Notes: generated from the letters alone by a model not told the origin. A DNA stretch of 64,000 bases from Vicinamibacterales bacterium (GCA_965218825.1 OZ244656.1:4765038-4829037), one strand, 5' to 3'. Shown: positions 1-64,000, numbered from the stretch's first letter. Translations and numbers: made by a program.

Positions 1-188
1 ATGGCCTCGAACCTACACCCCGCATGACAGCGCAGCACGACCGGTTGGGTGTCACCGGCCTTGATGCACAGTGAGGGGTTGTGATCCTCGTGCGCGGGGC
101 ACAGGGCCTGGTATCCAGACCCGAGCGGCTTGGGCTTGCAGCCCGCGGATTCCAGGGCGGCAAGCACGGCCTCGAGCGTGACCGTCAC
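1..188 (-). CDS. DNA primase-like protein, N-terminal zinc-binding part (partial, continues beyond window start)
   Basis: Minus-strand translation VTVTLEAVLAALESAGCKPKPLGSGYQALCPAHEDHNPSLCIKAGDTQPVVLRCHAGC. The CPAH..C..GC motif is typical of P4/island-type primases. The GTG start overlaps the alpA stop (GTGA). Confidence 0.5.
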   Translation of the reverse strand, partial: MTVTLEAVLAALESAGCKPKPLGSGYQALCPAHEDHNPSLCIKAGDTQPVVLRCHAGCRFEA

Positions 189-316
189 CCGGCCCGCTCG
201 GCCAACTTGACCGGCTTCGGGAACGTCCCGGCGCGCATCAAATGGTAGATGCTGGCTTTCGACCACTGTGTTCGCTGCTCGACTTCTGGACGGTAAATGA
301 TTCTCGGCTCGGGCAT
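185..316 (-). CDS. alpA: AlpA-family island/phage transcriptional regulator (short form)
   Basis: MPEPRIIYRPEVEQRTQWSKASIYHLMRAGTFPKPVKL fits the AlpA HTH pattern. GGAGG lies 7 nt upstream of ATG 316. The longer ORF-track start at 397 has no RBS. Confidence 0.65.
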   Translation of the reverse strand: MPEPRIIYRPEVEQRTQWSKASIYHLMRAGTFPKPVKLAERAG

Positions 317-675
317 CGCACGACCTCCGTCGTTGCTACGAAACCTCCTTGTGCCGTCCCAGACTGGCGCTGGCTGCCTGAGTATTTCGGCCGACATGAT
401 CAGACCCCCCGGCCGTGACGGTATGCGCTTTCGACCTTGTGTTACACCGCGTCATCCGGTGTCGCCGTGCCCGGCGAGTTGGCGGTCGATGCACTCCCCA
501 AGCGCCCGCGCCGGGAACGCGCAAGGATTTCCCCAAAGCGGACGCTCGAGAGGAGCCCCGTGGCGATGAGTTCATAGTGGTCACCAGTGATATCTCCGAC
601 TCAGGTTGTGTGCGTATGTCTTTGAGCATCCAACTGGCTCGGCCAAATCGCGCTCGCTCCTGTCCGGCCACGTCT

Positions 676-903
676 TTAGCGCCAGGCGGAGCCTGTGCCT
701 GTCGGTCTTGGTCGCGCCTGTCCGGTCCCCTGCTCGGCGAGCCCTTGGAGCCAGGCATCCACCCAGGTCGCGCTGAACAGCAGATTGCGCCCCGCCCCGA
801 TCCTGGCCGCTTTCAGATGGCCGTTCCTGACGGCCGCGTACAGCACCTTGACCGAGACCCCGCCGGCATACTCGGCGGCTTGTGTAGCTTTCATCCAGGT
901 CAC
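676..903 (-). CDS. excisionase-family HTH DNA-binding protein
   Basis: VTWMKATQAAEYAGGVSVKVLYAAVRNGHLKAARIGAGRNLLFSATWVDAWL is an excisionase/MerR-type HTH_17 pattern. GGGAGG lies 8 nt upstream of GTG 903. Confidence 0.6.
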   Translation of the reverse strand: MTWMKATQAAEYAGGVSVKVLYAAVRNGHLKAARIGAGRNLLFSATWVDAWLQGLAEQGTGQARPRPTGTGSAWR

Positions 904-916
904 GCGGTCGGCCTCC

Positions 917-1132
917 CTACGGCGCACGATCATCATCAACAACATCAACATGGGCGAGCAGTTCGTCTGCGCCAAGCCCCAGCACGCGCACCAGACGTTT
1001 GATCTGGCCGGGATAGGGGGTGAGCCGTCCAGTCTCAATGCGAGAGATCTCTGCCGGTGTCATCCGTGCCTTGTAGCCGAGGTCGGTCTGTGTCCACTCC
1101 CGCCGAAGTCGTTCCACCTTGATTCGCAACAT
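917..1132 (-). CDS. XRE/Cro-CI family HTH transcriptional regulator
   Basis: LRREWTQTDLGYKARMTPAEISRIETGRLTPYPGQIKRLVRVLG is a canonical HTH_3 signature. Confidence 0.75.
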   Translation of the reverse strand: MLRIKVERLRREWTQTDLGYKARMTPAEISRIETGRLTPYPGQIKRLVRVLGLGADELLAHVDVVDDDRAP

Positions 1133-1223
1133 CCTGTGCCGCCTCCATGTCCATGTGCTAGGCTATGGGCTACTGTAAATTATTCGAAAATAGCATTACA
1201 AGGTTATAACTAGTATTTATACC
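1133..1223. promoter_or_regulatory. AT-rich divergent intergenic region between the XRE gene and ORF 1224
   Basis: The only markedly AT-rich stretch locally (ctgtaaattattcgaaaatagcattacaaggttataactagtatttatacc), lying between divergently oriented genes. Confidence 0.35.
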
Positions 1224-2084
1224 GTGACACAATCTGCCCACACGCGACCTCTCACCACCGAGGAGTCGTTGGAGGCCAGCACTGCGGAGCAGCAGGGCTT
1301 CGTGGGGCTCACGGGTGTGCGCGAGCGTTACGGGGTCGCTGAGGATGGCCTTGTGCTGGGCGCGGGCGGCATCGACCGGTGGTACACGCCGATCGCCCAT
1401 AGGGAGCTTCCAGAAGTCGTTGCGACGCTACGGGAGGCGTCTGAAGCTGAGATAGTCAGGTTCGCTCGTACCTATGGGGGGATGGGATATGAGTCGATCG
1501 TGCGCGACCCCGAGAAGGCGACCCATCGCCGCGCGGATGGCACACGAGAAGCGGGCGGCGACCCCGTGTGGTGGCTGCGCGGCCACGGCTGGTCGGCACA
1601 CATGTGCTTGGAGATCAGCGACGCAGTAGAGCGGAAGGACGCGCGCCTCGCCACCGAGGTGCTCCACAACGCCGGCCAGTTGGAACGTGGCATCATGCAG
1701 GGTGCTGAGAGGGTGCACGTCACCCTGATTGGGCAACAACGTGACGACTCATCGCCGTTTGTGATCGATGCCCCATTGGAACAAGCACGGGATCTGCGCC
1801 GGCAGATCATCAACGCAAACATTGCCGACGTATCGCGGGCGATTTATCCACTGACGGGTGGGCGGGAGCAGTCCTATTTCAGGTGTCCGGCGGGAATCAA
1901 GGCCGTATACTGGCACCTGGCCAACCTGGTCGATGGTGGAGTCGTGAAACGGTGCGCGGCGGAAGGGTGCGGCGCCGTCTTCATTCAGACGCACGGCCGC
2001 CAGCGATTCTGCCCCCCTCGGTGGCGCCAGAGCGAGAGCGGTTGTGCCGTGCGAGAACGTCAGCGCAAGCGACGCAGTCGCTGA
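1224..2084 (+). CDS. hypothetical protein with Cys-rich CGNR-like zinc-finger C-terminus
   Basis: 286-aa ORF. The C-terminus RCAAEGCGAVFIQTHGRQRFCPPRWRQSESGCAVRERQRKRR resembles CGNR-type zinc fingers. The rest is unassigned. Confidence 0.5.
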   Translation: MTQSAHTRPLTTEESLEASTAEQQGFVGLTGVRERYGVAEDGLVLGAGGIDRWYTPIAHRELPEVVATLREASEAEIVRFARTYGGMGYESIVRDPEKATHRRADGTREAGGDPVWWLRGHGWSAHMCLEISDAVERKDARLATEVLHNAGQLERGIMQGAERVHVTLIGQQRDDSSPFVIDAPLEQARDLRRQIINANIADVSRAIYPLTGGREQSYFRCPAGIKAVYWHLANLVDGGVVKRCAAEGCGAVFIQTHGRQRFCPPRWRQSESGCAVRERQRKRRSR

Positions 2085-2206
2085 TCCGTGTGTCACTTTG
2101 GGACATTTTTTCCCGAATACCACGCCCCAAGGGGTGATAACTCCGGATCCAGCATGACACGAAGGCCTGTAAACATTGAAGAAACCACAAGGTGGAACAA
2201 CTGTGA

Positions 2207-2250
2207 TCGGCTTAGAAGGCCGATGCTCTATCCAACTGAGCTACGGGCGC
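2207..2250 (-). tRNA. tRNA-Arg(TCT) 5' half (44 nt, gene interrupted)
   Basis: Reverse complement reads GCGCCCG TA GCTC AGTTGGATA GAGC A TCGGC CTTCTAA GCCGA. That gives the acceptor 5' strand, D arm and anticodon arm with TCT, but no variable or T arm follows. Confidence 0.85.
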
Positions 2251-2413
2251 TCATTGGTCGCTAGTTTATCAGTGAGTTACCTGCAAAACCTGCAAACTGT
2301 TCCCTCATCGAGCCGGCGCATGGACTCTTGCCGTTCCGGAGCCGCGGCATACAATGCCCTCGATTCCAACCGATGGCACTCGCAAAGGGAGTGACCACTT
2401 CGGGCGGTGGTGA

Positions 2414-3040
2414 ATGAACACAAGTGCGCGCTGGCGTTCGGCGTTCATCCTCTCGGCTCTGCTCTTGATGATCGGGGGACCGCAGCATCCAGACGGCACC
2501 ATGGTCGAGATGTTGGGTCATCCCGACTGGATCCCAGCTCATACGCTCATGCTGGCTGGGTTCGGCGTGCTGTTGGTGGGGCTGCTCGCGTTTAGCACGA
2601 CGCCCACCCTGCCGACTCGAGCGCGACGCTGGACCCGCTACGCGCTGGTTGGCAACGCTTTGATGATCGTGGAGATGGCGCTGCACACGGCGGCCGTTGT
2701 CGACTACGAGAACCTGGTTGCCGGGAACGCGACGCCCGTTCTCACGGCTCACCTGGCAGCGGCAGTGATCTTCTACCCGGCGTTCTCAGCAACGATGGTC
2801 GGACTGATTATCGCAGCAGGCAAGGACAACGTCCTGGGGTCAACCTGGATCTCGTGGTTGGGCGTCGTGGGCCTGGTGGGCAACGGGATCGCTCCTGCTC
2901 TCGTGCTATCGGGTTTTGAGGATGCACGGTACTTGTTCCGCCTGCTGATGCTCTTTGCCGTGTGGCTCATCCTTGCGGGCATATGGCGTCTGGAAAGCTC
3001 CAAGGCGGGTAAGGCGAGTGACGCTGTCGCCCCTTCGTGA
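2414..3040 (+). CDS. integral membrane protein, unknown function
   Basis: 208 aa with several hydrophobic helices (ILSALLLMIGG, LMLAGFGVLLVGLLAF, LFAVWLILAGIW). Confidence 0.55.
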   Translation: MNTSARWRSAFILSALLLMIGGPQHPDGTMVEMLGHPDWIPAHTLMLAGFGVLLVGLLAFSTTPTLPTRARRWTRYALVGNALMIVEMALHTAAVVDYENLVAGNATPVLTAHLAAAVIFYPAFSATMVGLIIAAGKDNVLGSTWISWLGVVGLVGNGIAPALVLSGFEDARYLFRLLMLFAVWLILAGIWRLESSKAGKASDAVAPS

Positions 3041-3113
3041 GCGAAGAATGGGACTGAGTGTCGGCTCCCGAGGGGCAGAAGGTGTAAAGAAGGAGCAGGG
3101 GAGAGGTGTGTCG

Positions 3114-4088
3114 ATGAGGCGTCTCATTCCGATTCTCACAATCATGTTGGTGGCCGCCCCAGTGGTGACCGTGGCGCAGAGTCGTATCGTCAATGCGACC
3201 GTCGAGACAGACGCCGTGCCTGGTCCGGTGGAGTACGCGGTCTTGTTACCGGACGGCTATAGCAAGACCAGCGATCCGGTCCCGCTTGTCCTCTTTCTGC
3301 ACGGGGGCGGAGGCAATCGAGACAGACTGTCTACCTATAAGAGGATAATCGACCCACTCTGGGCCGATGGCTCACTTCCTCCGCTTGTGTTCGCCATGGC
3401 GTCCACAGGTCCCTCGTTTTACATGAATTTCAAGGACGGTTCCGAACGATGGGAGGACTTCATCCTGGAGGATTTTCTCTCGCACCTCCGTAGTGCGTAC
3501 CAGGTTCAATCGACCCGAGCGGCTACGGTCGTCATGGGTCCATCGATGGGTGGAATCGGATCGCTTCGCATGGCGTTCAAGTATCCCGAGCGATTCGCGG
3601 CCGTCGCTTCGCTGGAACCGGCGCTCCAACCGGCACTAACGTGGGACGAACTACAACCGAAACATCTTTTCTGGTGGCCGAAACAGAACATGGAGCAACT
3701 CTTTGGTTCGCCCATAGACGGCGAGTACTGGGAGGCCAACCACCCCCCTTCGATCGTTCAGGCAAGACCGGAATACATCCGTCGTGCCGGCCTCCAGATC
3801 TATCTCGAAGCAGGAGACCGAGACGGGTTGTGGCTCTACGAGGGGGCGGAGTTTCTTCACCGCACTCTCTGGGATGCGAAGATTCCGCACGAATATCACC
3901 TGGTCCGGGGCGCTGACCATGTGGGTGCGACGATGCCTCCACGTATGGCGGAGGCCTTGCTCTTCGTTGGTCGTGTACTGTCGGGGCCGACAGATGACCC
4001 GGCCGCCGACGCTTTTCGTGAACGCTTCAAAGAGCAGAAGCAGGGGCTCAGCGAGGCGGATCAGTATGGTCTGGACAAGGTGAGATAA
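3114..4088 (+). CDS. secreted alpha/beta-hydrolase, putative esterase family
   Basis: Signal peptide MRRLIPILTIMLVAAPVVTVAQS after AAGGAG. LVLFLHGGGGN and the nucleophile elbow GPSMGG fit PF00756-like esterases. Confidence 0.8.
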   Translation: MRRLIPILTIMLVAAPVVTVAQSRIVNATVETDAVPGPVEYAVLLPDGYSKTSDPVPLVLFLHGGGGNRDRLSTYKRIIDPLWADGSLPPLVFAMASTGPSFYMNFKDGSERWEDFILEDFLSHLRSAYQVQSTRAATVVMGPSMGGIGSLRMAFKYPERFAAVASLEPALQPALTWDELQPKHLFWWPKQNMEQLFGSPIDGEYWEANHPPSIVQARPEYIRRAGLQIYLEAGDRDGLWLYEGAEFLHRTLWDAKIPHEYHLVRGADHVGATMPPRMAEALLFVGRVLSGPTDDPAADAFRERFKEQKQGLSEADQYGLDKVR

Positions 4089-4241
4089 GCGTCCCCGATC
4101 CGCCCCATGGCTCTCGATGTCGACTCTCGACTCGGCCGTGACGACGTGGTGCACTCTCACGGGACTACATTTGCCGCTGCCGGAACCTCTACTCCTATAA
4201 TTCGCCTGACGCCGGTCAAACAAGCCTCATGAGGAGGATCT

Positions 4242-4583
4242 ATGGCGAGTCGGAGTGACACCAAAAGGGTGGCGGACGCCACAACCAAGTTGGGTAAGAA
4301 CATAGCCGAGGCACTGCGTTCGTGGGTACAGGAAGCCAAGCCAGACGAGATCGCCAGCGATGTGATGGATCGTGTTCGCGAGGGATTCGACGTAGTTTTT
4401 GACGCAGCCAAGGACGCGGCAGACAAGGCCCGCACCAGGGCAAAAAGCACTACCAAGAAAGCGAAGAGGACCGCGAGGAGGTCAGCGAAGAAGCCGCGCA
4501 AGAAAGCCAGCAGCGCCGCCAAGCGGAAGACGACCCGCAAGACCTCGACCAAGAAGAAGGCGGTTCGCACCAAACCGAGGTGA
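4242..4583 (+). CDS. Lys/Ala-rich basic histone H1-like protein
   Basis: GAGGAGG RBS. The C-terminal half is a K/R/A/T low-complexity tail (KSTTKKAKRTARRSAKKPRKKASSAAKRKTTRK). Confidence 0.6.
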   Translation: MASRSDTKRVADATTKLGKNIAEALRSWVQEAKPDEIASDVMDRVREGFDVVFDAAKDAADKARTRAKSTTKKAKRTARRSAKKPRKKASSAAKRKTTRKTSTKKKAVRTKPR

Positions 4584-6307
4584 TGACCATGAGACTCCAT
4601 CTTGCTTTTCTGTCTGCCATCGTCGCAGCGCTTGCATTTGGCGTATCGGCGCAGACCGACCCGTCGGAGTCGCGACGACCCGTCGTCGGTCGATCGGTGG
4701 TCGCCACGACCTATGGCATCGTCGCGGCGAGTCAGCCGTTGGCCGCACGCGCGGGTGTGCAGGTCCTCGAACGTGGCGGCAACGCCGCCGACGCGGCGAT
4801 CGCGGCCAACGCAGCGATTGGTCTGATGGAGCCGACCGGCAACGGTATCGGCGGCGACTTGTTCGCGCTCGTCTACGAGGCGAGGACCGGCGAGCTCCAC
4901 GGTCTGAACGCCAGTGGCTGGGCCCCAGCCGGGCGCACGGTCGAGCTGCTCCGGTCCAAGGGGTTCGACAAGATGCCCCAGCGTGGCATCTATTCCGCGA
5001 CGGTGCCCGGTGTGGTGGCGGGATGGGACGCCTTGCGTGAGCGCTTTGGCACGCTGCCCTTCTCCGAGCTGCTGGCCCCCGCGATCTTCTATGCGGAGAA
5101 CGGCTTCCCGCTCTCACCGGTCATTGCCGGTAGTTGGGGTGGATCGGCCCCGTTTCTTTCGAAGCACCCGAATTCGAGGGCCACCTTCCTGATTGGCGAT
5201 CTCGCGCCCGCCGCGGGTGAGCTCTTCCGCAACCCGGATCTCGGCGGCTCGCTCAAGCGCATCGCCGAGCATGGCCGCGACGGGTACTACGAGGGACAAA
5301 CGGCTCAGGCGATCGTGCAGATCTCGCGTGAGCAAGGCGGCACGTTCACGGCCGAAGACCTCAGCGAGTTCCACCCCGAATGGGTGACCCCGATCTCGAC
5401 CACGTATCGCGGCTGGACCGTGAGTGAGATTCCGCCGAACACCCAGGGCATTGCCGCGCTCATGATGCTGAATCTCATGGAGCAGTTCCCGCTGGGCGAG
5501 TACGGCTTCCACAGCCCGGAGGCGCTCCACGCGATGATCGAGGCCAAGAAGCTGGCCTACGCGGACATGCTGCGCTATGTGGGCGACCCCGCGTTTTCTG
5601 AGATCCCGGTCGAGCAGATGCTGAGCAAGGCGCACGCGGCCGAACGCGCCAAGCTGATCAATTCCGAACAGGCCGCCTGCCAGGTCGAGCCGTCGCACTT
5701 CGAGGGGATCACGGACTCCGAGGGCAACGACACAATCTACCTGTCAGTGATCGACCAGGACGGCAACATCGTGTCTTTGATCCAGAGCAACTACGGCGGC
5801 TTCGGATCCGGTCTGGTCCCACCCGACACGGGGTTCATGCTGCACAACCGCGGCGGGTTATTCACGCTGGAAGAAGGGCAGCCCAATACCCTCGAACCTC
5901 GGAAGCGTCCGCTGCACACGATCATTCCGGCCTTCATGGAAAAGGACGGCGTCCAGATTGGGTTCGGCATCATGGGTGGCTGGACCCAGGCTCAGGCCCA
6001 CGCGCAGTTCGTGGCCAACATCGCCGACTACGGCTTCAACATCCAGGAGGCCTTGGAGGCAGGCCGGTTCACCAAGCGCTCGTTCTCGGGATGCGACGTT
6101 CGCGTCGAGGCGCTAATCCCGTCAGAAGTGCAAGAGCAATTGGCCGCGCGTGGTCATGATCTCGACGTGCGGCCGGCGAGGACCGGCGCGTTTGGGTATG
6201 GACAGGCTGTCCAGCGCACCCCAGACGGCGTCCACTTTGGTGCCTCCGAACCGCGGCACGACGGAATGGCTATTCCTCAGGCTCCACCGGTTTTCGACCG
6301 TCGCTAG
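4580..6307 (+). CDS. ggt: gamma-glutamyltransferase
   Basis: Signal peptide present. ASQPLAARAGVQVLERGGNAADAAIA, GIGGDLF, the autoprocessing site GNDTIYLSVIDQDGN and GFMLHNRG are classic GGT motifs. Confidence 0.9.
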   Translation: MMTMRLHLAFLSAIVAALAFGVSAQTDPSESRRPVVGRSVVATTYGIVAASQPLAARAGVQVLERGGNAADAAIAANAAIGLMEPTGNGIGGDLFALVYEARTGELHGLNASGWAPAGRTVELLRSKGFDKMPQRGIYSATVPGVVAGWDALRERFGTLPFSELLAPAIFYAENGFPLSPVIAGSWGGSAPFLSKHPNSRATFLIGDLAPAAGELFRNPDLGGSLKRIAEHGRDGYYEGQTAQAIVQISREQGGTFTAEDLSEFHPEWVTPISTTYRGWTVSEIPPNTQGIAALMMLNLMEQFPLGEYGFHSPEALHAMIEAKKLAYADMLRYVGDPAFSEIPVEQMLSKAHAAERAKLINSEQAACQVEPSHFEGITDSEGNDTIYLSVIDQDGNIVSLIQSNYGGFGSGLVPPDTGFMLHNRGGLFTLEEGQPNTLEPRKRPLHTIIPAFMEKDGVQIGFGIMGGWTQAQAHAQFVANIADYGFNIQEALEAGRFTKRSFSGCDVRVEALIPSEVQEQLAARGHDLDVRPARTGAFGYGQAVQRTPDGVHFGASEPRHDGMAIPQAPPVFDRR

Positions 6308-6391
6308 CGCCAGGCTACGTCATGTCACGTGGCTGCCGCGACTGACCCGGTGCGCATGGACCATAGTTTTCCAGATGGGAGGAAAAGACGC

Positions 6392-6789
6392 ATGAACCGA
6401 ACAGCGGTGAATCCGTGGGACTGGTCCCTGAAGTTCAGCTTCAACCAGGGTGAAGTCATCGAGGAGGCCAGCCGGTTCCCCTCGTGTGTTCCGGCCAAAC
6501 GGCAATTGACGGCGATGGGAATCCGCAGCACGCCGGGGACATGAAGGCTCAAATGGGACTCGCGCTGGACAACCTCGAGGAGGTGCTCAAGGCCGGAGAC
6601 ATGACATTGTCGAACGTCGTCCGTTTCACGATCTACACGACGGACGTTGATGCCGTGATTGGGAACTGGGATGTGTTCGCGGGGCGAATTGGCCCGGCAG
6701 GCGTAATGCCTCCCCAGACACTATTGGGTGTCAATCGTCTCGCGTTTCCTGAGCTCATGGTCGAGATCGAGGCGCTGGCCGCGGCCTAG
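6392..6789 (+). pseudogene. RidA/YjgF/L-PSP family protein with a frameshift near 6475-6490
   Basis: The N-terminus MNRTAVNPWDWSLKFSFNQGEVIEEASRF is in one frame. The remainder, SGQTAIDGDGNPQHAGDMKAQMGLALDNLEEVL...MVEIEALAAA, is in another. It could also be a sequencing error. Confidence 0.65.
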
Positions 6790-6848
6790 GAGTCTGCGCC
6801 GCAGAAACGGTGCGACAATTGTAGGCGAGCCGAGGAGGAAAGGACCTG

Positions 6849-7380
6849 ATGTCGACGACGTTCCGTCCCTACGCACCGGATCAGATGCTGCTGTTGCCGG
6901 CGGACCTGCGGGCGTGGTTGCCGGAGGGCCACTTGGCGCACCACGTCAGCGACCTGGGGGACGGTGTGGATTTGACGGCGTTCTACGCGCCGTATGCGGG
7001 GGACGGTCGGCGCAACGCGCCCTCTGCACCGCGGATGATGGTGAAGGTGCTGCTGTATGCGTATGCGACGGGGGTGTTCTCGGCGCGCGGGATCGCGCGG
7101 AAGCTGGAAGAGGACGGGGCGTTCCGGGTTCTGGGGGCGGGCAACTTCCCGCAACATCGGACGCTGTGCGAGTTCCGGCGGCGGCACTTGTCGGACTTCA
7201 AGGAGCTGTTTGTAGCGGTGGGTCGTCTGGCGCGGGAATTGGGTCTGGCGCGCTTCGGGAAGCTGTCGCTTGACGGCACGAAGGTGCGGGCGAACGCGAG
7301 CAAACGGAAGGCGATGAGCTACGGGCGGATGGCAAAGGAGGAGCGGCGGCTGCGGGGGGAGATTGAGGCGGATACCGACG
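6849..7380 (+). pseudogene. IS1182/IS5-type transposase, N-terminal fragment
   Basis: FRPYAPDQMLLLPADLRAWLPEGHLAHHV...YATGVFSARGIARKLEEDGAFRVL...LSLDGTKVRANAS is the InsH-type N-terminal domain. No DDE domain follows. Confidence 0.75.
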
Positions 7381-7726
7381 GAGTCGGCCGTCCGAGTGTG
7401 GCGCCGGGGCGCTATTTCCGGCGCTGCAGGCGCCAAGTGTAGCGCTCAGCAGAACGACACATAGCTGGCACATCCGCCCGCGATTCACTTCCACCATATG
7501 GGGTCCTTGCTCTTGAACTGATCATAAAGTGCCAGACCCGTGCTGCGCCGGAGCAGGCTTTACCTCGATTTTGGACAAACAGGGCCGCGACCTTGGCCTG
7601 AAAAACCTGACCACTTACGAGGCTGGTGAAGGCGAAGAAAATGCCCACGCACGCATTGTCGAGGCTGCTCAGTCCCAGTTTCTAGACCAGACAGCTCAAC
7701 GTGGCTAGTATTGGCCCGACCCAGCC

Positions 7727-7861
7727 ATGCCTCTAGAAGTCGGTTCCCGACTCGGCCATTACGACGTCACCGCCAAGATCGGCGAAGGCGGCATGGGCGA
7801 GGTGTGTCGCGCACGAGACACCAAGCTCGATCGGGATGTGGCGCTGAAGGTGTTGCCGTAG
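7727..7861 (+). pseudogene. Ser/Thr protein kinase, 44-aa N-terminal fragment
   Basis: [44 protein letters not shown] carries the Gly-rich loop and VALK lysine, then a stop. It ends 7 nt before the convergent gene. Confidence 0.7.
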
Positions 7862-7868
7862 GCCCGAG

Positions 7869-8957
7869 TCAGAATGTGGCGAGGGCATTGAACGGCGACG
7901 CTGTTCCCCCTTGTATCTGGTAGATGTGAAGGGTGAACATGAACTCCCAGCGCCGTAACCGCTCCGCTTCTCTAGCCGCGTCTTCGAGGTACGCGTTGTC
8001 AACGAGCGGCAGGCCCATGTTCACCTGTGTGACCTGGTGAATTGGACGGTTGATTCCCTGAACGCCTGAAGGCTGGACGTCATTGACCGCGTCGCTGGCG
8101 AGAAGGGACACGTCCCGCTCGCGCAGCCACGGTAGCACGGATGCATGAAGGCCGGCGCCCCCCCCACCGTAGGCCCACGGGCCTTCTGCCTCCCTTTTCG
8201 CCCAGCGGCCGCTGCGAATGAGCAAGGCGTCGCCGGCGCCAATCGTGATGCCCGCGAACTCTTCCCAGGCCTCGAGATCTTCCGCATAGATGGGAGTGCT
8301 CGGCTCGAGCCATCTGACGTTCTTGAGCCGCGGCATGTCGACCAGGATGCCGCGGGTCACGTATCCAGGGCCCATCCTGTCGGCAGCCGATTCGCGGCAC
8401 CCGGCCGCGGTGAGGGTGAAAGGAAAGCCGTTATAGCTCACCGCCGGCTCACCAGGCCTCCGGCCGATTGGACCCTGATAGTGGCAGAGTGCATCCATGT
8501 GTGAGCTCAAGCCGTCGTGGATCGAAAGTTGGATGATGTCCAGAGCACCTCGCACCTCACCTGTCGTTGGATCGATTCGGGCCATGCGGTGCACGTTTTC
8601 GCCGAAGATCCCCGTATCGCTTCCGGACTTCTTAAAGGGGTTGATCTGAAGTGTGACCGTTGTGCCCTCGATCACGAGGGCCGTCGCCTGCTTCGTCTTC
8701 TCGGACGTGATGAGGTTCAGCAGCCCGCGTTGGTCATCTTTGCCCCACCGCTCCCAGTTGGACAGCTCCTTCTCCCATTGTTTCAGCTTGTCCAGCGTGA
8801 CAAGCCGCGAGGGCTCCTGAGTCGAGGAATGCGGTCTGAACGCCTGGTCGTTCGCTTGACCGGACACCAGGGTACCCTGCGTCACAAGAAAGGCCACGAG
8901 GAGGCCGAGCGCTCCTACTGCGAGTCGCGTGAACCAAGGTCGCTGAACCATACGCAC
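7869..8957 (-). CDS. cyclase family protein (kynurenine formamidase-like fold), secreted
   Basis: N-terminal signal/TM present. The HDGLSSHMDALCH motif resembles the HxGTHxDxxxH motif of the PF04199 cyclase family. Confidence 0.75.
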   Translation of the reverse strand: MRMVQRPWFTRLAVGALGLLVAFLVTQGTLVSGQANDQAFRPHSSTQEPSRLVTLDKLKQWEKELSNWERWGKDDQRGLLNLITSEKTKQATALVIEGTTVTLQINPFKKSGSDTGIFGENVHRMARIDPTTGEVRGALDIIQLSIHDGLSSHMDALCHYQGPIGRRPGEPAVSYNGFPFTLTAAGCRESAADRMGPGYVTRGILVDMPRLKNVRWLEPSTPIYAEDLEAWEEFAGITIGAGDALLIRSGRWAKREAEGPWAYGGGGAGLHASVLPWLRERDVSLLASDAVNDVQPSGVQGINRPIHQVTQVNMGLPLVDNAYLEDAAREAERLRRWEFMFTLHIYQIQGGTASPFNALATF

Positions 8958-9178
8958 TCCTTTTCTTCCGGTTGTTCTTGCATTCTAGCCTGCAGGGCGG
9001 CGATGCACGTAAGTTTTACGCCACGCTCGGGCCGTCAGCGGCCTGTCAGCCTCTGTCAAACCGCCGCATCAAAGTAGCCGCGCGCGCCGCCCCTGCCCAC
9101 GGTCTTTCCATATAATCCTGCGTAGCCATCACGTCCCACGGAGGGTCAGTGTCGCTTGGCGTCGGCGCACGGCTCGGG

Positions 9179-9214
9179 CGAGGGTCGCAGGTTCGAATCC
9201 TGCCGGGCGCGCCA
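9179..9214 (+). tRNA. tRNA-Arg 3' part (variable loop, T arm, acceptor 3' strand, CCA)
   Basis: (CGA)GGGTC GCAGG TTCGAAT CCTGC CGGGCGC G CCA. The acceptor strand is exactly complementary to the 5' half at 2207-2250. The upstream sequence is not tRNA-like. Confidence 0.85.
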
Positions 9215-9626
9215 GTTTCCTAAAGAATTCGGCGATTCTGGCCTCTGTCGCGCGACCGGGGGCGAAGGTCAAGGCGAAGAAAGTGACCGGTCAGGCTCGA
9301 AGATTGGCTGACTGAAGTACGCCGAGCGCCACCCCCGCGCTTCTCAACGGCCTGCGCCGATGGCATGGTGTGACGTCGTGGAGCCCTGGACGCTACGTGC
9401 GTGCCGGATCGAGCTGGGCCAGTCGCAGGCGGCGTTCGCGGCGATGCTCGGCGTGTCACCCGAGTCCTATCCGGAGCGCTCGACGACACATCTGGGCTTG
9501 CATCCAGGCGAGCCGTACTCGATACTTCTCAGCCCGCAGTTACTCCATCCGGTCGTCGAAGGTGTGACTCCCTCGGCGACCCTGCTGGCCAGTCGGACGG
9601 AAATCGAGCGTCAGACACACGTATCT

Positions 9627-10766
9627 ATGCCCGAGGGACCGCGCAACCCACCGCCCCGGCCGACCACCCGAAAGCGGGTGCGCTACGTCCGGCATCTCGA
9701 CCAGATCGAGCAGCTGACGGCCGACGAACGGAAACGGCTGAAACCGGTTGCGGATGAGTATGTGTTCAGGGCCAACGACTACTACCTCGGGCTGATCGAT
9801 TGGAGCGATGCCGAGGATCCGATACGCCAGCTGATCATCCCGCGCGACGAGGAGCTCGTTGACTGGGGGCGGCTCGATGCCAGCAACGAGGCGAGCGTCA
9901 CCGTCGCGCGCGGCGTCCAGCACAAGTACACCGACACCGTGCTCTTGCTGTGCAACGAGGTGTGCGGGGCCTACTGCCGCTACTGCTTCCGCAAGCGGCT
10001 GTTCATGGACGAGAACGACGAGGTCACGAACGACATCAGCGACGGCCTCCGCTACATCGCCGACCATCCCGAGGTCACCAATGTCCTGTTGACCGGTGGC
10101 GACCCCCTGCTGATGAGCACGCGACGTCTCGTCGACATCTTCAAAGCGCTCAGGGCCATTCCGCATGTCCGGATCATCCGGCTCGGCTCCAAAATGCCGG
10201 CATTCGACCCATGGCGTGTGCTCGGCGACGAGGAGCTGCAGGCCGCGTTCCAGAAGTACTCCACGCCCGAGCACCGCATCTACTTGATGGCCCACTTCGA
10301 TCATCCACGTGAGCTGACCGACGTGGCCATCGAGGGCATCGATGCGTGCATCAGAAACGGCGTCGTCTGCGTCAACCAATGCCCGCTGATCAAGGGCATC
10401 AACGACGACCCGTATGTCCTCGCCGAGTTGTACGCGACCTTGTCCTACATCGGCTGCCCGCCCTATTACCTGTTCCAGGGACGCCCGACCGCCGGGAACG
10501 AGCCGTACGAAGTGCCAATCGTGCGCGGCTGGGAGATCTTCCAGCAGGCGCTCCGGCAGGGATCGGGTTTGGCGCGACGCGCTCGCTACTGCATGTCGCA
10601 CGAGACCGGCAAAGTCGAGATCATGGCAGTCGACGAGGAGCGGATTTATCTCCGCTATCACCAGGCGAAGGATCTGGACGACCTCGGCCGCTTCCTCATC
10701 CGCCGCCGCGACGACGAGGCCTACTGGCTCGACCAGCTCGTCCCGGCCGAGCCGGTCCTGGCGTAG
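9627..10766 (+). CDS. KamA-family radical SAM aminomutase (lysine 2,3-aminomutase-like)
   Basis: CNEVCGAYCRYCFRKR (CxxxCxxC), LLTGGDPL and PYYLFQGRPTAGNEPYEVP. The start is taken at ATG 9627. The upstream part of ORF 9360 looks like an XRE HTH remnant. Confidence 0.85.
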   Translation: MPEGPRNPPPRPTTRKRVRYVRHLDQIEQLTADERKRLKPVADEYVFRANDYYLGLIDWSDAEDPIRQLIIPRDEELVDWGRLDASNEASVTVARGVQHKYTDTVLLLCNEVCGAYCRYCFRKRLFMDENDEVTNDISDGLRYIADHPEVTNVLLTGGDPLLMSTRRLVDIFKALRAIPHVRIIRLGSKMPAFDPWRVLGDEELQAAFQKYSTPEHRIYLMAHFDHPRELTDVAIEGIDACIRNGVVCVNQCPLIKGINDDPYVLAELYATLSYIGCPPYYLFQGRPTAGNEPYEVPIVRGWEIFQQALRQGSGLARRARYCMSHETGKVEIMAVDEERIYLRYHQAKDLDDLGRFLIRRRDDEAYWLDQLVPAEPVLA

Positions 10767-10820
10767 TCGTGCATACCCGAGCGCCCGGCACGCGGCCCAT
10801 TGGTCGTCGCGCGGTCCTGC

Positions 10821-10898
10821 GCGGCGCGGCGAGCCTCTCGCTGGTACTGCCGCTCCGCGCCGGCGCGGCAAGCCTCTCGCTGGCGCTGCCGCTTCGCG
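10821..10898. repeat. 39-bp tandem direct repeat, 2 units
   Basis: gcggcgcggcgagcctctcgctggtactgccgctccgcg is followed by ccggcgcggcaagcctctcgctggcgctgccgcttcgcg (34/39 identical). Confidence 0.7.
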
Positions 10899-11297
10899 CG
10901 ATCGCACAGGAACCCGACCCCACACAGACGCGGCCGCAGCCACACGACCGCTTCGTCTTCGCGCTCGGGGCGCGCGCGAGCCAGGTGGTCGCGCCGGATG
11001 ATGTCGTCTTGGGCGAGCCACAGCTGTTCGCCTACCCTATGGACCCGACGACCGCGGTCGTCCGCGGCGCAGCCGGTCGCGCTCGCGCTCCAGCCGGTCA
11101 CGCTCGTGTTCCAACCGGGCACGCTCGCGTTTCGTCCGCTCCAGGTCCCGCCGCAACCGATCGTTTTGTCGTTCAAGCTCACCGACGGGGTCGGAGCGAT
11201 CCGGCACATCGAGGTTATGCTAGATTCCGGCACATTGTACAAGTCAAGAATGTTCGGTATGGAGGGTCAGACCCGGTAACCAGTTACCGCTAGGACT

Positions 11298-11370
11298 CTA
11301 TCGGGAGTGACCCGGCGCACCAGCGCCCGAGCCGCAGCACGGAGTCGACCCGCCGGGTCACTTTCGATAG
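11298..11370. repeat. 20-bp imperfect inverted repeat (hairpin), candidate oriT-type structure
   Basis: ctatcgggagtgacccggcg (11298-11317) pairs with cgccggtcactttcgatag-type arm cgccgggtcactttcgatag (11351-11370), 18/20 complementary. It lies about 250 bp upstream of the MobC/relaxase remnants. Confidence 0.3.
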
Positions 11371-11519
11371 AGCCGTTTGAATGAGGTCGCCGACGCGGCG
11401 GGCGCGGGGCCGCCTATGGGTGTTGCATGGCCGGTAGACCTGCGCGTCTACCAGAGCCCAACGGGAGGCGACGTGCGGGACCTGCTGGGCGCCCTCAATG
11501 CGGGACGGGAGCAGGACCC

Positions 11520-11622
11520 ATGCTGACCCTCATCATCGACGTGCTTGTGACCTCGGGGCTCCTCTACGCTCTGGCGACAGCGCTGCCCGGCGTACGCCTG
11601 AAGTCGTTCGGCACCGCGTTAG
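11520..11622 (+). pseudogene. phage_holin_4-like membrane protein, N-terminal fragment
   Basis: MLTLIIDVLVTSGLLYALATALPGVRLKSFGTAL resembles the start of the PF04020 family. It is cut after about 34 aa. Confidence 0.35.
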
Positions 11623-11790
11623 CGCACCCGGCAGATCGCGCGCATCGGCTCGAACCTGAACCAGATCGCGCGCTGGGCGCACACCCACCTGGACGATGAC
11701 CTCGCGGCCGTCGAGGTCCTCGCCCACCTGGTCGCCATCGAGCGCGAGCTGGCGCAGCTGCGCGTGCGGGGCGCGGGCGATGCTGATTAA
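11623..11790 (+). pseudogene. MobC-like mobilisation protein, C-terminal fragment
   Basis: ARIGSNLNQIARWAH...LAHLVAIERELAQL carries the MobC signature IGxNLNQIAR. The ORF opens directly after a stop at 11620-11622. Confidence 0.5.
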
Positions 11791-11870
11791 GTTCATCGCG
11801 CCGGGGACAGGCTCGGCTCAGGGCGCGGCCGACTACCTGACGCGCAGGCATCGTCGGACAATTGCCGGAT
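11780..11870 (+). pseudogene. MobA/VirD2-type relaxase, N-terminal fragment
   Basis: MLIKFIAPGTGSAQGAADYLTRR is a typical relaxase start and overlaps the MobC stop. Homology is lost after about 25 aa. Confidence 0.45.
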
Positions 11871-11911
11871 TGGAGTGCGCGCAGAGCTGCTGTCAAGATC
11901 GGTACGTGCGG

Positions 11912-12217
11912 ATGACATCAATGGATCAGACTTACGAGCAGGTGCTAAGGTACATGGAAGAGTCGGTCCACACGTTGGCCAAGAACCTTCCCGGCCCTGA
12001 TCGCATCACCACGAAGAATGGGTTTGTATTCCGCTACGTGGAAAAATCTATTTCACAAGCGATTGTTCAGAAACTTGCGCGCTTGGTCAGTACCCTACAT
12101 GCAACACGCCTTGTCTTGAACCATGGGTTCGTTCAGGAGGTCGGTGCCCTCAAGAGGATGCTCGATGAGATTCAAGAGGACATCTTGTTTCTACTGAGTG
12201 GCAGCAACAAATTAACC
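11912..12217 (+). pseudogene. 5' fragment of an unassigned lower-GC gene, truncated by IS copy A
   Basis: MTSMDQTYEQVLRYMEESVHTLAKNL...MLDEIQEDILFLLSG runs straight into the IS inverted repeat at 12218. Confidence 0.4.
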
Positions 12218-13563
12218 TGTGGGTGGCGAATTCGTAGGAATCCGACATCGTTCGATCTTCGGGTCCCGTGAGCCGGGAGTCCCCCGCGAAGTTGTCGCGA
12301 TGGCATGAGTAAGGCGTGCAGCTGACGCACTGCCCTGCTGTGTCGCGATAGACGTCGAACGCGGGCGCGTCGACCCGCTCGCCACCGTCTTCGCTGGTCA
12401 GATGTCACGCCGCGATCGGCGTCTGATAGAGACCACGGCAATGCGCGTCCCAGCGGTAGCGGTCGAGCCGTGCGACATCCTTTCGTATCGGGACGGGCGT
12501 CCGCCCGTCCAACGACGCATGGGCCCGATGCGCATTGTAGAAGTCCTGGAAGGCCACCAGTTTGTCTTCCAGGTCCGACGCAGACCAGAACAGCAGTTGA
12601 TCCACGCATTCTCGTCGCAGCGTGCCGATCAACCGTTCGACAAACGGATGCGACAGCGGCACAGACGGCACACTCTTCACCTCGGTCACCTGCAGCACCC
12701 GCAGGTTGGCGCACCATTGGTGAAACCGATACAGCGGGTCGTGGTCGGAGCTGAGGCGCTTCGGACGCGAGAGCCCTCGAATCGCATGGTTGAACATGCG
12801 GCACAGGGCGCGGCCATCCACGGTTCCAGCATGGATGCCAAAGCCGACGATCCGCCGCGTGTCTTGGTCCATCACCACCAGCACCCAATGGCTTCGCAGG
12901 GTCGCCGACTCGCACCGGAACAGGTCGATGCTCCACAGGCTATCTTTCGCATGCCCCAGGAATGTCAGCCAGGACGGACCACCCGAGCGGGGTGCCGGTC
13001 GATAGTGCGTGGCGAGCACTCGGCGCACCACGTCCTTGTCGCTGTCGACCGCACAGGCGAGCGCGATCTGTTGGGCGATCCGCGGACAGCCCCACCTGGG
13101 GTTGCGCCGCTTCATGTCGACGATGGCGTCGACCAGTGCTTTGGACGGTCCTTGGGGGCCGGTGCGACGGCGCGTGGGTGAAAACAGCCAGCGGTACTTG
13201 CGGGTGCGCAGAGCCCGATGGAACTCCAGGATCGTCGACGGTCTCAGCACGATCGCTGAGCGAATCACCCGGGCCGGGCGCATGAACAGTGCACACACGC
13301 CGGCGAGGATCCGATCCGACGCGCAGAGATTCGGCGCCCGGTGCCGCGAGCGATTCAGAATGAGCAGTTGCTGCTTGACCAAGACCGATTCAGCCACGAC
13401 AGACCGCAGGCCGCCGGGGCCCATCAGCCGGGCCAGGGTGGCGATCAGGTGCACCAGCAGGATGATCGGGTCGCGCATCGGAACATCCTAGCGACCACTC
13501 CCAGGATCACCAAACTTGATAATCTCAACGGATTGCGGGCTGAGTAGTAATTCGCCACCCACA
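12218..13563 (-). mobile_element. IS481-like element (rve transposase), copy A, full length
   Basis: Terminal inverted repeats TGTGGGTGGCGAATT at 12218 and, reverse-complemented, at 13563. About 95% identical to copy C by eye. No matching target duplication. Confidence 0.8.
12405..13478 (-). CDS. IS481-like transposase (integrase core domain)
   Basis: 357 aa with WSIDLFRCES, VVMDQDTRRIVGF, LSSDHDPLY, RECVDQLLFW and FYNAHRAHASLDGRTP (DDE/rve). Confidence 0.85.
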   Translation of the reverse strand: MRDPIILLVHLIATLARLMGPGGLRSVVAESVLVKQQLLILNRSRHRAPNLCASDRILAGVCALFMRPARVIRSAIVLRPSTILEFHRALRTRKYRWLFSPTRRRTGPQGPSKALVDAIVDMKRRNPRWGCPRIAQQIALACAVDSDKDVVRRVLATHYRPAPRSGGPSWLTFLGHAKDSLWSIDLFRCESATLRSHWVLVVMDQDTRRIVGFGIHAGTVDGRALCRMFNHAIRGLSRPKRLSSDHDPLYRFHQWCANLRVLQVTEVKSVPSVPLSHPFVERLIGTLRRECVDQLLFWSASDLEDKLVAFQDFYNAHRAHASLDGRTPVPIRKDVARLDRYRWDAHCRGLYQTPIAA

Positions 13564-13965
13564 CGGCGAGGGTCTCAGCCGGCGACGGTGGGAACGGCGG
13601 CGTACAGTCTCCGAGCAAGCCGAGGGGCAGGAGGTCGATCGCCGCACGGACATCTGGTCGTCCCCGATCTGGCACGTCCCCGACTATTGTTCCCCGAGCC
13701 CGATTCTTTCCGACTCTCTCACTGGGAAACCTCCCCGGGGATCTTTCCTAGTTCCTCCTGTGGCGCGTCCATATTTTTGGATGATGCCGATCTATTCGTT
13801 TGGATCACAGAGGTGGCACGCTAAGGAACGCGGGAAAAAGTCTAGGGAATGCGCACGGAGTTCTAGCGAGTCAGTTAAAATCCACGAGGTCTGATTCTTG
13901 CTTGCAATTTCACAGCAGTTCAGCGACGTTTCGCGTCGTCGTCACCTTGGTTGGGGAGAATCATC

Positions 13966-16900
13966 ATGAGGAAGTCAGTACTCATCATCCTCGCAGTCAT
14001 GCTCATCCCGACTGCAGCTCTCGCCCAGAGCTCGATCGCGGGCGAGGTCACCGACAACACGGGCGGCGTCCTGCCGGGCGTCACCGTGGAAGCCAGTAGC
14101 CCGGTGCTGATCGAGGGAAGCCGCATTGCAGTCACCGACGGAGCGGGCCGATACACCATCGTCAACCTGCGGCCGGGGACCTATACCGTCACGATGACGC
14201 TCCCGGGCTTCTCGACACTTATTCAGGAAGAGATCGCTCTACCGTCCAACTTCACGCAGACCGTCAACGGGCAGTTGGCGGTCGGCGGTGTCGAAGAGAC
14301 CGTCACCGTCACCGGCGAATCGCCGGTGGTCGACGTGCAAAACGCCGGCAAAAACGAGGTCATCACGCGTGAGGTCTTCGACGCGCTGCCGACACCGCGC
14401 AACGTTCAGGGGATCGCCTTTTTCGCGCAGGGCGTGCGAATGAGCCGGCCCGACGTCGGCGGCACCGAGGCGATGACCGAGGTGAAGATGATCTCGCACG
14501 GCGCCAACGTGGGTCATCAAACCTACCTCGTCGACGGGATGAACGCCACCTCGGGCATGACCGACAACAAGACCAACGTCCATCACAACCAGGCGCTGGC
14601 GGCGGAGATTTCGCTCGGCACCTCGGGCGCCCCGGCCGAAGTGCAGGCGGGCGGCGCCCGCGTGAACCTGATCCCGAGAGACGGCGGCAACGCCTTCAGC
14701 GGGTCATTCTTCGGCAGCATGAGCGACGGTTCGTGGCAGGCGGACAACCTCGACAGCGACCTGATGGGCCGAGGTGTGGATACGGTCGATGCCCTCAGTA
14801 ACTACTACGATTTCAACCCGTCGGTCGGTGGTCCGATCATCCGGGACAAGCTGTGGTACTTCGGCGGGTATCGCGACCTCTCCGTCGATGCGCTGAAGCT
14901 CGAACGATTCCAGCCCAACGCGTGGACACCGAGCGAGCTGGTTGGCCGGCAGGGAGTCCAGGCGCAGTACCTCAAAACCGCGTATCTCCGCCTGACCGCC
15001 CAGGTGTCATCCAACACCAAGATGAGCGCGTCCCTGGATCGGCATTTCAAGTGGCGGGGGCGGAGTCTGGGTTCCACGGGGTCCGAGAACCCGCCACGTA
15101 GAGAGCCGGTGCTCGCCGCGGGGACCCGCAACCCGAAAAACGAGAACTACCACGTGGGCCAGGCGAAGTCGACGACCACCCTCACCAACCGCATGCTGCT
15201 GGAGGTCGGCTACTCACAAGTTCGGCAGACGGTGTCCAACCGGAACCAGCCCAACGTCCCGGTCACGTATGAAATCGGGGCGGGCAGGAACCTGTTCCCG
15301 GATCAGCCGTCCGACCTGATCACCTGCGTCGTGACGCCGTGCTACCACCCGCTCGGCTACGACCAGACGCGGCCGTATTTCACCGATGGCGTGGAGCACT
15401 GGGACTTCATCAGGCGGGAATCGAACAACGGATTCGGCCGCACGGATATCATCTCGCCCGCCATGCGGTGGACGCCGATGGTCGCGCTCTCGTATGTCAC
15501 CGGGTCACACAACTTCAGGGCCGGGGTCCAGTTCGGGATGGGGATGTCTGGTCGGATGACGTTTACGAACGCGGGTTTGCGGCAGGAATACCGCGACGGC
15601 GTGCCCGACCGCGTGCGAGTGGCGAACTCACCGTCCATCTTCAGCACGTTCGCTCGCGACACCGGCATCTTTGTGCAGGACACCTGGACGCGTAACCGGT
15701 TGACCGTCAACGCCGGCATCCGGATCGATTCGTTCCGCTCGCAGAACAACCTCTGGAAGGCCGGTGGCGGCGCGACGTTCGGGCGGTTCATTCCGGTCCG
15801 GGTGTTCGCCGACGACGACATCAAGCCGTTCTGGAACGACATCTCGCCGCGACTCGGCGTGGTGTACGACCTGTTCGGCGATGCGCGGACGGCGGTGAAG
15901 TTCTCGGTGAGCCGGTTCGTGCTTCCTCACGTGCACGGGTTCGCCCGGCCGTACCATCCGATCGCCACCAGACGCGAAAACCGTGACTGGTTCGACTGCG
16001 TGCTCAATCCGGCAATCCACACCGCCGGGGCGTTCGGCAGCACGGCCGACTGCGCGACCGCCGCGCAGCTCACGGGCGCCGGGCTGAGCCCCGACTACAT
16101 GCTCACGAACGGCGACAACATCGCGCAAGACCACGAGATCGGCCTGCTCTCAAACGCCGCCGTCTTCAACGATTCGGGCACACTCCCGAGGGCCGGCCGT
16201 CGGCCGGATCCGAACATCCAACGGGAAAACAACTGGGAATACAGCGCGAGCATCCAGCACGAGGTCGCCCCGGGCGTCTCGGTCACGGCGGCCTACTACC
16301 GCCGGGTCTTCTACGACCTCAAAGTCGCGACGAACGTGGCCCTCACGAACTGTGACTTTCTGAATGCGAGCGCGGGCGTGATGTGCGGATCGTGGATGCC
16401 GTTCAACGTCACGTTCACCGATCCGTTGGGTTTGTACCCCGAAGCGGCGGGCGACACGTTCCTCGGGTTCAACCTTGACCCGGCGCAGCGCACACTGCGC
16501 GACACCGTCGACGGCTCGGAAACCATCAACACGAGCAACTACAACGCTTTCGAGCTTTCGTTCAACGCCCGGCTGCCAAACGGCGGGACGGCGTTCGGGG
16601 GCTGGACGGCGGCACGGAACGTCCAGAACACCTGCGGCCTCCAAAACCCGAACGGTGTGAATACGACGAACTTCACCGATGGCGAGCTTAGGTTGCTCCA
16701 GGGCGGCCGCTTCTGCGACCAGGGCGCACTCGGGATGCCGTTCCGCAACGACTTCAAGTTCTTCGCGGTGTATCCGCTGCCGGGCGACGTCTTCATCTCG
16801 GGTGGGCTCCAGGCGTACTCGGGGATCGAGAAGGAAATCCGGTGGAACATTCCGGCCAGCCTGTTTCCAAACGGACAGCGGACGTCAAGCACGACGGTCA

Positions 16901-17133
16901 AGCTCGATCAGCCGGGCACCTCCTATGCCGAGTACTGGACGCAAGTCGACGTCCAAGTCCGGAAGGTCTTCCGGATCGGGAGGTTCGACTATTCGGGACA
17001 GATGGAGGTCTACAATCTGTTCAACAACAACACGGTCAGCAGGCAGAACTTCAACTACGGCTCTTCGTTGTTCAGGCCGTCGCGGATTCTCCAGGGTCGG
17101 ATTCTGCGGCTCGCCGTACAGGCCCACTGGTAG
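13966..17133 (+). CDS. TonB-dependent receptor with N-terminal carboxypeptidase-regulatory-like domain
   Basis: Signal peptide MRKSVLIILAVMLIPTAALAQ. GEVTDNTGGVLPGVTVEA...GRYTIVNLRPGTYTVTMTLPGF is CarboxypepD_reg, followed by a long beta-barrel region ending in an aromatic residue. Confidence 0.85.
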   Translation: MRKSVLIILAVMLIPTAALAQSSIAGEVTDNTGGVLPGVTVEASSPVLIEGSRIAVTDGAGRYTIVNLRPGTYTVTMTLPGFSTLIQEEIALPSNFTQTVNGQLAVGGVEETVTVTGESPVVDVQNAGKNEVITREVFDALPTPRNVQGIAFFAQGVRMSRPDVGGTEAMTEVKMISHGANVGHQTYLVDGMNATSGMTDNKTNVHHNQALAAEISLGTSGAPAEVQAGGARVNLIPRDGGNAFSGSFFGSMSDGSWQADNLDSDLMGRGVDTVDALSNYYDFNPSVGGPIIRDKLWYFGGYRDLSVDALKLERFQPNAWTPSELVGRQGVQAQYLKTAYLRLTAQVSSNTKMSASLDRHFKWRGRSLGSTGSENPPRREPVLAAGTRNPKNENYHVGQAKSTTTLTNRMLLEVGYSQVRQTVSNRNQPNVPVTYEIGAGRNLFPDQPSDLITCVVTPCYHPLGYDQTRPYFTDGVEHWDFIRRESNNGFGRTDIISPAMRWTPMVALSYVTGSHNFRAGVQFGMGMSGRMTFTNAGLRQEYRDGVPDRVRVANSPSIFSTFARDTGIFVQDTWTRNRLTVNAGIRIDSFRSQNNLWKAGGGATFGRFIPVRVFADDDIKPFWNDISPRLGVVYDLFGDARTAVKFSVSRFVLPHVHGFARPYHPIATRRENRDWFDCVLNPAIHTAGAFGSTADCATAAQLTGAGLSPDYMLTNGDNIAQDHEIGLLSNAAVFNDSGTLPRAGRRPDPNIQRENNWEYSASIQHEVAPGVSVTAAYYRRVFYDLKVATNVALTNCDFLNASAGVMCGSWMPFNVTFTDPLGLYPEAAGDTFLGFNLDPAQRTLRDTVDGSETINTSNYNAFELSFNARLPNGGTAFGGWTAARNVQNTCGLQNPNGVNTTNFTDGELRLLQGGRFCDQGALGMPFRNDFKFFAVYPLPGDVFISGGLQAYSGIEKEIRWNIPASLFPNGQRTSSTTVKLDQPGTSYAEYWTQVDVQVRKVFRIGRFDYSGQMEVYNLFNNNTVSRQNFNYGSSLFRPSRILQGRILRLAVQAHW

Positions 17134-17305
17134 ACTGCTGCAGGTCGACTTTTCTGGGGCCGGTGGGGATTTCCCCACCGGCCAGTGATCTGGACCGGCT
17201 GGGCCGGATCCAGCGGTCAGCGCGGGTACCTGCCAGCTTCAAGGGCCATACGCGTCGATGCGGCGGTGGGGAGGAGCCGGCGGTTCAGAGAGGAAGGACT
17301 GCGTT

Positions 17306-18628
17306 GTGCGTCTGAGATCGAGTATTTGGACTCTGCTGTCATTGGCCCTCTGGCTACCCTCAGCCGTCACCATGGCTGGCGAAAAAACGAACGTCATCCT
17401 CATCATGGCGGACGACATCGGCTACGAGGCCTATGGAGCTTTCGGCGGAACCTCCTACCAGACCCCCGTCCTAGACAGAATGGCTGCAGAGGGAATGCTC
17501 TTCAACCACGCCTATTCCAACCCGGTCTGCACGCCAAGCCGCGTAAAGATCATGACCGGGCTCAGCAACGTTCGGAACTATGTCTCGTTTTCCATCTTGA
17601 AGAAGACCGAGAAGACATTCGGCCACATGATGCAGGACGCGGGCTATCGAACCGCCATCGCCGGCAAGTGGCAGTTGTATGGGGCCGAAAATTACGAGGA
17701 CATGATTCGGGCCAAGGGATCACTGCCACAGGACACGGGGTTCGATCGCCATGCCCTCTGGCAGGTCGAAAAAACAGGCAGCCGGTACTGGGGTCCCACC
17801 ATCACCATCGACGGCGAGTTGAAACGTTTCGGCGAGGACGTCTATGGACCGGACATCTATACGCAATTTCTGCTCGATCGCATGGAAGAGTACAAGGACG
17901 AACCCTTTTTCCTGTATTACCCCATGGCGCTGGTCCACTGGCCCTTTGACCCCACACCGGATAGCGCCGACCGGAACAGCACAGACCAGCAACAGAACTT
18001 TGCGGACATGGTGGCCTATATGGACAAGCTCATCGGCCGCATCGTTGACAAGGCCGAGGAACTCGGAATCGCCGACCGAACGCTCATCCTCATGACCGGT
18101 GATAACGGCACCTACCGCGGAGGTAATCCGGCTCATAATCACGGCAAGCCCATCCTGTCAAGAATAGGTAATAAGGTGATTGTCGGTGGAAAGGGAAAAT
18201 CCACCGATGCCGGAACCCGGGTGGGTCTGTTTGCCTACCAACCTGGCACCGTTCCCGCTGGCAAAGTTTCAAACGATCTGGTCGATTTCTCCGACTTCGT
18301 ACCCACCATTGCCGACGCAACAGGCGCCAATCCCTTGCTGCCAACGGACGGACAGAGTTTCTTTCCCCAATTGCATGGGAAGCGCGGGAATCCTCGGGAA
18401 ACCATATACGTCTATAACTGGCCACAGCCGGCCAAGGGGCAACCGCGGGCGTTCGTGCGCAACCAACGCTGGAAATTGCACAGCGATGGCCAATTATTTG
18501 ACGTGAAGAACGATGTGCTGGAAGAGCGGCCCGTGACCGGTCCGAAGAGCGCGGCCATTCGGAACCAGCTACAGGCAGCCATGGATCGAATGCCAGGCAG
18601 AGGCCAGACGCTCTTAAAATTCGATTGA
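17306..18628 (+). CDS. sulfatase (arylsulfatase A family)
   Basis: NVILIMADDIGYEAYGAFG and the formylglycine motif CTPSRVKIMTG. GTG 17306 follows AGAGGAAGGA. A signal peptide is present. Confidence 0.85.
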   Translation: MRLRSSIWTLLSLALWLPSAVTMAGEKTNVILIMADDIGYEAYGAFGGTSYQTPVLDRMAAEGMLFNHAYSNPVCTPSRVKIMTGLSNVRNYVSFSILKKTEKTFGHMMQDAGYRTAIAGKWQLYGAENYEDMIRAKGSLPQDTGFDRHALWQVEKTGSRYWGPTITIDGELKRFGEDVYGPDIYTQFLLDRMEEYKDEPFFLYYPMALVHWPFDPTPDSADRNSTDQQQNFADMVAYMDKLIGRIVDKAEELGIADRTLILMTGDNGTYRGGNPAHNHGKPILSRIGNKVIVGGKGKSTDAGTRVGLFAYQPGTVPAGKVSNDLVDFSDFVPTIADATGANPLLPTDGQSFFPQLHGKRGNPRETIYVYNWPQPAKGQPRAFVRNQRWKLHSDGQLFDVKNDVLEERPVTGPKSAAIRNQLQAAMDRMPGRGQTLLKFD

Positions 18629-18659
18629 GGAAGATGACCCCACGAAGATAGAGGACCCC

Positions 18660-19007
18660 ATGAAGGTGACAGACATCCAGCCACGTGACCCTCGCCTCTG
18701 CACCGCTCACAACCGCGCTGGAGCGCTCTGCGGCAAGTTTGCGATGGTTGGTGGGACCGTCTGCGCGATGCATGGCGGCAAGTCCAAGCAGGCGTTAGCC
18801 AAGGCGGCGGCGGCTGTCGAGCTGGCTGAGTTACGCCTGCGGAACTTGGCACCACGTGCGGTCAGTGAGCTTGAAACCCTTGTCACCAGTGCCGACTCGG
18901 AACAGGTGCGCCTTCAGGCTGCGAATTCGTTGGTTGATCGGTCGGTCGGGCGAGCCACCGAACGCGTCCAGGTCCAGGCCCAGATCGTCGTCAAACGGCC
19001 CTGGTAA
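18660..19007 (+). CDS. hypothetical protein with Cys/HGG motif (phage-associated type)
   Basis: CTAHNRAGALCGKFAMVGGTVCAMHGGKS resembles small phage/plasmid HGG-motif proteins. No assignable function. Confidence 0.4.
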   Translation: MKVTDIQPRDPRLCTAHNRAGALCGKFAMVGGTVCAMHGGKSKQALAKAAAAVELAELRLRNLAPRAVSELETLVTSADSEQVRLQAANSLVDRSVGRATERVQVQAQIVVKRPW

Positions 19008-19118
19008 TGGGGCGGGTGCGCCTCGGTGGCCTGCTCCCTTCTATTATCGAGACGCCGCATGAGTGGTCGGCCCATTAACTGCACCATACGCGGTCAGAGT
19101 TTGGCTACAATCGGCCCC

Positions 19119-20648
19119 ATGAGGCTTCCAAGACTCGCCCTGACGCCTGTCGCCGTCGTTGCGACGGTTTGGCTAGGCGGCTGCCAAGAATCTCCGATGC
19201 CAGAACCCGAGTCCGAGCGTTCGGCGCCGACGGGCGTTGGCGACACCCTCACGATCGCCCAGGCCGCGGATGGCGCCTATATTTCCTGGCGGGAGCACAT
19301 CGTCGATGACGTAGCCGTCGGCGGCGTCCCCATCGATGGGAGCGACGGCTTGACGGGCGGTGACCTCGACGGCGACGGGATCATGGACGTCGTCTCGGTT
19401 CATGAGTCCGACACGACCTCGGCTGAAAGCTACAAAGGACAGTACGACGACGTCGCTGACGGGTATATCCGGTTGGCGTTCGGCTCTGAACACCCCGATC
19501 AGTGGACCCTCGTGACTCTTGCGGAAGGACGTGAGGCAGCAGCACCCGAGGACGCCGATATCGCCGACGTCAATGGCGACGGCTACCCGGACATCATCGC
19601 CGCCTGCGAACTGGCGCACCTCATCTATTTCCAGAACCCTGGCAAGGACGCACGAACGGCGAGGTGGGATCGGCTCATCCTCCCCGTCAGTTTGAACCGA
19701 GGGTCGTTTATTCGAGTCTTCTTTGCGGACTTGAATGGTGACGGCAAGCCCGAGGCGATCGCGGCCAATAAGGGCGGGCAGAACCCGGGCCTCGATACGG
19801 AACAACTGGACGCTATCTCGTGGTTCGAGGTCACGGGCGATCCACTTGAGGGCGACTCATGGGTCGAGCACGTGATCACGAGAGTCCGCATCCCGATCAA
19901 CTCGCGACCGGTCGACCTCGACCAGGACGGCGATATCGACGTGCTGGGCGGCTCACGGGGCGAGCGTCGGATCTTCTTTCTCGAGAACACCGGCGGAGAG
20001 ACGATCGAGTTCAACGAACATCCGATTGAGATCTCTGGCACGACGGTGCCGGACGAGATGCGCACGCGGCGACCTCGCGACGGCGAGCCGCTCATCACGG
20101 GATTCAATTTCGAGTTTGGCGACCTGAACCAGGACGGTCGGCTTGACGTCGTTCTTCAGGAATCCTCGAATCTGATCTGGCTCGAGCAACCCCCCGACCT
20201 CTCGCAGACGTGGACCGCTCGCGTGATCGGCAGCTTCTATCCGGACACCATGACGGGGTTCCGCTTCGCCGATATCAACCAAGATGGCCGCGACGATTTG
20301 ATGGCCGGCTCCTATAGCCAGTCTCCCCGCGACCACGATGGAGTCGATGTCACCCGCGACGGACGTCTCGGGCGGCTTGCCTGGTTCGAGCAGCCCATGA
20401 ACCCCACGACCGAGTGGACTCGTCACGATATCTCGCGACGCAAGCGCGGAATGTTTGACAAGTTCCTCGCGAAGGACATGGACGGCGACGGAGATATCGA
20501 CTTCATCGGGACGCGGGGGAACTCCGTGCCATGGGACGGGGTCTACTGGCTCGAGCAGGTGCGAACGGCAGAGCCGGCGAAGTCCTTCCAGCGAGCGCGA
20601 GACGAAGACAGCGTCGAGATGCCGCTTCCGTCCGAGCCCGCACCGTGA
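19119..20648 (+). CDS. FG-GAP/VCBS repeat lipoprotein
   Basis: Lipobox VWLGGC. There are seven Dx[DN]xDGxxD repeats (DLDGDGIMDVV, DVNGDGYPDII, DLNGDGKPEAI, DLDQDGDIDVL, DLNQDGRLDVV, DINQDGRDDLM, DMDGDGDIDFI). Confidence 0.8.
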   Translation: MRLPRLALTPVAVVATVWLGGCQESPMPEPESERSAPTGVGDTLTIAQAADGAYISWREHIVDDVAVGGVPIDGSDGLTGGDLDGDGIMDVVSVHESDTTSAESYKGQYDDVADGYIRLAFGSEHPDQWTLVTLAEGREAAAPEDADIADVNGDGYPDIIAACELAHLIYFQNPGKDARTARWDRLILPVSLNRGSFIRVFFADLNGDGKPEAIAANKGGQNPGLDTEQLDAISWFEVTGDPLEGDSWVEHVITRVRIPINSRPVDLDQDGDIDVLGGSRGERRIFFLENTGGETIEFNEHPIEISGTTVPDEMRTRRPRDGEPLITGFNFEFGDLNQDGRLDVVLQESSNLIWLEQPPDLSQTWTARVIGSFYPDTMTGFRFADINQDGRDDLMAGSYSQSPRDHDGVDVTRDGRLGRLAWFEQPMNPTTEWTRHDISRRKRGMFDKFLAKDMDGDGDIDFIGTRGNSVPWDGVYWLEQVRTAEPAKSFQRARDEDSVEMPLPSEPAP

Positions 20649-20760
20649 TGGGCAGGCCTAGCGGCAGGGATAGGCGCTGGCCAGGCCGGCAAGAATATCG
20701 ACTTCTCGGGTTTTGTGGCTACCCTCGGTACCAAACGGTAGTAATTGATAGCACTCGGCC

Positions 20761-21430
20761 TGTGGGTGGCGAATTGCTAATCAGCCCCGCAATCCGTTGA
20801 GATTATCAAGTCTTGTGATCCTGGGCGTGGTCGCTAGGATGTCCCGATGCGCGACCCGATCATCCTACTGGTTCACCTGATCGCCACCCTGGCGCGGCTC
20901 ATGGGCCCCGGCGGTCTACGGTCTGTCGTCGCCGAATCGCTCTTGGTCAAGCATCAACTGCTGATTCTCAATCGCTCGCGACACCGGGCGCCGAATCTCC
21001 GCGTGTCGGATCGGATCCTCGCCGGTGTCTGTGCGCTGTTCATGCGCCCGGCTCGTGTGTTCCGCTCGGCGATCGTGCTCAGACCGTCGACAATCCTGAA
21101 CTTCCATCGAACGTTGCGCCAACGTAAATACCGACTGCTGTTTTCACCGAAGCGCCGCCGCACAGGACCGGCACCCCGCTCGGGTGGTCCGTCCTGGCTG
21201 ACATTCCTGGGGCATACGAAAGATAGCCTGTGGAGCATCGACCTGTTTCGGTGCGAGTCGGCGACCCTGCGAAGCCATTGGGTGCTGGTGGTGATGGACC
21301 AATACACGCGGCGGATCGTCGGCTTTGGCATCCATGCTGGAACCGTGGATGGCCGCGCCCTGTGCCGCATGTTCAACCATGCGATTCGAGGGCTCTCGCG
21401 TCCGAAGCGCCTCAGCTCCGACAACGACCC
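20761..21430 (+). mobile_element. IS481-like element, copy B (internally deleted and 3'-truncated)
   Basis: Same left inverted repeat TGTGGGTGGCGAATTGCTAATCAGCCCCGCAATCCG as copy C. Homology ends near 21430, where GC drops. Confidence 0.75.
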
Positions 21431-21446
21431 CGTAAGGTGCGTTTAA
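20847..21446 (+). pseudogene. IS481-like transposase remnant
   Basis: Identical N-terminus to copy C. About 53 aa are missing between RRRTGP and APRSGG, and it is cut after RLSSDNDP. Confidence 0.75.
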
Positions 21447-21467
21447 TCGGCCGACCGCTCATGCGCC

Positions 21468-21920
21468 ATGTATGCGCAAGTTCATGGTCTACCGTATTTC
21501 TTTACCAATGGTTCCGCTGTTCTCACTTGGGACGGACGTGAGGAGCGATACACATTCGAGGCCTTAGAGGGCCTGGACTACCCGACGGGCACCCTGAATA
21601 CGGAGGAGTTGTCGTTTATCGACAATCTCATCGCCCATAACTTTTTGATTGTCAATGCTGAGATCATTCCGGCATCGGAGGTAGGGCGACGGGGAGCGCT
21701 GCGGCTCACACTGCCAAACAGTTTCGATTTACGTGGGAGTCAGGCGGCTTTGAGTACGCTTCCGTGCTGGCCGCCACCCGATCAACCCGCGCTAAGTAAC
21801 CCACCCGCAGGGGCACTTGAACGCGCGCGTCAAAAATGCCGAGAGACGTTCTCGGATGACTTCGTGCTGCAGAACGCATGCATTGAGCAACAGGAAGAGG
21901 CGTACAGAAATCGGCGATGA
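21468..21920 (+). CDS. hypothetical protein (lower GC)
   Basis: 150-aa ORF with non-repetitive composition and no recognisable motifs. Confidence 0.35.
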   Translation: MYAQVHGLPYFFTNGSAVLTWDGREERYTFEALEGLDYPTGTLNTEELSFIDNLIAHNFLIVNAEIIPASEVGRRGALRLTLPNSFDLRGSQAALSTLPCWPPPDQPALSNPPAGALERARQKCRETFSDDFVLQNACIEQQEEAYRNRR

Positions 21921-21986
21921 TGAGTAAACACGACGACCACCGGCGGCGGGCTCGTGCCACCCAGCAGACCCAGCCCGATCAGCCTT

Positions 21987-22089
21987 TGTCGTAAACGGCC
22001 GTTTAGGACAGGCGGGCGAGAGCGCCGTCCGGCGCGCGCCGCCGTGTGTCGTATCCCGTGTCTGATTCTATGTCTTGCATACGTCGAGC
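21987..22089 (+). repeat. TGTC-rich repeat family, copy 1 (Tn3-type res/tnpA-leader-like)
   Basis: Palindrome TGTCGTAAACGGCCGTTTAGGACA plus a core ccgtccggcgcgcgccgccgtgtgtcgtatcccgtgtctgattctatgtcttgcatacgtcgagc. The core recurs inverted at 36525-36626 and 47725-47830. Confidence 0.5.
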
Positions 22090-22097
22090 AAAAGAGC

Positions 22098-22202
22098 ATG
22101 GCGCAGAGAACCGTTCTGACACGCCGGCAGCGGTCGGCCCTGTTTTCTCTTCCGCCACGTGAGGCGGACGCTCCCGGAGGGGTGGCGCGCGGCACGCCGT
22201 AG
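22098..22202 (+). pseudogene. Tn3-family transposase, about 25-aa N-terminal remnant
   Basis: MAQRTVLTRRQRSALFSLPPREAD matches the M.rR.iLs..eR.sLlaLP start of Tn3/Tn21 TnpA. It diverges and stops after 34 aa. Confidence 0.45.
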
Positions 22203-22216
22203 TAAGCTCGGTCCGC

Positions 22217-22597
22217 ATGAGACGAACGCTGAAGCTCTCGCTGTGGCTGCCGATCGGCGTGGTCGTTCTGTCGGTGGTCCGGTTCGGCTTCGACCCGAGT
22301 TTCTCGACCGGTTTCGTCCCGATGCTGTTCTCCCTGCCCGCGATGGTCTTCGGACTCGTCTTCGCCTGGCCTGGCGGCATCCCGCTGACGCGCGCCTTGG
22401 AGCGGCTGCATCCGGTTTCCCGGCCGGCGACATACGCCTGCGCGGCCGTACTTTGTCCACTCTCGGTGGGCGCCGCCACCATCGGCGGTCTGTTCGGACC
22501 GCCCGGCATTTGGATCTACGCCGGGATCGTCTCGCTCCCGGCGTGGCTGGTGCTGTGGCTCCTGCGGTGGCGCGCCCGCCGTCTTGAGCTTCTTTAG
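22217..22597 (+). CDS. small membrane protein, unknown function
   Basis: 126 aa with 3-4 hydrophobic helices. The RBS is weak. Confidence 0.35.
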   Translation: MRRTLKLSLWLPIGVVVLSVVRFGFDPSFSTGFVPMLFSLPAMVFGLVFAWPGGIPLTRALERLHPVSRPATYACAAVLCPLSVGAATIGGLFGPPGIWIYAGIVSLPAWLVLWLLRWRARRLELL

Positions 22598-22653
22598 CTC
22601 TCGGAGACAGTCGGTCCGGAAGGCGTCTGTCGAACGTCGCGCGGGCGGTGGGC

Positions 22654-22691
22654 GGCGTTGTTGAGCGGTTCGAAAACTGACCCGCAACGCC
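22654..22691. repeat. solo end of the IS5-family element
   Basis: ggcgttgttgagcggttcgaaaactgacccgcaacgcc is 37/38 identical to the IS5 end at 40127-40164. No IS body follows. Confidence 0.6.
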
Positions 22692-22745
22692 CGTCCTATC
22701 CGAATATCGGGCCGCCGCGAATCTGGAATCGCCGCATGTCCGGCT

Positions 22746-23093
22746 CTAGTCGAGTTCGACCAGCTCTTCATCCAAATGCAGATCCTCGACCACCGGACAC
22801 ATCTGGAGGTCGAACCACTCTCCAAACATCTGGTGCGTCCGGTTCTTTGGCCACTGCTGCTCATCGGTCAGCCAACAGTTCAACATCGCCGCGAACAGGT
22901 CTGGCCAGAAGTCGTCCAGAATCTCCCGTTCCGAGTCGGCGTCCCCGTATTCCGGCAAGAGGTACACGTGAGGCGCCCGTCGCAGGTCCTCGAAGACCGG
23001 CTCGGCGATATCAGTGGTGTCGTCTCGCTTGGCCCATGCGAGGTAGGGTGGCAACGGTCGGATGATTACAGCTGACCGATTGATAGCGCCCAT
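22746..23093 (-). CDS. hypothetical protein
   Basis: 115-aa acidic protein (IIRPLPPYLAWAKRDD...FGEWFDLQMCPVVEDL). Its start codon lies in the putative IS end, so the N-terminus may be truncated. Confidence 0.4.
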   Translation of the reverse strand: MGAINRSAVIIRPLPPYLAWAKRDDTTDIAEPVFEDLRRAPHVYLLPEYGDADSEREILDDFWPDLFAAMLNCWLTDEQQWPKNRTHQMFGEWFDLQMCPVVEDLHLDEELVELD

Positions 23094-23138
23094 CGTTACG
23101 CCGCTCTCGCGTCATGTTTGAGGAGGCCGCCGAGTCGC

Positions 23139-24157
23139 TCAGTGCACCGAAGCTCCCCCCTCCGTGGACCGCGGAGCGGAATCGAGCGTCTCGTTCCCGC
23201 GCCCCTGGTGCGGTCGCTCCCGGTGGTAGTGCTGAAGGTATGCTCCAACAGCGCGACGCAACGACGCTTCGCCGAAGAACATCATCCGGTTCAAGCACTC
23301 GGACTTGATCGACAGCACAAATCGCTCCGCGTGAGCGTTGCAGTTCGGGGCCTGCCTCGGGGTCCGGATGACCCGCACGCCTACGGCCTGTAGGATGCGC
23401 CGGAACTCCCCCGTGAACTTCGCGTCGCGGTCGCAGATTACGAAATGGTGCGCCCGAAGGAACCCATCCTCCGGATCGGGCAGGTTCCTGGCCACCTGCG
23501 CCATGAAGGCCCCGTCGGGCGTCGTCGTGAGGCCCGCAACGTGAGCCCGTCGAGTCTGCAGATCGATGAGGAAGAGAATGTAGTACGTGGTGAGCCCGAG
23601 CGGCGTCCACACTTCTGTCGTGAAGAAGTCCATGCCAGCTACCTCGCCCCAATGCGCGCGCAAGAACGTTCGCCACGAGGTGGGCCGATCCGGTGCCGGG
23701 CTATACCGTGGTCCTTTAGCACCTTGCCGATCGTGCTTGCCGCCACCCGATGCCCGAGCTTTCTCAGTTCGCCTTGAATGCGGCAGTAGCCCCAGCGGTT
23801 GTTCTCACGAGCCATCCGGACAATCAGGTCGCTGATTGCCTGCCTCAGGCCAGGCCGGCCCACCCGCCGGGCCACGTAGGTCCACTTCCAGGCGATCAGA
23901 CGGCGATGCCAGCGCATCAGCGTATCGGGGGTGACGAGCGTGGCGACGGCGTCGAGCGCCCGTCGCCCGAGGAGCCTGGCCTTCGCCGCCAGTCGACGAC
24001 GCTGATCGTCAGTCAGCCGGAGCTTCCGGCCACCAAGCTGCTCTTTGAGGACCCGGTTCTCCTCGACCAGGTAGGCGATAACGTCCTACTGATGCCTATG
24101 CACCCAGCCAGAAACCGTCAGCAGGAGCAGCTGGAGAGGGAGAGTAGCGGCCGTCAT
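23139..24157 (-). pseudogene. IS481/IS3-type transposase (HTH + rve) with an in-frame stop and a frameshift
   Basis: MTAATLPLQLLLLTVSGWVHRHQ, then TAG at 24086-24088, then DVIAYLVEENRVLKEQL...RWGYCRIQGELRKLG. A frameshift near 23650 leads into FFTTEVWTPLGL...ICDRDAKFTGEF...YHRERPHQG. Confidence 0.75.
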
Positions 24158-24176
24158 TCAGCCATTGTAGGCGCTC

Positions 24177-26462
24177 TCAATTCTCACGCTCACAGGCAGT
24201 TACGGACCGATCCATTTTTGCACAGGGCGGGCGTTCACGCCGAGGTTCTCGCCCGCGGTACCGGCGTTCGAGATGTGGTGACTGCGGAACTCGACGATCA
24301 ACCCTGGTCCGCGGGACGGCGGTGGCCCGTGCGTGAGCCGCGGCGCACAGCGCTCGCAGACTACTGCTGGCTTCAGTGAGCCGGGTCTCCATGCCCTGGC
24401 GAGCCTCGATGCCTTCCGGTGTCGAGGGCACGCCCTTGTACTCGAGGGTGTCCTTCGCGGCGCTCTGCGCGGCGACCACGCGTGCCAGCGCGTCTGCCCG
24501 GCTCTTCGGGACAAACACATGAATGATCGGGCTGTCTGGCCCAGCCGCGCGCGCATCGGCGATAACGCTCTTCTCGTCCGCACCCCAGCCATCGCGGATC
24601 CAGACAGGAGTCTCATGGGTAGTGCCTTGGGGCGGATCGGCACCGAAGTGTACTGCGAGCTTGCGGGGTTCCTTGCACTGGCCGTGGAGCAACTTCACAG
24701 AGCCAATCGAACCCTGCACCACCGCGCCCAGCAACTGGGCGCGCTTGCTGCTCATCCTGGTCGGATCGTTGACCAGCTTCGTCTGCCGGTTACGGAACTC
24801 CGCCTCCCACTCGCTGCTCTCCCGGGTCTGCAGGCTGTACTCGTCATCGAGCTTCATGAGCGTGCCGGTGGCGACGAGCTCATCGAGCTGCTTCGGCAAT
24901 TGACCCCGCAGAGATGCGCCGTCCTTGGCGAGATCCGTCACCAAGAGGTCGGCAAGTACTGCCGCCGTGGCCCGAACGCCGATGTCGACGCCGGCCTCAC
25001 GGGGAAGTTTTCGAATCAGGAAGACCAGTGCACATAAGCGCGACTTCAGACGACCATCTGGCGAACCATCGTGCTGGCTAGCGATAGTCTCGTTGACCTC
25101 GCGCAGCAGAACGCCGGACTGGAGCAGGCTGGCGGAAATCTCCTCGAAGAGGAAATCTGCGGGGACCACCGTACCAAGCGGATCGTCAGCCGTGCGTCGG
25201 ATAGCGTCGTAGACGATGCGCAACTGGGTGCGGAGCTGACCGGCCGTTCCCGCGCGGTCAACGGCCCGCAAGGCATGTTCCCAGAAGCGGCGCCGGACCG
25301 GTAGCAACGGGTAGTCTTCTACCAGGACCGATTGGTCCTCGCTGCGCGGGCCGATCTTGGTCCCGACCAGATGACGGTCCAACTCGCCAGCGTTGCCGTC
25401 CAGCGTCGCCTTGACATCGTTGACGCGGTCCGAGCGCTTCGCCAGCACCACCCGCCGGGTCACAGTTTCGACATCGGTGTCGGAGAGTTCGACGTTGACC
25501 GTGAATCGGCCCTGCAGGCGCTGCAGCGCCGGCGTGCCGGATAGAGCCGTCTGGCCCGTCCCCAGAAACAGGAGGCGATCACCGAATCGCTTACTGCAGG
25601 CCTCGACCACCTCCTGCACGACGTAGGACCGGCTGGTGTCGTCGCCGATGTACTGCTGTACTTCGTCGAGAATGATGACCGTGCAGGGCATCTCGCCATC
25701 GGGCGCCAGGACGTCCTGAAGTGCCGTGACGAATTCGTCGGTAGTGATGTCCTTGGGCTTGGGGAACTGGGCCCGGAGCGCGGCCCGTGCATCTTTCTCG
25801 TTGCCCGCGAAGTTGGGATCGGCTGCGAGCAGCCCCTTGGCGATCAGCGGGCTGACATACATATCGTTCAGCTCGCGCCGGAAATCACGCCCCTCGGCCT
25901 CGACCGCGCCACAAACCTGCTCGTAGATGTTGTTCTTCTTGAGCCAAATGCAGACACGCGCTTGCGGATAGCTCTCGGGAAGATCTGCGGACTTGAAGAC
26001 GATACCGAGCAGCGCAAGCCGAACGCTGTCGCCGGCGCCGGCGCCCAACGTACCCGCCGCCGCATGAAGCCCGGCGGCGCGCTTACCCAGTGTGGTGATT
26101 TCCTTGAGCACGTCCTGCACATCGGTCGGCAGTCGGGTCAGGCCCCGCGCACTCGCGCCGTCTTCCGGGAAGGTGTAATCGGTCCACAGGAAACGCAGCA
26201 TCTTCGCGAGGTGAGACTTACCGCTGCCGAAGAAGCCGCTGATCCAGGCCGCCGGTTGCTCTGGTTGGCCCTGGTTACTCATGTAGGCATCGAGGATGCG
26301 AACGAGACCCCGCTGGTACTCGCCCTCGCACACGAAGTGCTCCAGCTCGAAGCGCAACGTACGGCGCTCGTCGTCAGTGAGGGCGTCGGTCATCGTCGCG
26401 ACGCCGTTGTTCAGCAAGGTGGTCTTGCTGGGGTCCCTCTGGTAGATATCCCGGTTTTTCAT
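24177..26462 (-). pseudogene. brxC: BREX P-loop protein BrxC/PglY, 3'-truncated (about 700 of about 1,200 aa)
   Basis: LRFELEHFVCEGEYQRGLVRILDAY...WISGFFGSGKSHLAKMLRFLW (Walker A) and VIILDEVQQYIG (Walker B). Codon usage changes near 24350. The ORF tail down to 24177 is non-native. Confidence 0.75.
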
Positions 26463-27028
26463 CCCTCGTACACTCCTCGATCTTCATGCAAGGTGATCGG
26501 GACTGCGAGGTAGTTCCACCCATCCCTTGCGTCCAGCAACCGGTAGTTGCTGTTCTCGTACTCACCTGGGAAGAACACCACCACGCGACCTCTGATATCC
26601 CGCTCGATTTCCTTCATGAGTTCGGACACGCGCACGAATCCGAACAGTGAAGCGATACCGTAAATGCCCACGACCGAAGTCTCGTCGGCCTCCGAAGATG
26701 TCAGCCCCTCCCGCACCCGGCCGGCTACGTGCTCGAGAAAGTCATCCTCGAGCTTGAGCTCGAGGTCATCCGGCGATTCGAAATAACTGTCCCGGTATTC
26801 CGTAGCCGCCATCCATTGGGCGAAGACGCGGGTCAGGTCGCACTCGAGCCAACCGTGGCCTGCCACGGCCGTCGCCATGGCGAACAGATCCTTGCGCGCC
26901 CGCAGCCGGCGCTCGTCGGCCTTGTCGTACACGACGAATATGGCTCGCTCCGCCCCCGCCAAGTCCTTCTGCCAGGGCAACGAGATATAGCTCTTGTAGC
27001 GTTCAGCCAACCTGTCAATGCGCCCCAT
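26459..27028 (-). CDS. brxB: BREX protein BrxB (DUF1788)
   Basis: YISLPWQKD...AIFVVYDKADERRLRARK...IYGIASLFGFVRVSELM...GRVVVFFPGEYENSNYRLLDARDGWNYLAVPI. It overlaps the brxC start by 4 nt. Confidence 0.8.
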   Translation of the reverse strand: MGRIDRLAERYKSYISLPWQKDLAGAERAIFVVYDKADERRLRARKDLFAMATAVAGHGWLECDLTRVFAQWMAATEYRDSYFESPDDLELKLEDDFLEHVAGRVREGLTSSEADETSVVGIYGIASLFGFVRVSELMKEIERDIRGRVVVFFPGEYENSNYRLLDARDGWNYLAVPITLHEDRGVYEG

Positions 27029-27842
27029 GGATCAACTCCCGTTCCTTGTCGGTGAAGAGCGCCGGAAACGACACATCGATCATCGAGCCGGATTGTTTGA
27101 GATCGAGTAGCCCTCGCCGCTTGGCGTCGACCGCCACATCAATGAGGTCGTCAGGGCTCGTATCGAGTACGGCTGTCCAAGGCGTCTCGAACAACAAGCG
27201 ACCGCGCCGCCCAACCGCGAAACCGAGCAGCAAGGTGAACGTCGTTGCGGCGGGCGTCGCCTCAACTCGCTGTCGGGTCTTCCGCCCTCTACCCCGGAAA
27301 TGCCCGGCCTGAGTCCACGAGGACGAGGCATTGCGTACGACCTTGTCCAGAGTCGCTTCATTCAGCCGGTCGCCGACGGCGCCGGTGAGGGCGTCTTTCA
27401 TCGACTGGCGGGCAAATTCGTTCCCGTAGGGTGTGCGCACGACAGCGGTCGCCGTTGCCCTGAATAGCGGGTCCCGCGCCAAGGCCAGGAGCAAGGCGAG
27501 CAACGGGCGGCTCGGCTCGTTTCGTACCCAGAGATCCCTCAACACCCGGAACAGAATCACCTGCGGGTCGAGGGCATAGAGCTCGGTCAAACGCTGGAGA
27601 GAGAGTTTTCGCGTCGCTGCCGTCCGCTTGCCGAGACAGTTGTGCGCCATCACCGCGTGTGCGTAGTTATCGCGGATCGCGTCCTCTGGAACCGCGTCCA
27701 AGAGGTGCGAGAGCTCGTCGAGCATGATCGTGCGACTAGTGTGGGTGCCTCGGGCGCCAGATCGGAAGCCCCAGAGAGCCGACTGACCGGGCGTAAGCTT
27801 GGCAATGCCTGTCTCGGAATTCAGATCGGATATTGCGACCAT
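27015..27842 (-). CDS. brxA: BREX protein BrxA-like (DUF1819-like)
   Basis: It is the first gene of the brxA-B-C order and overlaps brxB. AIRDNYAHAVMAHNCLGKRTAATRKLSLQRLTELYALD fits the DUF1819 pattern. The start is uncertain (an internal Met is possible). Confidence 0.6.
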   Translation of the reverse strand: MVAISDLNSETGIAKLTPGQSALWGFRSGARGTHTSRTIMLDELSHLLDAVPEDAIRDNYAHAVMAHNCLGKRTAATRKLSLQRLTELYALDPQVILFRVLRDLWVRNEPSRPLLALLLALARDPLFRATATAVVRTPYGNEFARQSMKDALTGAVGDRLNEATLDKVVRNASSSWTQAGHFRGRGRKTRQRVEATPAATTFTLLLGFAVGRRGRLLFETPWTAVLDTSPDDLIDVAVDAKRRGLLDLKQSGSMIDVSFPALFTDKERELIHGAH

Positions 27843-28021
27843 GGGGAAGCACTATAGCTAAATCTGGAAAGGTGTAACGTTTCGCCGGCATAGTAGCCGG
27901 CGAGATTTCCGACTCGGTGCTTCCGTCATCAAGTGTTGGTGAAGAGAGCTTAAGCCCTAATCATCCAGATACTTCCAGCCGATTTTGACGCTGGCAGCTC
28001 TCTGGCACTGAAAATCTAGTC

Positions 28022-28327
28022 TAAGCGCGCCGTAGGGGCCGAGGCCCGGCAGTGCGGTGAGGTCGACCCCACCACACAGCGTGAACAAGGGGGAACGGAT
28101 CTCGAACGACGGTGTGTTGTCCTGTCGCTTACTCTTGGGACTCGGTTTGCGCGAAGCCGGCAGGTCCCTTCCCGGCGGTTCGCATTGGGCCTGAAGCGCG
28201 TGGACGCGCGCCTCGATCTGCTCGTCACCGCGCTGGATCGTCTCGTGGTAGCAGTCGTACACCTCGAGCTCCTGGCGCAGCACGAAGAGGTGTTCATCGC
28301 GATAGTGACCCGTGAGCGAGGCGGCGA
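28022..28327 (-). pseudogene. IS110-family transposase, internal fragment
   Basis: IAASLTGHYRDEHLFVLRQELEVYDCYHETI...PSFEIRSPLFTLCGGVDLTALPGLGPYGAL parallels the middle region of the intact IS110 transposase at 47848-49257. Confidence 0.7.
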
Positions 28328-28336
28328 TAGACCGGC

Positions 28337-28813
28337 GTGCGCCTTGGGATCATCCCGTACTACATGTTCGTGGAACGCGACACGGGGGCGCGAAACTACT
28401 TCGAGGTGCCCCTCGTGCGGTGCTACGAGATCTTCAAGGCCGCGTACGCGAGCGTCTCGGGGTTATCCCGATCAGTCCGCGGGCCTTGCATGTCGGCCTT
28501 TCCTGGCAAGGTGCGGGTTCTCGGGGTCGTGTCGCTACGGGACATGATGGATGGCGCCGTGATCGAGTCGGTGCACGACTCCGTGGGGTTCGATATTCTC
28601 GATCCCGACAAGCCGTTGCTGGTCTGCGACTTCATCCAGGCGCGCGACCCGGCCTGGGTGCGGAAGCCCTTCTTCGCCGAGTTCGATGAGAACGCGTCGT
28701 GGTTTGACGAGCTACGCCCCGCGTTCGGCAAGGCCCGCTATTACTTCGAGGGCGAGAACGGCCCTGCCCAGCCGCATCCACTGCTCGAGCTAACCGAGAT
28801 GTTGCTCGACTGA
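28337..28813 (+). pseudogene. second KamA-family aminomutase, C-terminal fragment only
   Basis: GIIPYYMFVERDTGARNYFEVPLVRCYEIFKAAYASVSGLSRSVRGPCMSAFPGKV. The radical-SAM core is missing. The 5' end abuts the IS110 fragment. Confidence 0.7.
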
Positions 28814-28905
28814 GATCCCGCGGCCATGTCTCCAGGCGCAGCCGGACCGCCACCCAGGCAGGCCAAGAGGCGGCCTGTGCCCTTCCGCTTCTAGGTACAC
28901 AAGAA

Positions 28906-28939
28906 GAGGCCGGGCAAGACCGCCCGGCCTCATTGTTTC
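28906..28939 (+). terminator. candidate rho-independent terminator
   Basis: GAGGCCGGGC-aagacc-GCCCGGCCTC followed by attgtttc, about 90 nt after the stop at 28813. The T tract is weak. Confidence 0.4.
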
Positions 28940-29097
28940 GAACTCGCTCCTGGGGTGCGACTCCTGCGTGGGTTCCTTGTCCTTGCGCAGGTGCTTGTGC
29001 CGGTCGCTGTTGATTCGCCGCGCCGTTACACCGTGGCTGCCCATCGGTGGGACTACCGGTCGCTCCCCACACATCCTTCGCCTCGCGTCCTCAAGCA

Positions 29098-29307
29098 ATG
29101 CTCGCCTACAATCCAGAGAATATGACCGAAGACGAACGAGAACACTTGCTCAGCACGGTGGGCCAGGCGCACGCGGGCCTGTCCGAGGTGGCCCTCAAGT
29201 TGCGGTGGGGATTGCCGCCGAAAACACCGGTGCTCAGGACCGCGATCAAGGCCGAGCGGGCGGCCTTCGATCTCAAGCGATCGCTTCAGCGGCTCGAGGA
29301 CTCATAG
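29098..29307 (+). CDS. small hypothetical helical protein
   Basis: MLAYNPENMTEDEREHLLSTVGQAHAGLSEVALKLRW... The start is uncertain. It converges on the IS-disrupted gene. Confidence 0.3.
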   Translation: MLAYNPENMTEDEREHLLSTVGQAHAGLSEVALKLRWGLPPKTPVLRTAIKAERAAFDLKRSLQRLEDS

Positions 29308-29503
29308 CCGTGATCCGGCTAGCGCCTCAACGAGGCGCTGATTCGGATTTGCCGAGCTATAGTTTCCGTCCTCCTGCCATGACTTTGTGTGAAGCCAATT
29401 GGTGTGCTTCTCGACTAAGCGAACCAGTGCGTCATGCTCGATCAGATACCACTCCTGGTACATCGGAAATGCCATGTAGAGCGATTTGCCGACATACTTT
29501 TTC
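29302..29503 (-). pseudogene. C-terminal half of a small PD-(D/E)xK-like gene split by ISL3 copy 1
   Basis: (KK)YVGKSLYMAFPMYQEWYLIEHDALVRLVEKHTNWLHTKSWQEDGNYSSANPNQRLVEALAGSRL. It joins in frame to 30892-31105 once the IS is removed. Confidence 0.6.
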
Positions 29504-30891
29504 GGTCCTTCCGGGTTTAGCGTGGGTAGAGGTCGAGCCCTCCGCAGTGAAAATAGATCGCCGTCGTGAAGTGTGACGGGTTGCGGAAGCCGCCGGCCTT
29601 TCGCTTGATGCTCATGATCTTGCTGTTGAGACCTTCAGCCACGCCATTCGTGATCGGATGCTGGACAAAGCGGAGCACCCCTGCGAGATGCCGCTTCAAC
29701 GTCTTCGCCACCTGCTTCACGGGCGCGAGCCGCGAGCGGATCGCCCAGCCATACCAGCGCGTGAAGAACCGCGTCACGGCCGCATGCTGACGGTAGGTCC
29801 ACAAGGCCCGCAACGCTTCTTTGATCGCCCACGCGCGCCCGACTTTCAACTTCAGCGCTTGGAGCGTCGCGAACGCGGCCGCATGCCGCGCCGGCCGCCG
29901 CTCGTCGCTGAACAGCCACAGGTACTTGGTGCCGGTCAGCGGCGCACCCTCGCCGGCCCGCAGAAAAGCGCGATGCTCCTGTTTGCGGACCGTATCGACG
30001 GCCTTCGTCATCTCCCGCATGATGTGGAACCGATCGAAGACGATCTTCTCGTCGCCGGCGGGCAGGCCGTCCCGCGTGGCGCCGATGTACGCCTCCCACA
30101 TGTCCATCGCGACGGCGTGCAGTGCCCGCCGCTGGGCGTCCGTCAACTGGGCATCGTACGCCGCCAGACTCTCCGTCTTGCGATCTTCGGCCACAAACTC
30201 GACGGTCGCCCGCTGGAGGTCGCACACGATCGTGTGATAGCGATGGCCCTTGCGGAACGCCTTCTCGTCGACGCCGATGTAGCGGATCGGCCGCGCCTCT
30301 TTCCGCGCGTGGCCCCGCGCGACGGCGCGGCTCATCACGCCCCAGGCCTCGTCCCAGCTGACGCCCGCGATCTCACACGCACCTTTGACCGTACTGCACT
30401 GCAGGATCAGATCGATGATCAACCGTTCCAACAACCCCGTGAAGCGGCTCCGTGGCTCGGCCCACGGCACCCGCACTTGCTTCACGCCATGGGTCGGACA
30501 CTGCACCCGCGGAATCTCGGCATGCAGGTGCGTCTGAAACTGACACGTGTCGAGATGGCGCCACGTGCGCTCTGCCGCATGATCGAAGGCGGGCACCGTC
30601 TCGCCGCAGTTGGGACAGGGCCAGCGCGTCGGCTCGTGCTCTAGCCACACGTCGACCCGCTCGTCCTCGGGTTTCAGCTCGACGCGCGCCACGTGCCAGG
30701 GGGTAGGGATCCCCAAGATCGTCTCGAACAGCTTGGTATCCTGCATTCGCTCCTCCGCCGGAGCGGTCTATCAGCAGGACACCTCGAGTGCAATCCGCCG
30801 CCGAGCAAGCCCCCACCCACCAGGGGGCCCCCGCAGGCGGCCTGACGAGTCACCCGGGATCCTTGCGACCCACGGAGATCCCGGAAGGACC
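29504..30891 (-). mobile_element. ISL3-family IS, copy 1 (1,388 bp)
   Basis: Inverted repeats GGTCCTTCCGGG(T/A)T..CGTGGG at both ends. Flanking 8-bp duplication ACTTTTTC (29496-29503) / ACTTTTTT (30892-30899). Confidence 0.9.
29517..30746 (-). CDS. ISL3-family transposase
   Basis: 409 aa with an N-terminal zinc finger (WPCPNCG...CPTHG) and a DDE_Tnp_ISL3 body (YIGVDEKAFRKGHRYHTIVCDL, NGVAEGLNSKI). Confidence 0.9.
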   Translation of the reverse strand: MQDTKLFETILGIPTPWHVARVELKPEDERVDVWLEHEPTRWPCPNCGETVPAFDHAAERTWRHLDTCQFQTHLHAEIPRVQCPTHGVKQVRVPWAEPRSRFTGLLERLIIDLILQCSTVKGACEIAGVSWDEAWGVMSRAVARGHARKEARPIRYIGVDEKAFRKGHRYHTIVCDLQRATVEFVAEDRKTESLAAYDAQLTDAQRRALHAVAMDMWEAYIGATRDGLPAGDEKIVFDRFHIMREMTKAVDTVRKQEHRAFLRAGEGAPLTGTKYLWLFSDERRPARHAAAFATLQALKLKVGRAWAIKEALRALWTYRQHAAVTRFFTRWYGWAIRSRLAPVKQVAKTLKRHLAGVLRFVQHPITNGVAEGLNSKIMSIKRKAGGFRNPSHFTTAIYFHCGGLDLYPR

Positions 30892-31105
30892 ACTTTTTTG
30901 AGAGTGCGAGTCGCGCTTTCAACTGCACTTTCAGCGTACCGCTGCCATCTTTGTGATACGCGAGAAAGTCAGCTCCCTGCCAGTCGTCCGCGAGCTTGAT
31001 GCAGTTGTATCCGTAGTCGGAGAGCTTTCCCGCAACTTTTTGAAAATTGAAAACCTCCTTCTGCTTGGAGTTCAAATCGGTGTATTTGATCTTCCTGAGT
31101 TTCAT
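30892..31105 (-). pseudogene. N-terminal half of the ISL3-split PD-(D/E)xK-like gene
   Basis: MKLRKIKYTDLNSKQKEVFNFQKVAGKLSDYGYNCIKLADDWQGADFLAYHKDGSGTLKVQLKARLALSKK. The GADF...VQLK spacing resembles a D...(E/Q)xK nuclease core. GC is low. Confidence 0.55.
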
Positions 31106-31159
31106 GAGGGGGTATCAGTGGCATTCTCAACCTGAACCTGTCGCTGGCAGTGTAGGCCC

Positions 31160-31384
31160 ATGACACGCTCTGCGCCACGCGACAGCGGCTACCGCTTTCC
31201 TCCCGAGATCATCAGTCACGCAGTCTGGCTCGACTACCGCCTTGGCCTGAGCTTCCGCGACGTCGAGGAGCTGCTCGCCGAACGCGGGATCACCGTCTCG
31301 TACGAGACGATCCGGCCGTGGTGTCAGACCTTCGGGCCCGACGACGCCCGGACGCTGCACCACCGCCGGGGCGCGGTTTGGTAA
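31160..31384 (+). pseudogene. IS6-family transposase, N-terminal fragment
   Basis: YRFPPEIISHAVWLDYRLGLSFRDVEELLAERGITVSYETIRPWCQTFGP is a classic IS6 HTH N-terminus. No DDE part follows. Confidence 0.7.
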
Positions 31385-31434
31385 ACGCCGCGAGACGCAG
31401 AGCCCGCCCGCCCGCAGCCCGGCGGTGAGTGCTC

Positions 31435-31950
31435 TCATACTTCTATCGGATCCGCCTCGGCCGACGCCGAGCCGGGCGGCCGGTCATGCCGCAACCAGCG
31501 TGCGAGCGCCTTGCCGGGATCAGCGATCTCCTCGAGCGAGCCGTACCACGCGGTTTCCCAGCCGTCCGCGGGCAGGCCCGTGAACAACATCAGATTGAGC
31601 GGGTAGACCTCGCTGTCAGTGCACCGGCGAAAATCGTCTCGGAACAGGAACACCGGCTTCTCCCACGCGATCGCCATGCCCAGCTCCACCATGACGCCCT
31701 CATCCGGAGGACAGCCGTTGACCACTGCGAATAGCCCATCGGCCTCGCGTACGTCCCGCAGATCGGCCTGCCCGATCCGATACGCCCAGCCCACACTCGC
31801 CCGGTCGATCTGGTTGTTGCGGGCGAACGGCTCCCACACGTCGGCCCCCATCGACTCCAGCGCCCTCACCAGCGCGTGGAGCGGTCCGTCGCGCTGTTGC
31901 GCGGAGAAGCCATAGGGGTTCGCCACATAGAGGGTTTTCTTCGCGGTCAT
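31435..31950 (-). CDS. nucleoside 2-deoxyribosyltransferase-like protein
   Basis: MTAKKTLYVANPYGFS...ADGLFAVVNGCPPDEGVMVELGMAIAWEKPVFLFRDD fits the PF05014 pattern (YlAGP...D.GT..E.G.A.a.gKPv). The start is taken at the internal Met 31950. Confidence 0.6.
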   Translation of the reverse strand: MTAKKTLYVANPYGFSAQQRDGPLHALVRALESMGADVWEPFARNNQIDRASVGWAYRIGQADLRDVREADGLFAVVNGCPPDEGVMVELGMAIAWEKPVFLFRDDFRRCTDSEVYPLNLMLFTGLPADGWETAWYGSLEEIADPGKALARWLRHDRPPGSASAEADPIEV

Positions 31951-32358
31951 GTGTACGTGCGCGGTGGTCGGCAATGGCGCCATCATAGAGGCGCCAGCCA
32001 CGGGTGTCGAGAGAGCCTGTGATCGCCTGTCGGTCGCCCCGCTGTTGCGCGCGACGGCGCTGGCGGTGCCCGGCACGCTCGTGACGGGCATGATGCCGTG
32101 CGGGTGTGTTTGCCTGCGCCGACGGGTGGCACCCGGCCTCCCGATGAACCCGCGGCCGGGCCCGGCGCGTGCCCGTGTTCAGGGGCGTCGGTGGGAATGG
32201 CAAGCAAAAAAGGGACCTTTTGGCCACGTGAAAAGGGACCCCCTGAGCAACCCGTAACGAGCGATATCCTGGCGACGATCTAAGTGACGAGACACGGTCG
32301 TCTCGTCTACGCGTGTGCCGCGATCGCCGGCCGCGTCGTACCTATGGCCCGTGCGCCC

Positions 32359-33387
32359 TTATGCGGTGCCGCGTCGTACGAGGCGGAGGGGTGATGCGGT
32401 GCGCGGGGCGGCGGTGCCGGCCGCGTGGGGCCGCCGACGGGCTGGCACCGCCTGCGCCTGCTGCGCCAGATACTCGACGAGCTGGTCCCCGGCGTCGAGC
32501 AGTTCCTGCTCGTTAATAATGTTGTAGCGGTCGAAGATGGCGCGGCTCTTGTGCCCGGTCAGGAGCATGGCGACCCGCTCGGGGACACTGGCGCGGATCA
32601 GGTTGCGCGCGGCGGTGCGGCGACAATCGTGAAGGAAGCGAGTCGGCACCCCAGCGGCCTGGCAGGCGGTGCGCCACGCCGTGCGCCAGCGGCGGACGGG
32701 GATGCCGTCGCGGTGGAAGACGAGCAGGCTGTCGGGGTCGCGGCGTGCCCGCCGTCGTGCCAGCGCGTCGGCAATGGGGGGTGAGATGGGGAGAATCCGG
32801 CCCACCAGCGTCTTCGAGCGCGCGGGCGAGAGTCGGATGACGCCGCCGGCCTCGTCGATCTCCTCCCAGGTGAGGCCGAGGAGTTCCTGCTTGCGCCAGC
32901 CGGAGTAGTAGGCGAGATCGAGGATGTCCTGCCACGGGGCGGGCAGGTGGACGCGGACGGCAAGGTATTCGGGGTGCTCGAAGAAGCCCTGGCGGGGGGG
33001 ATTCTCGCGCAGCCGGTCGGGGAACCCGGGCACGGTGTCGAGCCAGCCCCAGTGGACAGCGAGGGTGCCCATGCGGTGGAGGGCCGAGGTCTCGCGGTTG
33101 ATGGTGCCGGTGGCCGCCCCGGCGGTGCGCCGGGCGAGTTGATACTGGCGGATCCGGTACGTGGTGAGCGCGGCGGCCCGCGCGTCGCGGCCGAAGAAGG
33201 CGGCGAGATGGGCGGTCCGGCCGCGAGCGGTGCTGACGGACCGGAACTGCCGGACCTGATAGTCCTGGAGATAGGCGTCGATAAGGTCCCCCAGGGTCGG
33301 CCCCTGGGGGCCGAACGTGCACGTGAGCGGCGCCGTGGCGTGTGCGTCACCGGAGGCGGTGGTCGAGACGGTCTCGGGCGGGGTCAT
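32359..33387 (-). CDS. tyrosine-type site-specific recombinase/integrase, paralog 1
   Basis: AAGGAGG RBS before ATG 33387. Catalytic set ARSKT (R), HDCRRT (HxxR), GHKSRAIFDRYNI (H..Y). An N-terminal SAM-like domain is present. Confidence 0.9.
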   Translation of the reverse strand: MTPPETVSTTASGDAHATAPLTCTFGPQGPTLGDLIDAYLQDYQVRQFRSVSTARGRTAHLAAFFGRDARAAALTTYRIRQYQLARRTAGAATGTINRETSALHRMGTLAVHWGWLDTVPGFPDRLRENPPRQGFFEHPEYLAVRVHLPAPWQDILDLAYYSGWRKQELLGLTWEEIDEAGGVIRLSPARSKTLVGRILPISPPIADALARRRARRDPDSLLVFHRDGIPVRRWRTAWRTACQAAGVPTRFLHDCRRTAARNLIRASVPERVAMLLTGHKSRAIFDRYNIINEQELLDAGDQLVEYLAQQAQAVPARRRPHAAGTAAPRTASPLRLVRRGTA

Positions 33388-33547
33388 GGACTCGGGTCCT
33401 CCTTGTGGTGGCGGCCGCGGGTAGGCGGCGTCCGTCCACATTCGCTCTGGTGGGCGCGACAGGCAAGCGGAATGTGCGACGGCGACGGCACGGCGATGTG
33501 GGAGGATGGCGGCCGAGTGCACATGTACGGAGCGCGAATTCGGCCGG

Positions 33548-33730
33548 GCCGGACACCGCCCGCCTGTGCGCCGCAGCTCACGCACAGGCCACCGATACGA
33601 ACCGGCCCGCGATCGTGGCACACGCGGCGACGGGGGCGGGCCAACGCCGCAGAACACGAGGACGCCCCGGGCCAGGCTGCGGGTGTATGCCGGAAGGCTG
33701 GATGCTACTCGCCGGCGCAGGACCGCACCC
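33548..33730 (-). repeat. ~183-bp repeat arm upstream of integrase 1
   Basis: Its reverse complement aligns end to end with 63624-63807 at roughly 88% identity by eye. Confidence 0.7.
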
Positions 33731-33897
33731 TGCCGATCCTGACGAAACGGACCGACGGAGGAGGCAGGCTTACGAAGGGACCCGCCAGAAACGGCAACGC
33801 GGGCTTTCGATGTCGATCCGGTGCGTGTTGAGACTCAGCCCATTCTTGCAAAGCCGCCACGAGCGAGTCTGGTGGGCGGCCTCTATGTCCGCAAGTA

Positions 33898-34746
33898 TCA
33901 CGACTGCGACCTCAATCGCAGAAGGTTCCGAACACGCCAAAAGTGCCGTGCCTGACTTACGGGCAAGGCATCACACAAGCCTAGGATAAAGGGCCCACTG
34001 CTTACGAACACCGGAGATGAATCACTTTCTGCCAGCCGCTCGAATAGCCTGGCTAAGCTCGCCGGCCTCGCTTCGCCATCGAGTTCCCACCAGGTACAGC
34101 CGACGAGTCCGGCGAGAATGGCACGTGAGATTTCCTTCCGCATCTCGGCATTCAGCTCTGCATCGCCAACCTTTGCCGCTACGGCGAGAAGCTGCGTCTC
34201 AATTTTGGTTCGAGCCTTCTCGCTCACATGCCGTGCCTGTGAGGCCATCACACCGATGACTAGGGTCGCCAGCACAGGATCCCGCTGGATGTAGTCCAGC
34301 AGATCTGCGCTGAGCAACGCATCCTCGACTACCAAGCGTATGGACTCGGACGGAGGAGAATCGCCAAGAATAATGCCGAGCCGAACCCAACACCGTTGCT
34401 CATCGTTAAGGTTAGTACCGAGCTGATCCCAACACCGTTGCTCGTAGTTCTTCTCGTAGTTCTTTCCTACGATCCCTGCGCACGCCTCTCCTACAGCAAC
34501 ATCGATCGCTTCAAATGTATAATCTCTTCTGACTTCTTTAGGAAAGAGTGACAGCCAGCTTCGATCGTTCCCTAGCCAACTTCCAAGAAGATTCGTCGCA
34601 TGGCGAGTGTCAGTCAGCATCGTCTGGGCAAGTGCCACCCGCCCGCGGCCGCTCATACCCGCAAGGCTCTTGCCCCACATCGTCTGTACTGTTGCCTCCA
34701 TGACTGTATCGGTACAAATCACTGTCAAGGCCGACAGTACGAACAC
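33898..34746 (-). CDS. hypothetical protein (lower GC), possibly 5'-clipped by IS copy C
   Basis: 282-aa ORF with no recognisable motifs. Its start is 15 nt from the IS end at 34762. Confidence 0.4.
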   Translation of the reverse strand: MFVLSALTVICTDTVMEATVQTMWGKSLAGMSGRGRVALAQTMLTDTRHATNLLGSWLGNDRSWLSLFPKEVRRDYTFEAIDVAVGEACAGIVGKNYEKNYEQRCWDQLGTNLNDEQRCWVRLGIILGDSPPSESIRLVVEDALLSADLLDYIQRDPVLATLVIGVMASQARHVSEKARTKIETQLLAVAAKVGDAELNAEMRKEISRAILAGLVGCTWWELDGEARPASLARLFERLAESDSSPVFVSSGPFILGLCDALPVSQARHFWRVRNLLRLRSQS

Positions 34747-34761
34747 CGCCGCGCCCAGACG

Positions 34762-36119
34762 TGTGGGTGGCGAATTGCTAATCAGCCCCGCAATCCGTTG
34801 AGATTATCAAGTCTTGTGATCCTGGGCGTGGTCGCTAGGATGTTCCGATGCGCGACCCGATCATCCTACTGGTTCACCTGATCGCCACCCTGGCGCGGCT
34901 CATGGGCCCCGGCGGTCTACGGTCTGTCGTCGCCGAATCGCTCTTGGTCAAGCATCAACTGCTGATTCTCAATCGCTCGCGACACCGGGCGCCGAATCTC
35001 TGCGTGTCGGATCGGATCCTCGCCGGTGTCTGTGCGCTGTTCATGCGCCCGGCTCGTGTGTTCCGCTCGGCGATCGTGCTCAGACCGTCGACGATCCTGA
35101 ACTTCCATCGAACGTTGCGCCAACGTAAATACCGACTGCTGTTTTCACCGAAGCGCCGCCGCACAGGACCCAAGGGTCCGCCCAAAGACCTAGTCGACGC
35201 CATCGTCGACATGAAGCGGCGCAACCCCAGGTGGGGCTGTCCGCGGATCGCACAACAGATCGCGCTCGCCTTTGCGGTCGACAGCGACAAGGACGTGGTG
35301 CGCCGAGTGCTCGCCACGCACTATCGACCGGCACCCCGCTCGGGTGGTCCGTCCTGGCTGACATTCCTGGGGCATGCGAAAGATAGCCTGTGGAGCATCG
35401 ACCTGTTCCGGTGCGAGTCGGCGACCCTGCGAAGCCATTGGGTGCTGGTGGTGATGGACCAATACACGCGGCGGATCGTCGGCTTTGGCATCCATGCTGG
35501 AACCGTGGATGGCCGCGCCCTGTGCCGCATGTTCAACCATGCGATTCGAGGGCGCTCGCGTCCGAAGCGCCTCAGCTCCGACCACGACCCGCTGTATCGG
35601 TTTCACCAATGGTGCGCCAACCTGCGGGTGCTGCAGGTGACCGAGGTGAAGAGTGTGCCGTATGTGCCGCTGTCGCATCCGTTTGTCGAACGGTTGATCG
35701 GCACGCTGCGACGAGAATGCGTGGATCAACTGCTGTTCTGGTCTGCGTCGGACCTGGAAGACAAACTGGTGACCTTCCAGGACTTCTACAATGCGCATCG
35801 GGCCCATGCGTCGTTGGACGGGCGGACGCCCGTCCCGATACGAAAGGATGTCGCACGGCTCGACCGCTACCGCTGGGACGAGCATTGCCGCGGACTCTAT
35901 CAGACGCCGATCGCGGCGTGAATCTGAACAGCGAAGACGTTGGCGAGCGTGGCGACGCGCCCGCCTGCAGAGTCTGCCGCGTTCCCGCCATCGCGCAGCA
36001 GGGCAGTACTTCAGCAACACATCTCACGCACGCCATCGCGAGAACTTCGCGGATGGTTCCGGCTCCCGCGACATGAAGATCGAGCGATAGATCGAATTCT
36101 TACGAATTCGCCACCCACA
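34762..36119 (+). mobile_element. IS481-like element, copy C, full length (1,358 bp)
   Basis: Inverted repeats TGTGGGTGGCGAATT at 34762 and, reverse-complemented, at 36119. No flanking duplication. Confidence 0.8.
34848..35921 (+). CDS. IS481-like transposase (integrase core domain)
   Basis: 357 aa, near-identical to 12405-13478. Confidence 0.85.
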   Translation: MRDPIILLVHLIATLARLMGPGGLRSVVAESLLVKHQLLILNRSRHRAPNLCVSDRILAGVCALFMRPARVFRSAIVLRPSTILNFHRTLRQRKYRLLFSPKRRRTGPKGPPKDLVDAIVDMKRRNPRWGCPRIAQQIALAFAVDSDKDVVRRVLATHYRPAPRSGGPSWLTFLGHAKDSLWSIDLFRCESATLRSHWVLVVMDQYTRRIVGFGIHAGTVDGRALCRMFNHAIRGRSRPKRLSSDHDPLYRFHQWCANLRVLQVTEVKSVPYVPLSHPFVERLIGTLRRECVDQLLFWSASDLEDKLVTFQDFYNAHRAHASLDGRTPVPIRKDVARLDRYRWDEHCRGLYQTPIAA

Positions 36120-36297
36120 GGTGACAGAGCCACGTCCAGAACAGCCGGTCAACGGACCGCAACCGCGGGCGCCCGCGGGCCTGTCGCTGCAGGACCGCTC
36201 ATTGATGACGAAGCGCCGCGTTCTCAATCTGGAGCGCCGCCTGGCTCTGCAGGCCTGAGCCCAACGCGGTGAACAGTACGAGACAGACGGTCCGCAT
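36120..36297 (-). pseudogene. N-terminal fragment of a different rve-type transposase, cut by IS copy C
   Basis: MRTVCLVLFTALGSGLQSQAALQIENAALRHQ(stop)AVLQRQARGRPRLRSVDRLFWTWL parallels the N-terminus of the IS481-like transposases. It has an in-frame stop. Confidence 0.55.
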
Positions 36298-36524
36298 GGC
36301 CCGTGATGCTAGCAGGCCGACGCGAGATCCTCAATAATGCCCAATGTACATAATGGGGGGACGAGGTTTTCGGTAGGCACAGGCAGTCGGGAGTATGAGG
36401 TGTTCGAGATATGAGGCCCTGGCAGGTGGCGGTTGGCTTGCACGGCTGACCAGTGAAGCGATCACCGAGGCTATCCGTCCGTGCACTCCACCGGGTGCGT
36501 TCGGCGCACGGCACTTGCACATGC

Positions 36525-36626
36525 GCTCGACGTATGCAAGACATAGAATCAGACACGGGATACGACACACGGTGGCGCGCGCCGGACGGCGTCCTCGGCA
36601 GTGTGTCCCAAACGACCGGTTACGCA
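36525..36626 (-). repeat. TGTC-rich repeat family, copy 2
   Basis: gctcgacgtatgcaagacatagaatcagacacgggatacgacacacggtggcgcgcgccggacgg plus TGTCCCAAACGACCGGTTACGCA. It is inverted relative to copy 1. Confidence 0.5.
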
Positions 36627-36755
36627 ACGGTCCGGCTCCCGACATGTTTTGATGACTTGGGCGTTGCAAAACCGTGTTGTAGTATCGATTTGATTGGCGA
36701 TGCCTCTATGCGACGCTGATTGGTTCGTCATCGCCGGGAGAGACATCATCTCGCC

Positions 36756-37463
36756 TTAGCTCGTTTGGCTCTCATAGGTCTTTGCTCTTGGTGTTGCCCC
36801 GATTCGCCGTGCTGTTGCCTTCCACAGCGGTCCATGGCCAGCCCCGTGTCCCGCGATCGCGTGTGCGATCTCGTGCAGCACGGTGTCCCGAATTTGCTCC
36901 TCGCTTCCCTCCAGGGCATGGGTGCGGCTGATCCGGATCACGTGGTGTCGGAAATGACAGGCGCCAAGGCGTTTCCTGGCCTCGCCGAACGCGAGCGTCC
37001 AGCCCGTGAGCCCATGCTCGTCCATCAACCGCCTCGCCATTCCCGCGACGCCGTTCAGTCTCTCCGCACCGTTCCTCGCGCTTTCCCTTCCCGCCCTGCG
37101 AAGTAAACCATAGGAGACGTTCCAGCATGTCTTTCCGCAGCGTACCTGTGCGCTCTTCGGGTTGAGCTTCACGATCGAACCACGCCTTGGTCCGTCGGGA
37201 CTTGTGAACGTCACCTCGTCCCCCACGCGGTAGGCAGCGCGTGCTTTGTCGTGCCGCGTGATTATCGTGACTCGTCGCGCTCCTCCCGAGTGCTTTAACG
37301 CTGACTCCGGGACTTTCCAGGTCCGCTCTTCGGTGTCGACTATCTTCGCGAAGCGGCGCCGGCCCTGCCTTTGGAGAAGATGTCCGTGGATGGTTTTCCC
37401 CTTGTGGGTGAACTGTACCGCAGACCCGATAGATAGCGGGCGTTCCTCCGGCTGATTGATCAT
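36756..37463 (-). CDS. SprT-like zinc metalloprotease with duplicated N-terminal small beta domains
   Basis: GGAGAAGG RBS. HEIAHAIAGHGAGHG carries HExxH within an SprT-like context (ACHFRHHVIRISR). Two similar ~45-aa N-terminal modules are present. Confidence 0.7.
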   Translation of the reverse strand: MINQPEERPLSIGSAVQFTHKGKTIHGHLLQRQGRRRFAKIVDTEERTWKVPESALKHSGGARRVTIITRHDKARAAYRVGDEVTFTSPDGPRRGSIVKLNPKSAQVRCGKTCWNVSYGLLRRAGRESARNGAERLNGVAGMARRLMDEHGLTGWTLAFGEARKRLGACHFRHHVIRISRTHALEGSEEQIRDTVLHEIAHAIAGHGAGHGPLWKATARRIGATPRAKTYESQTS

Positions 37464-37642
37464 TCGACCTTCTCCTCTGTCTTGGAGTTGATCAGTCCCG
37501 GCACCCGGTACTCCCGCGTGTGCTCCATCCATTCCACCGCAACGCTCCACTCTCTGGACTCCAGATCGATGTCGGCTCGACTCCGCGGCGGTCAGTTGAC
37601 ATTCTTCAGTTGACCTTCTTATGACTGAAGGAAGACATCGCC

Positions 37643-37810
37643 ATGAGTGGCCACGACGCATTCGAGCGCATCCTGACATCGTTGCACGAAGCCATGCTCG
37701 ACGATGTTCACTGGCCGACCACCACGGCCCTGATTGACGAGGCCTGCGGCCTGACGAGCAATGCACTGGGCCTGATCCGATTTGGTGGACGGTTTAGTTA
37801 CGCTGGTTGA
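37643..37810 (+). pseudogene. 55-aa N-terminal fragment of a regulator-type protein
   Basis: MSGHDAFERILTSLHEAMLDDVHWPTTTALIDEACGL resembles the N-termini of autoinducer-independent LuxR-family regulators. It ends abruptly. Confidence 0.35.
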
Positions 37811-37942
37811 CTAACCGTTCTTCTTCTTCCTTTCATGAAAAGAATGATGGTGTGGGCGCTGTGGGAAACCGCGTTCTGTGCGGGTTTCCAAGTCCCTCGT
37901 GGGCGCGTTCTTCGCGTCCACAGGGACGATAGCGTCCACGCC

Positions 37943-38676
37943 CTATGCCGCCGCGCGCCGCTCGAACGCGGCCGGACTGATCTGGCCCAGCGTTGAGTGT
38001 CGCCGCCGGTGGTTATAGAACACTTCGATGTAGTCGAACAACTCCATTTTCGCGTCCCCGTGGCTGTCGAAGTGCTCGCCGAGCTCGCTCTTGACCGTCG
38101 AGAAGAAGCTTTCCATCACCGAGTTGTCGTAGCAGTTACCGCGCCGGCTCATGCTGCACACGATGCCGCGCGCGTCCAGGAGTGACTGGTAATCCTTGCT
38201 CGCGTAGGTGCAGCCCTGGTCGGAGTGATGGAGCAGACCGACCTCTGGACAACGGCGCTTGAGCGCCATCTCAAGAGCTTTGATCGTCACATGCCGGTCG
38301 TTCACGGCGCTGACGGCCCAGCCCACGATGAACCGGGAGAACAGATCCAAGATCGCCGCGAGATAGAGCTTCCCGCTACCGCCGATGACGAACTCCGTCG
38401 TGTCGCCAACCCACCGCTGATTCGGCGCGGCCGCCTCAAACTGCCGGTCCAGGAGATTGGCCGCGACCGGTTGGTCGTGATCACTCATCGTCGTGCACTT
38501 ATAGCGCTTGCGGAGCCGCGCCTTCAGCCTGTCTTCCTGCATCAAGCGCACGACCCGTTTGCGGCTGACGTGCTCGTCCTGCTCGATCAGGTCTTCGTGA
38601 ATGCGCGGGCTGCCGTAGCCCTGCTTGCTCGCCGCAAACGACGCCCGCACCAGCACTTTCAGCCGGCGGTCGTCGC
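37943..38676 (-). pseudogene. IS3-family OrfB (rve), C-terminal 3/4, separated from its 5' part
   Basis: RDDRRLKVLVRASF...YGSPRIHEDL...QRWVGDTTEF...HHSDQGCTYAS...NCYDNSVMESFFSTVK. It abuts the left end of IS5 copy 1. Confidence 0.8.
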
Positions 38677-39749
38677 GGCGTTGGTGCGCGGAAACAAGTG
38701 TTCGTCGCGGCCCTGGCCATCGTGACGGCCGAAGGGGCATGATCTCGACGTGAAGTCGAGAGTGCATCCCAGGTACAAAACGAAATACCGCGTCGGAAAC
38801 TGGCCGGCGTACGACCGAGCCCTGGTCCAGCGAGGCGACGTCACCCTGTGGTTGACGCCGGAAGCGATCGCCACGTGGGAGGCCGTGGGCGTCGGCAAGC
38901 GCGGAGGGCAGCTGCAGTACTCCGAGGTTGCCATCGAAACCGCGCTGACGCTCCGCCTGATCTTTCACCTGCCCCTTCGTCAGACGGAGGGCTTTCTGAG
39001 GTCGATCTTCGGGATGCTGTGCCTCGCCCTGTCCGCGCCCGATCACACGACTCTCTCACGGCGTGGTCAGCACCTCGACCTTGCACTTCGCCGCCTCCCC
39101 GCGGGCGCAGGCATACATCTCATCGTCGACAGTACCGGGCTCTCGACTGTGGGTGAAGGTGAATGGGCGGCCGTGAAACATGGCGGACGCGGGATACGCG
39201 GCTGGAAGAAGCTTCATCTGGGCGTCGACGGATCGGGCGTGATCGTCGCTCACGCCCTGACCGGCGGGCATGTTGACGACGCGACGACGGCCCTCGATCT
39301 GATCGACAAGGTCGAAGGCGACGTCTCCTGCCTCACGGCGGACGCGGCCTACGACACGCGTGGCATCTACGAGGCTGCGGGTGCGCGTGGCGCGACGGTC
39401 GTCATTCCACCGACCAGGACAGCCACCGTGTCTGGACGGCGACCACGATCGCCCGCGCGCGACCGCACGATCCGACAGGTGCAGCAGGCTGGACGGCGAC
39501 AGTGGAAGAAGGACTCGGGCTACCATCAGCAGGCCCGTATGGAGAACGCCTTCTTCCGGTACAAGTTGATCATCGGGGAGAGCCTTCGAGCGCGCAGTCG
39601 GGCGGGGCAAGAGACGGAGGCCATCCTCGCATGTAACATCCTCAATCAGATGACTCAGCTTGGTAGGCCGGCGTCGTACGCTATCGGTCGTTAACGGGTC
39701 TGTGGGTAGGGGGCGTTGCGGGTCAGTTTTCGAACCGCGCAACAACGCC
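38677..39749 (+). mobile_element. IS5-family IS, copy 1 (1,073 bp)
   Basis: Inverted repeats GGCGTTG(G/T)TGCGCGG at both ends. Identical to 40127-41199 in inverted orientation. Confidence 0.9.
38750..39694 (+). CDS. IS5-family DDE transposase
   Basis: 314 aa with HLIVDSTGL, LTADAAYD and QQARMENAFFRYKLIIG...ACNILNQMTQLGRP. Confidence 0.9.
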   Translation: MKSRVHPRYKTKYRVGNWPAYDRALVQRGDVTLWLTPEAIATWEAVGVGKRGGQLQYSEVAIETALTLRLIFHLPLRQTEGFLRSIFGMLCLALSAPDHTTLSRRGQHLDLALRRLPAGAGIHLIVDSTGLSTVGEGEWAAVKHGGRGIRGWKKLHLGVDGSGVIVAHALTGGHVDDATTALDLIDKVEGDVSCLTADAAYDTRGIYEAAGARGATVVIPPTRTATVSGRRPRSPARDRTIRQVQQAGRRQWKKDSGYHQQARMENAFFRYKLIIGESLRARSRAGQETEAILACNILNQMTQLGRPASYAIGR

Positions 39750-40126
39750 GCGCGGTGCGGCTGGTGATCGACGAAGGCAAGACGGTCGGCGCCGTCGCGC
39801 GCGAATTGGATCTGACGCCATCGGCCCTGGCGACGTGGGTGAAGCAGGCACGTGCCGATCGAACGAAGGGCAAGACAGGTCTGACGACCGAGGAGCGCGC
39901 CGAGCTGGCGCGCCTGCGCAAGGACAATCGCGAGTTGCGGATGGAGCGAGACGTCCTAAAAAAAGCCGCGGCCTTCTTCGCGAAGGCCCACCTGTGAAGT
40001 TCACGTGGATCCAGACGGAGAAGGCCACCTACTCGGTCGCGAAGCTCTGTCGCTGGCTCGACGTCACGCGAAGCGGCTTCTACGCCTGGCGCGCGCGTCA
40101 GGAATCGATGCATACGCGCGACGACC
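39750..40126 (+). pseudogene. IS3-family orfA (5'-clipped) plus orfB N-terminus
   Basis: AVRLVIDEGKTVGAVARELDLTPSALATWVKQA. The slippery A_AAA_AAG lies near 39957. The -1 frame gives VKFTWIQTEKATYSVAKLCRWLDVTRSGFYAWRARQ...RDDRR, ending at the IS5 copy 2 end. Confidence 0.8.
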
Positions 40127-41199
40127 GGCGTTGTTGCGCGGTTCGAAAACTGACCCGCAACGCCCCCTACCCACAGACCCGTTAACGACCGATAGCGTAC
40201 GACGCCGGCCTACCAAGCTGAGTCATCTGATTGAGGATGTTACATGCGAGGATGGCCTCCGTCTCTTGCCCCGCCCGACTGCGCGCTCGAAGGCTCTCCC
40301 CGATGATCAACTTGTACCGGAAGAAGGCGTTCTCCATACGGGCCTGCTGATGGTAGCCCGAGTCCTTCTTCCACTGTCGCCGTCCAGCCTGCTGCACCTG
40401 TCGGATCGTGCGGTCGCGCGCGGGCGATCGTGGTCGCCGTCCAGACACGGTGGCTGTCCTGGTCGGTGGAATGACGACCGTCGCGCCACGCGCACCCGCA
40501 GCCTCGTAGATGCCACGCGTGTCGTAGGCCGCGTCCGCCGTGAGGCAGGAGACGTCGCCTTCGACCTTGTCGATCAGATCGAGGGCCGTCGTCGCGTCGT
40601 CAACATGCCCGCCGGTCAGGGCGTGAGCGACGATCACGCCCGATCCGTCGACGCCCAGATGAAGCTTCTTCCAGCCGCGTATCCCGCGTCCGCCATGTTT
40701 CACGGCCGCCCATTCACCTTCACCCACAGTCGAGAGCCCGGTACTGTCGACGATGAGATGTATGCCTGCGCCCGCGGGGAGGCGGCGAAGTGCAAGGTCG
40801 AGGTGCTGACCACGCCGTGAGAGAGTCGTGTGATCGGGCGCGGACAGGGCGAGGCACAGCATCCCGAAGATCGACCTCAGAAAGCCCTCCGTCTGACGAA
40901 GGGGCAGGTGAAAGATCAGGCGGAGCGTCAGCGCGGTTTCGATGGCAACCTCGGAGTACTGCAGCTGCCCTCCGCGCTTGCCGACGCCCACGGCCTCCCA
41001 CGTGGCGATCGCTTCCGGCGTCAACCACAGGGTGACGTCGCCTCGCTGGACCAGGGCTCGGTCGTACGCCGGCCAGTTTCCGACGCGGTATTTCGTTTTG
41101 TACCTGGGATGCACTCTCGACTTCACGTCGAGATCATGCCCCTTCGGCCGTCACGATGGCCAGGGCCGCGACGAACACTTGTTTCCGCGCACCAACGCC
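40127..41199 (-). mobile_element. IS5-family IS, copy 2 (1,073 bp, inverted)
   Basis: Exact inverted duplicate of 38677-39749. Confidence 0.9.
40182..41126 (-). CDS. IS5-family DDE transposase
   Basis: Protein identical to 38750-39694. Confidence 0.9.
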   Translation of the reverse strand: MKSRVHPRYKTKYRVGNWPAYDRALVQRGDVTLWLTPEAIATWEAVGVGKRGGQLQYSEVAIETALTLRLIFHLPLRQTEGFLRSIFGMLCLALSAPDHTTLSRRGQHLDLALRRLPAGAGIHLIVDSTGLSTVGEGEWAAVKHGGRGIRGWKKLHLGVDGSGVIVAHALTGGHVDDATTALDLIDKVEGDVSCLTADAAYDTRGIYEAAGARGATVVIPPTRTATVSGRRPRSPARDRTIRQVQQAGRRQWKKDSGYHQQARMENAFFRYKLIIGESLRARSRAGQETEAILACNILNQMTQLGRPASYAIGR

Positions 41200-41575
41200 T
41201 CGTCGCGGTGACCGTGCAAGGCGCAGACACGGGGGATACGACGGTCGCCGCCGCTGCCCAGATCGAGGATGCGCAAGCCGAGGTGGACGACCCCCAGGCG
41301 TTCACCGCGCTGGTCGCGGACAAGGGCTATCACAGTAATGAGGTCATGGTGGATCTGCAGGCCGTCGGCGTCCGGTCGTATGTCGCCGAGCCGGATCGAG
41401 GCCGCCGCGATTGGTCCAAGGCGCGGGAGGCCCAAGCGCCCGTCTATGCGAATCGTCGGCGCATTCGGGGCGCCCGCGGCAAGCGCTTGATGCGCCGACG
41501 TGGCGAGCGCATCGAGCGTTCGTTCGCGCACGCCTACGAGACCGGCGGGATGCGGCGCACGCATCTGCGGAATAT
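41200..41575 (+). pseudogene. IS5/IS1182-type DDE transposase, C-terminal fragment
   Basis: ALVADKGYHSNEVMVDLQAVGVRSYVAEPDRGRRDW...VYANRRRIRGARGKRLMRRRGERIERSFAHAYETGGMRRTHLR. Confidence 0.7.
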
Positions 41576-41792
41576 TTCGGATCAAATTATTGATCGCGGC
41601 CCCTTGACCAATGACCCAATCGCCATCCCGGAGCTGGACCTGTCCGTAGACGGAGCCGGTTGTCGGTTAAAATCCGGTGTGGACCGAGGAGGAGAGGGCC
41701 GTTCCCCGGCGACTTCGAGCCCATTGGTACCGGCGATGTTGAACCACCTGAGCGGTCGCCAAGTTCAGGTCCCTGACATCACGCGGCCGCGG

Positions 41793-43262
41793 TTACTGCC
41801 TCGCGGATGAGGTGGGTTCGGCCGCAGCGAGGCGCTCCTGAAGTGTCCGCAACACCGCCTCAGCGATCACCTGATACCCCGCGGGCGAATAGTGCGAGCC
41901 TAAGAAATAGAAAAAGTCATCCGGCGCCTGTCCAGTGTCGACAAAGGCGGCATGGCCATCAATGACGGGTACGCTCAGGCGGGCGAACATCGCCAGCACG
42001 TCGTCGCGATCGTCCAGCCAACCCATCCCCGGCCGCGTGTATTGGGTGCCGCAAGACTCGCGCCACGCGGGAACGTCGCTGCAATAGCGCCTGGAATCGG
42101 GAAGGTAGACCATCACAAGTTCACCGCCCCAGCTGTGGGTAACGTCCCGCACGGTCACCAGTATCTGCTCGGCGACCACCAGCTCCTCCTCGGTGGCGGC
42201 CTGAATCTCGTCGTCAACGCTAAGTTCCAGCCCTGCGGCGATGATGCCCAGTCGGTCGCGGATCGATCGCAGCAGGAGAACTCTGGTCAGCCGAGAACGC
42301 CAGCCAGAAGAGTGCGTGCGCAACTTGGCGTCTGTGGCTACCCGCGACGTGCGATCGATGTCGGGTTGGCGATGCCTTAGTCCGAACGGTGTGTTCGTTT
42401 TCAGGTAAGCGCGAAGCGGTGCCCTGTTGAGGTCCCTGCGCACGTCACGCAAATCGTTGCCCTCGAACCAGTTCCAGACGACGAATTGCGGCTGCAGGGC
42501 AGCGGCGTATTCTCTGAAAATCGCCAATTGGTGGAGTGGCCCCGTGCCATCAATACCGAGATTGAGCGTGGCCGGAAATACGGCGCGGACACGACCGGCG
42601 ACCGATGCCTCGCGCGGCACGCAAGCACCGTGAGTGAACGAGTCGCCAAGAAGCGCAACCTGCAGTGGCGCTTGTCCATGCAGTCCACGCGGATTGTTGA
42701 ACCCGTGTTCGTCGGCATCGTAGATGGTGTATTGGCCGGACTCGTTACAATGCACCGTCGTCGCCATCGAGACTCCAGCGAGCACAAGAAGCACGCGCCC
42801 GGCAGGTCCAGAGACCACCAACTGGCCGCCTCCAGGCACGGCCGGCATGGCGTCGACGCCTTGCGCGCGGAGATCGCGCACGATTGCGACTCTAGACCTG
42901 AGGTCTACAGTCCGGCCGGCTTCGCGTGCCGAATTCAACCTGATCTCCAAACTCGACCGATCCGTAGCGCTGAAATACACCTCGGCCAGCAAGAGTGCAG
43001 TCCCGAACGAGGCAAGGACGAGCGCGAGGTGTGTTCGCGCCGGCCGCGGGAGCATCAGCGCCAGCGCCAATACGACCGCCAACGCGATGTAGAGCGCGCT
43101 TGTGAAGCTGATTGTCGTCACCCCATAGATGGGGAGGCCGGCACAGTAGAGCGCACCGAGCACGATCACCGCTTCGGGGAGGTAGCGACGGATTCTTAAT
43201 TCCCCCTCCACACCGGTGCGTTGGAACAGGCCGCCGGGAAAGGTAGTGCCCGCTCTTCGCAT
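41793..43262 (-). CDS. membrane-anchored SGNH/GDSL-type hydrolase
   Basis: N-terminal TM helices. The LLGDSFTHG block I serine motif and a C-terminal DGHAAF...GSHYSPAGY block are present. Confidence 0.65.
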   Translation of the reverse strand: MRRAGTTFPGGLFQRTGVEGELRIRRYLPEAVIVLGALYCAGLPIYGVTTISFTSALYIALAVVLALALMLPRPARTHLALVLASFGTALLLAEVYFSATDRSSLEIRLNSAREAGRTVDLRSRVAIVRDLRAQGVDAMPAVPGGGQLVVSGPAGRVLLVLAGVSMATTVHCNESGQYTIYDADEHGFNNPRGLHGQAPLQVALLGDSFTHGACVPREASVAGRVRAVFPATLNLGIDGTGPLHQLAIFREYAAALQPQFVVWNWFEGNDLRDVRRDLNRAPLRAYLKTNTPFGLRHRQPDIDRTSRVATDAKLRTHSSGWRSRLTRVLLLRSIRDRLGIIAAGLELSVDDEIQAATEEELVVAEQILVTVRDVTHSWGGELVMVYLPDSRRYCSDVPAWRESCGTQYTRPGMGWLDDRDDVLAMFARLSVPVIDGHAAFVDTGQAPDDFFYFLGSHYSPAGYQVIAEAVLRTLQERLAAAEPTSSARQ

Positions 43263-43663
43263 GTCTGGAATGCGGCGTCAGTAATTGCCGTCGCGCCAGG
43301 CCTGTCGTGGTATGCCCACCGGCTGTCGCTTCGTTTTGCGTCGCTGTCGCGGCAAGACGGAGAGCGGTTTGACAGGTGGCGGACATGAAGCCGGGTTATT
43401 GTTCCCGGAGTGAAGGGATGACGGTCGGGGCACTGATCTTCGCAGCCGCCGTCGCCGGATCCGACTGACGTTCGGCCGGATGCTGTCAAGATGTCCCTCA
43501 GCGCCAAGGACTGGCAGCCACTCGGGGACGCCTTCGAGGTCCACATACGATCACCGTTGAAAGACGACCCTTCTGTCAATGGGGAGTGGAGACGATCCGG
43601 CGAATATCCTCTCCATGGAAGACGCGGACAAGTCTCTGCCGCTGCCGACAGATTATCCACCTT

Positions 43664-44550
43664 GGGGGTATCCATTTAACCGGACCAGTTTAACACCGCG
43701 ATTCTCCAGGGGCGATTCGCTGGAGGACGTTCCAGGCTCGGCGGGTGCCCAGCAGCCAGCGCTTGGCCAGCGAGACCACCCGATGCACCGCCGGCAGGAG
43801 CGCGCCGGGATCCTCGCCGCCGGCTCGGGCCGCCCGCTGGCTACGTCGGTCATGGACATAGCCGAGCTTCTCGAGCCCGCTATAGCCCGGCCAGCCATCG
43901 GTGATCACCGTCGCGTGCGGCGCAACGTGATCTGTCACGAAGGGGTGCAGCGAGGCGGCCGACGCATCGGCCAGCGGCAGCATCCGGCACCGGCCGACGC
44001 CGTTCGGCGCCTGGATCTCCACGGCGATGCCGGTCAGCACCTTCTTGCCCCTAGCTCGACCGCCTGCCAGCCCTGGCTCCTCACCGCCGCTGTAGGTCTC
44101 ATCCACCTCCACCACCCCGCCTAGCCGGTCCCGGCCCGGGCGCACCAGCACCGACCGCAGCCGGTGCAGCAGTGCCCATGCCGTCTGGTCGGAGCCGATC
44201 TCCAACGTCCGCTGCAGGCTCAGCGCCGAGATCCCGTCTTTGCTGGCCGCGAACAGCCAGGAGGCGGTGAACCAGACCGTGAGCGGCGTGCGCGTCCGGT
44301 CAAAGATGGTGCCCGCCGTCACCGACGTCCGGCCGCCACACCCGGAGCACCGGTAGCGCCCATCGCCCAGCCTCCGTCGTGGCCGCAAGCCGCGCAGACG
44401 AAGCCCGCAGGCCACTCCAGGTAATCCATGCAGTCCGCATCGGTGCGGAACCAGGCCTGGAACTCGCCCACGGACCTCGGATAGTGCGTGCCTGCATGAG
44501 GGCGACCCACCGCCCCAGCCTACATCGGCCCGGTTAAATGGATAGCCCCA
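43664..44550 (-). mobile_element. IS1595-like IS (887 bp) with target duplication
   Basis: Inverted repeats GGGG(T/C)TATCCATTTAACCGG at both ends. Perfect direct repeat ATCCACCTT at 43655-43663 and 44551-44559. Confidence 0.85.
43690..44510 (-). pseudogene. IS1595-family transposase with a 1-nt frameshift in the zinc-ribbon region
   Basis: FQAWFRTDADCMDYLEWPAGFVCAACGHDGG, then a frame change near 44340-44350 into RLGDGRYRCSGCGGRTSVTAGTIF...VVEVDETYSGG...ITDGWPGY. Confidence 0.75.
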
Positions 44551-44584
44551 ATCCACCTTATCGGACACGCTTTCGTATGCCTGC

Positions 44585-44850
44585 ATGCATTTCGATGCTT
44601 TGTGTACGCTGATGGACAAGCAGGAATTCCGCAACCCCGTGTCGTCAACGCTCCCACATGGTGACGATCCATCGGTGCACGTAGACTTCGGATGCGGTCC
44701 CGGAACGGCATCGTGGGCCGTCATGAACATCCTGTCAAACGACGCCTGCGTCACGACGATCGGTCACGACCATAACCCACACATGATCGAGCTGGCGCGC
44801 TCGATGACTTTCCATGTAGCCAGCGCCATGACGGCTTGGACTCCAACCCC
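44585..44850 (+). pseudogene. class I SAM-dependent methyltransferase, N-terminal fragment
   Basis: VHVDFGCGPGTASWAV (motif I). It is lost into the IS3-type fragment. Confidence 0.4.
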
Positions 44851-44852
44851 GA

Positions 44853-44999
44853 TCGGTCGTCCTGGCGGTAGCGGCGATGCCGGTGCGTCGACCGCGCCTG
44901 ACTGAGCACTCGGCAGGCCCGCCGCTCCGAGACGCCCAGCCGGTGCTGTACGTGCACCACGGCTGGGCGTCGCCGGGACGGGCTCAGAAGTTTTCCCGA
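44853..44999 (-). pseudogene. IS3-family OrfB N-terminal (HTH_21) fragment
   Basis: LSPSRRRPAVVHVQHRLGVSERRACRVLSQARSTHRHRRYRQDD. Confidence 0.6.
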
Positions 45000-45098
45000 G
45001 GCCACCTCTTTAAGGGTACTGACGCCCCTATGTGTCAAGTTTAAGGGCACAGTCAAGTTAACTAGCCTGGACCAGGATGAGGCGAACTAATCAGAGGA

Positions 45099-45335
45099 TC
45101 AGGCCGCGGTCACCTCGGCCCACACGGTGAATGATCGTGCTCGCAGCATCCGATGATGAACCGACCTGAGCAGGTGCCGACCCACTCGAAACAGATTCTG
45201 AATGACACCGTGAACGTGCAAGCACCGCTGGGCGTGGGCAGGTGAGGTGAAGCCGCGCATCTGACGCTCCTGTTGGCGCGTAGGCTGATGGGAGACTTCG
45301 GCGCGATTGTTCGCGGCCGACGGCAACGCAGTCAC
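45099..45335 (-). pseudogene. IS6-family (IS6100-like lineage) transposase, C-terminal fragment
   Basis: NNRAEVSHQPTRQQERQMRGFTSPAHAQRCLHVHGVIQNLFRVGRHLL. Confidence 0.7.
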
Positions 45336-45423
45336 CCTCGGGGCACTGAGTTTTGTGCGAGAAGCCGACCTTACCTACAAGAAGATTCAACTCGATCTCT
45401 CCCCCGCCATCACGTACGGTCAG

Positions 45424-45609
45424 ACCGCGCAGGAGCGCGGGGTAGATCGATCCCTGGTTGAGGTGGATGAGCCCCTCGGCGACCTGTTCAATCCGCCGGG
45501 CCAGACCAAAGCCGTGGAGCGGACCGAGAACGTCCAGCGTTTTGAGGACGAACAGGTCAAGCGTGCCGTACGGGACGTCGGTGCTGGGCTCTGGCATGTG
45601 GCCTGTCAA
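45424..45609 (-). pseudogene. PadR-family regulator, N-terminal fragment
   Basis: PYGTLDLFVLKTLDVLGPLHGFGLARRIEQVAEGLIHLNQGSIYPALLR, then unrelated sequence. Confidence 0.7.
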
Positions 45610-45944
45610 CAGGAACCGTATCTGACGCCCTGTGGACTGTCAACATGGGCGTAGACCGGGTCACGTGTGGCTCTTCCGTACCGTGCCGTCTGCACACACC
45701 TTGATGCGATGTGTGGATGGAAACGCCTTCGCCCCCATAGTGCGGGCTCGACCTTGCCCCATCTTTGGCCGACCAGTGCATCATGGGATCGCTCCCTCGA
45801 TTACAGCCCGGTACTGCTCCTCACACCCTTCAGATTCCACCTCGCGGTGGACACCCTGTCCTCCGCCGCGCCAGCCGCACGCGACGGCCAGTGAGGCATT
45901 ACCCCCACTTTCGGATACGGTGCTCTCCACCAGAGCACCGGAGG

Positions 45945-46319
45945 CCCCGCGTCATCAACACTGACCAGGCCCGTCTCTACGGCTCGGCAATGGCGGGGGT
46001 GAAAAAGGCAGGAATCCTGCGACGCCGTTGCCGCCACCGACCTGTCCAATACGTGAACAACATCGTGGAGCAGGATCATCGAGCGATCAAACGACGCGTG
46101 ACAGCGAAGCAGGGCTTTCGTGCATTCCACGCGGCGCGGCGAACGATCCAAGGCTACGAGGCCATGCACATGATCCGGAAGGGGCTGGCGAGGTGGGTGA
46201 GCGGTTCGGATGGTCGGCGACAGATTCAGTTCATCAACAAGCTGTCCTCCGGAATGCTCGTCGAGTACGTTCTGGTGACTCCGAACGTTGGCACACTTGC
46301 TCGTTTTCGATGCGCCTAA
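45945..46319 (+). pseudogene. IS6-family (IS26-like lineage) transposase, C-terminal half
   Basis: VINTDQARLYGSAMAGVKKAG...QYVNNIVEQDHRAIKRRVTAKQGFRAFHAARRTIQGYEAMHMIRKG. Near-identical to 63258-63475. Confidence 0.75.
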
Positions 46320-46320
46320 T

Positions 46321-47550
46321 TCATGCCGTTCGTCGGTCTGGGTGTCCCAGGCTGGGTCGCGCCGACTGGACGAGACGTCGGTAGAGGCGATCGACGGCAC
46401 TGACCATCTCCTCCACGCTGTGCCGCTCGATGACCTGGGTACGGGCCAACCGTGCCCAGCGCTCCGTTTCGGAAGGGTGGTCTCGCGCGTAGATCAGCGC
46501 CTGTGCCAGGCGTTCTGGATCGCCGGGCGGCACGAGCATGCCGGTAACCCGGTCCGAGATCAGGTCGGGCACGCCACCGACCCGCGTGGCGACGACGGGG
46601 CATCTGGCCGCCATCGCTTCGATGGCAGCCACCGGTGTCCCTTCGTTGTTCGAGGACACCACGAGCAGGTCGGTGTCGGCATAGACGGCAGGCAGATCGC
46701 GTCGCCAGCCGAGGAAGAGCACCTGCGGTCGAAGATCGAGCTGGGCAGCGAGCTGCTCTGTGGCTGCCCGCTGATCACCATCACCCACCACGAGGACAAC
46801 CGTCTCGGGGTGTTTGGTAACGACCGTCCTGGCGGCCCGCAGGAAGAGCGCGTGGTTTTTGATCGGGACGATACGCCCCACGATGGCCATCACGAAGGCG
46901 TCGGCGCTCAGACTGAGCTCGCGACGCAATGTCCCTGCGTGCTCGGGAGCACGCTCGAACGGCGTCAGGTCCAGGCCTAGCGGGACGACCTCGATCTTCG
47001 AGACCGGCGCGACACGGTAGCGCAGCAGATCGTCCCGAACTCCGGGGCTGATCGCAATCACCTGATCGGTCGCCAAGCCGAGTCCGACTTCGATGCCCCG
47101 TAGCAGCCGACTCTTCCACGCCGGGAAATAGCCATGTAGCACGTGCCCGTGGAAGGTATGTACGAGCACGGGGGTGCGCGCAAGCCTCGCCGCCACCCTG
47201 CCCAGAAAGCCTGCCTTCGCCGTATGGGTGTGGACGATATGGGGCCGCACGTCCCGTATGACCCTGGTCAGGGCTCGCACCGCTCGTGCGTCGCGACGCC
47301 CGACGGACGTGTCGGTGACCAGTTCGGGAATCTGGATGGGTGGCACACCGTGCTGCTCGGCGAAGTAGGCCATCGAGTCTTCGCCAGGACGGAGGGCGCC
47401 GCATACCAGATGGGTCTCGTATCCGAGCCGGGTCAGCCCCTGGTTCAGCAGGACCACATGTTGCGCAGGACCGCCGATGTTGAGTCGGCCGATGACGCGT
47501 ACGACCCTCAGGGGCTCCCTAGATGACCCTTTGAGCGGCGGCACCATCAT
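46321..47550 (-). CDS. glycosyltransferase family 4 (GT-B)
   Basis: GRLNIGGPAQHVV, HTHTAKAG, and the C-terminal SSNNEGTPVAAIEAMAARCPVVATRVGGVPDLI (EX7E region). Confidence 0.85.
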   Translation of the reverse strand: MMVPPLKGSSREPLRVVRVIGRLNIGGPAQHVVLLNQGLTRLGYETHLVCGALRPGEDSMAYFAEQHGVPPIQIPELVTDTSVGRRDARAVRALTRVIRDVRPHIVHTHTAKAGFLGRVAARLARTPVLVHTFHGHVLHGYFPAWKSRLLRGIEVGLGLATDQVIAISPGVRDDLLRYRVAPVSKIEVVPLGLDLTPFERAPEHAGTLRRELSLSADAFVMAIVGRIVPIKNHALFLRAARTVVTKHPETVVLVVGDGDQRAATEQLAAQLDLRPQVLFLGWRRDLPAVYADTDLLVVSSNNEGTPVAAIEAMAARCPVVATRVGGVPDLISDRVTGMLVPPGDPERLAQALIYARDHPSETERWARLARTQVIERHSVEEMVSAVDRLYRRLVQSARPSLGHPDRRTA

Positions 47551-47724
47551 CGGCGCGTGTGCTGTCTCCCATCAACTCTTGTTTCTCGTAGGAAACACCC
47601 ACGTTAACCACGCGGATTGTTTCTCGGCACCGAAATGGACGTCTCAGCTTAGATGATTTTACTGGCGAGGAAAGTCTACGGCCTTTTCAGCGCGGCGCGT
47701 TCGGCACATGGCACGGGCCCACGC

Positions 47725-47830
47725 GCTCGACGTCTGCAAGACATCGAATCAGACACGGGATACGACACACGGCGGCGCGCGCCGGACGGCACCCTCGCCA
47801 TCGTGTCGCAAACGCAGAGCGTTTTTTGGG
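47725..47830 (-). repeat. TGTC-rich repeat family, copy 3
   Basis: gctcgacgtctgcaagacatcgaatcagacacgggatacgacacacggcggcgcgcgccggacgg plus TGTCGCAAACGCAGAGCGTTTTTTGGG. Confidence 0.5.
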
Positions 47831-47847
47831 CACTCTTGAGAAAACAT

Positions 47848-49257
47848 CTACATGACGACTCCAGTCTTGGCATCGACGAGCTCGCACCCCAGCGAGGCGG
47901 CGCGCCTCCGGAGGCCGCGCAGGATCCGCGATCGCTGCTGTTGGTCGTAGTCGGCGGCCGTGCGCTCCCGGTAGGGGAGGCGGTCCCGGAGCATGCGATA
48001 CACCAGGATGGCGAGCTTGCGGGCCGTCGCCGTGATCGCCTTGGCCTTGCCGGCGCGGGCGGCGAGCCGCCGGTAGAACGCGCCGAGCGCGTGATCGCTG
48101 CGCCCGAGACTCATGGCGGCCAGGCGGAGGGTCTTTGCCGCCCGATTGGCCGACGGTTGCGTGCGGGAGCTGAGGAGCTTGCCCCCGGAGATCTGGTTCC
48201 GGGGCGCGACCGTGAGCCACGAGGTGAAGTGCTTCTCCGTCGCCCAGCGACGCATATCGACGCCGATCTCGGACACGAGTTTGAGCGCCCCATACGGCCC
48301 CAGGCCTGGGATCGCGGTCAGGTCGACGCCTGCGCACAGCGTATACAGCGGGACCCGGATCTCGAAGCGGGGTTCGTTGGCACTCCGCCGCCGCGCGGGT
48401 CGGGGCGGGTCCGGCGGCTCATCGGGGGTCTGGCAGGTCGCCTCGAGGGCGCGGATCTGGCACTGGATCTCGTCGTCGCAGCGGCCGATCTGCGTCTGGT
48501 AGAAGTCGTAGCCCTCGAGCGCTTGGCGAAGCACGAACAAATGTTCGGCGCGGTAGTGCCCTGTGAGCGCGGCGGCGATCTCCGCCTCGGTGGCCTTGCA
48601 GCGCGGGTCGCGGTGCCGGGCGAGGACAGCGGAGTCGGTTTCGCCCGCGACGATGTCACGTAGGATCGCGACCCCGGTCACCCCGGTGACGTCGGTCAGG
48701 ACGTGATGGAGCTGGAGGTTCATGAGGACGAGCGCCTTCTGCATCCGCTGGACCCATGAGGCCGCCGACTCGACCAGCTGATCGCGGTGCCGGATGACGC
48801 TGCGCAGCGCCGCGATCGGTGCGTCGGGCCGGAAGCTCCCGCGCAACAGCCCGAAGGTGTGCAGCTGCTGGAGCCACTGGCAATCGACGATGTCGCTCTT
48901 GCGGCCGGGCACGCCCTTCACATGGTGGGCGTTCACGAGCAGCACCTCGATCCCACGGGCTTCGAGGAGTTCGTACAGCGGGATCCAGTAGACCCCCGTC
49001 GACTCCATGGCGACCGTGTCAATCCCGCACGCCTCGAGCCAGGTGGCCAACGCGGTGAGATCATGGGTGAAACTCGTGAATTCTCGTACCGGCTGGTCGT
49101 CCCGATCGTCGGGCACCGCCACCCAGTGGCTCGCGCTGCCGATATCGATGCCGGCGGCGTTCAGATGGATCTTTCGGAGAATCTCTTGCTCTTGTCGAGC
49201 GCGCTGCTGTGCTTGACCTCGTTCTCGTTGCGTCACGGGGGGCTCCTTGGGGATCAT
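47848..49257 (-). CDS. IS110-family transposase (intact)
   Basis: 469 aa with AAGIDIGSASHWVAV, VAMESTGVYWIPLYELL (DEDD domain), and a C-terminal Transposase_20 region LPGLGPYGALKLVSEIG. Confidence 0.9.
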   Translation of the reverse strand: MIPKEPPVTQRERGQAQQRARQEQEILRKIHLNAAGIDIGSASHWVAVPDDRDDQPVREFTSFTHDLTALATWLEACGIDTVAMESTGVYWIPLYELLEARGIEVLLVNAHHVKGVPGRKSDIVDCQWLQQLHTFGLLRGSFRPDAPIAALRSVIRHRDQLVESAASWVQRMQKALVLMNLQLHHVLTDVTGVTGVAILRDIVAGETDSAVLARHRDPRCKATEAEIAAALTGHYRAEHLFVLRQALEGYDFYQTQIGRCDDEIQCQIRALEATCQTPDEPPDPPRPARRRSANEPRFEIRVPLYTLCAGVDLTAIPGLGPYGALKLVSEIGVDMRRWATEKHFTSWLTVAPRNQISGGKLLSSRTQPSANRAAKTLRLAAMSLGRSDHALGAFYRRLAARAGKAKAITATARKLAILVYRMLRDRLPYRERTAADYDQQQRSRILRGLRRRAASLGCELVDAKTGVVM

Positions 49258-49515
49258 GGGTGAAGCACCCGAGGGCAGGGATGTGTCGGGGAAGCAGTCT
49301 CTTGAACGGGGTCACACCAATCGTGCCACCAGTGCGGCTGTCGCCACATCCCCGGACCAAGCTCCTAGACGGGGACTGGCCACCAGTGGTCCGTCGGCCT
49401 CGGCCCTCGGGCGCGCGGCCAGCATATCGCCAAGCACCGTCGGGGCGCATCCGTTTTTCTGCCCAGCGAGGCGTCGCGGCCCGCGCGGGTGAAAAGCTCC
49501 TGAGAAACTGGCTCC

Positions 49516-49770
49516 CTACACAACGAGCCCCGTACTGGCTTCGACGAGTTCAAAGCCGAGTGATGTCGCCCGTTTGCGGAGGCCGCGGAGGATGCGTGTG
49601 CGCTGGCGCGTGTCGTACTCGGCCGCGGATGTGTGATGGTAGGGCATGTTGTATGTGAGCATGCGGTAGACGAGCAGGGCGAGCTTGCGGGCGGTCGCCG
49701 TCATGGCGGTGGGCTTGTCCGTGCGAGCGGCCAGCCTGCGGTAGAACGCCCCGAGCGCGTGGTCGCCGCC
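49516..49770 (-). pseudogene. second IS110-family transposase, C-terminal fragment
   Basis: DHALGAFYRRLAARTDKPTAMTATARKLALLVYRMLTYNMPYHHTSAAEYD...FELVEASTGLVV. Confidence 0.7.
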
Positions 49771-49774
49771 GCAC

Positions 49775-50537
49775 CTCCACACCTTGGCCGCGCTGATTGC
49801 GGCGCACCCGGATCGCACGCTGGCTGAGCTGAAGGACGCCCTCGCCACGCCCGCGAGTGTGCCGACGGTCTGGCGCGCCGTGCGGGCCCTCGGCCTGACC
49901 GTTAAAAAAAACGGTCCGCCCGTCCGAACACGATCGGTCTGACGTCGCGGCCGCGCGGGTCGCGTGGCACGCGGCGGCGCCGACCTGGGATGTCGCCCAC
50001 CTCGTGTTTCTGGACGAAACCGGCATCACCACCAATCTGCTTCGGCGATACGGCCGGGCACCGCGCGGCGCGCGCGTCCACGACCACGCCCCCTGCGGGC
50101 GCTGGCAGACCAGCACGTTTCTCGCCGCGTTGCGGGTCACGGGGCTGACCGCACCGGGGGTCTTCGACGGCGCGATCGATGGCGAGAGCTTCCGCGCCTA
50201 CATCGAACAGATCCTGGTGCCGACCCTGCAGCCCGGCGACATCGTCATTGCCGACACTCTCGGGGCCCACAAGGTCGCCGGCATCCAACGCACCATCCAG
50301 GCTGCCGGGGCCACCCTCTGGTACTGGCCACCCTATAGCCCGGACCTCAATCCCATCGAGCTCTGCTTCGCGAAGCTCAAGGCCCTCGTTCGCACCGCTC
50401 GCTGTCGCAGCACCGACACGCGCTGGCCGTTCCTCGGCCAGTGCTTGGCCCACTTCAGCCCTGACGAATGCCGCAACTATTTTCGGCACTGCGGGTACTC
50501 GGCCGCCACACGGTCATGGAAGGTGCGCGAAACTTAG
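49775..50537 (+). pseudogene. IS630-family transposase, 5'-truncated, frame change at an A8 run
   Basis: LAALIAAHPDRTLAELKDAL...LTVKK, then the A8 run at 49904-49911, then TVRPSEHDRSDVAAARVAWH...LVFLDETGITTN...PPYSPDLNPIE (DDE_3). Confidence 0.75.
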
Positions 50538-51941
50538 TTGGGAATTGAAGCGGCTCCAAACCCTGTGGTTTGATGACGTTGCCTAAGACGAACATCACGC
50601 CACGAGAGAAAGGAGCCGAGATGAGCAGTGTCCTACGACCCGTCAGGAAGCGCAAGAAGGTTCGCACGTTGGGCCCGGTCGACGTCATCGACCGGAAGGA
50701 GTACGCCGAACTGGACGTCGACACCAAGGTGGAGTTGATCCGGTCCTTGGTGCCGCTGGGGTTGCTGCATGTCGAGGAGTTGCTCGACGCGGAGGTGACG
50801 GCGCTGGCGGGCGGGCGCTATGCCCGCAAGGACGCATCGGTCGGCGGGCGTCGTCATGGCAGCAACCCCGGGACGGTCGGGTTGGCCGGCCAGCGCGTGC
50901 CAATTCGCGTGCCACGGATTCGCCATGTCGCGGGGAGCGAGATGCCGCTGCGGTCCTACGAGGCGTTGCATGGGGAGCGCGCGGTGAACGACCTGCTGCT
51001 GAAGCGCGTGCTGTACGGAATCTCGTGCCGCAACTACGAAGCCGCGGCGGCGGCGATTTCCGGAGCCATCGGGCTGTCGGGGTCGACCGTGTCCCGGGGC
51101 TTTATTCAGGCTAGCGCGGCGAAACTGCGGGAGCTCCAGGAGCGGGACCTCTCCGGCGAGGACGTGGTGGCCGTGGTCCTGGACGGCAAGACCGTTGCCG
51201 AGGCAACGATGGTCATCGCGCTGGGCATCACGATGGCGGGGGAAAAACGCTTTCTGGGCTTCGTCGAGACGGATACCGAGAACGAGAAAGTGTTGACCCC
51301 GTTCTTGCGGTCGTTGGTCGAGCGGGGTCTTGACGTCTCCCAGGGCGTGCTGGTGATCCTCGACGGCGGCAAGGGGCTGCGATCAGCCGTCCGCAAAGCC
51401 TTCCGGGACCGGGCGCTGGTCCACCGGTGCCAGTGGCATAAGCGCGAGAACGTGGTGAGTTACCTGGCCAAGACCGAGCAGGCGTCGTGGCGCCAGCGCC
51501 TCCAACGCGCCTACAACCGTCCGGAATACGACGAAGCCCGCGCGGCCCTTGAGACGCTCCATCGCGAGCTGGAGGACCGGAACCAATCGGCGGCCCGCAG
51601 CTTGGCGGAAGGCTTCGACGAGACCTTGACGCTGCATCGACTCGGGCTCTACGGCGTTCTGGGCCGCTCGCTGAAGACGACGAACTGTCTGGAGTCCGTC
51701 AATGCGCTCGTCGAGGAACGCTGCGCGAAGGTCGATCACTGGCAAAACTCGCGTCAACGTCACCGCTGGCTGGCGACCGCGCTCTTGGACATCGAACCGC
51801 GCCTGCGCAAGGTGATGGGGTACCGGCACCTGCCCACGCTCCGTGCCGCGTTGAAGCGAGAACTGAAGATCGACACGACGACGTCGAAGAAGAAAGCCGC
51901 GTAGTCAATCAGGAGCCGTAGAGAGTTTCAACTAAGAATGG
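50528..51941 (+). mobile_element. IS256-family IS (boundaries +/-10 bp)
   Basis: Inverted repeats CTTAGTTGGGAATTGAAGCGGCTCC (50533) and the reverse complement of GGAGCCGTAGAGAGTTTCAACTAAG (51912-51936). It is inserted into the IS630 3' end. Confidence 0.75.
50621..51904 (+). CDS. IS256-family (mutator-type) transposase
   Basis: AAGGAG RBS. VVAVVLDGKT, LVILDGGKGLRSAVRKAF, HRCQWHKRENV and TTNCLESVNALVE. Confidence 0.9.
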   Translation: MSSVLRPVRKRKKVRTLGPVDVIDRKEYAELDVDTKVELIRSLVPLGLLHVEELLDAEVTALAGGRYARKDASVGGRRHGSNPGTVGLAGQRVPIRVPRIRHVAGSEMPLRSYEALHGERAVNDLLLKRVLYGISCRNYEAAAAAISGAIGLSGSTVSRGFIQASAAKLRELQERDLSGEDVVAVVLDGKTVAEATMVIALGITMAGEKRFLGFVETDTENEKVLTPFLRSLVERGLDVSQGVLVILDGGKGLRSAVRKAFRDRALVHRCQWHKRENVVSYLAKTEQASWRQRLQRAYNRPEYDEARAALETLHRELEDRNQSAARSLAEGFDETLTLHRLGLYGVLGRSLKTTNCLESVNALVEERCAKVDHWQNSRQRHRWLATALLDIEPRLRKVMGYRHLPTLRAALKRELKIDTTTSKKKAA

Positions 51942-51976
51942 GCTTGACTCCGGTCATGAAAAGCGCTTTAGGTGCG

Positions 51977-53296
51977 TGCCCGGGGTCGGCCGCGTCGGCC
52001 CGCCCCGTCACCGCGTGTGCCACGATCGCGGGCCGGCCCGTACTCTGGGGCCTGGATGCAATCCCCGGCGCACAGCCGGGCGGTGTCCGGCCCCCGCCGC
52101 CCCCCGCTGCCCTTTACGCGGTGGTGCGTCGCACGAGGCGGAGGGGTGATGCGGTGCGCGGGGTGGCGGGACCGGCCGCGTGGGACCGCCGACGGGCTGG
52201 TACCGCCTGCGCCTGCTGCGCCAGATACTCGACGAGTTGGTCCCCGGCGTCGAGCAGTTCCTGCTCGTGGATAATGTTGTAGCGGTCGAAGATGGCCCGG
52301 CTCTTGTGCCCGGTCAGGAGCATGGCGACCCGCTCGGGGACATTCGCGCGGATCAGGTTGCGGGCGGCGGTACGCCGACAATCGTGAAGGAAGCGGGTCG
52401 GCACCCCGGCCGACTGACAGGCGGTGCGCCACGCCGTGCGCCAGCGGCGGATCGTGATCCCATCGCGGTGGAAGACGAGCGGGCTGGTGGGATCGCGGCG
52501 CGCTCGCCGTCGCGCCAGCGCCTCGGCGATGGGCGGCGAGATGGGGAGGATGCGTCCCACCAACGTCTTCGAGCGCGCGGGCGAGAGTCGGATGACACCG
52601 CCGGCCTCGTCAATCTCATCCCAGGTGAGACCAAGGATCTCCTGCTTGCGCCAGCCGGAGTAGTAGGCCACATCGAGGATGTCCTGCCACGGGGCGGGCA
52701 GGTGGGCGCGGACGGCGAGGTATTCGGGGTGCTCGAAGAAGCCCTGGCGGGGGGGATTCTCGCGCAGGCGGTCGGGGAAGCTGGGTACGGTATCGAGCCA
52801 GCCCCAGTGGGCGGCGAGGGTGCCCATGCGGTGGAGGGCCGAGGTCTCGCGATTGATGGTGCCGGTGGCCGCCCCGGCGGCGCGCCGGGTCAGTTGGTAC
52901 TGGCGGATCTGATGCGTGGTCAGGGCGGCGACCCGCGCGGCGCGACCGAAGAAGGCGGCAAGATGGGCGGTCCGGCCGCGAGCGGTGCTGTGGGACCGGA
53001 ACTGCCGGACCTGGTAGTCCTGGAGGTAGGCGTCGCTGAGATCTCCCAGGGTCGGCCCCAGGGGGCCGAAGGTGCGCGTGAGCGGCGCCGTTGCGCGTGA
53101 GTCACCGGGGGGGGTGGCGGTCGAGCCGGTTTCGTGCGGGGTCATGGACTCGGTTCCTCCTCGTGGTGGCGGCCGCGGGCAGGCGGCGTCCGTCCACATT
53201 CGCTCTGGTGGGCGCGACAGGCAAGCGAAATGTGCGACGGCGAAGGCACGGCGATGTGGGAGGATGGCGGCCGAGTGCACATGTACGGCGCGCGAA
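51977..53296 (-). mobile_element. tyrosine-recombinase unit, copy 2 (left arm clipped, right arm absent)
   Basis: 51977-52095 aligns with the inner about 120 bp of the 63624-63807 arm. The leader 53146-53296 matches copy 1. Similarity stops at gaattcggccgg. Confidence 0.5.
52114..53145 (-). CDS. tyrosine-type site-specific recombinase/integrase, paralog 2
   Basis: 344 aa, roughly 90% identical to paralog 1 by eye, with the same catalytic residues and RBS. Confidence 0.9.
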   Translation of the reverse strand: MTPHETGSTATPPGDSRATAPLTRTFGPLGPTLGDLSDAYLQDYQVRQFRSHSTARGRTAHLAAFFGRAARVAALTTHQIRQYQLTRRAAGAATGTINRETSALHRMGTLAAHWGWLDTVPSFPDRLRENPPRQGFFEHPEYLAVRAHLPAPWQDILDVAYYSGWRKQEILGLTWDEIDEAGGVIRLSPARSKTLVGRILPISPPIAEALARRRARRDPTSPLVFHRDGITIRRWRTAWRTACQSAGVPTRFLHDCRRTAARNLIRANVPERVAMLLTGHKSRAIFDRYNIIHEQELLDAGDQLVEYLAQQAQAVPARRRSHAAGPATPRTASPLRLVRRTTA

Positions 53297-53868
53297 TTCG
53301 GCCGGTGCTCCCGCCCCACCGTGCGGCCCGGCCGGACCGTGCACGACGCGCGCGACCACGGCGACGGCTCCGACACCCGCGCGTGCGGCCGGCGGACGAG
53401 CGGCTCGCTGACCGAAACCCGCGTTCGCGACTGGCAGGACTGGCCGGACCGGTTCGACGGGTCGGCGGACCGGCACATGAACTCAGGCCCGCTGGACGGG
53501 ACCGACCAACGGGCCAGGCACGTCCTCGCCGCGTGCATCGAGTCAGACGGACCAGTCGACGCCGATGGCGATCAGGCCCTGGTCATCGACGATGCGCGCC
53601 ACCCGACCTTCCTGCCCAGTGGCGAGGCGGCACGGCCCTGGAACGCGCCCACCGGGGCGCTCGTGCGTGCGCCGGCCACGCCGCCGCCGGTGCTCGGGGC
53701 CGAGGCGCGTGGCCCACCTCTCCGATGAGCCCGATGTGACCTGGCTGGTCAACGGTCTCGCGGCCAAGGATGGGATCGAGCCATCGGGTCCGTGAGCAGC
53801 CACCGGCGTGCCGCGGCGGTGGCTGCACGAATCGTGACGGGTCCGCACGAGGCCCACCGACAGGATCC

Positions 53869-54400
53869 TCACCGGCCGAGGCGAGATGACACGGGTCGGC
53901 CGAGGGCGGTCATCCGATTCAGGATCGCACAGCCGAGGACGACCGCACTCCCCTGCCTGGCTGGACTCCGGGCGCGAAGGCCCTCGCCGATGATGGACGT
54001 GTCGCGGAAGCACGTGTTCTCCACCCGGCCCTGACGATGGGACCCTGACACCTGCTTCCAGCGGCACCGGCCGAGCGTCTTTGCCAACGGGATCGTTCGA
54101 TCCCGCGCGGGTGACCGCGGGCCGTGGCACCCCGCGCCCGTGCGGTCTCGTCGATGGCGACCGTGTCAGAGGCGGCGTCCGCGGTGACGCGCGCGAGAGG
54201 ACCATCGACCGCGGTGAGCCGATCGAGGGCAAGGGTCGCATCATCGCCCGTCTCCTCAGTCACCGTGTGGACACGGGTCACGCCTGACGGATCGACGCCA
54301 CGGTGGCGCTTCCGCCAGCCACGCCGGCCGCGGCCCCCGTGTGTCGCAGCGGCCCACGGGCCCTCCCAGGTCCACTGGCGGACGGTGTCGAGCCCGCCCT
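53869..54400 (-). pseudogene. diverged IS5-family transposase remnant with frameshifts
   Basis: HGGRGRRGWRKRHRGVDPSGV...VTADAASDTVAI in one frame. WKQVSGSHRQGRVENTCFRDTSIIGEGLRARS...CAILNRMTALGRP in another. Confidence 0.6.
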
Positions 54401-54661
54401 GGCGGTATGACTCAGATCGTGACGCCGTCGTCGCCGGGCTCGCGGCCCGCCTGGAAGGCGTGAGAGGCCACGGCCATGGCGACGACCGTCTCGGGCGGCC
54501 GTACGGCCGATCCTCGATGCAGGCCGGACCATCGCGGCGGTCGACCGCACCCGCCATCGTGTCGGAATCCATGACGTTCGCCGTCTTCGTACGTACCGTC
54601 AACGGCCGGGCGGAGGAGGCGTGCGTCATCACGCAGGGTACCCGCGTCGAGCAGTCGTCGG

Positions 54662-56086
54662 CTACCAGACCAGCCAGTTCGACTCCGGCCTGACGCAACG
54701 CGCGATGAGTTGCGAGAAGGCATCCACGTCGTCGTCGTGCGCGCCCGTCGGAAACACGCAGAGCTGGTGCAGGAAGTCGTCCACCCACGCGCGCTCGGGG
54801 CGGGCGCGCCCGTGCGGTCGCGGGTCTGGCAACCAGACGTTGCCCGCCTCCACCATCGGTGCCGCCGCCTCGGCACGCGCGTACTTCCCGCCATCGGGCA
54901 TGACTGGGATGATGCCGGCGATCTGGTGCGTGAGGACATTGATAATCGCGAACCCATTCGCCGCCTCTTCGATCAGGGTGGTCTGCGTCCCCGGATACCG
55001 GCCGTGGAGGCGGACGACTTGCCGACGCGTCTCCGTGAAGTCCCATTGTCCTTTCACGCGGTCGACCAGGTAGACGTCCGCGCCCTCGCGCGCGGCTTGC
55101 AGACCGACGACGTAGTCGTTGGAGGGACCGCCTTTGAATGACATATCCCACGATGCCAGCCACGTGCTGACGCGCGGCCGTTCGTCGTAGAACTTGAACC
55201 ATGCGCGTTTGAACAGTCGCCCCCCAGCAGGTGCGGGCCGTTGTTGATACTGCGTGTCGAAGGCGGTGGATCCGAGTTGCCGGCGCTGCAGGGCCAGTTC
55301 CGTCGGGCCTTCGCGCGCCGGCCAGAGGAGGTGGCCCGGTGCGCGAGTCTCGACCCGGCCGGACACCGGAAACACAATGTCCGTCGCCACGTCGGCCTCC
55401 ACGGGTAGGCACAGGTGCCGGTACCCGAGTTCGAGGCACCGTGCCGACAGATCCGCCTCGTGTAGCCGCTGCATCACGACCACGACCGCCCCGGTTTTCG
55501 GGGTGTCGAGCCGTGTGGACAGCGTCTCTCGGAAGAACCGCAAGGCGGCCTCGCGTTGTGCGTCGCTGTCCGCCTGTTGGGGGTTGTGCAGATCGTCCAC
55601 GATGATCCGATCGCCGCCTTTGCCCGTCGCGGAGCCGCCGACCGAGGTGGCCACCATGACGCCCTGGCGGGTATTCCGGAACTCGCCTTTGACATTCTGA
55701 TCGGAGGAGAGCTGCACGGTGTGGCCCCACCGTGCCTGGTACCACTCCGACTGCACCAGGGTGCGACGGTCGAGGGACAACTTCAGCGAGAGCGCGTCGC
55801 TGTAGCTCACACAGATCCAGCGTCGACTGGGGGATGCGATCCACTCCCACACGGGCCAGAACACGGACACGAGGAGGGACTTCATGTACCGCGGCGGCAG
55901 GTTGATCAGGAGTCGCGTGGTCTGACCCGCCGTGATCGCTTCCAGGTGCTCGCAGACCAGATCAATATGCCAGTTCGGCAGAAACGGTGTCGTCGGTTCG
56001 AGCACGGGCCAGGCCTGTTCCACGAACGCCCGCAACGAGCGGGCGGCCTGCCGGGTGAGGAGTTCATCTTGGAGCTCGGCGTACAC
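54662..56086 (-). CDS. phage terminase large subunit-like protein (orphan)
   Basis: FLPNWHIDLVCEHLEAI, LINLPPRYMKS (Walker A variant), IIVDDLHNP (Walker B) and C-terminal nuclease-domain motifs SWDMSF and HDDDVDAFSQ. No other phage morphogenesis genes are nearby. Confidence 0.8.
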   Translation of the reverse strand: MYAELQDELLTRQAARSLRAFVEQAWPVLEPTTPFLPNWHIDLVCEHLEAITAGQTTRLLINLPPRYMKSLLVSVFWPVWEWIASPSRRWICVSYSDALSLKLSLDRRTLVQSEWYQARWGHTVQLSSDQNVKGEFRNTRQGVMVATSVGGSATGKGGDRIIVDDLHNPQQADSDAQREAALRFFRETLSTRLDTPKTGAVVVVMQRLHEADLSARCLELGYRHLCLPVEADVATDIVFPVSGRVETRAPGHLLWPAREGPTELALQRRQLGSTAFDTQYQQRPAPAGGRLFKRAWFKFYDERPRVSTWLASWDMSFKGGPSNDYVVGLQAAREGADVYLVDRVKGQWDFTETRRQVVRLHGRYPGTQTTLIEEAANGFAIINVLTHQIAGIIPVMPDGGKYARAEAAAPMVEAGNVWLPDPRPHGRARPERAWVDDFLHQLCVFPTGAHDDDVDAFSQLIARCVRPESNWLVW

Positions 56087-56125
56087 GGCCTGCCGGGTGC
56101 TGCCAAGAATCGCGGAGACAAAAGA

Positions 56126-57514
56126 GGTCCTTCCGGGTTTAGCGTGGGTAGAGGTCGAGCCCTCCGCAGTGAAAATAGATCGCCGTCGTGAAGTGTGACG
56201 GGTTGCGGAAGCCGCCGGCCTTTCGCTTGATGCTCATGATCTTGCTGTTGAGACCTTCAGCCACGCCATTCGTGATCGGATGCTGGACAAAGCGGAGCAC
56301 CCCTGCGAGATGCCGCTTCAACGTCTTCGCCACCTGCTTCACGGGCGCGAGCCGCGAGCGGATCGCCCAGCCATACCAGCGCGTGAAGAACCGCGTCACG
56401 GCCGCATGCTGACGGTAGGTCCACAAGGCCCGCAACGCTTCTTTGATCGCCCACGCGCGCCCGACTTTCAACTTCAGCGCTTGGAGCGTCGCGAACGCGG
56501 CCGCATGCCGCGCCGGCCGCCGCTCGTCGCTGAACAGCCACAGGTACTTGGTGCCGGTCAGCGGCGAACCCTCGCCGGCCCGCAGAAAAGCGCGATGCTC
56601 CTGTTTGCGGACCGTATCGACGGCCTTCGTCATCTCCCGCATGATGTGGAACCGATCGAAGCCGATCTTCTCGTCGCCGGCGGGCAGGCCGTCCCGCGTG
56701 GCGCCGATGTACGCCTCCCACATGTCCATCGCGACGGCGTGCAGTGCCCGCCGCTGGGCGTCCGTCAACTGGGCATCGTACGCCGCCAGACTCTCCGTCT
56801 TGCGATCTTCGGCCACAAACTCGACGGTCGCCCGCTGGAGGTCGCACACGATCGTGTGATAGCGATGGCCCTTGCGGAACGCCTTCTCGTCGACGCCGAT
56901 GTAGCGGATCGGCCGCGCCTCTTTCCGCGCGTGGCCCCGCGCGACGGCGCGGCTCATCACGCCCCAGGCCTCGTCCCAGCTGACGCCCGCGATCTCACAC
57001 GCACCTTTGACCGTACTGCACTGCAGGATCAGATCGATGATCAACCGTTCCAACAACCCCGTGAAGCGGCTCCGTGGCTCGGCCCACGGCACCCGCACTT
57101 GCTTCACGCCATGGGTCGGACACTGCACCCGCGGAATCTCGGCATGCAGGTGCGTCTGAAACTGACACGTGTCGAGATGGCGCCACGTGCGCTCTGCCGC
57201 ATGATCGAAGGCGGGCACCGTCTCGCCGCAGTTGGGACAGGGCCAGCGCGTCGGCTCGTGCTCTAGCCACACGTCGACCCGCTCGTCCTCGGGTTTCAGC
57301 TCGACGCGCGCCACGTGCCAGGGGGTAGGGATCCCCAAGATCGTCTCGAACAGCTTGGTATCCTGCATTCGCTCCTCCGCCGGAGCGTTCTATCAGCAGG
57401 ACACCTCGAGTGCAATCCGCCGCCGAGCAAGCCCCCCACCCACCAGGGGGCCCCCGCAGGCGGCCTGACGAGTCACCCGGGATCCTTGCGACCCACGGAG
57501 ATCCCGGAAGGACC
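56126..57514 (-). mobile_element. ISL3-family IS, copy 2 (1,389 bp)
   Basis: Same inverted repeats as copy 1. Perfect 8-bp duplication ACAAAAGA at 56118-56125 and 57515-57522. Confidence 0.9.
56139..57368 (-). CDS. ISL3-family transposase
   Basis: 409 aa, differing from copy 1 at 2 residues (V/G, A/S). Confidence 0.9.
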   Translation of the reverse strand: MQDTKLFETILGIPTPWHVARVELKPEDERVDVWLEHEPTRWPCPNCGETVPAFDHAAERTWRHLDTCQFQTHLHAEIPRVQCPTHGVKQVRVPWAEPRSRFTGLLERLIIDLILQCSTVKGACEIAGVSWDEAWGVMSRAVARGHARKEARPIRYIGVDEKAFRKGHRYHTIVCDLQRATVEFVAEDRKTESLAAYDAQLTDAQRRALHAVAMDMWEAYIGATRDGLPAGDEKIGFDRFHIMREMTKAVDTVRKQEHRAFLRAGEGSPLTGTKYLWLFSDERRPARHAAAFATLQALKLKVGRAWAIKEALRALWTYRQHAAVTRFFTRWYGWAIRSRLAPVKQVAKTLKRHLAGVLRFVQHPITNGVAEGLNSKIMSIKRKAGGFRNPSHFTTAIYFHCGGLDLYPR

Positions 57515-57541
57515 ACAAAAGATGACGGGGCCGAGACCACA

Positions 57542-60500
57542 GTGGCCAGTAAGTCCCTTGCCGACCTGCCGCCCGACCAGCTTCCGCCGTGCATAGCTGA
57601 GCGCGCAACCTTCATAGCGCCGTTCCCGATCTCCATCACCAAGCGACATCCTTACGCCGAGCGGAACTCGGAGTCGCACGGCCATTTTCGCCAGACGCCC
57701 TACAGGATGCCTCCCTATAGCGCCGCGTGTGTCCCGTTTCGCTGGATGCTGACAAAGGAGAGTGCTGAGCTCGTCGAACGATATGACCTCGGTTTCCAAC
57801 CGGACCGCGAGCCGGATCTAGGGTTCGACTCCAACTGGATCCAAGAGCGATCGAACCAGCTGGTAATGTTAGATACCTTCTTTGGCGCCATTCGTTCCGA
57901 GGAATCCCTTTGCTTCTTCTACGCAAAAGACACGCCTCTGTCAGTATCGACGCGTCGGGTCATTGTCGGGATCGGCCTGGTGCGGTCGGTGAACGATCAC
58001 GTCGAGTACCAATACTCCACCTCGAATCCGCCCCATCGAAGTGTGATCTGGGAACGGAACGTCGAGCACTCGATAAGACCCGACTTCAAGGATGGTTTTC
58101 TGTTCCCTTACCGGGAGCTGTTTGATCTCGCCCTCGACAAGGGGCTTGACCCTGAGCAGTTCCTCGCGTTCGCGCCGGACGAGGCGTTCTCGAACTTCTC
58201 GTTCGCATCCGAGCACATCTCGCATGACCGCGCCATCGCGTCCGTTCTGAGCTGTATGCGGGCGCTGGAACGCATCGACGCTGTGCTGCCTGGTCCGTGG
58301 AGGCGAGTGTCAGCTTGGCTAGACCAACGACTAAACACGCTGTGGCGCATGCGCGGCCCGTTTCCCGGTTTTGGGTCCGCGCTCACCGCGTTCCTTGGCG
58401 ACGGTGGCAACCTAGTTGCCTACGAACTGGCCGAGGAGTGTGCGAAGGGAAGCAGCGACGGGAACGTCGATCCATGGCCAGTTCTCGAGCAAGTCATGCG
58501 AGCTCCGGACACAGCGACCGGCGCAGCGAAGGCCGTCATCGGTGAGGGTTTCGCCCGGGCGTGGCTGGCGATGACCCCAGAGCGGAAGGAGCTGTTGAAA
58601 CTTCTCAGCCGATTCTCGCTCGAGGCCTCCCAGGCCGGCCGGTTCTTCGATCCAGTTCAGCGGCCAGCCGACCTGGAGGACGCTGCTCTCATCGCCAATC
58701 CGTACCTGCTTTACGAGCATGATCGAGCGTCAGTCGAGCCCGTCTCCGTGCTGACGATCGATCGCGGGATGCTCCCCGATCGAGCTGTGCTCGAGGTGCA
58801 TCCGCTTCCCGATCGGTCTCAACTAGAGGACAAGGTAGATGTGCGACGTGTGCGCGCCCTTCTCGTGGCTGCGCTCGAGCGCGGCGCCGAGCAGGGACAC
58901 ACGCTGATGCCCCGAGGGTGGTTGACAACGTCGATCGCCAGTATGCCACTCGAAACAGACTGCCCTGTTGGACCAGAAGTGCTCGCTGGGCTCAAGGAGC
59001 TGCTCACTGGGGTCGTCGAGCCGGTCGACATGGCGGACGGAAGCTCAGGATACCAGCTCAGACGTTTCGCGGGCACCGCCGGGCTCATTCGTCGCACCGT
59101 ACAGAAACGCCTGGGACCCAAGACCCGGCGCCACAAGGGAAGCCACGACTTTCGCTCTGTAGTGGACCACTCGCTAGGGGATCTCCCCGCAGATCCAACC
59201 GAGGCGACGATCGAAGAGAGGGCTCGTATCGAGAAAGCTGCAGCGCTCGAGGAAGTCTTGGCGTCGAGACTCTCTGTACTCGTCGGAGCCGCAGGGACCG
59301 GCAAGACCACGCTCTTGAAGATGCTCGCCGGGCTGAAAGACGTGTCGACCGGCGGTGTCCTACTGCTCGCACCTACCGGAAAAGCGCGCGTGCAGCTGGA
59401 GACAAAGACCGAGATGGCCGGCGGACTCACGATCGCGCAGTTCCTGATGCGGCACGGCGAAAGATACGAACCAGACACCGGCCGTTACGTGGTCACCGGG
59501 AGTGCCAATCGCTGTGGCGACTATCGAACTGTGGTCGTCGATGAGTGCTCGATGCTCACGGAAGAACAGCTAGCCGCTTTGCTCGACGGCCTGAGCGGCG
59601 TCGACCGCTTTGTCCTAGTCGGTGACCCCCGGCAGCTTCCTCCCATCGGAAGCGGGCGCCCCTTCGTGGACATCGTCCGAGAACTTCAGCCCGAAGGCGT
59701 TGAACATCGCTTTCCCCGCGTCGGTCGAGGCTACGCCGAACTGACGATCCCGCGCCGCCAACAGGGAACGACACGGGCCGACCTACTGCTCGCTAGTTGG
59801 TTCGGGGGCAGCGCCGACCCTGCGGCAGACGAGATTTGGGACAGACTCGAAACCGAGAAGATGCCCGAGATCTGCCTCGAATCATGGACCGACCGCGAAG
59901 ACCTTCAGGCGAAGTTGCTTGCCCTAATCGTTGCGGAGCTCGGGCTCGAAGGGCAAGACGACGAAGTGGGCTTCGAATGCAGCCTGGGTGCGACCACCTA
60001 CAACGGCGGTACCTTCTTCTGGCGTAGTCGTAACCCCGAGGATGGGCTTAGGGCCGAGCGATGGCAGATCATCTCACCCGTGCGCGGCGCGGATCATGGT
60101 GTCGACTCGCTGAACCGGCTCATCCAGCAGACATTCCGGAAGATATGGCTGTCGCGCGCAACTGCCCGCCGATCCCGGAAGATCCACCGTCCGCTTGGTC
60201 GACAGGGGATCATCTACGGGGACAAGGTCATCAATTTGCAGAACAGTAGCAAACGGAGGGTGTATCCAGAGCGAACCTCATATGTAGCGAACGGCGACGT
60301 CGGTCTCGTTGTCGGCAACTACAAGACCAAGAAGCAGAAGAAGCTGTACCCCTATCTCGAGGTCGAATTTACCTCTCAGCAGGGCTACGACTACGACTTC
60401 GGTGTCTGGGAGTTCGGAGAAGAGGGCTCGTCGCCTCTCGAGCTCGCATACGCGCTGACTGTGCACAAGACACAGGGTAGCGAGTTCGGGATCACCTTCG

Positions 60501-61114
60501 TCGTGCTGCCGAATCCCTGCTGGCTGCTGTCCCGCGAGCTTCTGTATACAGCGTTGACACGACAACAGGATCGCGTAGTCATCCTCCATCAGGGCGGTGT
60601 GCGCGAGCTGCGCCGCTATGCGAGCGAGAAGCACTCCGACATCGCGCGTAGGCTGACCAATCTCTTCGCGCCTCCAAGTCCGGTCTCGTTCGAGGTAGAT
60701 GGCAGCGAGCGATTCCTCGAAGACCGGCTCATTCATCGCACGAAGCGCGGCGATCTCGTCCGGTCGAAGTCCGAAGTCATCATTGCCAACGAGCTCCTGG
60801 CGCAAGGGGTTGATCGCTACGAGTACGAGGCTGCACTCGCGCTACCGAACGGCGAGACGCGCTATCCGGATTTCACGATCGTGGACGACGACACGGGAGC
60901 ACGCTACTACTGGGAACACCTCGGGCTATTGCATAACCCGGACTACGCAGCGCGTTGGGAACGGAAGCTCAAGGTGTACCGCGCTGCCGAAATCCTTCCG
61001 CGTGAAGACGGTGGTGGAAATGCTGGCACGCTGATTGTGACGCGGGATGACGAGGCCGGCGGTATCGACGCCAAAGCAATCGCGGACTTAATCTCGGAGG
61101 TTCTCGCACCATGA
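57542..61114 (+). CDS. SF1 (RecD/TraA-like) helicase fused to a C-terminal PD-(D/E)xK-like nuclease, with a ~600-aa unassigned N-terminal region
   Basis: GAAGTGKTT (59285-59311), VVVDECSM (59531-59554), LVGDPRQLPPIG, ALTVHKTQGSEF, YTALTR. C-terminus RSKSEVIIANEL..YPDFTIVDD..YYWEHLG (60761-60925). The ORF-track start 57410 lies inside ISL3, so GTG 57542 is used as the first native in-frame start (uncertain). Confidence 0.8.
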   Translation: MASKSLADLPPDQLPPCIAERATFIAPFPISITKRHPYAERNSESHGHFRQTPYRMPPYSAACVPFRWMLTKESAELVERYDLGFQPDREPDLGFDSNWIQERSNQLVMLDTFFGAIRSEESLCFFYAKDTPLSVSTRRVIVGIGLVRSVNDHVEYQYSTSNPPHRSVIWERNVEHSIRPDFKDGFLFPYRELFDLALDKGLDPEQFLAFAPDEAFSNFSFASEHISHDRAIASVLSCMRALERIDAVLPGPWRRVSAWLDQRLNTLWRMRGPFPGFGSALTAFLGDGGNLVAYELAEECAKGSSDGNVDPWPVLEQVMRAPDTATGAAKAVIGEGFARAWLAMTPERKELLKLLSRFSLEASQAGRFFDPVQRPADLEDAALIANPYLLYEHDRASVEPVSVLTIDRGMLPDRAVLEVHPLPDRSQLEDKVDVRRVRALLVAALERGAEQGHTLMPRGWLTTSIASMPLETDCPVGPEVLAGLKELLTGVVEPVDMADGSSGYQLRRFAGTAGLIRRTVQKRLGPKTRRHKGSHDFRSVVDHSLGDLPADPTEATIEERARIEKAAALEEVLASRLSVLVGAAGTGKTTLLKMLAGLKDVSTGGVLLLAPTGKARVQLETKTEMAGGLTIAQFLMRHGERYEPDTGRYVVTGSANRCGDYRTVVVDECSMLTEEQLAALLDGLSGVDRFVLVGDPRQLPPIGSGRPFVDIVRELQPEGVEHRFPRVGRGYAELTIPRRQQGTTRADLLLASWFGGSADPAADEIWDRLETEKMPEICLESWTDREDLQAKLLALIVAELGLEGQDDEVGFECSLGATTYNGGTFFWRSRNPEDGLRAERWQIISPVRGADHGVDSLNRLIQQTFRKIWLSRATARRSRKIHRPLGRQGIIYGDKVINLQNSSKRRVYPERTSYVANGDVGLVVGNYKTKKQKKLYPYLEVEFTSQQGYDYDFGVWEFGEEGSSPLELAYALTVHKTQGSEFGITFVVLPNPCWLLSRELLYTALTRQQDRVVILHQGGVRELRRYASEKHSDIARRLTNLFAPPSPVSFEVDGSERFLEDRLIHRTKRGDLVRSKSEVIIANELLAQGVDRYEYEAALALPNGETRYPDFTIVDDDTGARYYWEHLGLLHNPDYAARWERKLKVYRAAEILPREDGGGNAGTLIVTRDDEAGGIDAKAIADLISEVLAP

Positions 61115-61152
61115 GTGCGAGCCATTTCCGAAGGCGCGGGCCTTCTTAGCGT

Positions 61153-61182
61153 GTGTCAAAAACGCAGAGCGTTTTTTGTGTG
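61153..61182. repeat. palindrome TGTCAAAAACGC-AGA-GCGTTTTTTGTGTG (partial 4th copy of the TGTC-rich repeat; possible terminator)
   Basis: About 40 nt after the helicase stop. It shares the aaacgcagagcgtttttt core with 47804-47830 and the flanking gcgagggcgccgg with copy 1. Confidence 0.45.
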
Positions 61183-61476
61183 GCGCCGCGGCGCGAGGGC
61201 GCCGGGGTGAGGCCCACTGATCACCGCCGCGACGGTAGACAAAAAACGGGTTGGACGAAACCGCAGCGAGATCCGTCTATGGGGATTCGATCGTCGGAGG
61301 CATGCCGTGAGCAGGTCGTGTGGCACGGCGGTGGACCCTGGGTGCGTGGGCGGAGCCGACGAGGGGGTGTGGCCGGACCGCCCGTGCCGGTGTGGTGGAT
61401 GAAACGCGCACACGACTCCTGACACGGGTGCTGGCCGCGGTGAAGTCGGCACGGGCGGCCGTCGAAAAGTGTGCGG

Positions 61477-62055
61477 TCATGACGAATCCAGAATCGCGGG
61501 GCGACGAGCGGTGGCGACCAGGCCGTCGACGAGCTGCATCTGCCCGTCGTGACACCGGGGACAGAGGCGCAACGACCGTCCGGTCAGGGCGTGATAGCGA
61601 TCCCGATAGTCGATGGACACCGGGGTGGCGTCCGGCCGGGTCGCTGACCGAGCGCCGAGGAGCTGTCGGCACTGCGCCACGTGCTGGTGCCGTGTCCGAT
61701 TCGCGAGCAGGCCGTAATACCGCATGCGGTGGAAGCCGCGCGGGAGCACATGCAGGAGGACGCGCCGGATGAACTCCGTCGCGGCCAGGGTCATGGTCTT
61801 CTGACCCGGTGCGTGGGGACGGCGGTAGTCGGTGTAGCGGAACTGGACCTGTCCCGCGGCGAGGGCGAGGAGCCGCTGGTTGGAGATGGCGATCCGATGC
61901 GTGTACCGGCCGACGTAATCGAGCACCTGGTTGGGCCCGGCGAAGGGCGGTTTCGCGTAGACCACCCACTCGGTCTGCCGGGCGGGCTGGAGATGGTCGG
62001 CAAAGTGCTGCCGATCGTTGAGGGCGTCGAGCGAGGGTGTCCCCAAGAAGTATCG
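61477..62055 (-). pseudogene. IS91-family transposase, C-terminal fragment
   Basis: WVVYAKPPFAGPNQVLDYVGRYTHRIAISNQRLLALAAGQVQFRYTDYR...TEFIRRVLLHVLPRGFHRMRYYGLLA. Confidence 0.75.
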
Positions 62056-62133
62056 GCTGCAGCGCGCAAAGCGATTTCGCATGTGCAGAAGAAGTGGTGG
62101 GCAGCTCAGAAGCTTGCAAAGAAGTAGCCTTCT

Positions 62134-62871
62134 ATGTCCTTTATTGTCGGCCTGAACCTCGAACAATACGCCCTTCTCGGAGCCGACACACGCGTTTCGT
62201 ACTATCCGGGCAACCGGCTCGTTTACCGAGACGACGAGACGAAAATCAGAACGACGTCGGTTGGACTAATCACCGGTGCGGGCTTGTGCGATCTCCTCGA
62301 CCCGGTCAAAGACCGAATGGCGGTTGAGGAACCGCCACATACTGATGCGATAAGGCAAGTCATCAGGGAAGAGTGCCGGGAAGCGCAGCGTCGCTTCGCG
62401 AACTGTCCTGACCAGCGGGTTCAAGAATCGTTGCAGACGACCGGCTGGATGATGACCTACCTCACCGATACCGAGCAGTACTTTCCGGCCGGGCTACGCG
62501 TAGCCATCATGGGCTCCGCAGATGAGAACAACCGCTTTCAGCTTGCGCCTCCTGGAATACCGGCGTACTTACCGTTTTCGGGGATTACACAGGAGCAGTA
62601 CGACGAGCTGCTCAAGATGCTCAAAGACGAACTGCGGCCGTGGAAGCAAGCTGACGAGTCGCTGAGCGACAACGTGGTTCATCATGTTGGGATCATCGCC
62701 CGAGTCATCAAGCGCGCCTCTGAGATGAGCGAGATGGTCTCTCCCACATTCCAGATTGGGATTCAGACCATCACGTTCGATGTCGGAATCTCAAACATCT
62801 TCAATCTGGATAGCCCGGACGACTTCGGTTTTCAGTGGGTTCCCAAAGCGGACACAGAAGCTGCACCATGA
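62134..62871 (+). CDS. hypothetical protein with a proteasome-beta/HslV-like (Ntn hydrolase) N-terminal pattern
   Basis: MSFIVGLNLEQYALLGADTRVSY...ETKIRTTSVGLITGAGL parallels (T)TIVGv..dgVvLAADTRaT...KI..i....AGs of proteasome-type Ntn hydrolases, with Ser2 in the nucleophile position. GC is lower than in the neighbours. Confidence 0.5.
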   Translation: MSFIVGLNLEQYALLGADTRVSYYPGNRLVYRDDETKIRTTSVGLITGAGLCDLLDPVKDRMAVEEPPHTDAIRQVIREECREAQRRFANCPDQRVQESLQTTGWMMTYLTDTEQYFPAGLRVAIMGSADENNRFQLAPPGIPAYLPFSGITQEQYDELLKMLKDELRPWKQADESLSDNVVHHVGIIARVIKRASEMSEMVSPTFQIGIQTITFDVGISNIFNLDSPDDFGFQWVPKADTEAAP

Positions 62872-63071
62872 ACGAATGTTTCTTCTGTGGGCCGACAGAG
62901 CGTCCGCTCACCGACGAACACGTCTGGCCGAAGTGGGTGTCGAAGCTGCTGCAAGACAAGTACGGAGCCGACCACTTCGTTCACATCCGCTCGACCGGCA
63001 GTAGCACTGAGGGCTACTGGAAGTCACCTCATCTCCAGGTCACAATCGACAGTCTGTGTGAAACGTGCAGC
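62868..63071 (+). pseudogene. HNH_5-type endonuclease-like protein, N-terminal fragment
   Basis: The start overlaps the upstream stop (ATGA). MNECFFCGPTERPLTDEHVWPKW...SLCETC fits the C.fC...lT.EH..P...C..CN pattern. It is cut by an IS5 remnant at about 63072. Confidence 0.5.
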
Positions 63072-63200
63072 CCCGCAGGGCGGGGGACTGAGGTCGTCCT
63101 CGCGTGCAACATCCTGAATCAGATGACTGGGCTTGGCAGGCCAATGTCGTACCGCATCGGTCGGTGAAGGAACTGTGGATCGGGACCGGTGCGGGCTAGC
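63072..63200 (+). pseudogene. IS5-family remnant (transposase C-terminus plus end region)
   Basis: GRGTEVVLACNILNQMTGLGRPMSYRIGR, then ctgtggatcgggaccggtgcggg, which resembles the IS5 3' end. Confidence 0.65.
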
Positions 63201-63212
63201 TCCGATTCATGC

Positions 63213-63257
63213 GCGCCTGCTGCGCCAGATACTCGACGAGTTGGTCCCCGGCGTCGA
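63213..63257 (-). pseudogene. 45-bp fragment of a fourth integrase paralog (3' coding region)
   Basis: gcgcctgctgcgccagatactcgacgagttggtccccggcgtcga is identical to 52213-52257. Confidence 0.7.
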
Positions 63258-63475
63258 ACCAATACTTGAACAACATCGTGGAGCAGGATCATCGAGCGAT
63301 CAAACGACGCGTAACAGCGAAGCAGGGCTTTCGTGCATTCCACGCGGCGCGGCGAACGATCCAAGGCTACGAGGCCATGCACATGATCCGGAAGGGGCAG
63401 GCGAGGTGGGTGAGCGGTTCGGATGGTCGGCGACAGATTCAGTTCATCAACAAGCTGTTCGGGATGGTTGCATGA
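63258..63475 (+). pseudogene. IS6-family (IS26-like lineage) transposase, C-terminal fragment
   Basis: QYLNNIVEQDHRAIKRRVTAKQGFRAFHAARRTIQGYEAMHMIRKGQARWVSG...FINKLFGMVA. Confidence 0.75.
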
Positions 63476-63623
63476 GACGGCGCCTGCTCGACCCGACCCA
63501 TCGCTCTCCTGCCTCTTTTTGAAAGTTGCAACACATCCCTCGTAGATCCCATCCTCGTCCCGGGCGGCTCGCCCGCCGGGCATGAGGCCGCTGGCGGCGA
63601 CCGTGAGGCGACGCCCCGCTGGC

Positions 63624-63807
63624 GGGTGTGGCCCTGCGCCGACGAGTGGCATCCAGCCTTCCGGCATGCACCCGCAGCCGGGCCCGGGGTGTGCTCGTGT
63701 TCGGCGACGTCGGCCCGCCCCGTCGCCGCGTGTGCCGCGATCGCGGGCCGCTTCGTACCTGTGGGGCCCGTGCGCGAGCCGCGGCGCACAGACGGGCGGT
63801 GTCCGGC
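63624..63807 (+). repeat. ~184-bp repeat arm downstream of integrase 3 (full length)
   Basis: It aligns as an inverted copy with 33548-33730. Its inner part is also present at 51977-52095 and 32309-32356. Confidence 0.7.
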
Positions 63808-63850
63808 TCCCACCGCCCCGAAGCGGCGAGCTGATGCCGGGGGGACGCCC

Positions 63851-64000
63851 TTACGCGGTGCCGCGTCGTACGAGGCGGAGAGGTGATGCGGTGCGCGGGG
63901 CGGCGGCGCCGGCCGTGTGGGGTCGCTGGCGGGCTGGCACCGCTGGCGCCTGCTGCGCCAGATCCTCGACGAGTTGGTCCCCGGCGTCGAGCAGTTCCTG
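63851..64000 (-). CDS. tyrosine recombinase/integrase, paralog 3 (3' end only, continues beyond the window)
   Basis: The reverse complement encodes ...QELLDAGDQLVEDLAQQAPA...; nucleotide-level similarity to the 3' ends of paralogs 1 and 2, stop at 63851-63853. Confidence 0.75.
   Translation of the reverse strand, partial: QELLDAGDQLVEDLAQQAPAVPARQRPHTAGAAAPRTASPLRLVRRGTA

Follow-up and report, generated by a model that had tools for sequence, protein, structure and literature searches.

Very probably, the helicase-nuclease gene in the 64-kb stretch of DNA analyzed here (the window) is a recently inactivated member of the PDC-S68 family, the family acting as an anti-phage module and this copy being non-functional. 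A preliminary description of the locus had placed the ORF at 57410-61114 of the plus strand (1,234 aa), which is exact, and had noted its lower GC content, which was borne out (0.611, whereas the window has 0.637, the IS 0.655, and terL 0.662); it had also called the gene an orphan of an unassigned family, which it is not. In a profile search, the ORF matched the PADLOC PDC-S68 model PDLC05065 with E = 0 and 1452.2 bits, the alignment running end to end (ORF residues 35-1231 against profile positions 41-1218 of 1221), and two more PDC-S68 models matched with E-values of 3e-137 and 1.9e-112. The homolog search returned 1,581 homologs, the full-length ones being typically 1,244-1,250 aa long, and the N-terminal region used alone as the query retrieved at least 1,575 clusters (50% identity), almost all of which share one architecture. 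With more than 1,500 homologs and members spread patchily across many phyla, PDC-S68 is a widespread and already cataloged candidate anti-phage family. Phage defense candidates (PDCs) were defined by being embedded within BREX, DISARM, and type I restriction-modification (R-M) systems (Payne et al., bioRxiv 10.1101/2024.01.29.577857); PDC-S68 is named neither in the main text of that preprint nor in a portion of its supplements, and it is not among the candidates tested in PMC12881386. A literature search found PDC-S68 mentioned in no paper and no experimental validation, so its defense function and mechanism are deduced from domains and neighborhood only.

The allele on L001, one of the three closest relatives, is 99.9% identical to the window gene, with the homology ending at nt 56083. 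By blastn, L001 10104-10146 was 100% identical to window 56083-56125, and L001 10139-12914 corresponded to window 57515-60290. L001 1-10103, which comprises the upstream operon and codons 1-34, had no blastn match anywhere in the 64-kb window, and a tblastn search of the whole window with the N-terminal peptide gave a sole match at 56085-56126. The in-frame translation of the IS-deleted sequence (...TACRVLPRIAETKDDGAET...) matched P0020, P0001, and other homologs from residue 36 on. Codons 1-35 of the helicase-nuclease are missing from the window, and codons 36-48 are split off from the remainder by a 1389-bp ISL3 element (Table 1). Eleven invariant residues were lost with the N-terminus (P9, H12, R16, P18, W19, D21, W24, G26, C29, P32, and N35), and the AF2 model of the intact allele shows good order over residues 1-50 (pLDDT 89-96), with a strand at residues 11-16. 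The leftover ~1,197 codons are still open, with no stop or frameshift, and because they are also 99.9% identical to the relative's allele the damage is recent. We infer that the window copy, being without its native start codon or promoter and without the 11 invariant residues and the first core beta-strand, is non-functional. From nt 56082/56083 leftward, a 5'-truncated phage terL now stands in place of codons 1-35 and everything upstream, and ISL3 then splits the leftover coding sequence at codon 48/49.

Table 1. Features of the helicase-nuclease locus, in window coordinates.
Feature	Position	Strand	Evidence or remark
Phage terL, 5'-truncated by ~10-14 codons	54662-56082	-	Terminase_6C, TIGR01630, T7-type TerL matches
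Rearrangement breakpoint	56081-56084	none	Left, terL-element DNA; right, helicase-nuclease DNA from inside codon 35
Stranded CDS fragment, codons 36-48, TACRVLPRIAETK	56085-56125	+	Left of IS; 100% identical to L001
Target-site duplication, left, ACAAAAGA	56118-56125	none	Perfect 8 bp
ISL3-family IS, 1389 bp, in CDS at codon 48/49	56126-57514	-	Pfam domains, inverted repeats
ISL3 transposase	56139-57368	-	Three ISL3 Pfam domains (DDE_Tnp_ISL3, HTH_Tnp_ISL3, Zn_ribbon_ISL3)
Target-site duplication, right, ACAAAAGA	57515-57522	none	Perfect 8 bp
Remainder of N-terminal alpha/beta domain (family residues ~47-285), fold without known match	57515-58231	+	AF2 model
Helical region plus winged helix (family residues ~286-600), like the RecD2 N-terminal HHH module	58232-59176	+	Pfam, Foldseek
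SF1B RecD-type helicase core	59237-60583	+	AAA_30, AAA_19, UvrD_C_2, weak SH3 insert
Predicted PD-(D/E)xK-fold nuclease domain	60752-61105	+	AF2 core pLDDT >90, Foldseek
Palindrome AAAAACGC-AGA-GCGTTTTT	61158-61176	none	3' of helicase-nuclease stop codon

The perfect 8-bp duplication reported for the ISL3 element is present; the element has terminal inverted repeats (GGTCCTTCCGGG) and another copy in the window (29504-30891, 99.7% identical). The native part of the gene had been taken to begin after the ISL3 end, with GTG 57542 as the best start, the element ~20 bp upstream of it, and the promoter cut off behind the element. These readings require revision. Coding sequence also lies to the left of the IS, at 56085-56125; the intact homologs, with their conserved N-terminus, begin ~55 codons earlier than 57542, and the IS is therefore inside the coding sequence; and besides this interruption a second breakpoint took codons 1-35. 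The stretch from the IS to 57542 contained no promoter-like site. The region is rich in repeats (two ISL3 copies, IS110, Mutator, and IS91-like), and the window also holds several IS families, two integrase-like genes, and a truncated BrxC, which is the BREX remnant noted earlier (BrxC fragment, 24177-26462). Of the palindromic repeat described behind the gene, a small palindrome is indeed present, but the folding of 61112-61195 was indistinguishable from that of shuffled sequences (z = -0.21) and a terminator scan made no call there, leaving at most a weak terminator-like hairpin.

The divergent TerL-like ORF was confirmed at 54662-56086 on the minus strand, and its apparent GTG start at 56086 sits in helicase-derived DNA. 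The protein, which has ATPase and RNaseH-like nuclease domains, is 40% identical to TerL of Aeromonas phage 56 and 65% identical to sequences from the IMG/VR contigs L088-L090, and in the 65%-identical relatives the aligned 'QDALLTRQAE' region is preceded by another 10-14 residues at the N-terminus. Neither terS nor a portal gene was recognized beside terL, and the helicase fragment lies upstream of it. The suggested pairing of TerL with the helicase-nuclease is contradicted by the truncation of TerL at the same breakpoint and by the lack of a terL homolog in the other PDC-S68 family loci (0/42). We conclude that what looked like a divergent pair is the scar of a rearrangement.

Intact members of the family are single polypeptides of ~1,245 aa with four parts: an N-terminal alpha/beta domain of ~285 aa that is specific to the family, a RecD2-like HHH/winged-helix module, an SF1B RecD-type helicase core, and a C-terminal PD-(D/E)xK-fold nuclease. 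The earlier assignment of a RecD-type SF1B helicase and a C-terminal PD-(D/E)xK-fold nuclease to one polypeptide was supported by domain and structure searches, and the motifs on which it drew were recovered in place: Walker A GAAGTGKTT (59285-59311), Walker B VVVDECSM (59531-59554), LVGDPRQLPPIG, ALTVHKTQGSEF, and YTALTR, as well as the nuclease-like motifs at 60761-60925. The helicase core matched Pfam AAA_30 (3.5e-27), AAA_19, UvrD_C_2 (1.4e-11), and, weakly, SH3_13. For the C-terminal nuclease domain, Pfam and PDB-sequence searches gave no match; the top-ranked Foldseek PDB matches were PD-(D/E)xK nucleases (Bax1, R2 RLE, Can2/Cdn1, DrdV, NucS, and Hjc), with probabilities up to 0.98 and E-values of only 4e-3 to ~0.1. 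The candidate catalytic residues are E1122, D1154, E1169-H1170, and K1186 (ORF numbering); in alignments A2 and A3 the E of SKSE, the E-H of WEHLG, and the K of RWERK are invariant and the D of YPDF is near-invariant. Where the canonical (D/E)xK triplet is expected the sequence is E-H-L, and the lysine would thus need to be supplied by the next helix. On the basis of the model, the C-terminus is predicted to have a PD-(D/E)xK fold with candidate catalytic residues.

The two N-terminal parts were compared with known folds. The AF2 model of the intact allele has a pLDDT of 91.7 and a pTM of 0.89; residues 1-285 are confidently modeled and had no match in Pfam, in PDB sequences, or in Foldseek searches of PDB and BFVD run with a query not cropped to these residues. 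Three cysteines are invariant in the family (C29, C38, and C72) and no longer share a frame in the window: C29 is gone, C38 is stranded to the left of the IS, and only C72 is in the domain remainder. The proposed PUA/EVE-type modified-base reader found no support from Pfam, PDB profiles, or Foldseek. No PUA/EVE/ASCH-type Pfam family matched the allele (E ≤ 10), nor did one appear in the list of 25 Pfam families obtained with 43 diverse N-termini (E ≤ 0.1); the PDB profile search gave no match to a PUA-like barrel; and the top 50 Foldseek matches of the uncropped model in PDB or BFVD contained no PUA, EVE, YTH, ASCH, or SRA structure. Residues ~285-600 look like the HHH/winged-helix module of RecD2: PF14490 (HHH_RecD2) matched 9 of the 43 family N-termini, Foldseek matched this region to RecD2 (3gpl_A, probability 0.96) and to winged-helix proteins (probability 0.9-0.97) in PDB, and in BFVD a 'RecD2-like HHH domain' protein was matched (E = 4.7e-3, probability 0.99).

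The neighborhoods of relatives bear out the claim that the family, listed as a phage-defense candidate, occurs in defense contexts. In the three closest relatives (L001, L085, and L086, the latter two 81% identical) the gene is the last, co-oriented member of a DISARM-like operon that encodes a DruE/DrmA-like helicase with MZB, a UvrD (missing in one of the three), a DpdE/DrmD-like SNF2 protein, and a DrmMI-like methyltransferase. The helicase-nuclease start overlaps the methyltransferase stop codon in L001, and L085 also carries Gabija-like genes downstream, together with one for a reverse transcriptase. Elsewhere the gene comes after genes for type I, IIG, or III R-M, DRT1, or DrmD, or occurs by itself; its neighbors are SNF2-HEPN, SACS, and a methyltransferase in L004, a type IIG R-M gene and Drt1a in L006, type III R-M in L007, DrmD and TmtA in L010, and type I HsdM and HsdS in L018. 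The embedding by which PDCs are defined was thus found in L001, L085, L086, L018, L007, and L006. Of the seven contexts annotated with Pfam, three (L002, L003, and L087) lie among housekeeping genes, none of the seven contains conjugation genes, and no constant partner gene of the family was found. No DISARM-like genes are left in the 64-kb window.

Several known systems resemble the family in part. The locus agrees with PADLOC PDC-S68 in its 1452-bit end-to-end match, its single-gene layout, and relatives embedded in or appended to DISARM-like or R-M loci, and it differs in lacking codons 1-35 and in having ISL3 inside the coding sequence. RecD2 (an SF1B 5'->3' helicase, for example that of Deinococcus, PDB 3gpl) shares the HHH module, the 1A/2A core, the weak SH3 insert, and UvrD_C_2, whereas the family adds the ~285-aa N-terminal domain and the C-terminal nuclease and scores below the TIGR01448 cut-off. 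Hhe and Nhi, reportedly single-protein helicase-nuclease defense genes, likewise join an SF1 helicase to a restriction-endonuclease-fold nuclease within a single polypeptide that acts alone; they use helicases of the Upf1/DNA2 type, arrange their domains differently, and are not known to carry the PDC-S68 N-terminal domain. Both have models in PADLOC-DB 2.0.0, and neither was among the 16 PADLOC families that the ORF matched at E ≤ 0.01, so the label 'Nhi-like' is not supported. The nearest relatives share with class 1 DISARM (DrmD, DrmMI, DrmA, DrmB, and DrmC) the co-oriented DrmD/DpdE-like SNF2 protein, DrmMI-like methyltransferase, and DEAD/MZB helicase, but the gene is also found without DISARM genes and behind unrelated systems, and so it does not belong to the DISARM core. 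Dna2/AddAB-type enzymes, in which an SF1 helicase and a PD-(D/E)xK nuclease process the translocated strand, are repair enzymes with conserved genomic roles; the coupling of the two activities is similar, but the domain order differs and the sequence relationship is only at the superfamily level.

Other readings of the locus were weighed against inactivation. That the gene is intact from GTG 57542, with ISL3 only parting it from its promoter and TerL as a possible partner, is hardly credible: its 1,234 open codons retain every helicase and nuclease motif and TerL does bring an ATPase and an RNaseH-like nuclease, but full-length homologs have a highly conserved N-terminus that begins ~55 codons ahead of 57542, the IS-deleted coding sequence runs on leftward, no promoter-like site precedes 57542, and TerL is cut at the same breakpoint and absent from the 42 family loci. 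It is unlikely that the truncated gene is still expressed, from the in-frame GTG 57410 within the IS or from an outward IS promoter, as a protein lacking residues 1-48 that keeps a possibly deregulated helicase-nuclease activity. The frame is open from the right end of the IS through the junction, and the gene body has neither stop nor frameshift and is 99.9% identical to L001; however, such near-identity is equally expected from recent inactivation, a promoter-like site was not found, and with the lost segment a domain that is modeled with confidence is deprived of a core beta-strand and of 11 invariant residues. Very improbable as well is an assembly chimera at 56082/56083 that conceals a gene interrupted by the IS and otherwise complete behind its operon; the region is repeat-rich and a 13-nt repeat flanks the junction, but that repeat is off the junction itself and too short to mislead modern assemblers, and no piece of the upstream operon occurs anywhere in the 64 kb.

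We see only a small chance that the family as a whole serves DNA repair, replication, or conjugation, as a RecD2/TraA paralog, instead of defense. RecD2, RecD, and TraA_Ti are the best NCBIfam matches, HHH_RecD2 and RecD2-like structural similarity point the same way, and several loci have housekeeping surroundings, the gene in one of them coming immediately behind that for a topoisomerase. The scores, however, are far under the cut-offs (177.1 bits versus 500 for RecD2 TIGR01448; 67.5 versus 590 for TraA TIGR02768) and involve the helicase part only, conjugation genes are absent from the seven annotated loci, and the family is patchy across phyla and repeatedly closes, on the 3' side, sets of R-M, DISARM-like, or DRT genes. 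The ORF does not look like a TraA/TraI relaxase-helicase, as no relaxase family was detected in the ORF or the 43 family N-termini and TIGR02768 scored below its cut-off.

As a defense family, intact PDC-S68 proteins would form an autonomous anti-phage module, as their domains and neighborhoods suggest. The N-terminal and HHH/winged-helix region may select the DNA substrate or sense infection, the RecD-type motor would move 5'->3' on ssDNA using ATP, and the C-terminal nuclease would cut the DNA being tracked; the output may be direct degradation of invader DNA or back-up of the attached methyltransferase-based system. Tentatively, the N-terminal ~285 aa with their invariant Cys-Cys-Cys (plus His) cluster might be a new metal-dependent sensor or DNA-recognition module that licenses motor and nuclease, and DISARM-like, type I, and type III R-M systems might recruit the protein as a terminal 'back-up effector'. 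The locus itself is a decayed member of a known candidate defense family for which a pseudogene annotation is fitting, one casualty in a decaying, IS-ridden defense island and not a new system or a TerL-coupled pair. What the field gains is a map of the domains in PDC-S68 (novel N-domain, RecD2 HHH/WH, SF1B core, and PD-(D/E)xK nuclease), the identification of the intact alleles P0001, P0002, and P0003, and the placement of the gene by its closest relatives as the last, co-oriented one in a DISARM-like operon.

The 1234-aa ORF was present as the preliminary description had it, and every motif named there was found at its coordinates, with LVGDPRQLPPIG, ALTVHKTQGSEF, and YTALTR occurring in addition to those tabulated below; the lower GC claimed for the gene was also borne out (0.611 vs 0.637 for the window). 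The Pfam scan of the ORF returned AAA_30 (residues 610-759, 3.5e-27), AAA_19, UvrD_C_2 (1012-1058), and a weak RecD SH3 match, with nothing over the first 600 or the last 150 residues. The helicase core is of the RecD type and scored far below the RecD2, RecD, and TraA cut-offs, and profile searches found no relaxase domain in the ORF. The family had been called unassigned; a scan of PADLOC-DB matched the ORF end to end to the already catalogued PDC-S68 (model PDLC05065, E = 0, 1452 bits), with residues 35-1231 aligned to positions 41-1218 of the 1221-position profile. PDC families are "phage defence candidates", defined by their embedding in BREX, DISARM, or type I R-M loci (bioRxiv 10.1101/2024.01.29.577857). 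No mention or test of PDC-S68 by name was found in papers or supplements, and literature searches on this family and on RecD-type helicase-nuclease defence proteins turned up no characterisation. The locus adds a new but defective member to this known candidate family and offers no surprise beyond ordinary defence-island decay.

Features of the window around the helicase-nuclease gene (window nt)
Feature	Position	Strand	Remark
BrxC/PglY gene	24177-26462	-	truncated
Second ISL3 copy	29504-30891		99.7% identical to the copy in the gene
IS110-family transposase, Mutator-family transposase, second Phage_integrase-family ORF	47848-49257, 50570-51904, 32359-33657		
Phage_integrase-family ORF	52114-53538		
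TerL-like ORF	54662-56086	-	
13-mer GGCCTGCCGGGTG	56045-56057, 56087-56099		42 bp apart
ISL3 element	56126-57514		flanked by perfect ACAAAAGA duplication
ISL3 transposase	56139-57368	-	all three ISL3 Pfam domains
Helicase-nuclease ORF	57410-61114	+	
Walker A	59285-59311		helicase core motif
Walker B	59531-59554		helicase core motif
RSKSE...YPDF...YWEHLG	60761-60925		C-terminal nuclease-like motifs
Inverted repeat, 24 nt	61170-61193 / 61225-61248		83% complementary, 31-nt spacer
Y2_Tnp (IS91-like) fragment	61477-62166		just downstream of gene
245-aa ORF	62134-62871	+	GC 0.558

The gene is broken twice. The ISL3 element and its perfect target duplication were present as described, with the element placed by that account upstream of a start at 57542. 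In intact homologues, the N-terminus (MIxGARRLPxQHxSIRVPWHDxGWxGTVCxxPxxNTACRxLxRIAExKDD) extends the protein by about 46 residues relative to the ORF portion lying right of the IS. When the IS and one copy of the duplication were deleted in silico, the in-frame leftward reading (...TACRVLPRIAETKDDGAETTVASKSL) gave a translation that matched P0020, a 100%-identical allele from another assembly, from residue 36 on; therefore, ISL3 lies within the coding sequence, at codon 48/49.

The match to the helicase gene ends left of nt 56083. On the basis of blastn comparison to L001, the contig of a near-identical allele, window segments 56083-56125, 57515-60290, and 60198-63212 correspond to L001 10104-10146 (100%), 10139-12914 (99.9%), and 13129-16143 (99.9%), respectively, and L001 1-10103, comprising codons 1-34 and the 10-kb upstream operon, could not be matched to any part of the window, whether as DNA or as protein. 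Eleven invariant residues are lost (P9, H12, R16, P18, W19, D21, W24, G26, C29, P32, and N35), and these belong to the well-ordered part of the predicted N-terminal domain (strand 11-16, pLDDT 89-96); the remaining reading frame has stayed open and differs little from that of L001. A promoter scan detected no sigma-70-like promoter between the IS and 57542. We interpret the gene as a pseudogene of recent origin; the window copy is very probably a decayed PDC-S68 gene and would have no function.

The DNA to the left of this junction belongs to the TerL-like ORF, which, as previously read, is a genuine phage terminase large subunit matching Terminase_6C, TIGR01630, and a T7-type TerL model, with 40% identity to the TerL of Aeromonas phage 56 and 65% to three IMG/VR contigs. 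Its relatives carry 10-14 extra N-terminal residues (e.g., MTTAEHLRRQIQIQDALLTRQAE vs VYAELQDELLTRQAA in the window), and its apparent GTG start at 56086 sits in DNA 100% identical to the L001 helicase gene; thus, both genes were cut head-to-head at 56082/83. The suggested partnership of the two genes is not supported: terL is the truncated other side of the same scar, and tblastn found no terL homologue at 42 other family loci. The divergent arrangement is without functional meaning. Two origins for the junction were considered. Insertion of a terL-integrase element into the gene, which would have left the 5' part at the far end of the element, was rejected, and the 56 kb to the left contained neither codons 1-34 nor any part of the upstream operon. 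The other was microhomology-mediated deletion through the 13-nt repeat, one copy of which lies in native terL and the other in native helicase sequence, flanking the breakpoint (∼0.28 matches expected window-wide with one mismatch tolerated); both copies are retained and neither is at the junction, so the repeat does not explain the join.

The window as a whole is rich in mobile DNA. In an IMG/VR contig (L089, 2991-5113), a terL homologue is followed within ∼200 bp by a Phage_integrase-family homologue with 64% amino acid identity to the window ORF at 52114-53538, and in the window (52114-54662) terL and this ORF are ∼1.6 kb apart, the DNA between them having a GC of 0.71-0.75 and no recognised gene. 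Pairing of terL with an integrase gene on small viral contigs could be the signature of one particular type of mobile element. The 24-nt inverted repeat, located between the stop of the helicase-nuclease gene and the IS91-like fragment, may be one end of that element; folding of the 3' palindrome and the promoter/terminator scan were uninformative. The 245-aa ORF had no match in Pfam, NCBIfam, or PADLOC, is conserved beside the gene in L001 (15065-15802), and is absent from the other 41 family loci by tblastn. The BREX remnant reported earlier was confirmed as a BrxC/PglY protein ∼30 kb left of the gene, its 761 aa matching positions 1-709 of a 1146-position PADLOC profile (1024 bits).

Relatives place the gene in varied surroundings. 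In L001 (99.9-100% identical), its start overlaps the stop of a DrmMI-like methyltransferase gene, and it closes an operon of DEAD/Helicase_C/MZB (DruE/DrmA-like), UvrD, DpdE/DrmD-like SNF2 (838 bits), and methyltransferase genes. This allele has its own lesion, with an intact 5' end: a ∼214-bp insertion at 12915-13128 (window equivalent 60198-60290) that includes a 93-bp duplicate of flanking gene sequence and splits the gene into ORFs of 1059 and 292 aa; therefore, either the same gene was damaged independently in two close relatives or the L001 contig is misassembled there. Two 81%-identical homologues, L085 and L086, also lie behind the DEAD/MZB-SNF2-methyltransferase set, with a 665-aa gene without a Pfam hit between the DrmMI-like methyltransferase and PDC-S68 genes (7948-9945 and 7957-9954, respectively); it is missing in L001 and may be another component or an embedded candidate. 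The UvrD gene is kept in L085 and has a 61-aa ORF at its position in L086, and Gabija-like genes and a reverse transcriptase gene lie downstream in L085. Elsewhere, the genes directly upstream encode a type IIG R-M system and Drt1a (L006), a type III methyltransferase and restriction enzyme (L007), DrmD and TmtA (L010), or type I HsdM and HsdS (L018), and SNF2-HEPN, SACS, and a methyltransferase are adjacent in L004. Among the two nearest upstream genes at 40 loci (80 proteins) were SNF2/DrmD-like proteins (five), type I methylases (five), type I specificity subunits (four), and type II/IIG-like methylases (six); no conserved upstream partner was found, with no upstream gene common to more than three of these loci. 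At three of seven Pfam-annotated loci the gene stood alone amid housekeeping genes. This distribution is consistent with a single-gene module that acts autonomously and is frequently appended to defence operons built on methyltransferases.

The regions flanking the helicase core were modelled separately. For the intact allele, residues 1-602 were modelled with AlphaFold2 using 43 sequences, and the model was confident (pLDDT 91.7, pTM 0.89). In a Foldseek comparison of the whole 602-aa model, no PDB entry matched at better than E = 0.1; local similarity was to winged-helix proteins (probability 0.9-0.97) and to RecD2 in its N-terminal part (3gpl_A, 0.96). The best BFVD match was a "RecD2-like helix-hairpin-helix domain" protein (E 4.7e-3, probability 0.99), and Pfam HHH_RecD2 was matched by nine of the 43 family N-termini. 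From these matches, residues ∼285-600 are predicted to be a RecD2-type HHH/WH module. The segment before it (residues 1-∼285) is modelled as an alpha/beta domain in which C29, C38, and C72 are invariant and H12, H20, and H91 near-invariant; searches of Pfam, PDB sequences, PDB folds, and BFVD gave no match for it, the fold searches using the whole 602-aa model, and the proposed PUA/EVE identity of the N-terminus found no support in the same comparisons. For the C-terminus, the core of a 162-residue model had a pLDDT above 90, and its best Foldseek matches were PD-(D/E)xK nucleases (Bax1, R2 restriction-like endonuclease, Can2/Cdn1, DrdV, NucS, and Hjc) with modest E-values (4e-3 to 0.1) and probabilities up to 0.98. 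The alignments showed invariant E (SKSE), E-H (WEHLG), and a downstream K, with a near-invariant D (YPDF). These data support the earlier nuclease reading, as a putative PD-(D/E)xK domain. When the N-terminal (602 aa) and C-terminal (157-162 aa) pieces were compared in isolation to Pfam and PDB sequences, either one sequence at a time or as profiles, nothing meaningful emerged, the only matches being a spurious NDUF_B12 motif and TetR_C.

In intact proteins, the N-domain and HHH/WH region would sense infection or else bind or select a DNA substrate; the SF1B motor would translocate 5'->3' on ssDNA, as is established for RecD-type helicases; and the PD-(D/E)xK domain would cleave the DNA being tracked. 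The result would be that invader DNA is degraded directly or that the protein backs up the upstream methylation-based system. As a whole, we regard this sketch as moderately probable for the family. A word-indexed search returned 1,581 homologues, the full-length members being 1,244-1,250 aa, and with the N-terminal 580 aa alone as query there were matches to 1,575 clusters (50% identity), almost all of which share the ∼1,240-aa architecture. A word-indexed search with this N-terminal part returned only same-family fragments, and no fusion of the domain to other effectors was seen. A GTDB scan placed full-length members in at least Acidobacteriota, Nitrospirota, Planctomycetota, several Proteobacteria, Bacteroidota, Actinomycetota, and Firmicutes, with no relative above 58% identity among the matches listed. 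The interest that remains lies in the family, a candidate whose N-terminal domain matches nothing known and which is very widespread.
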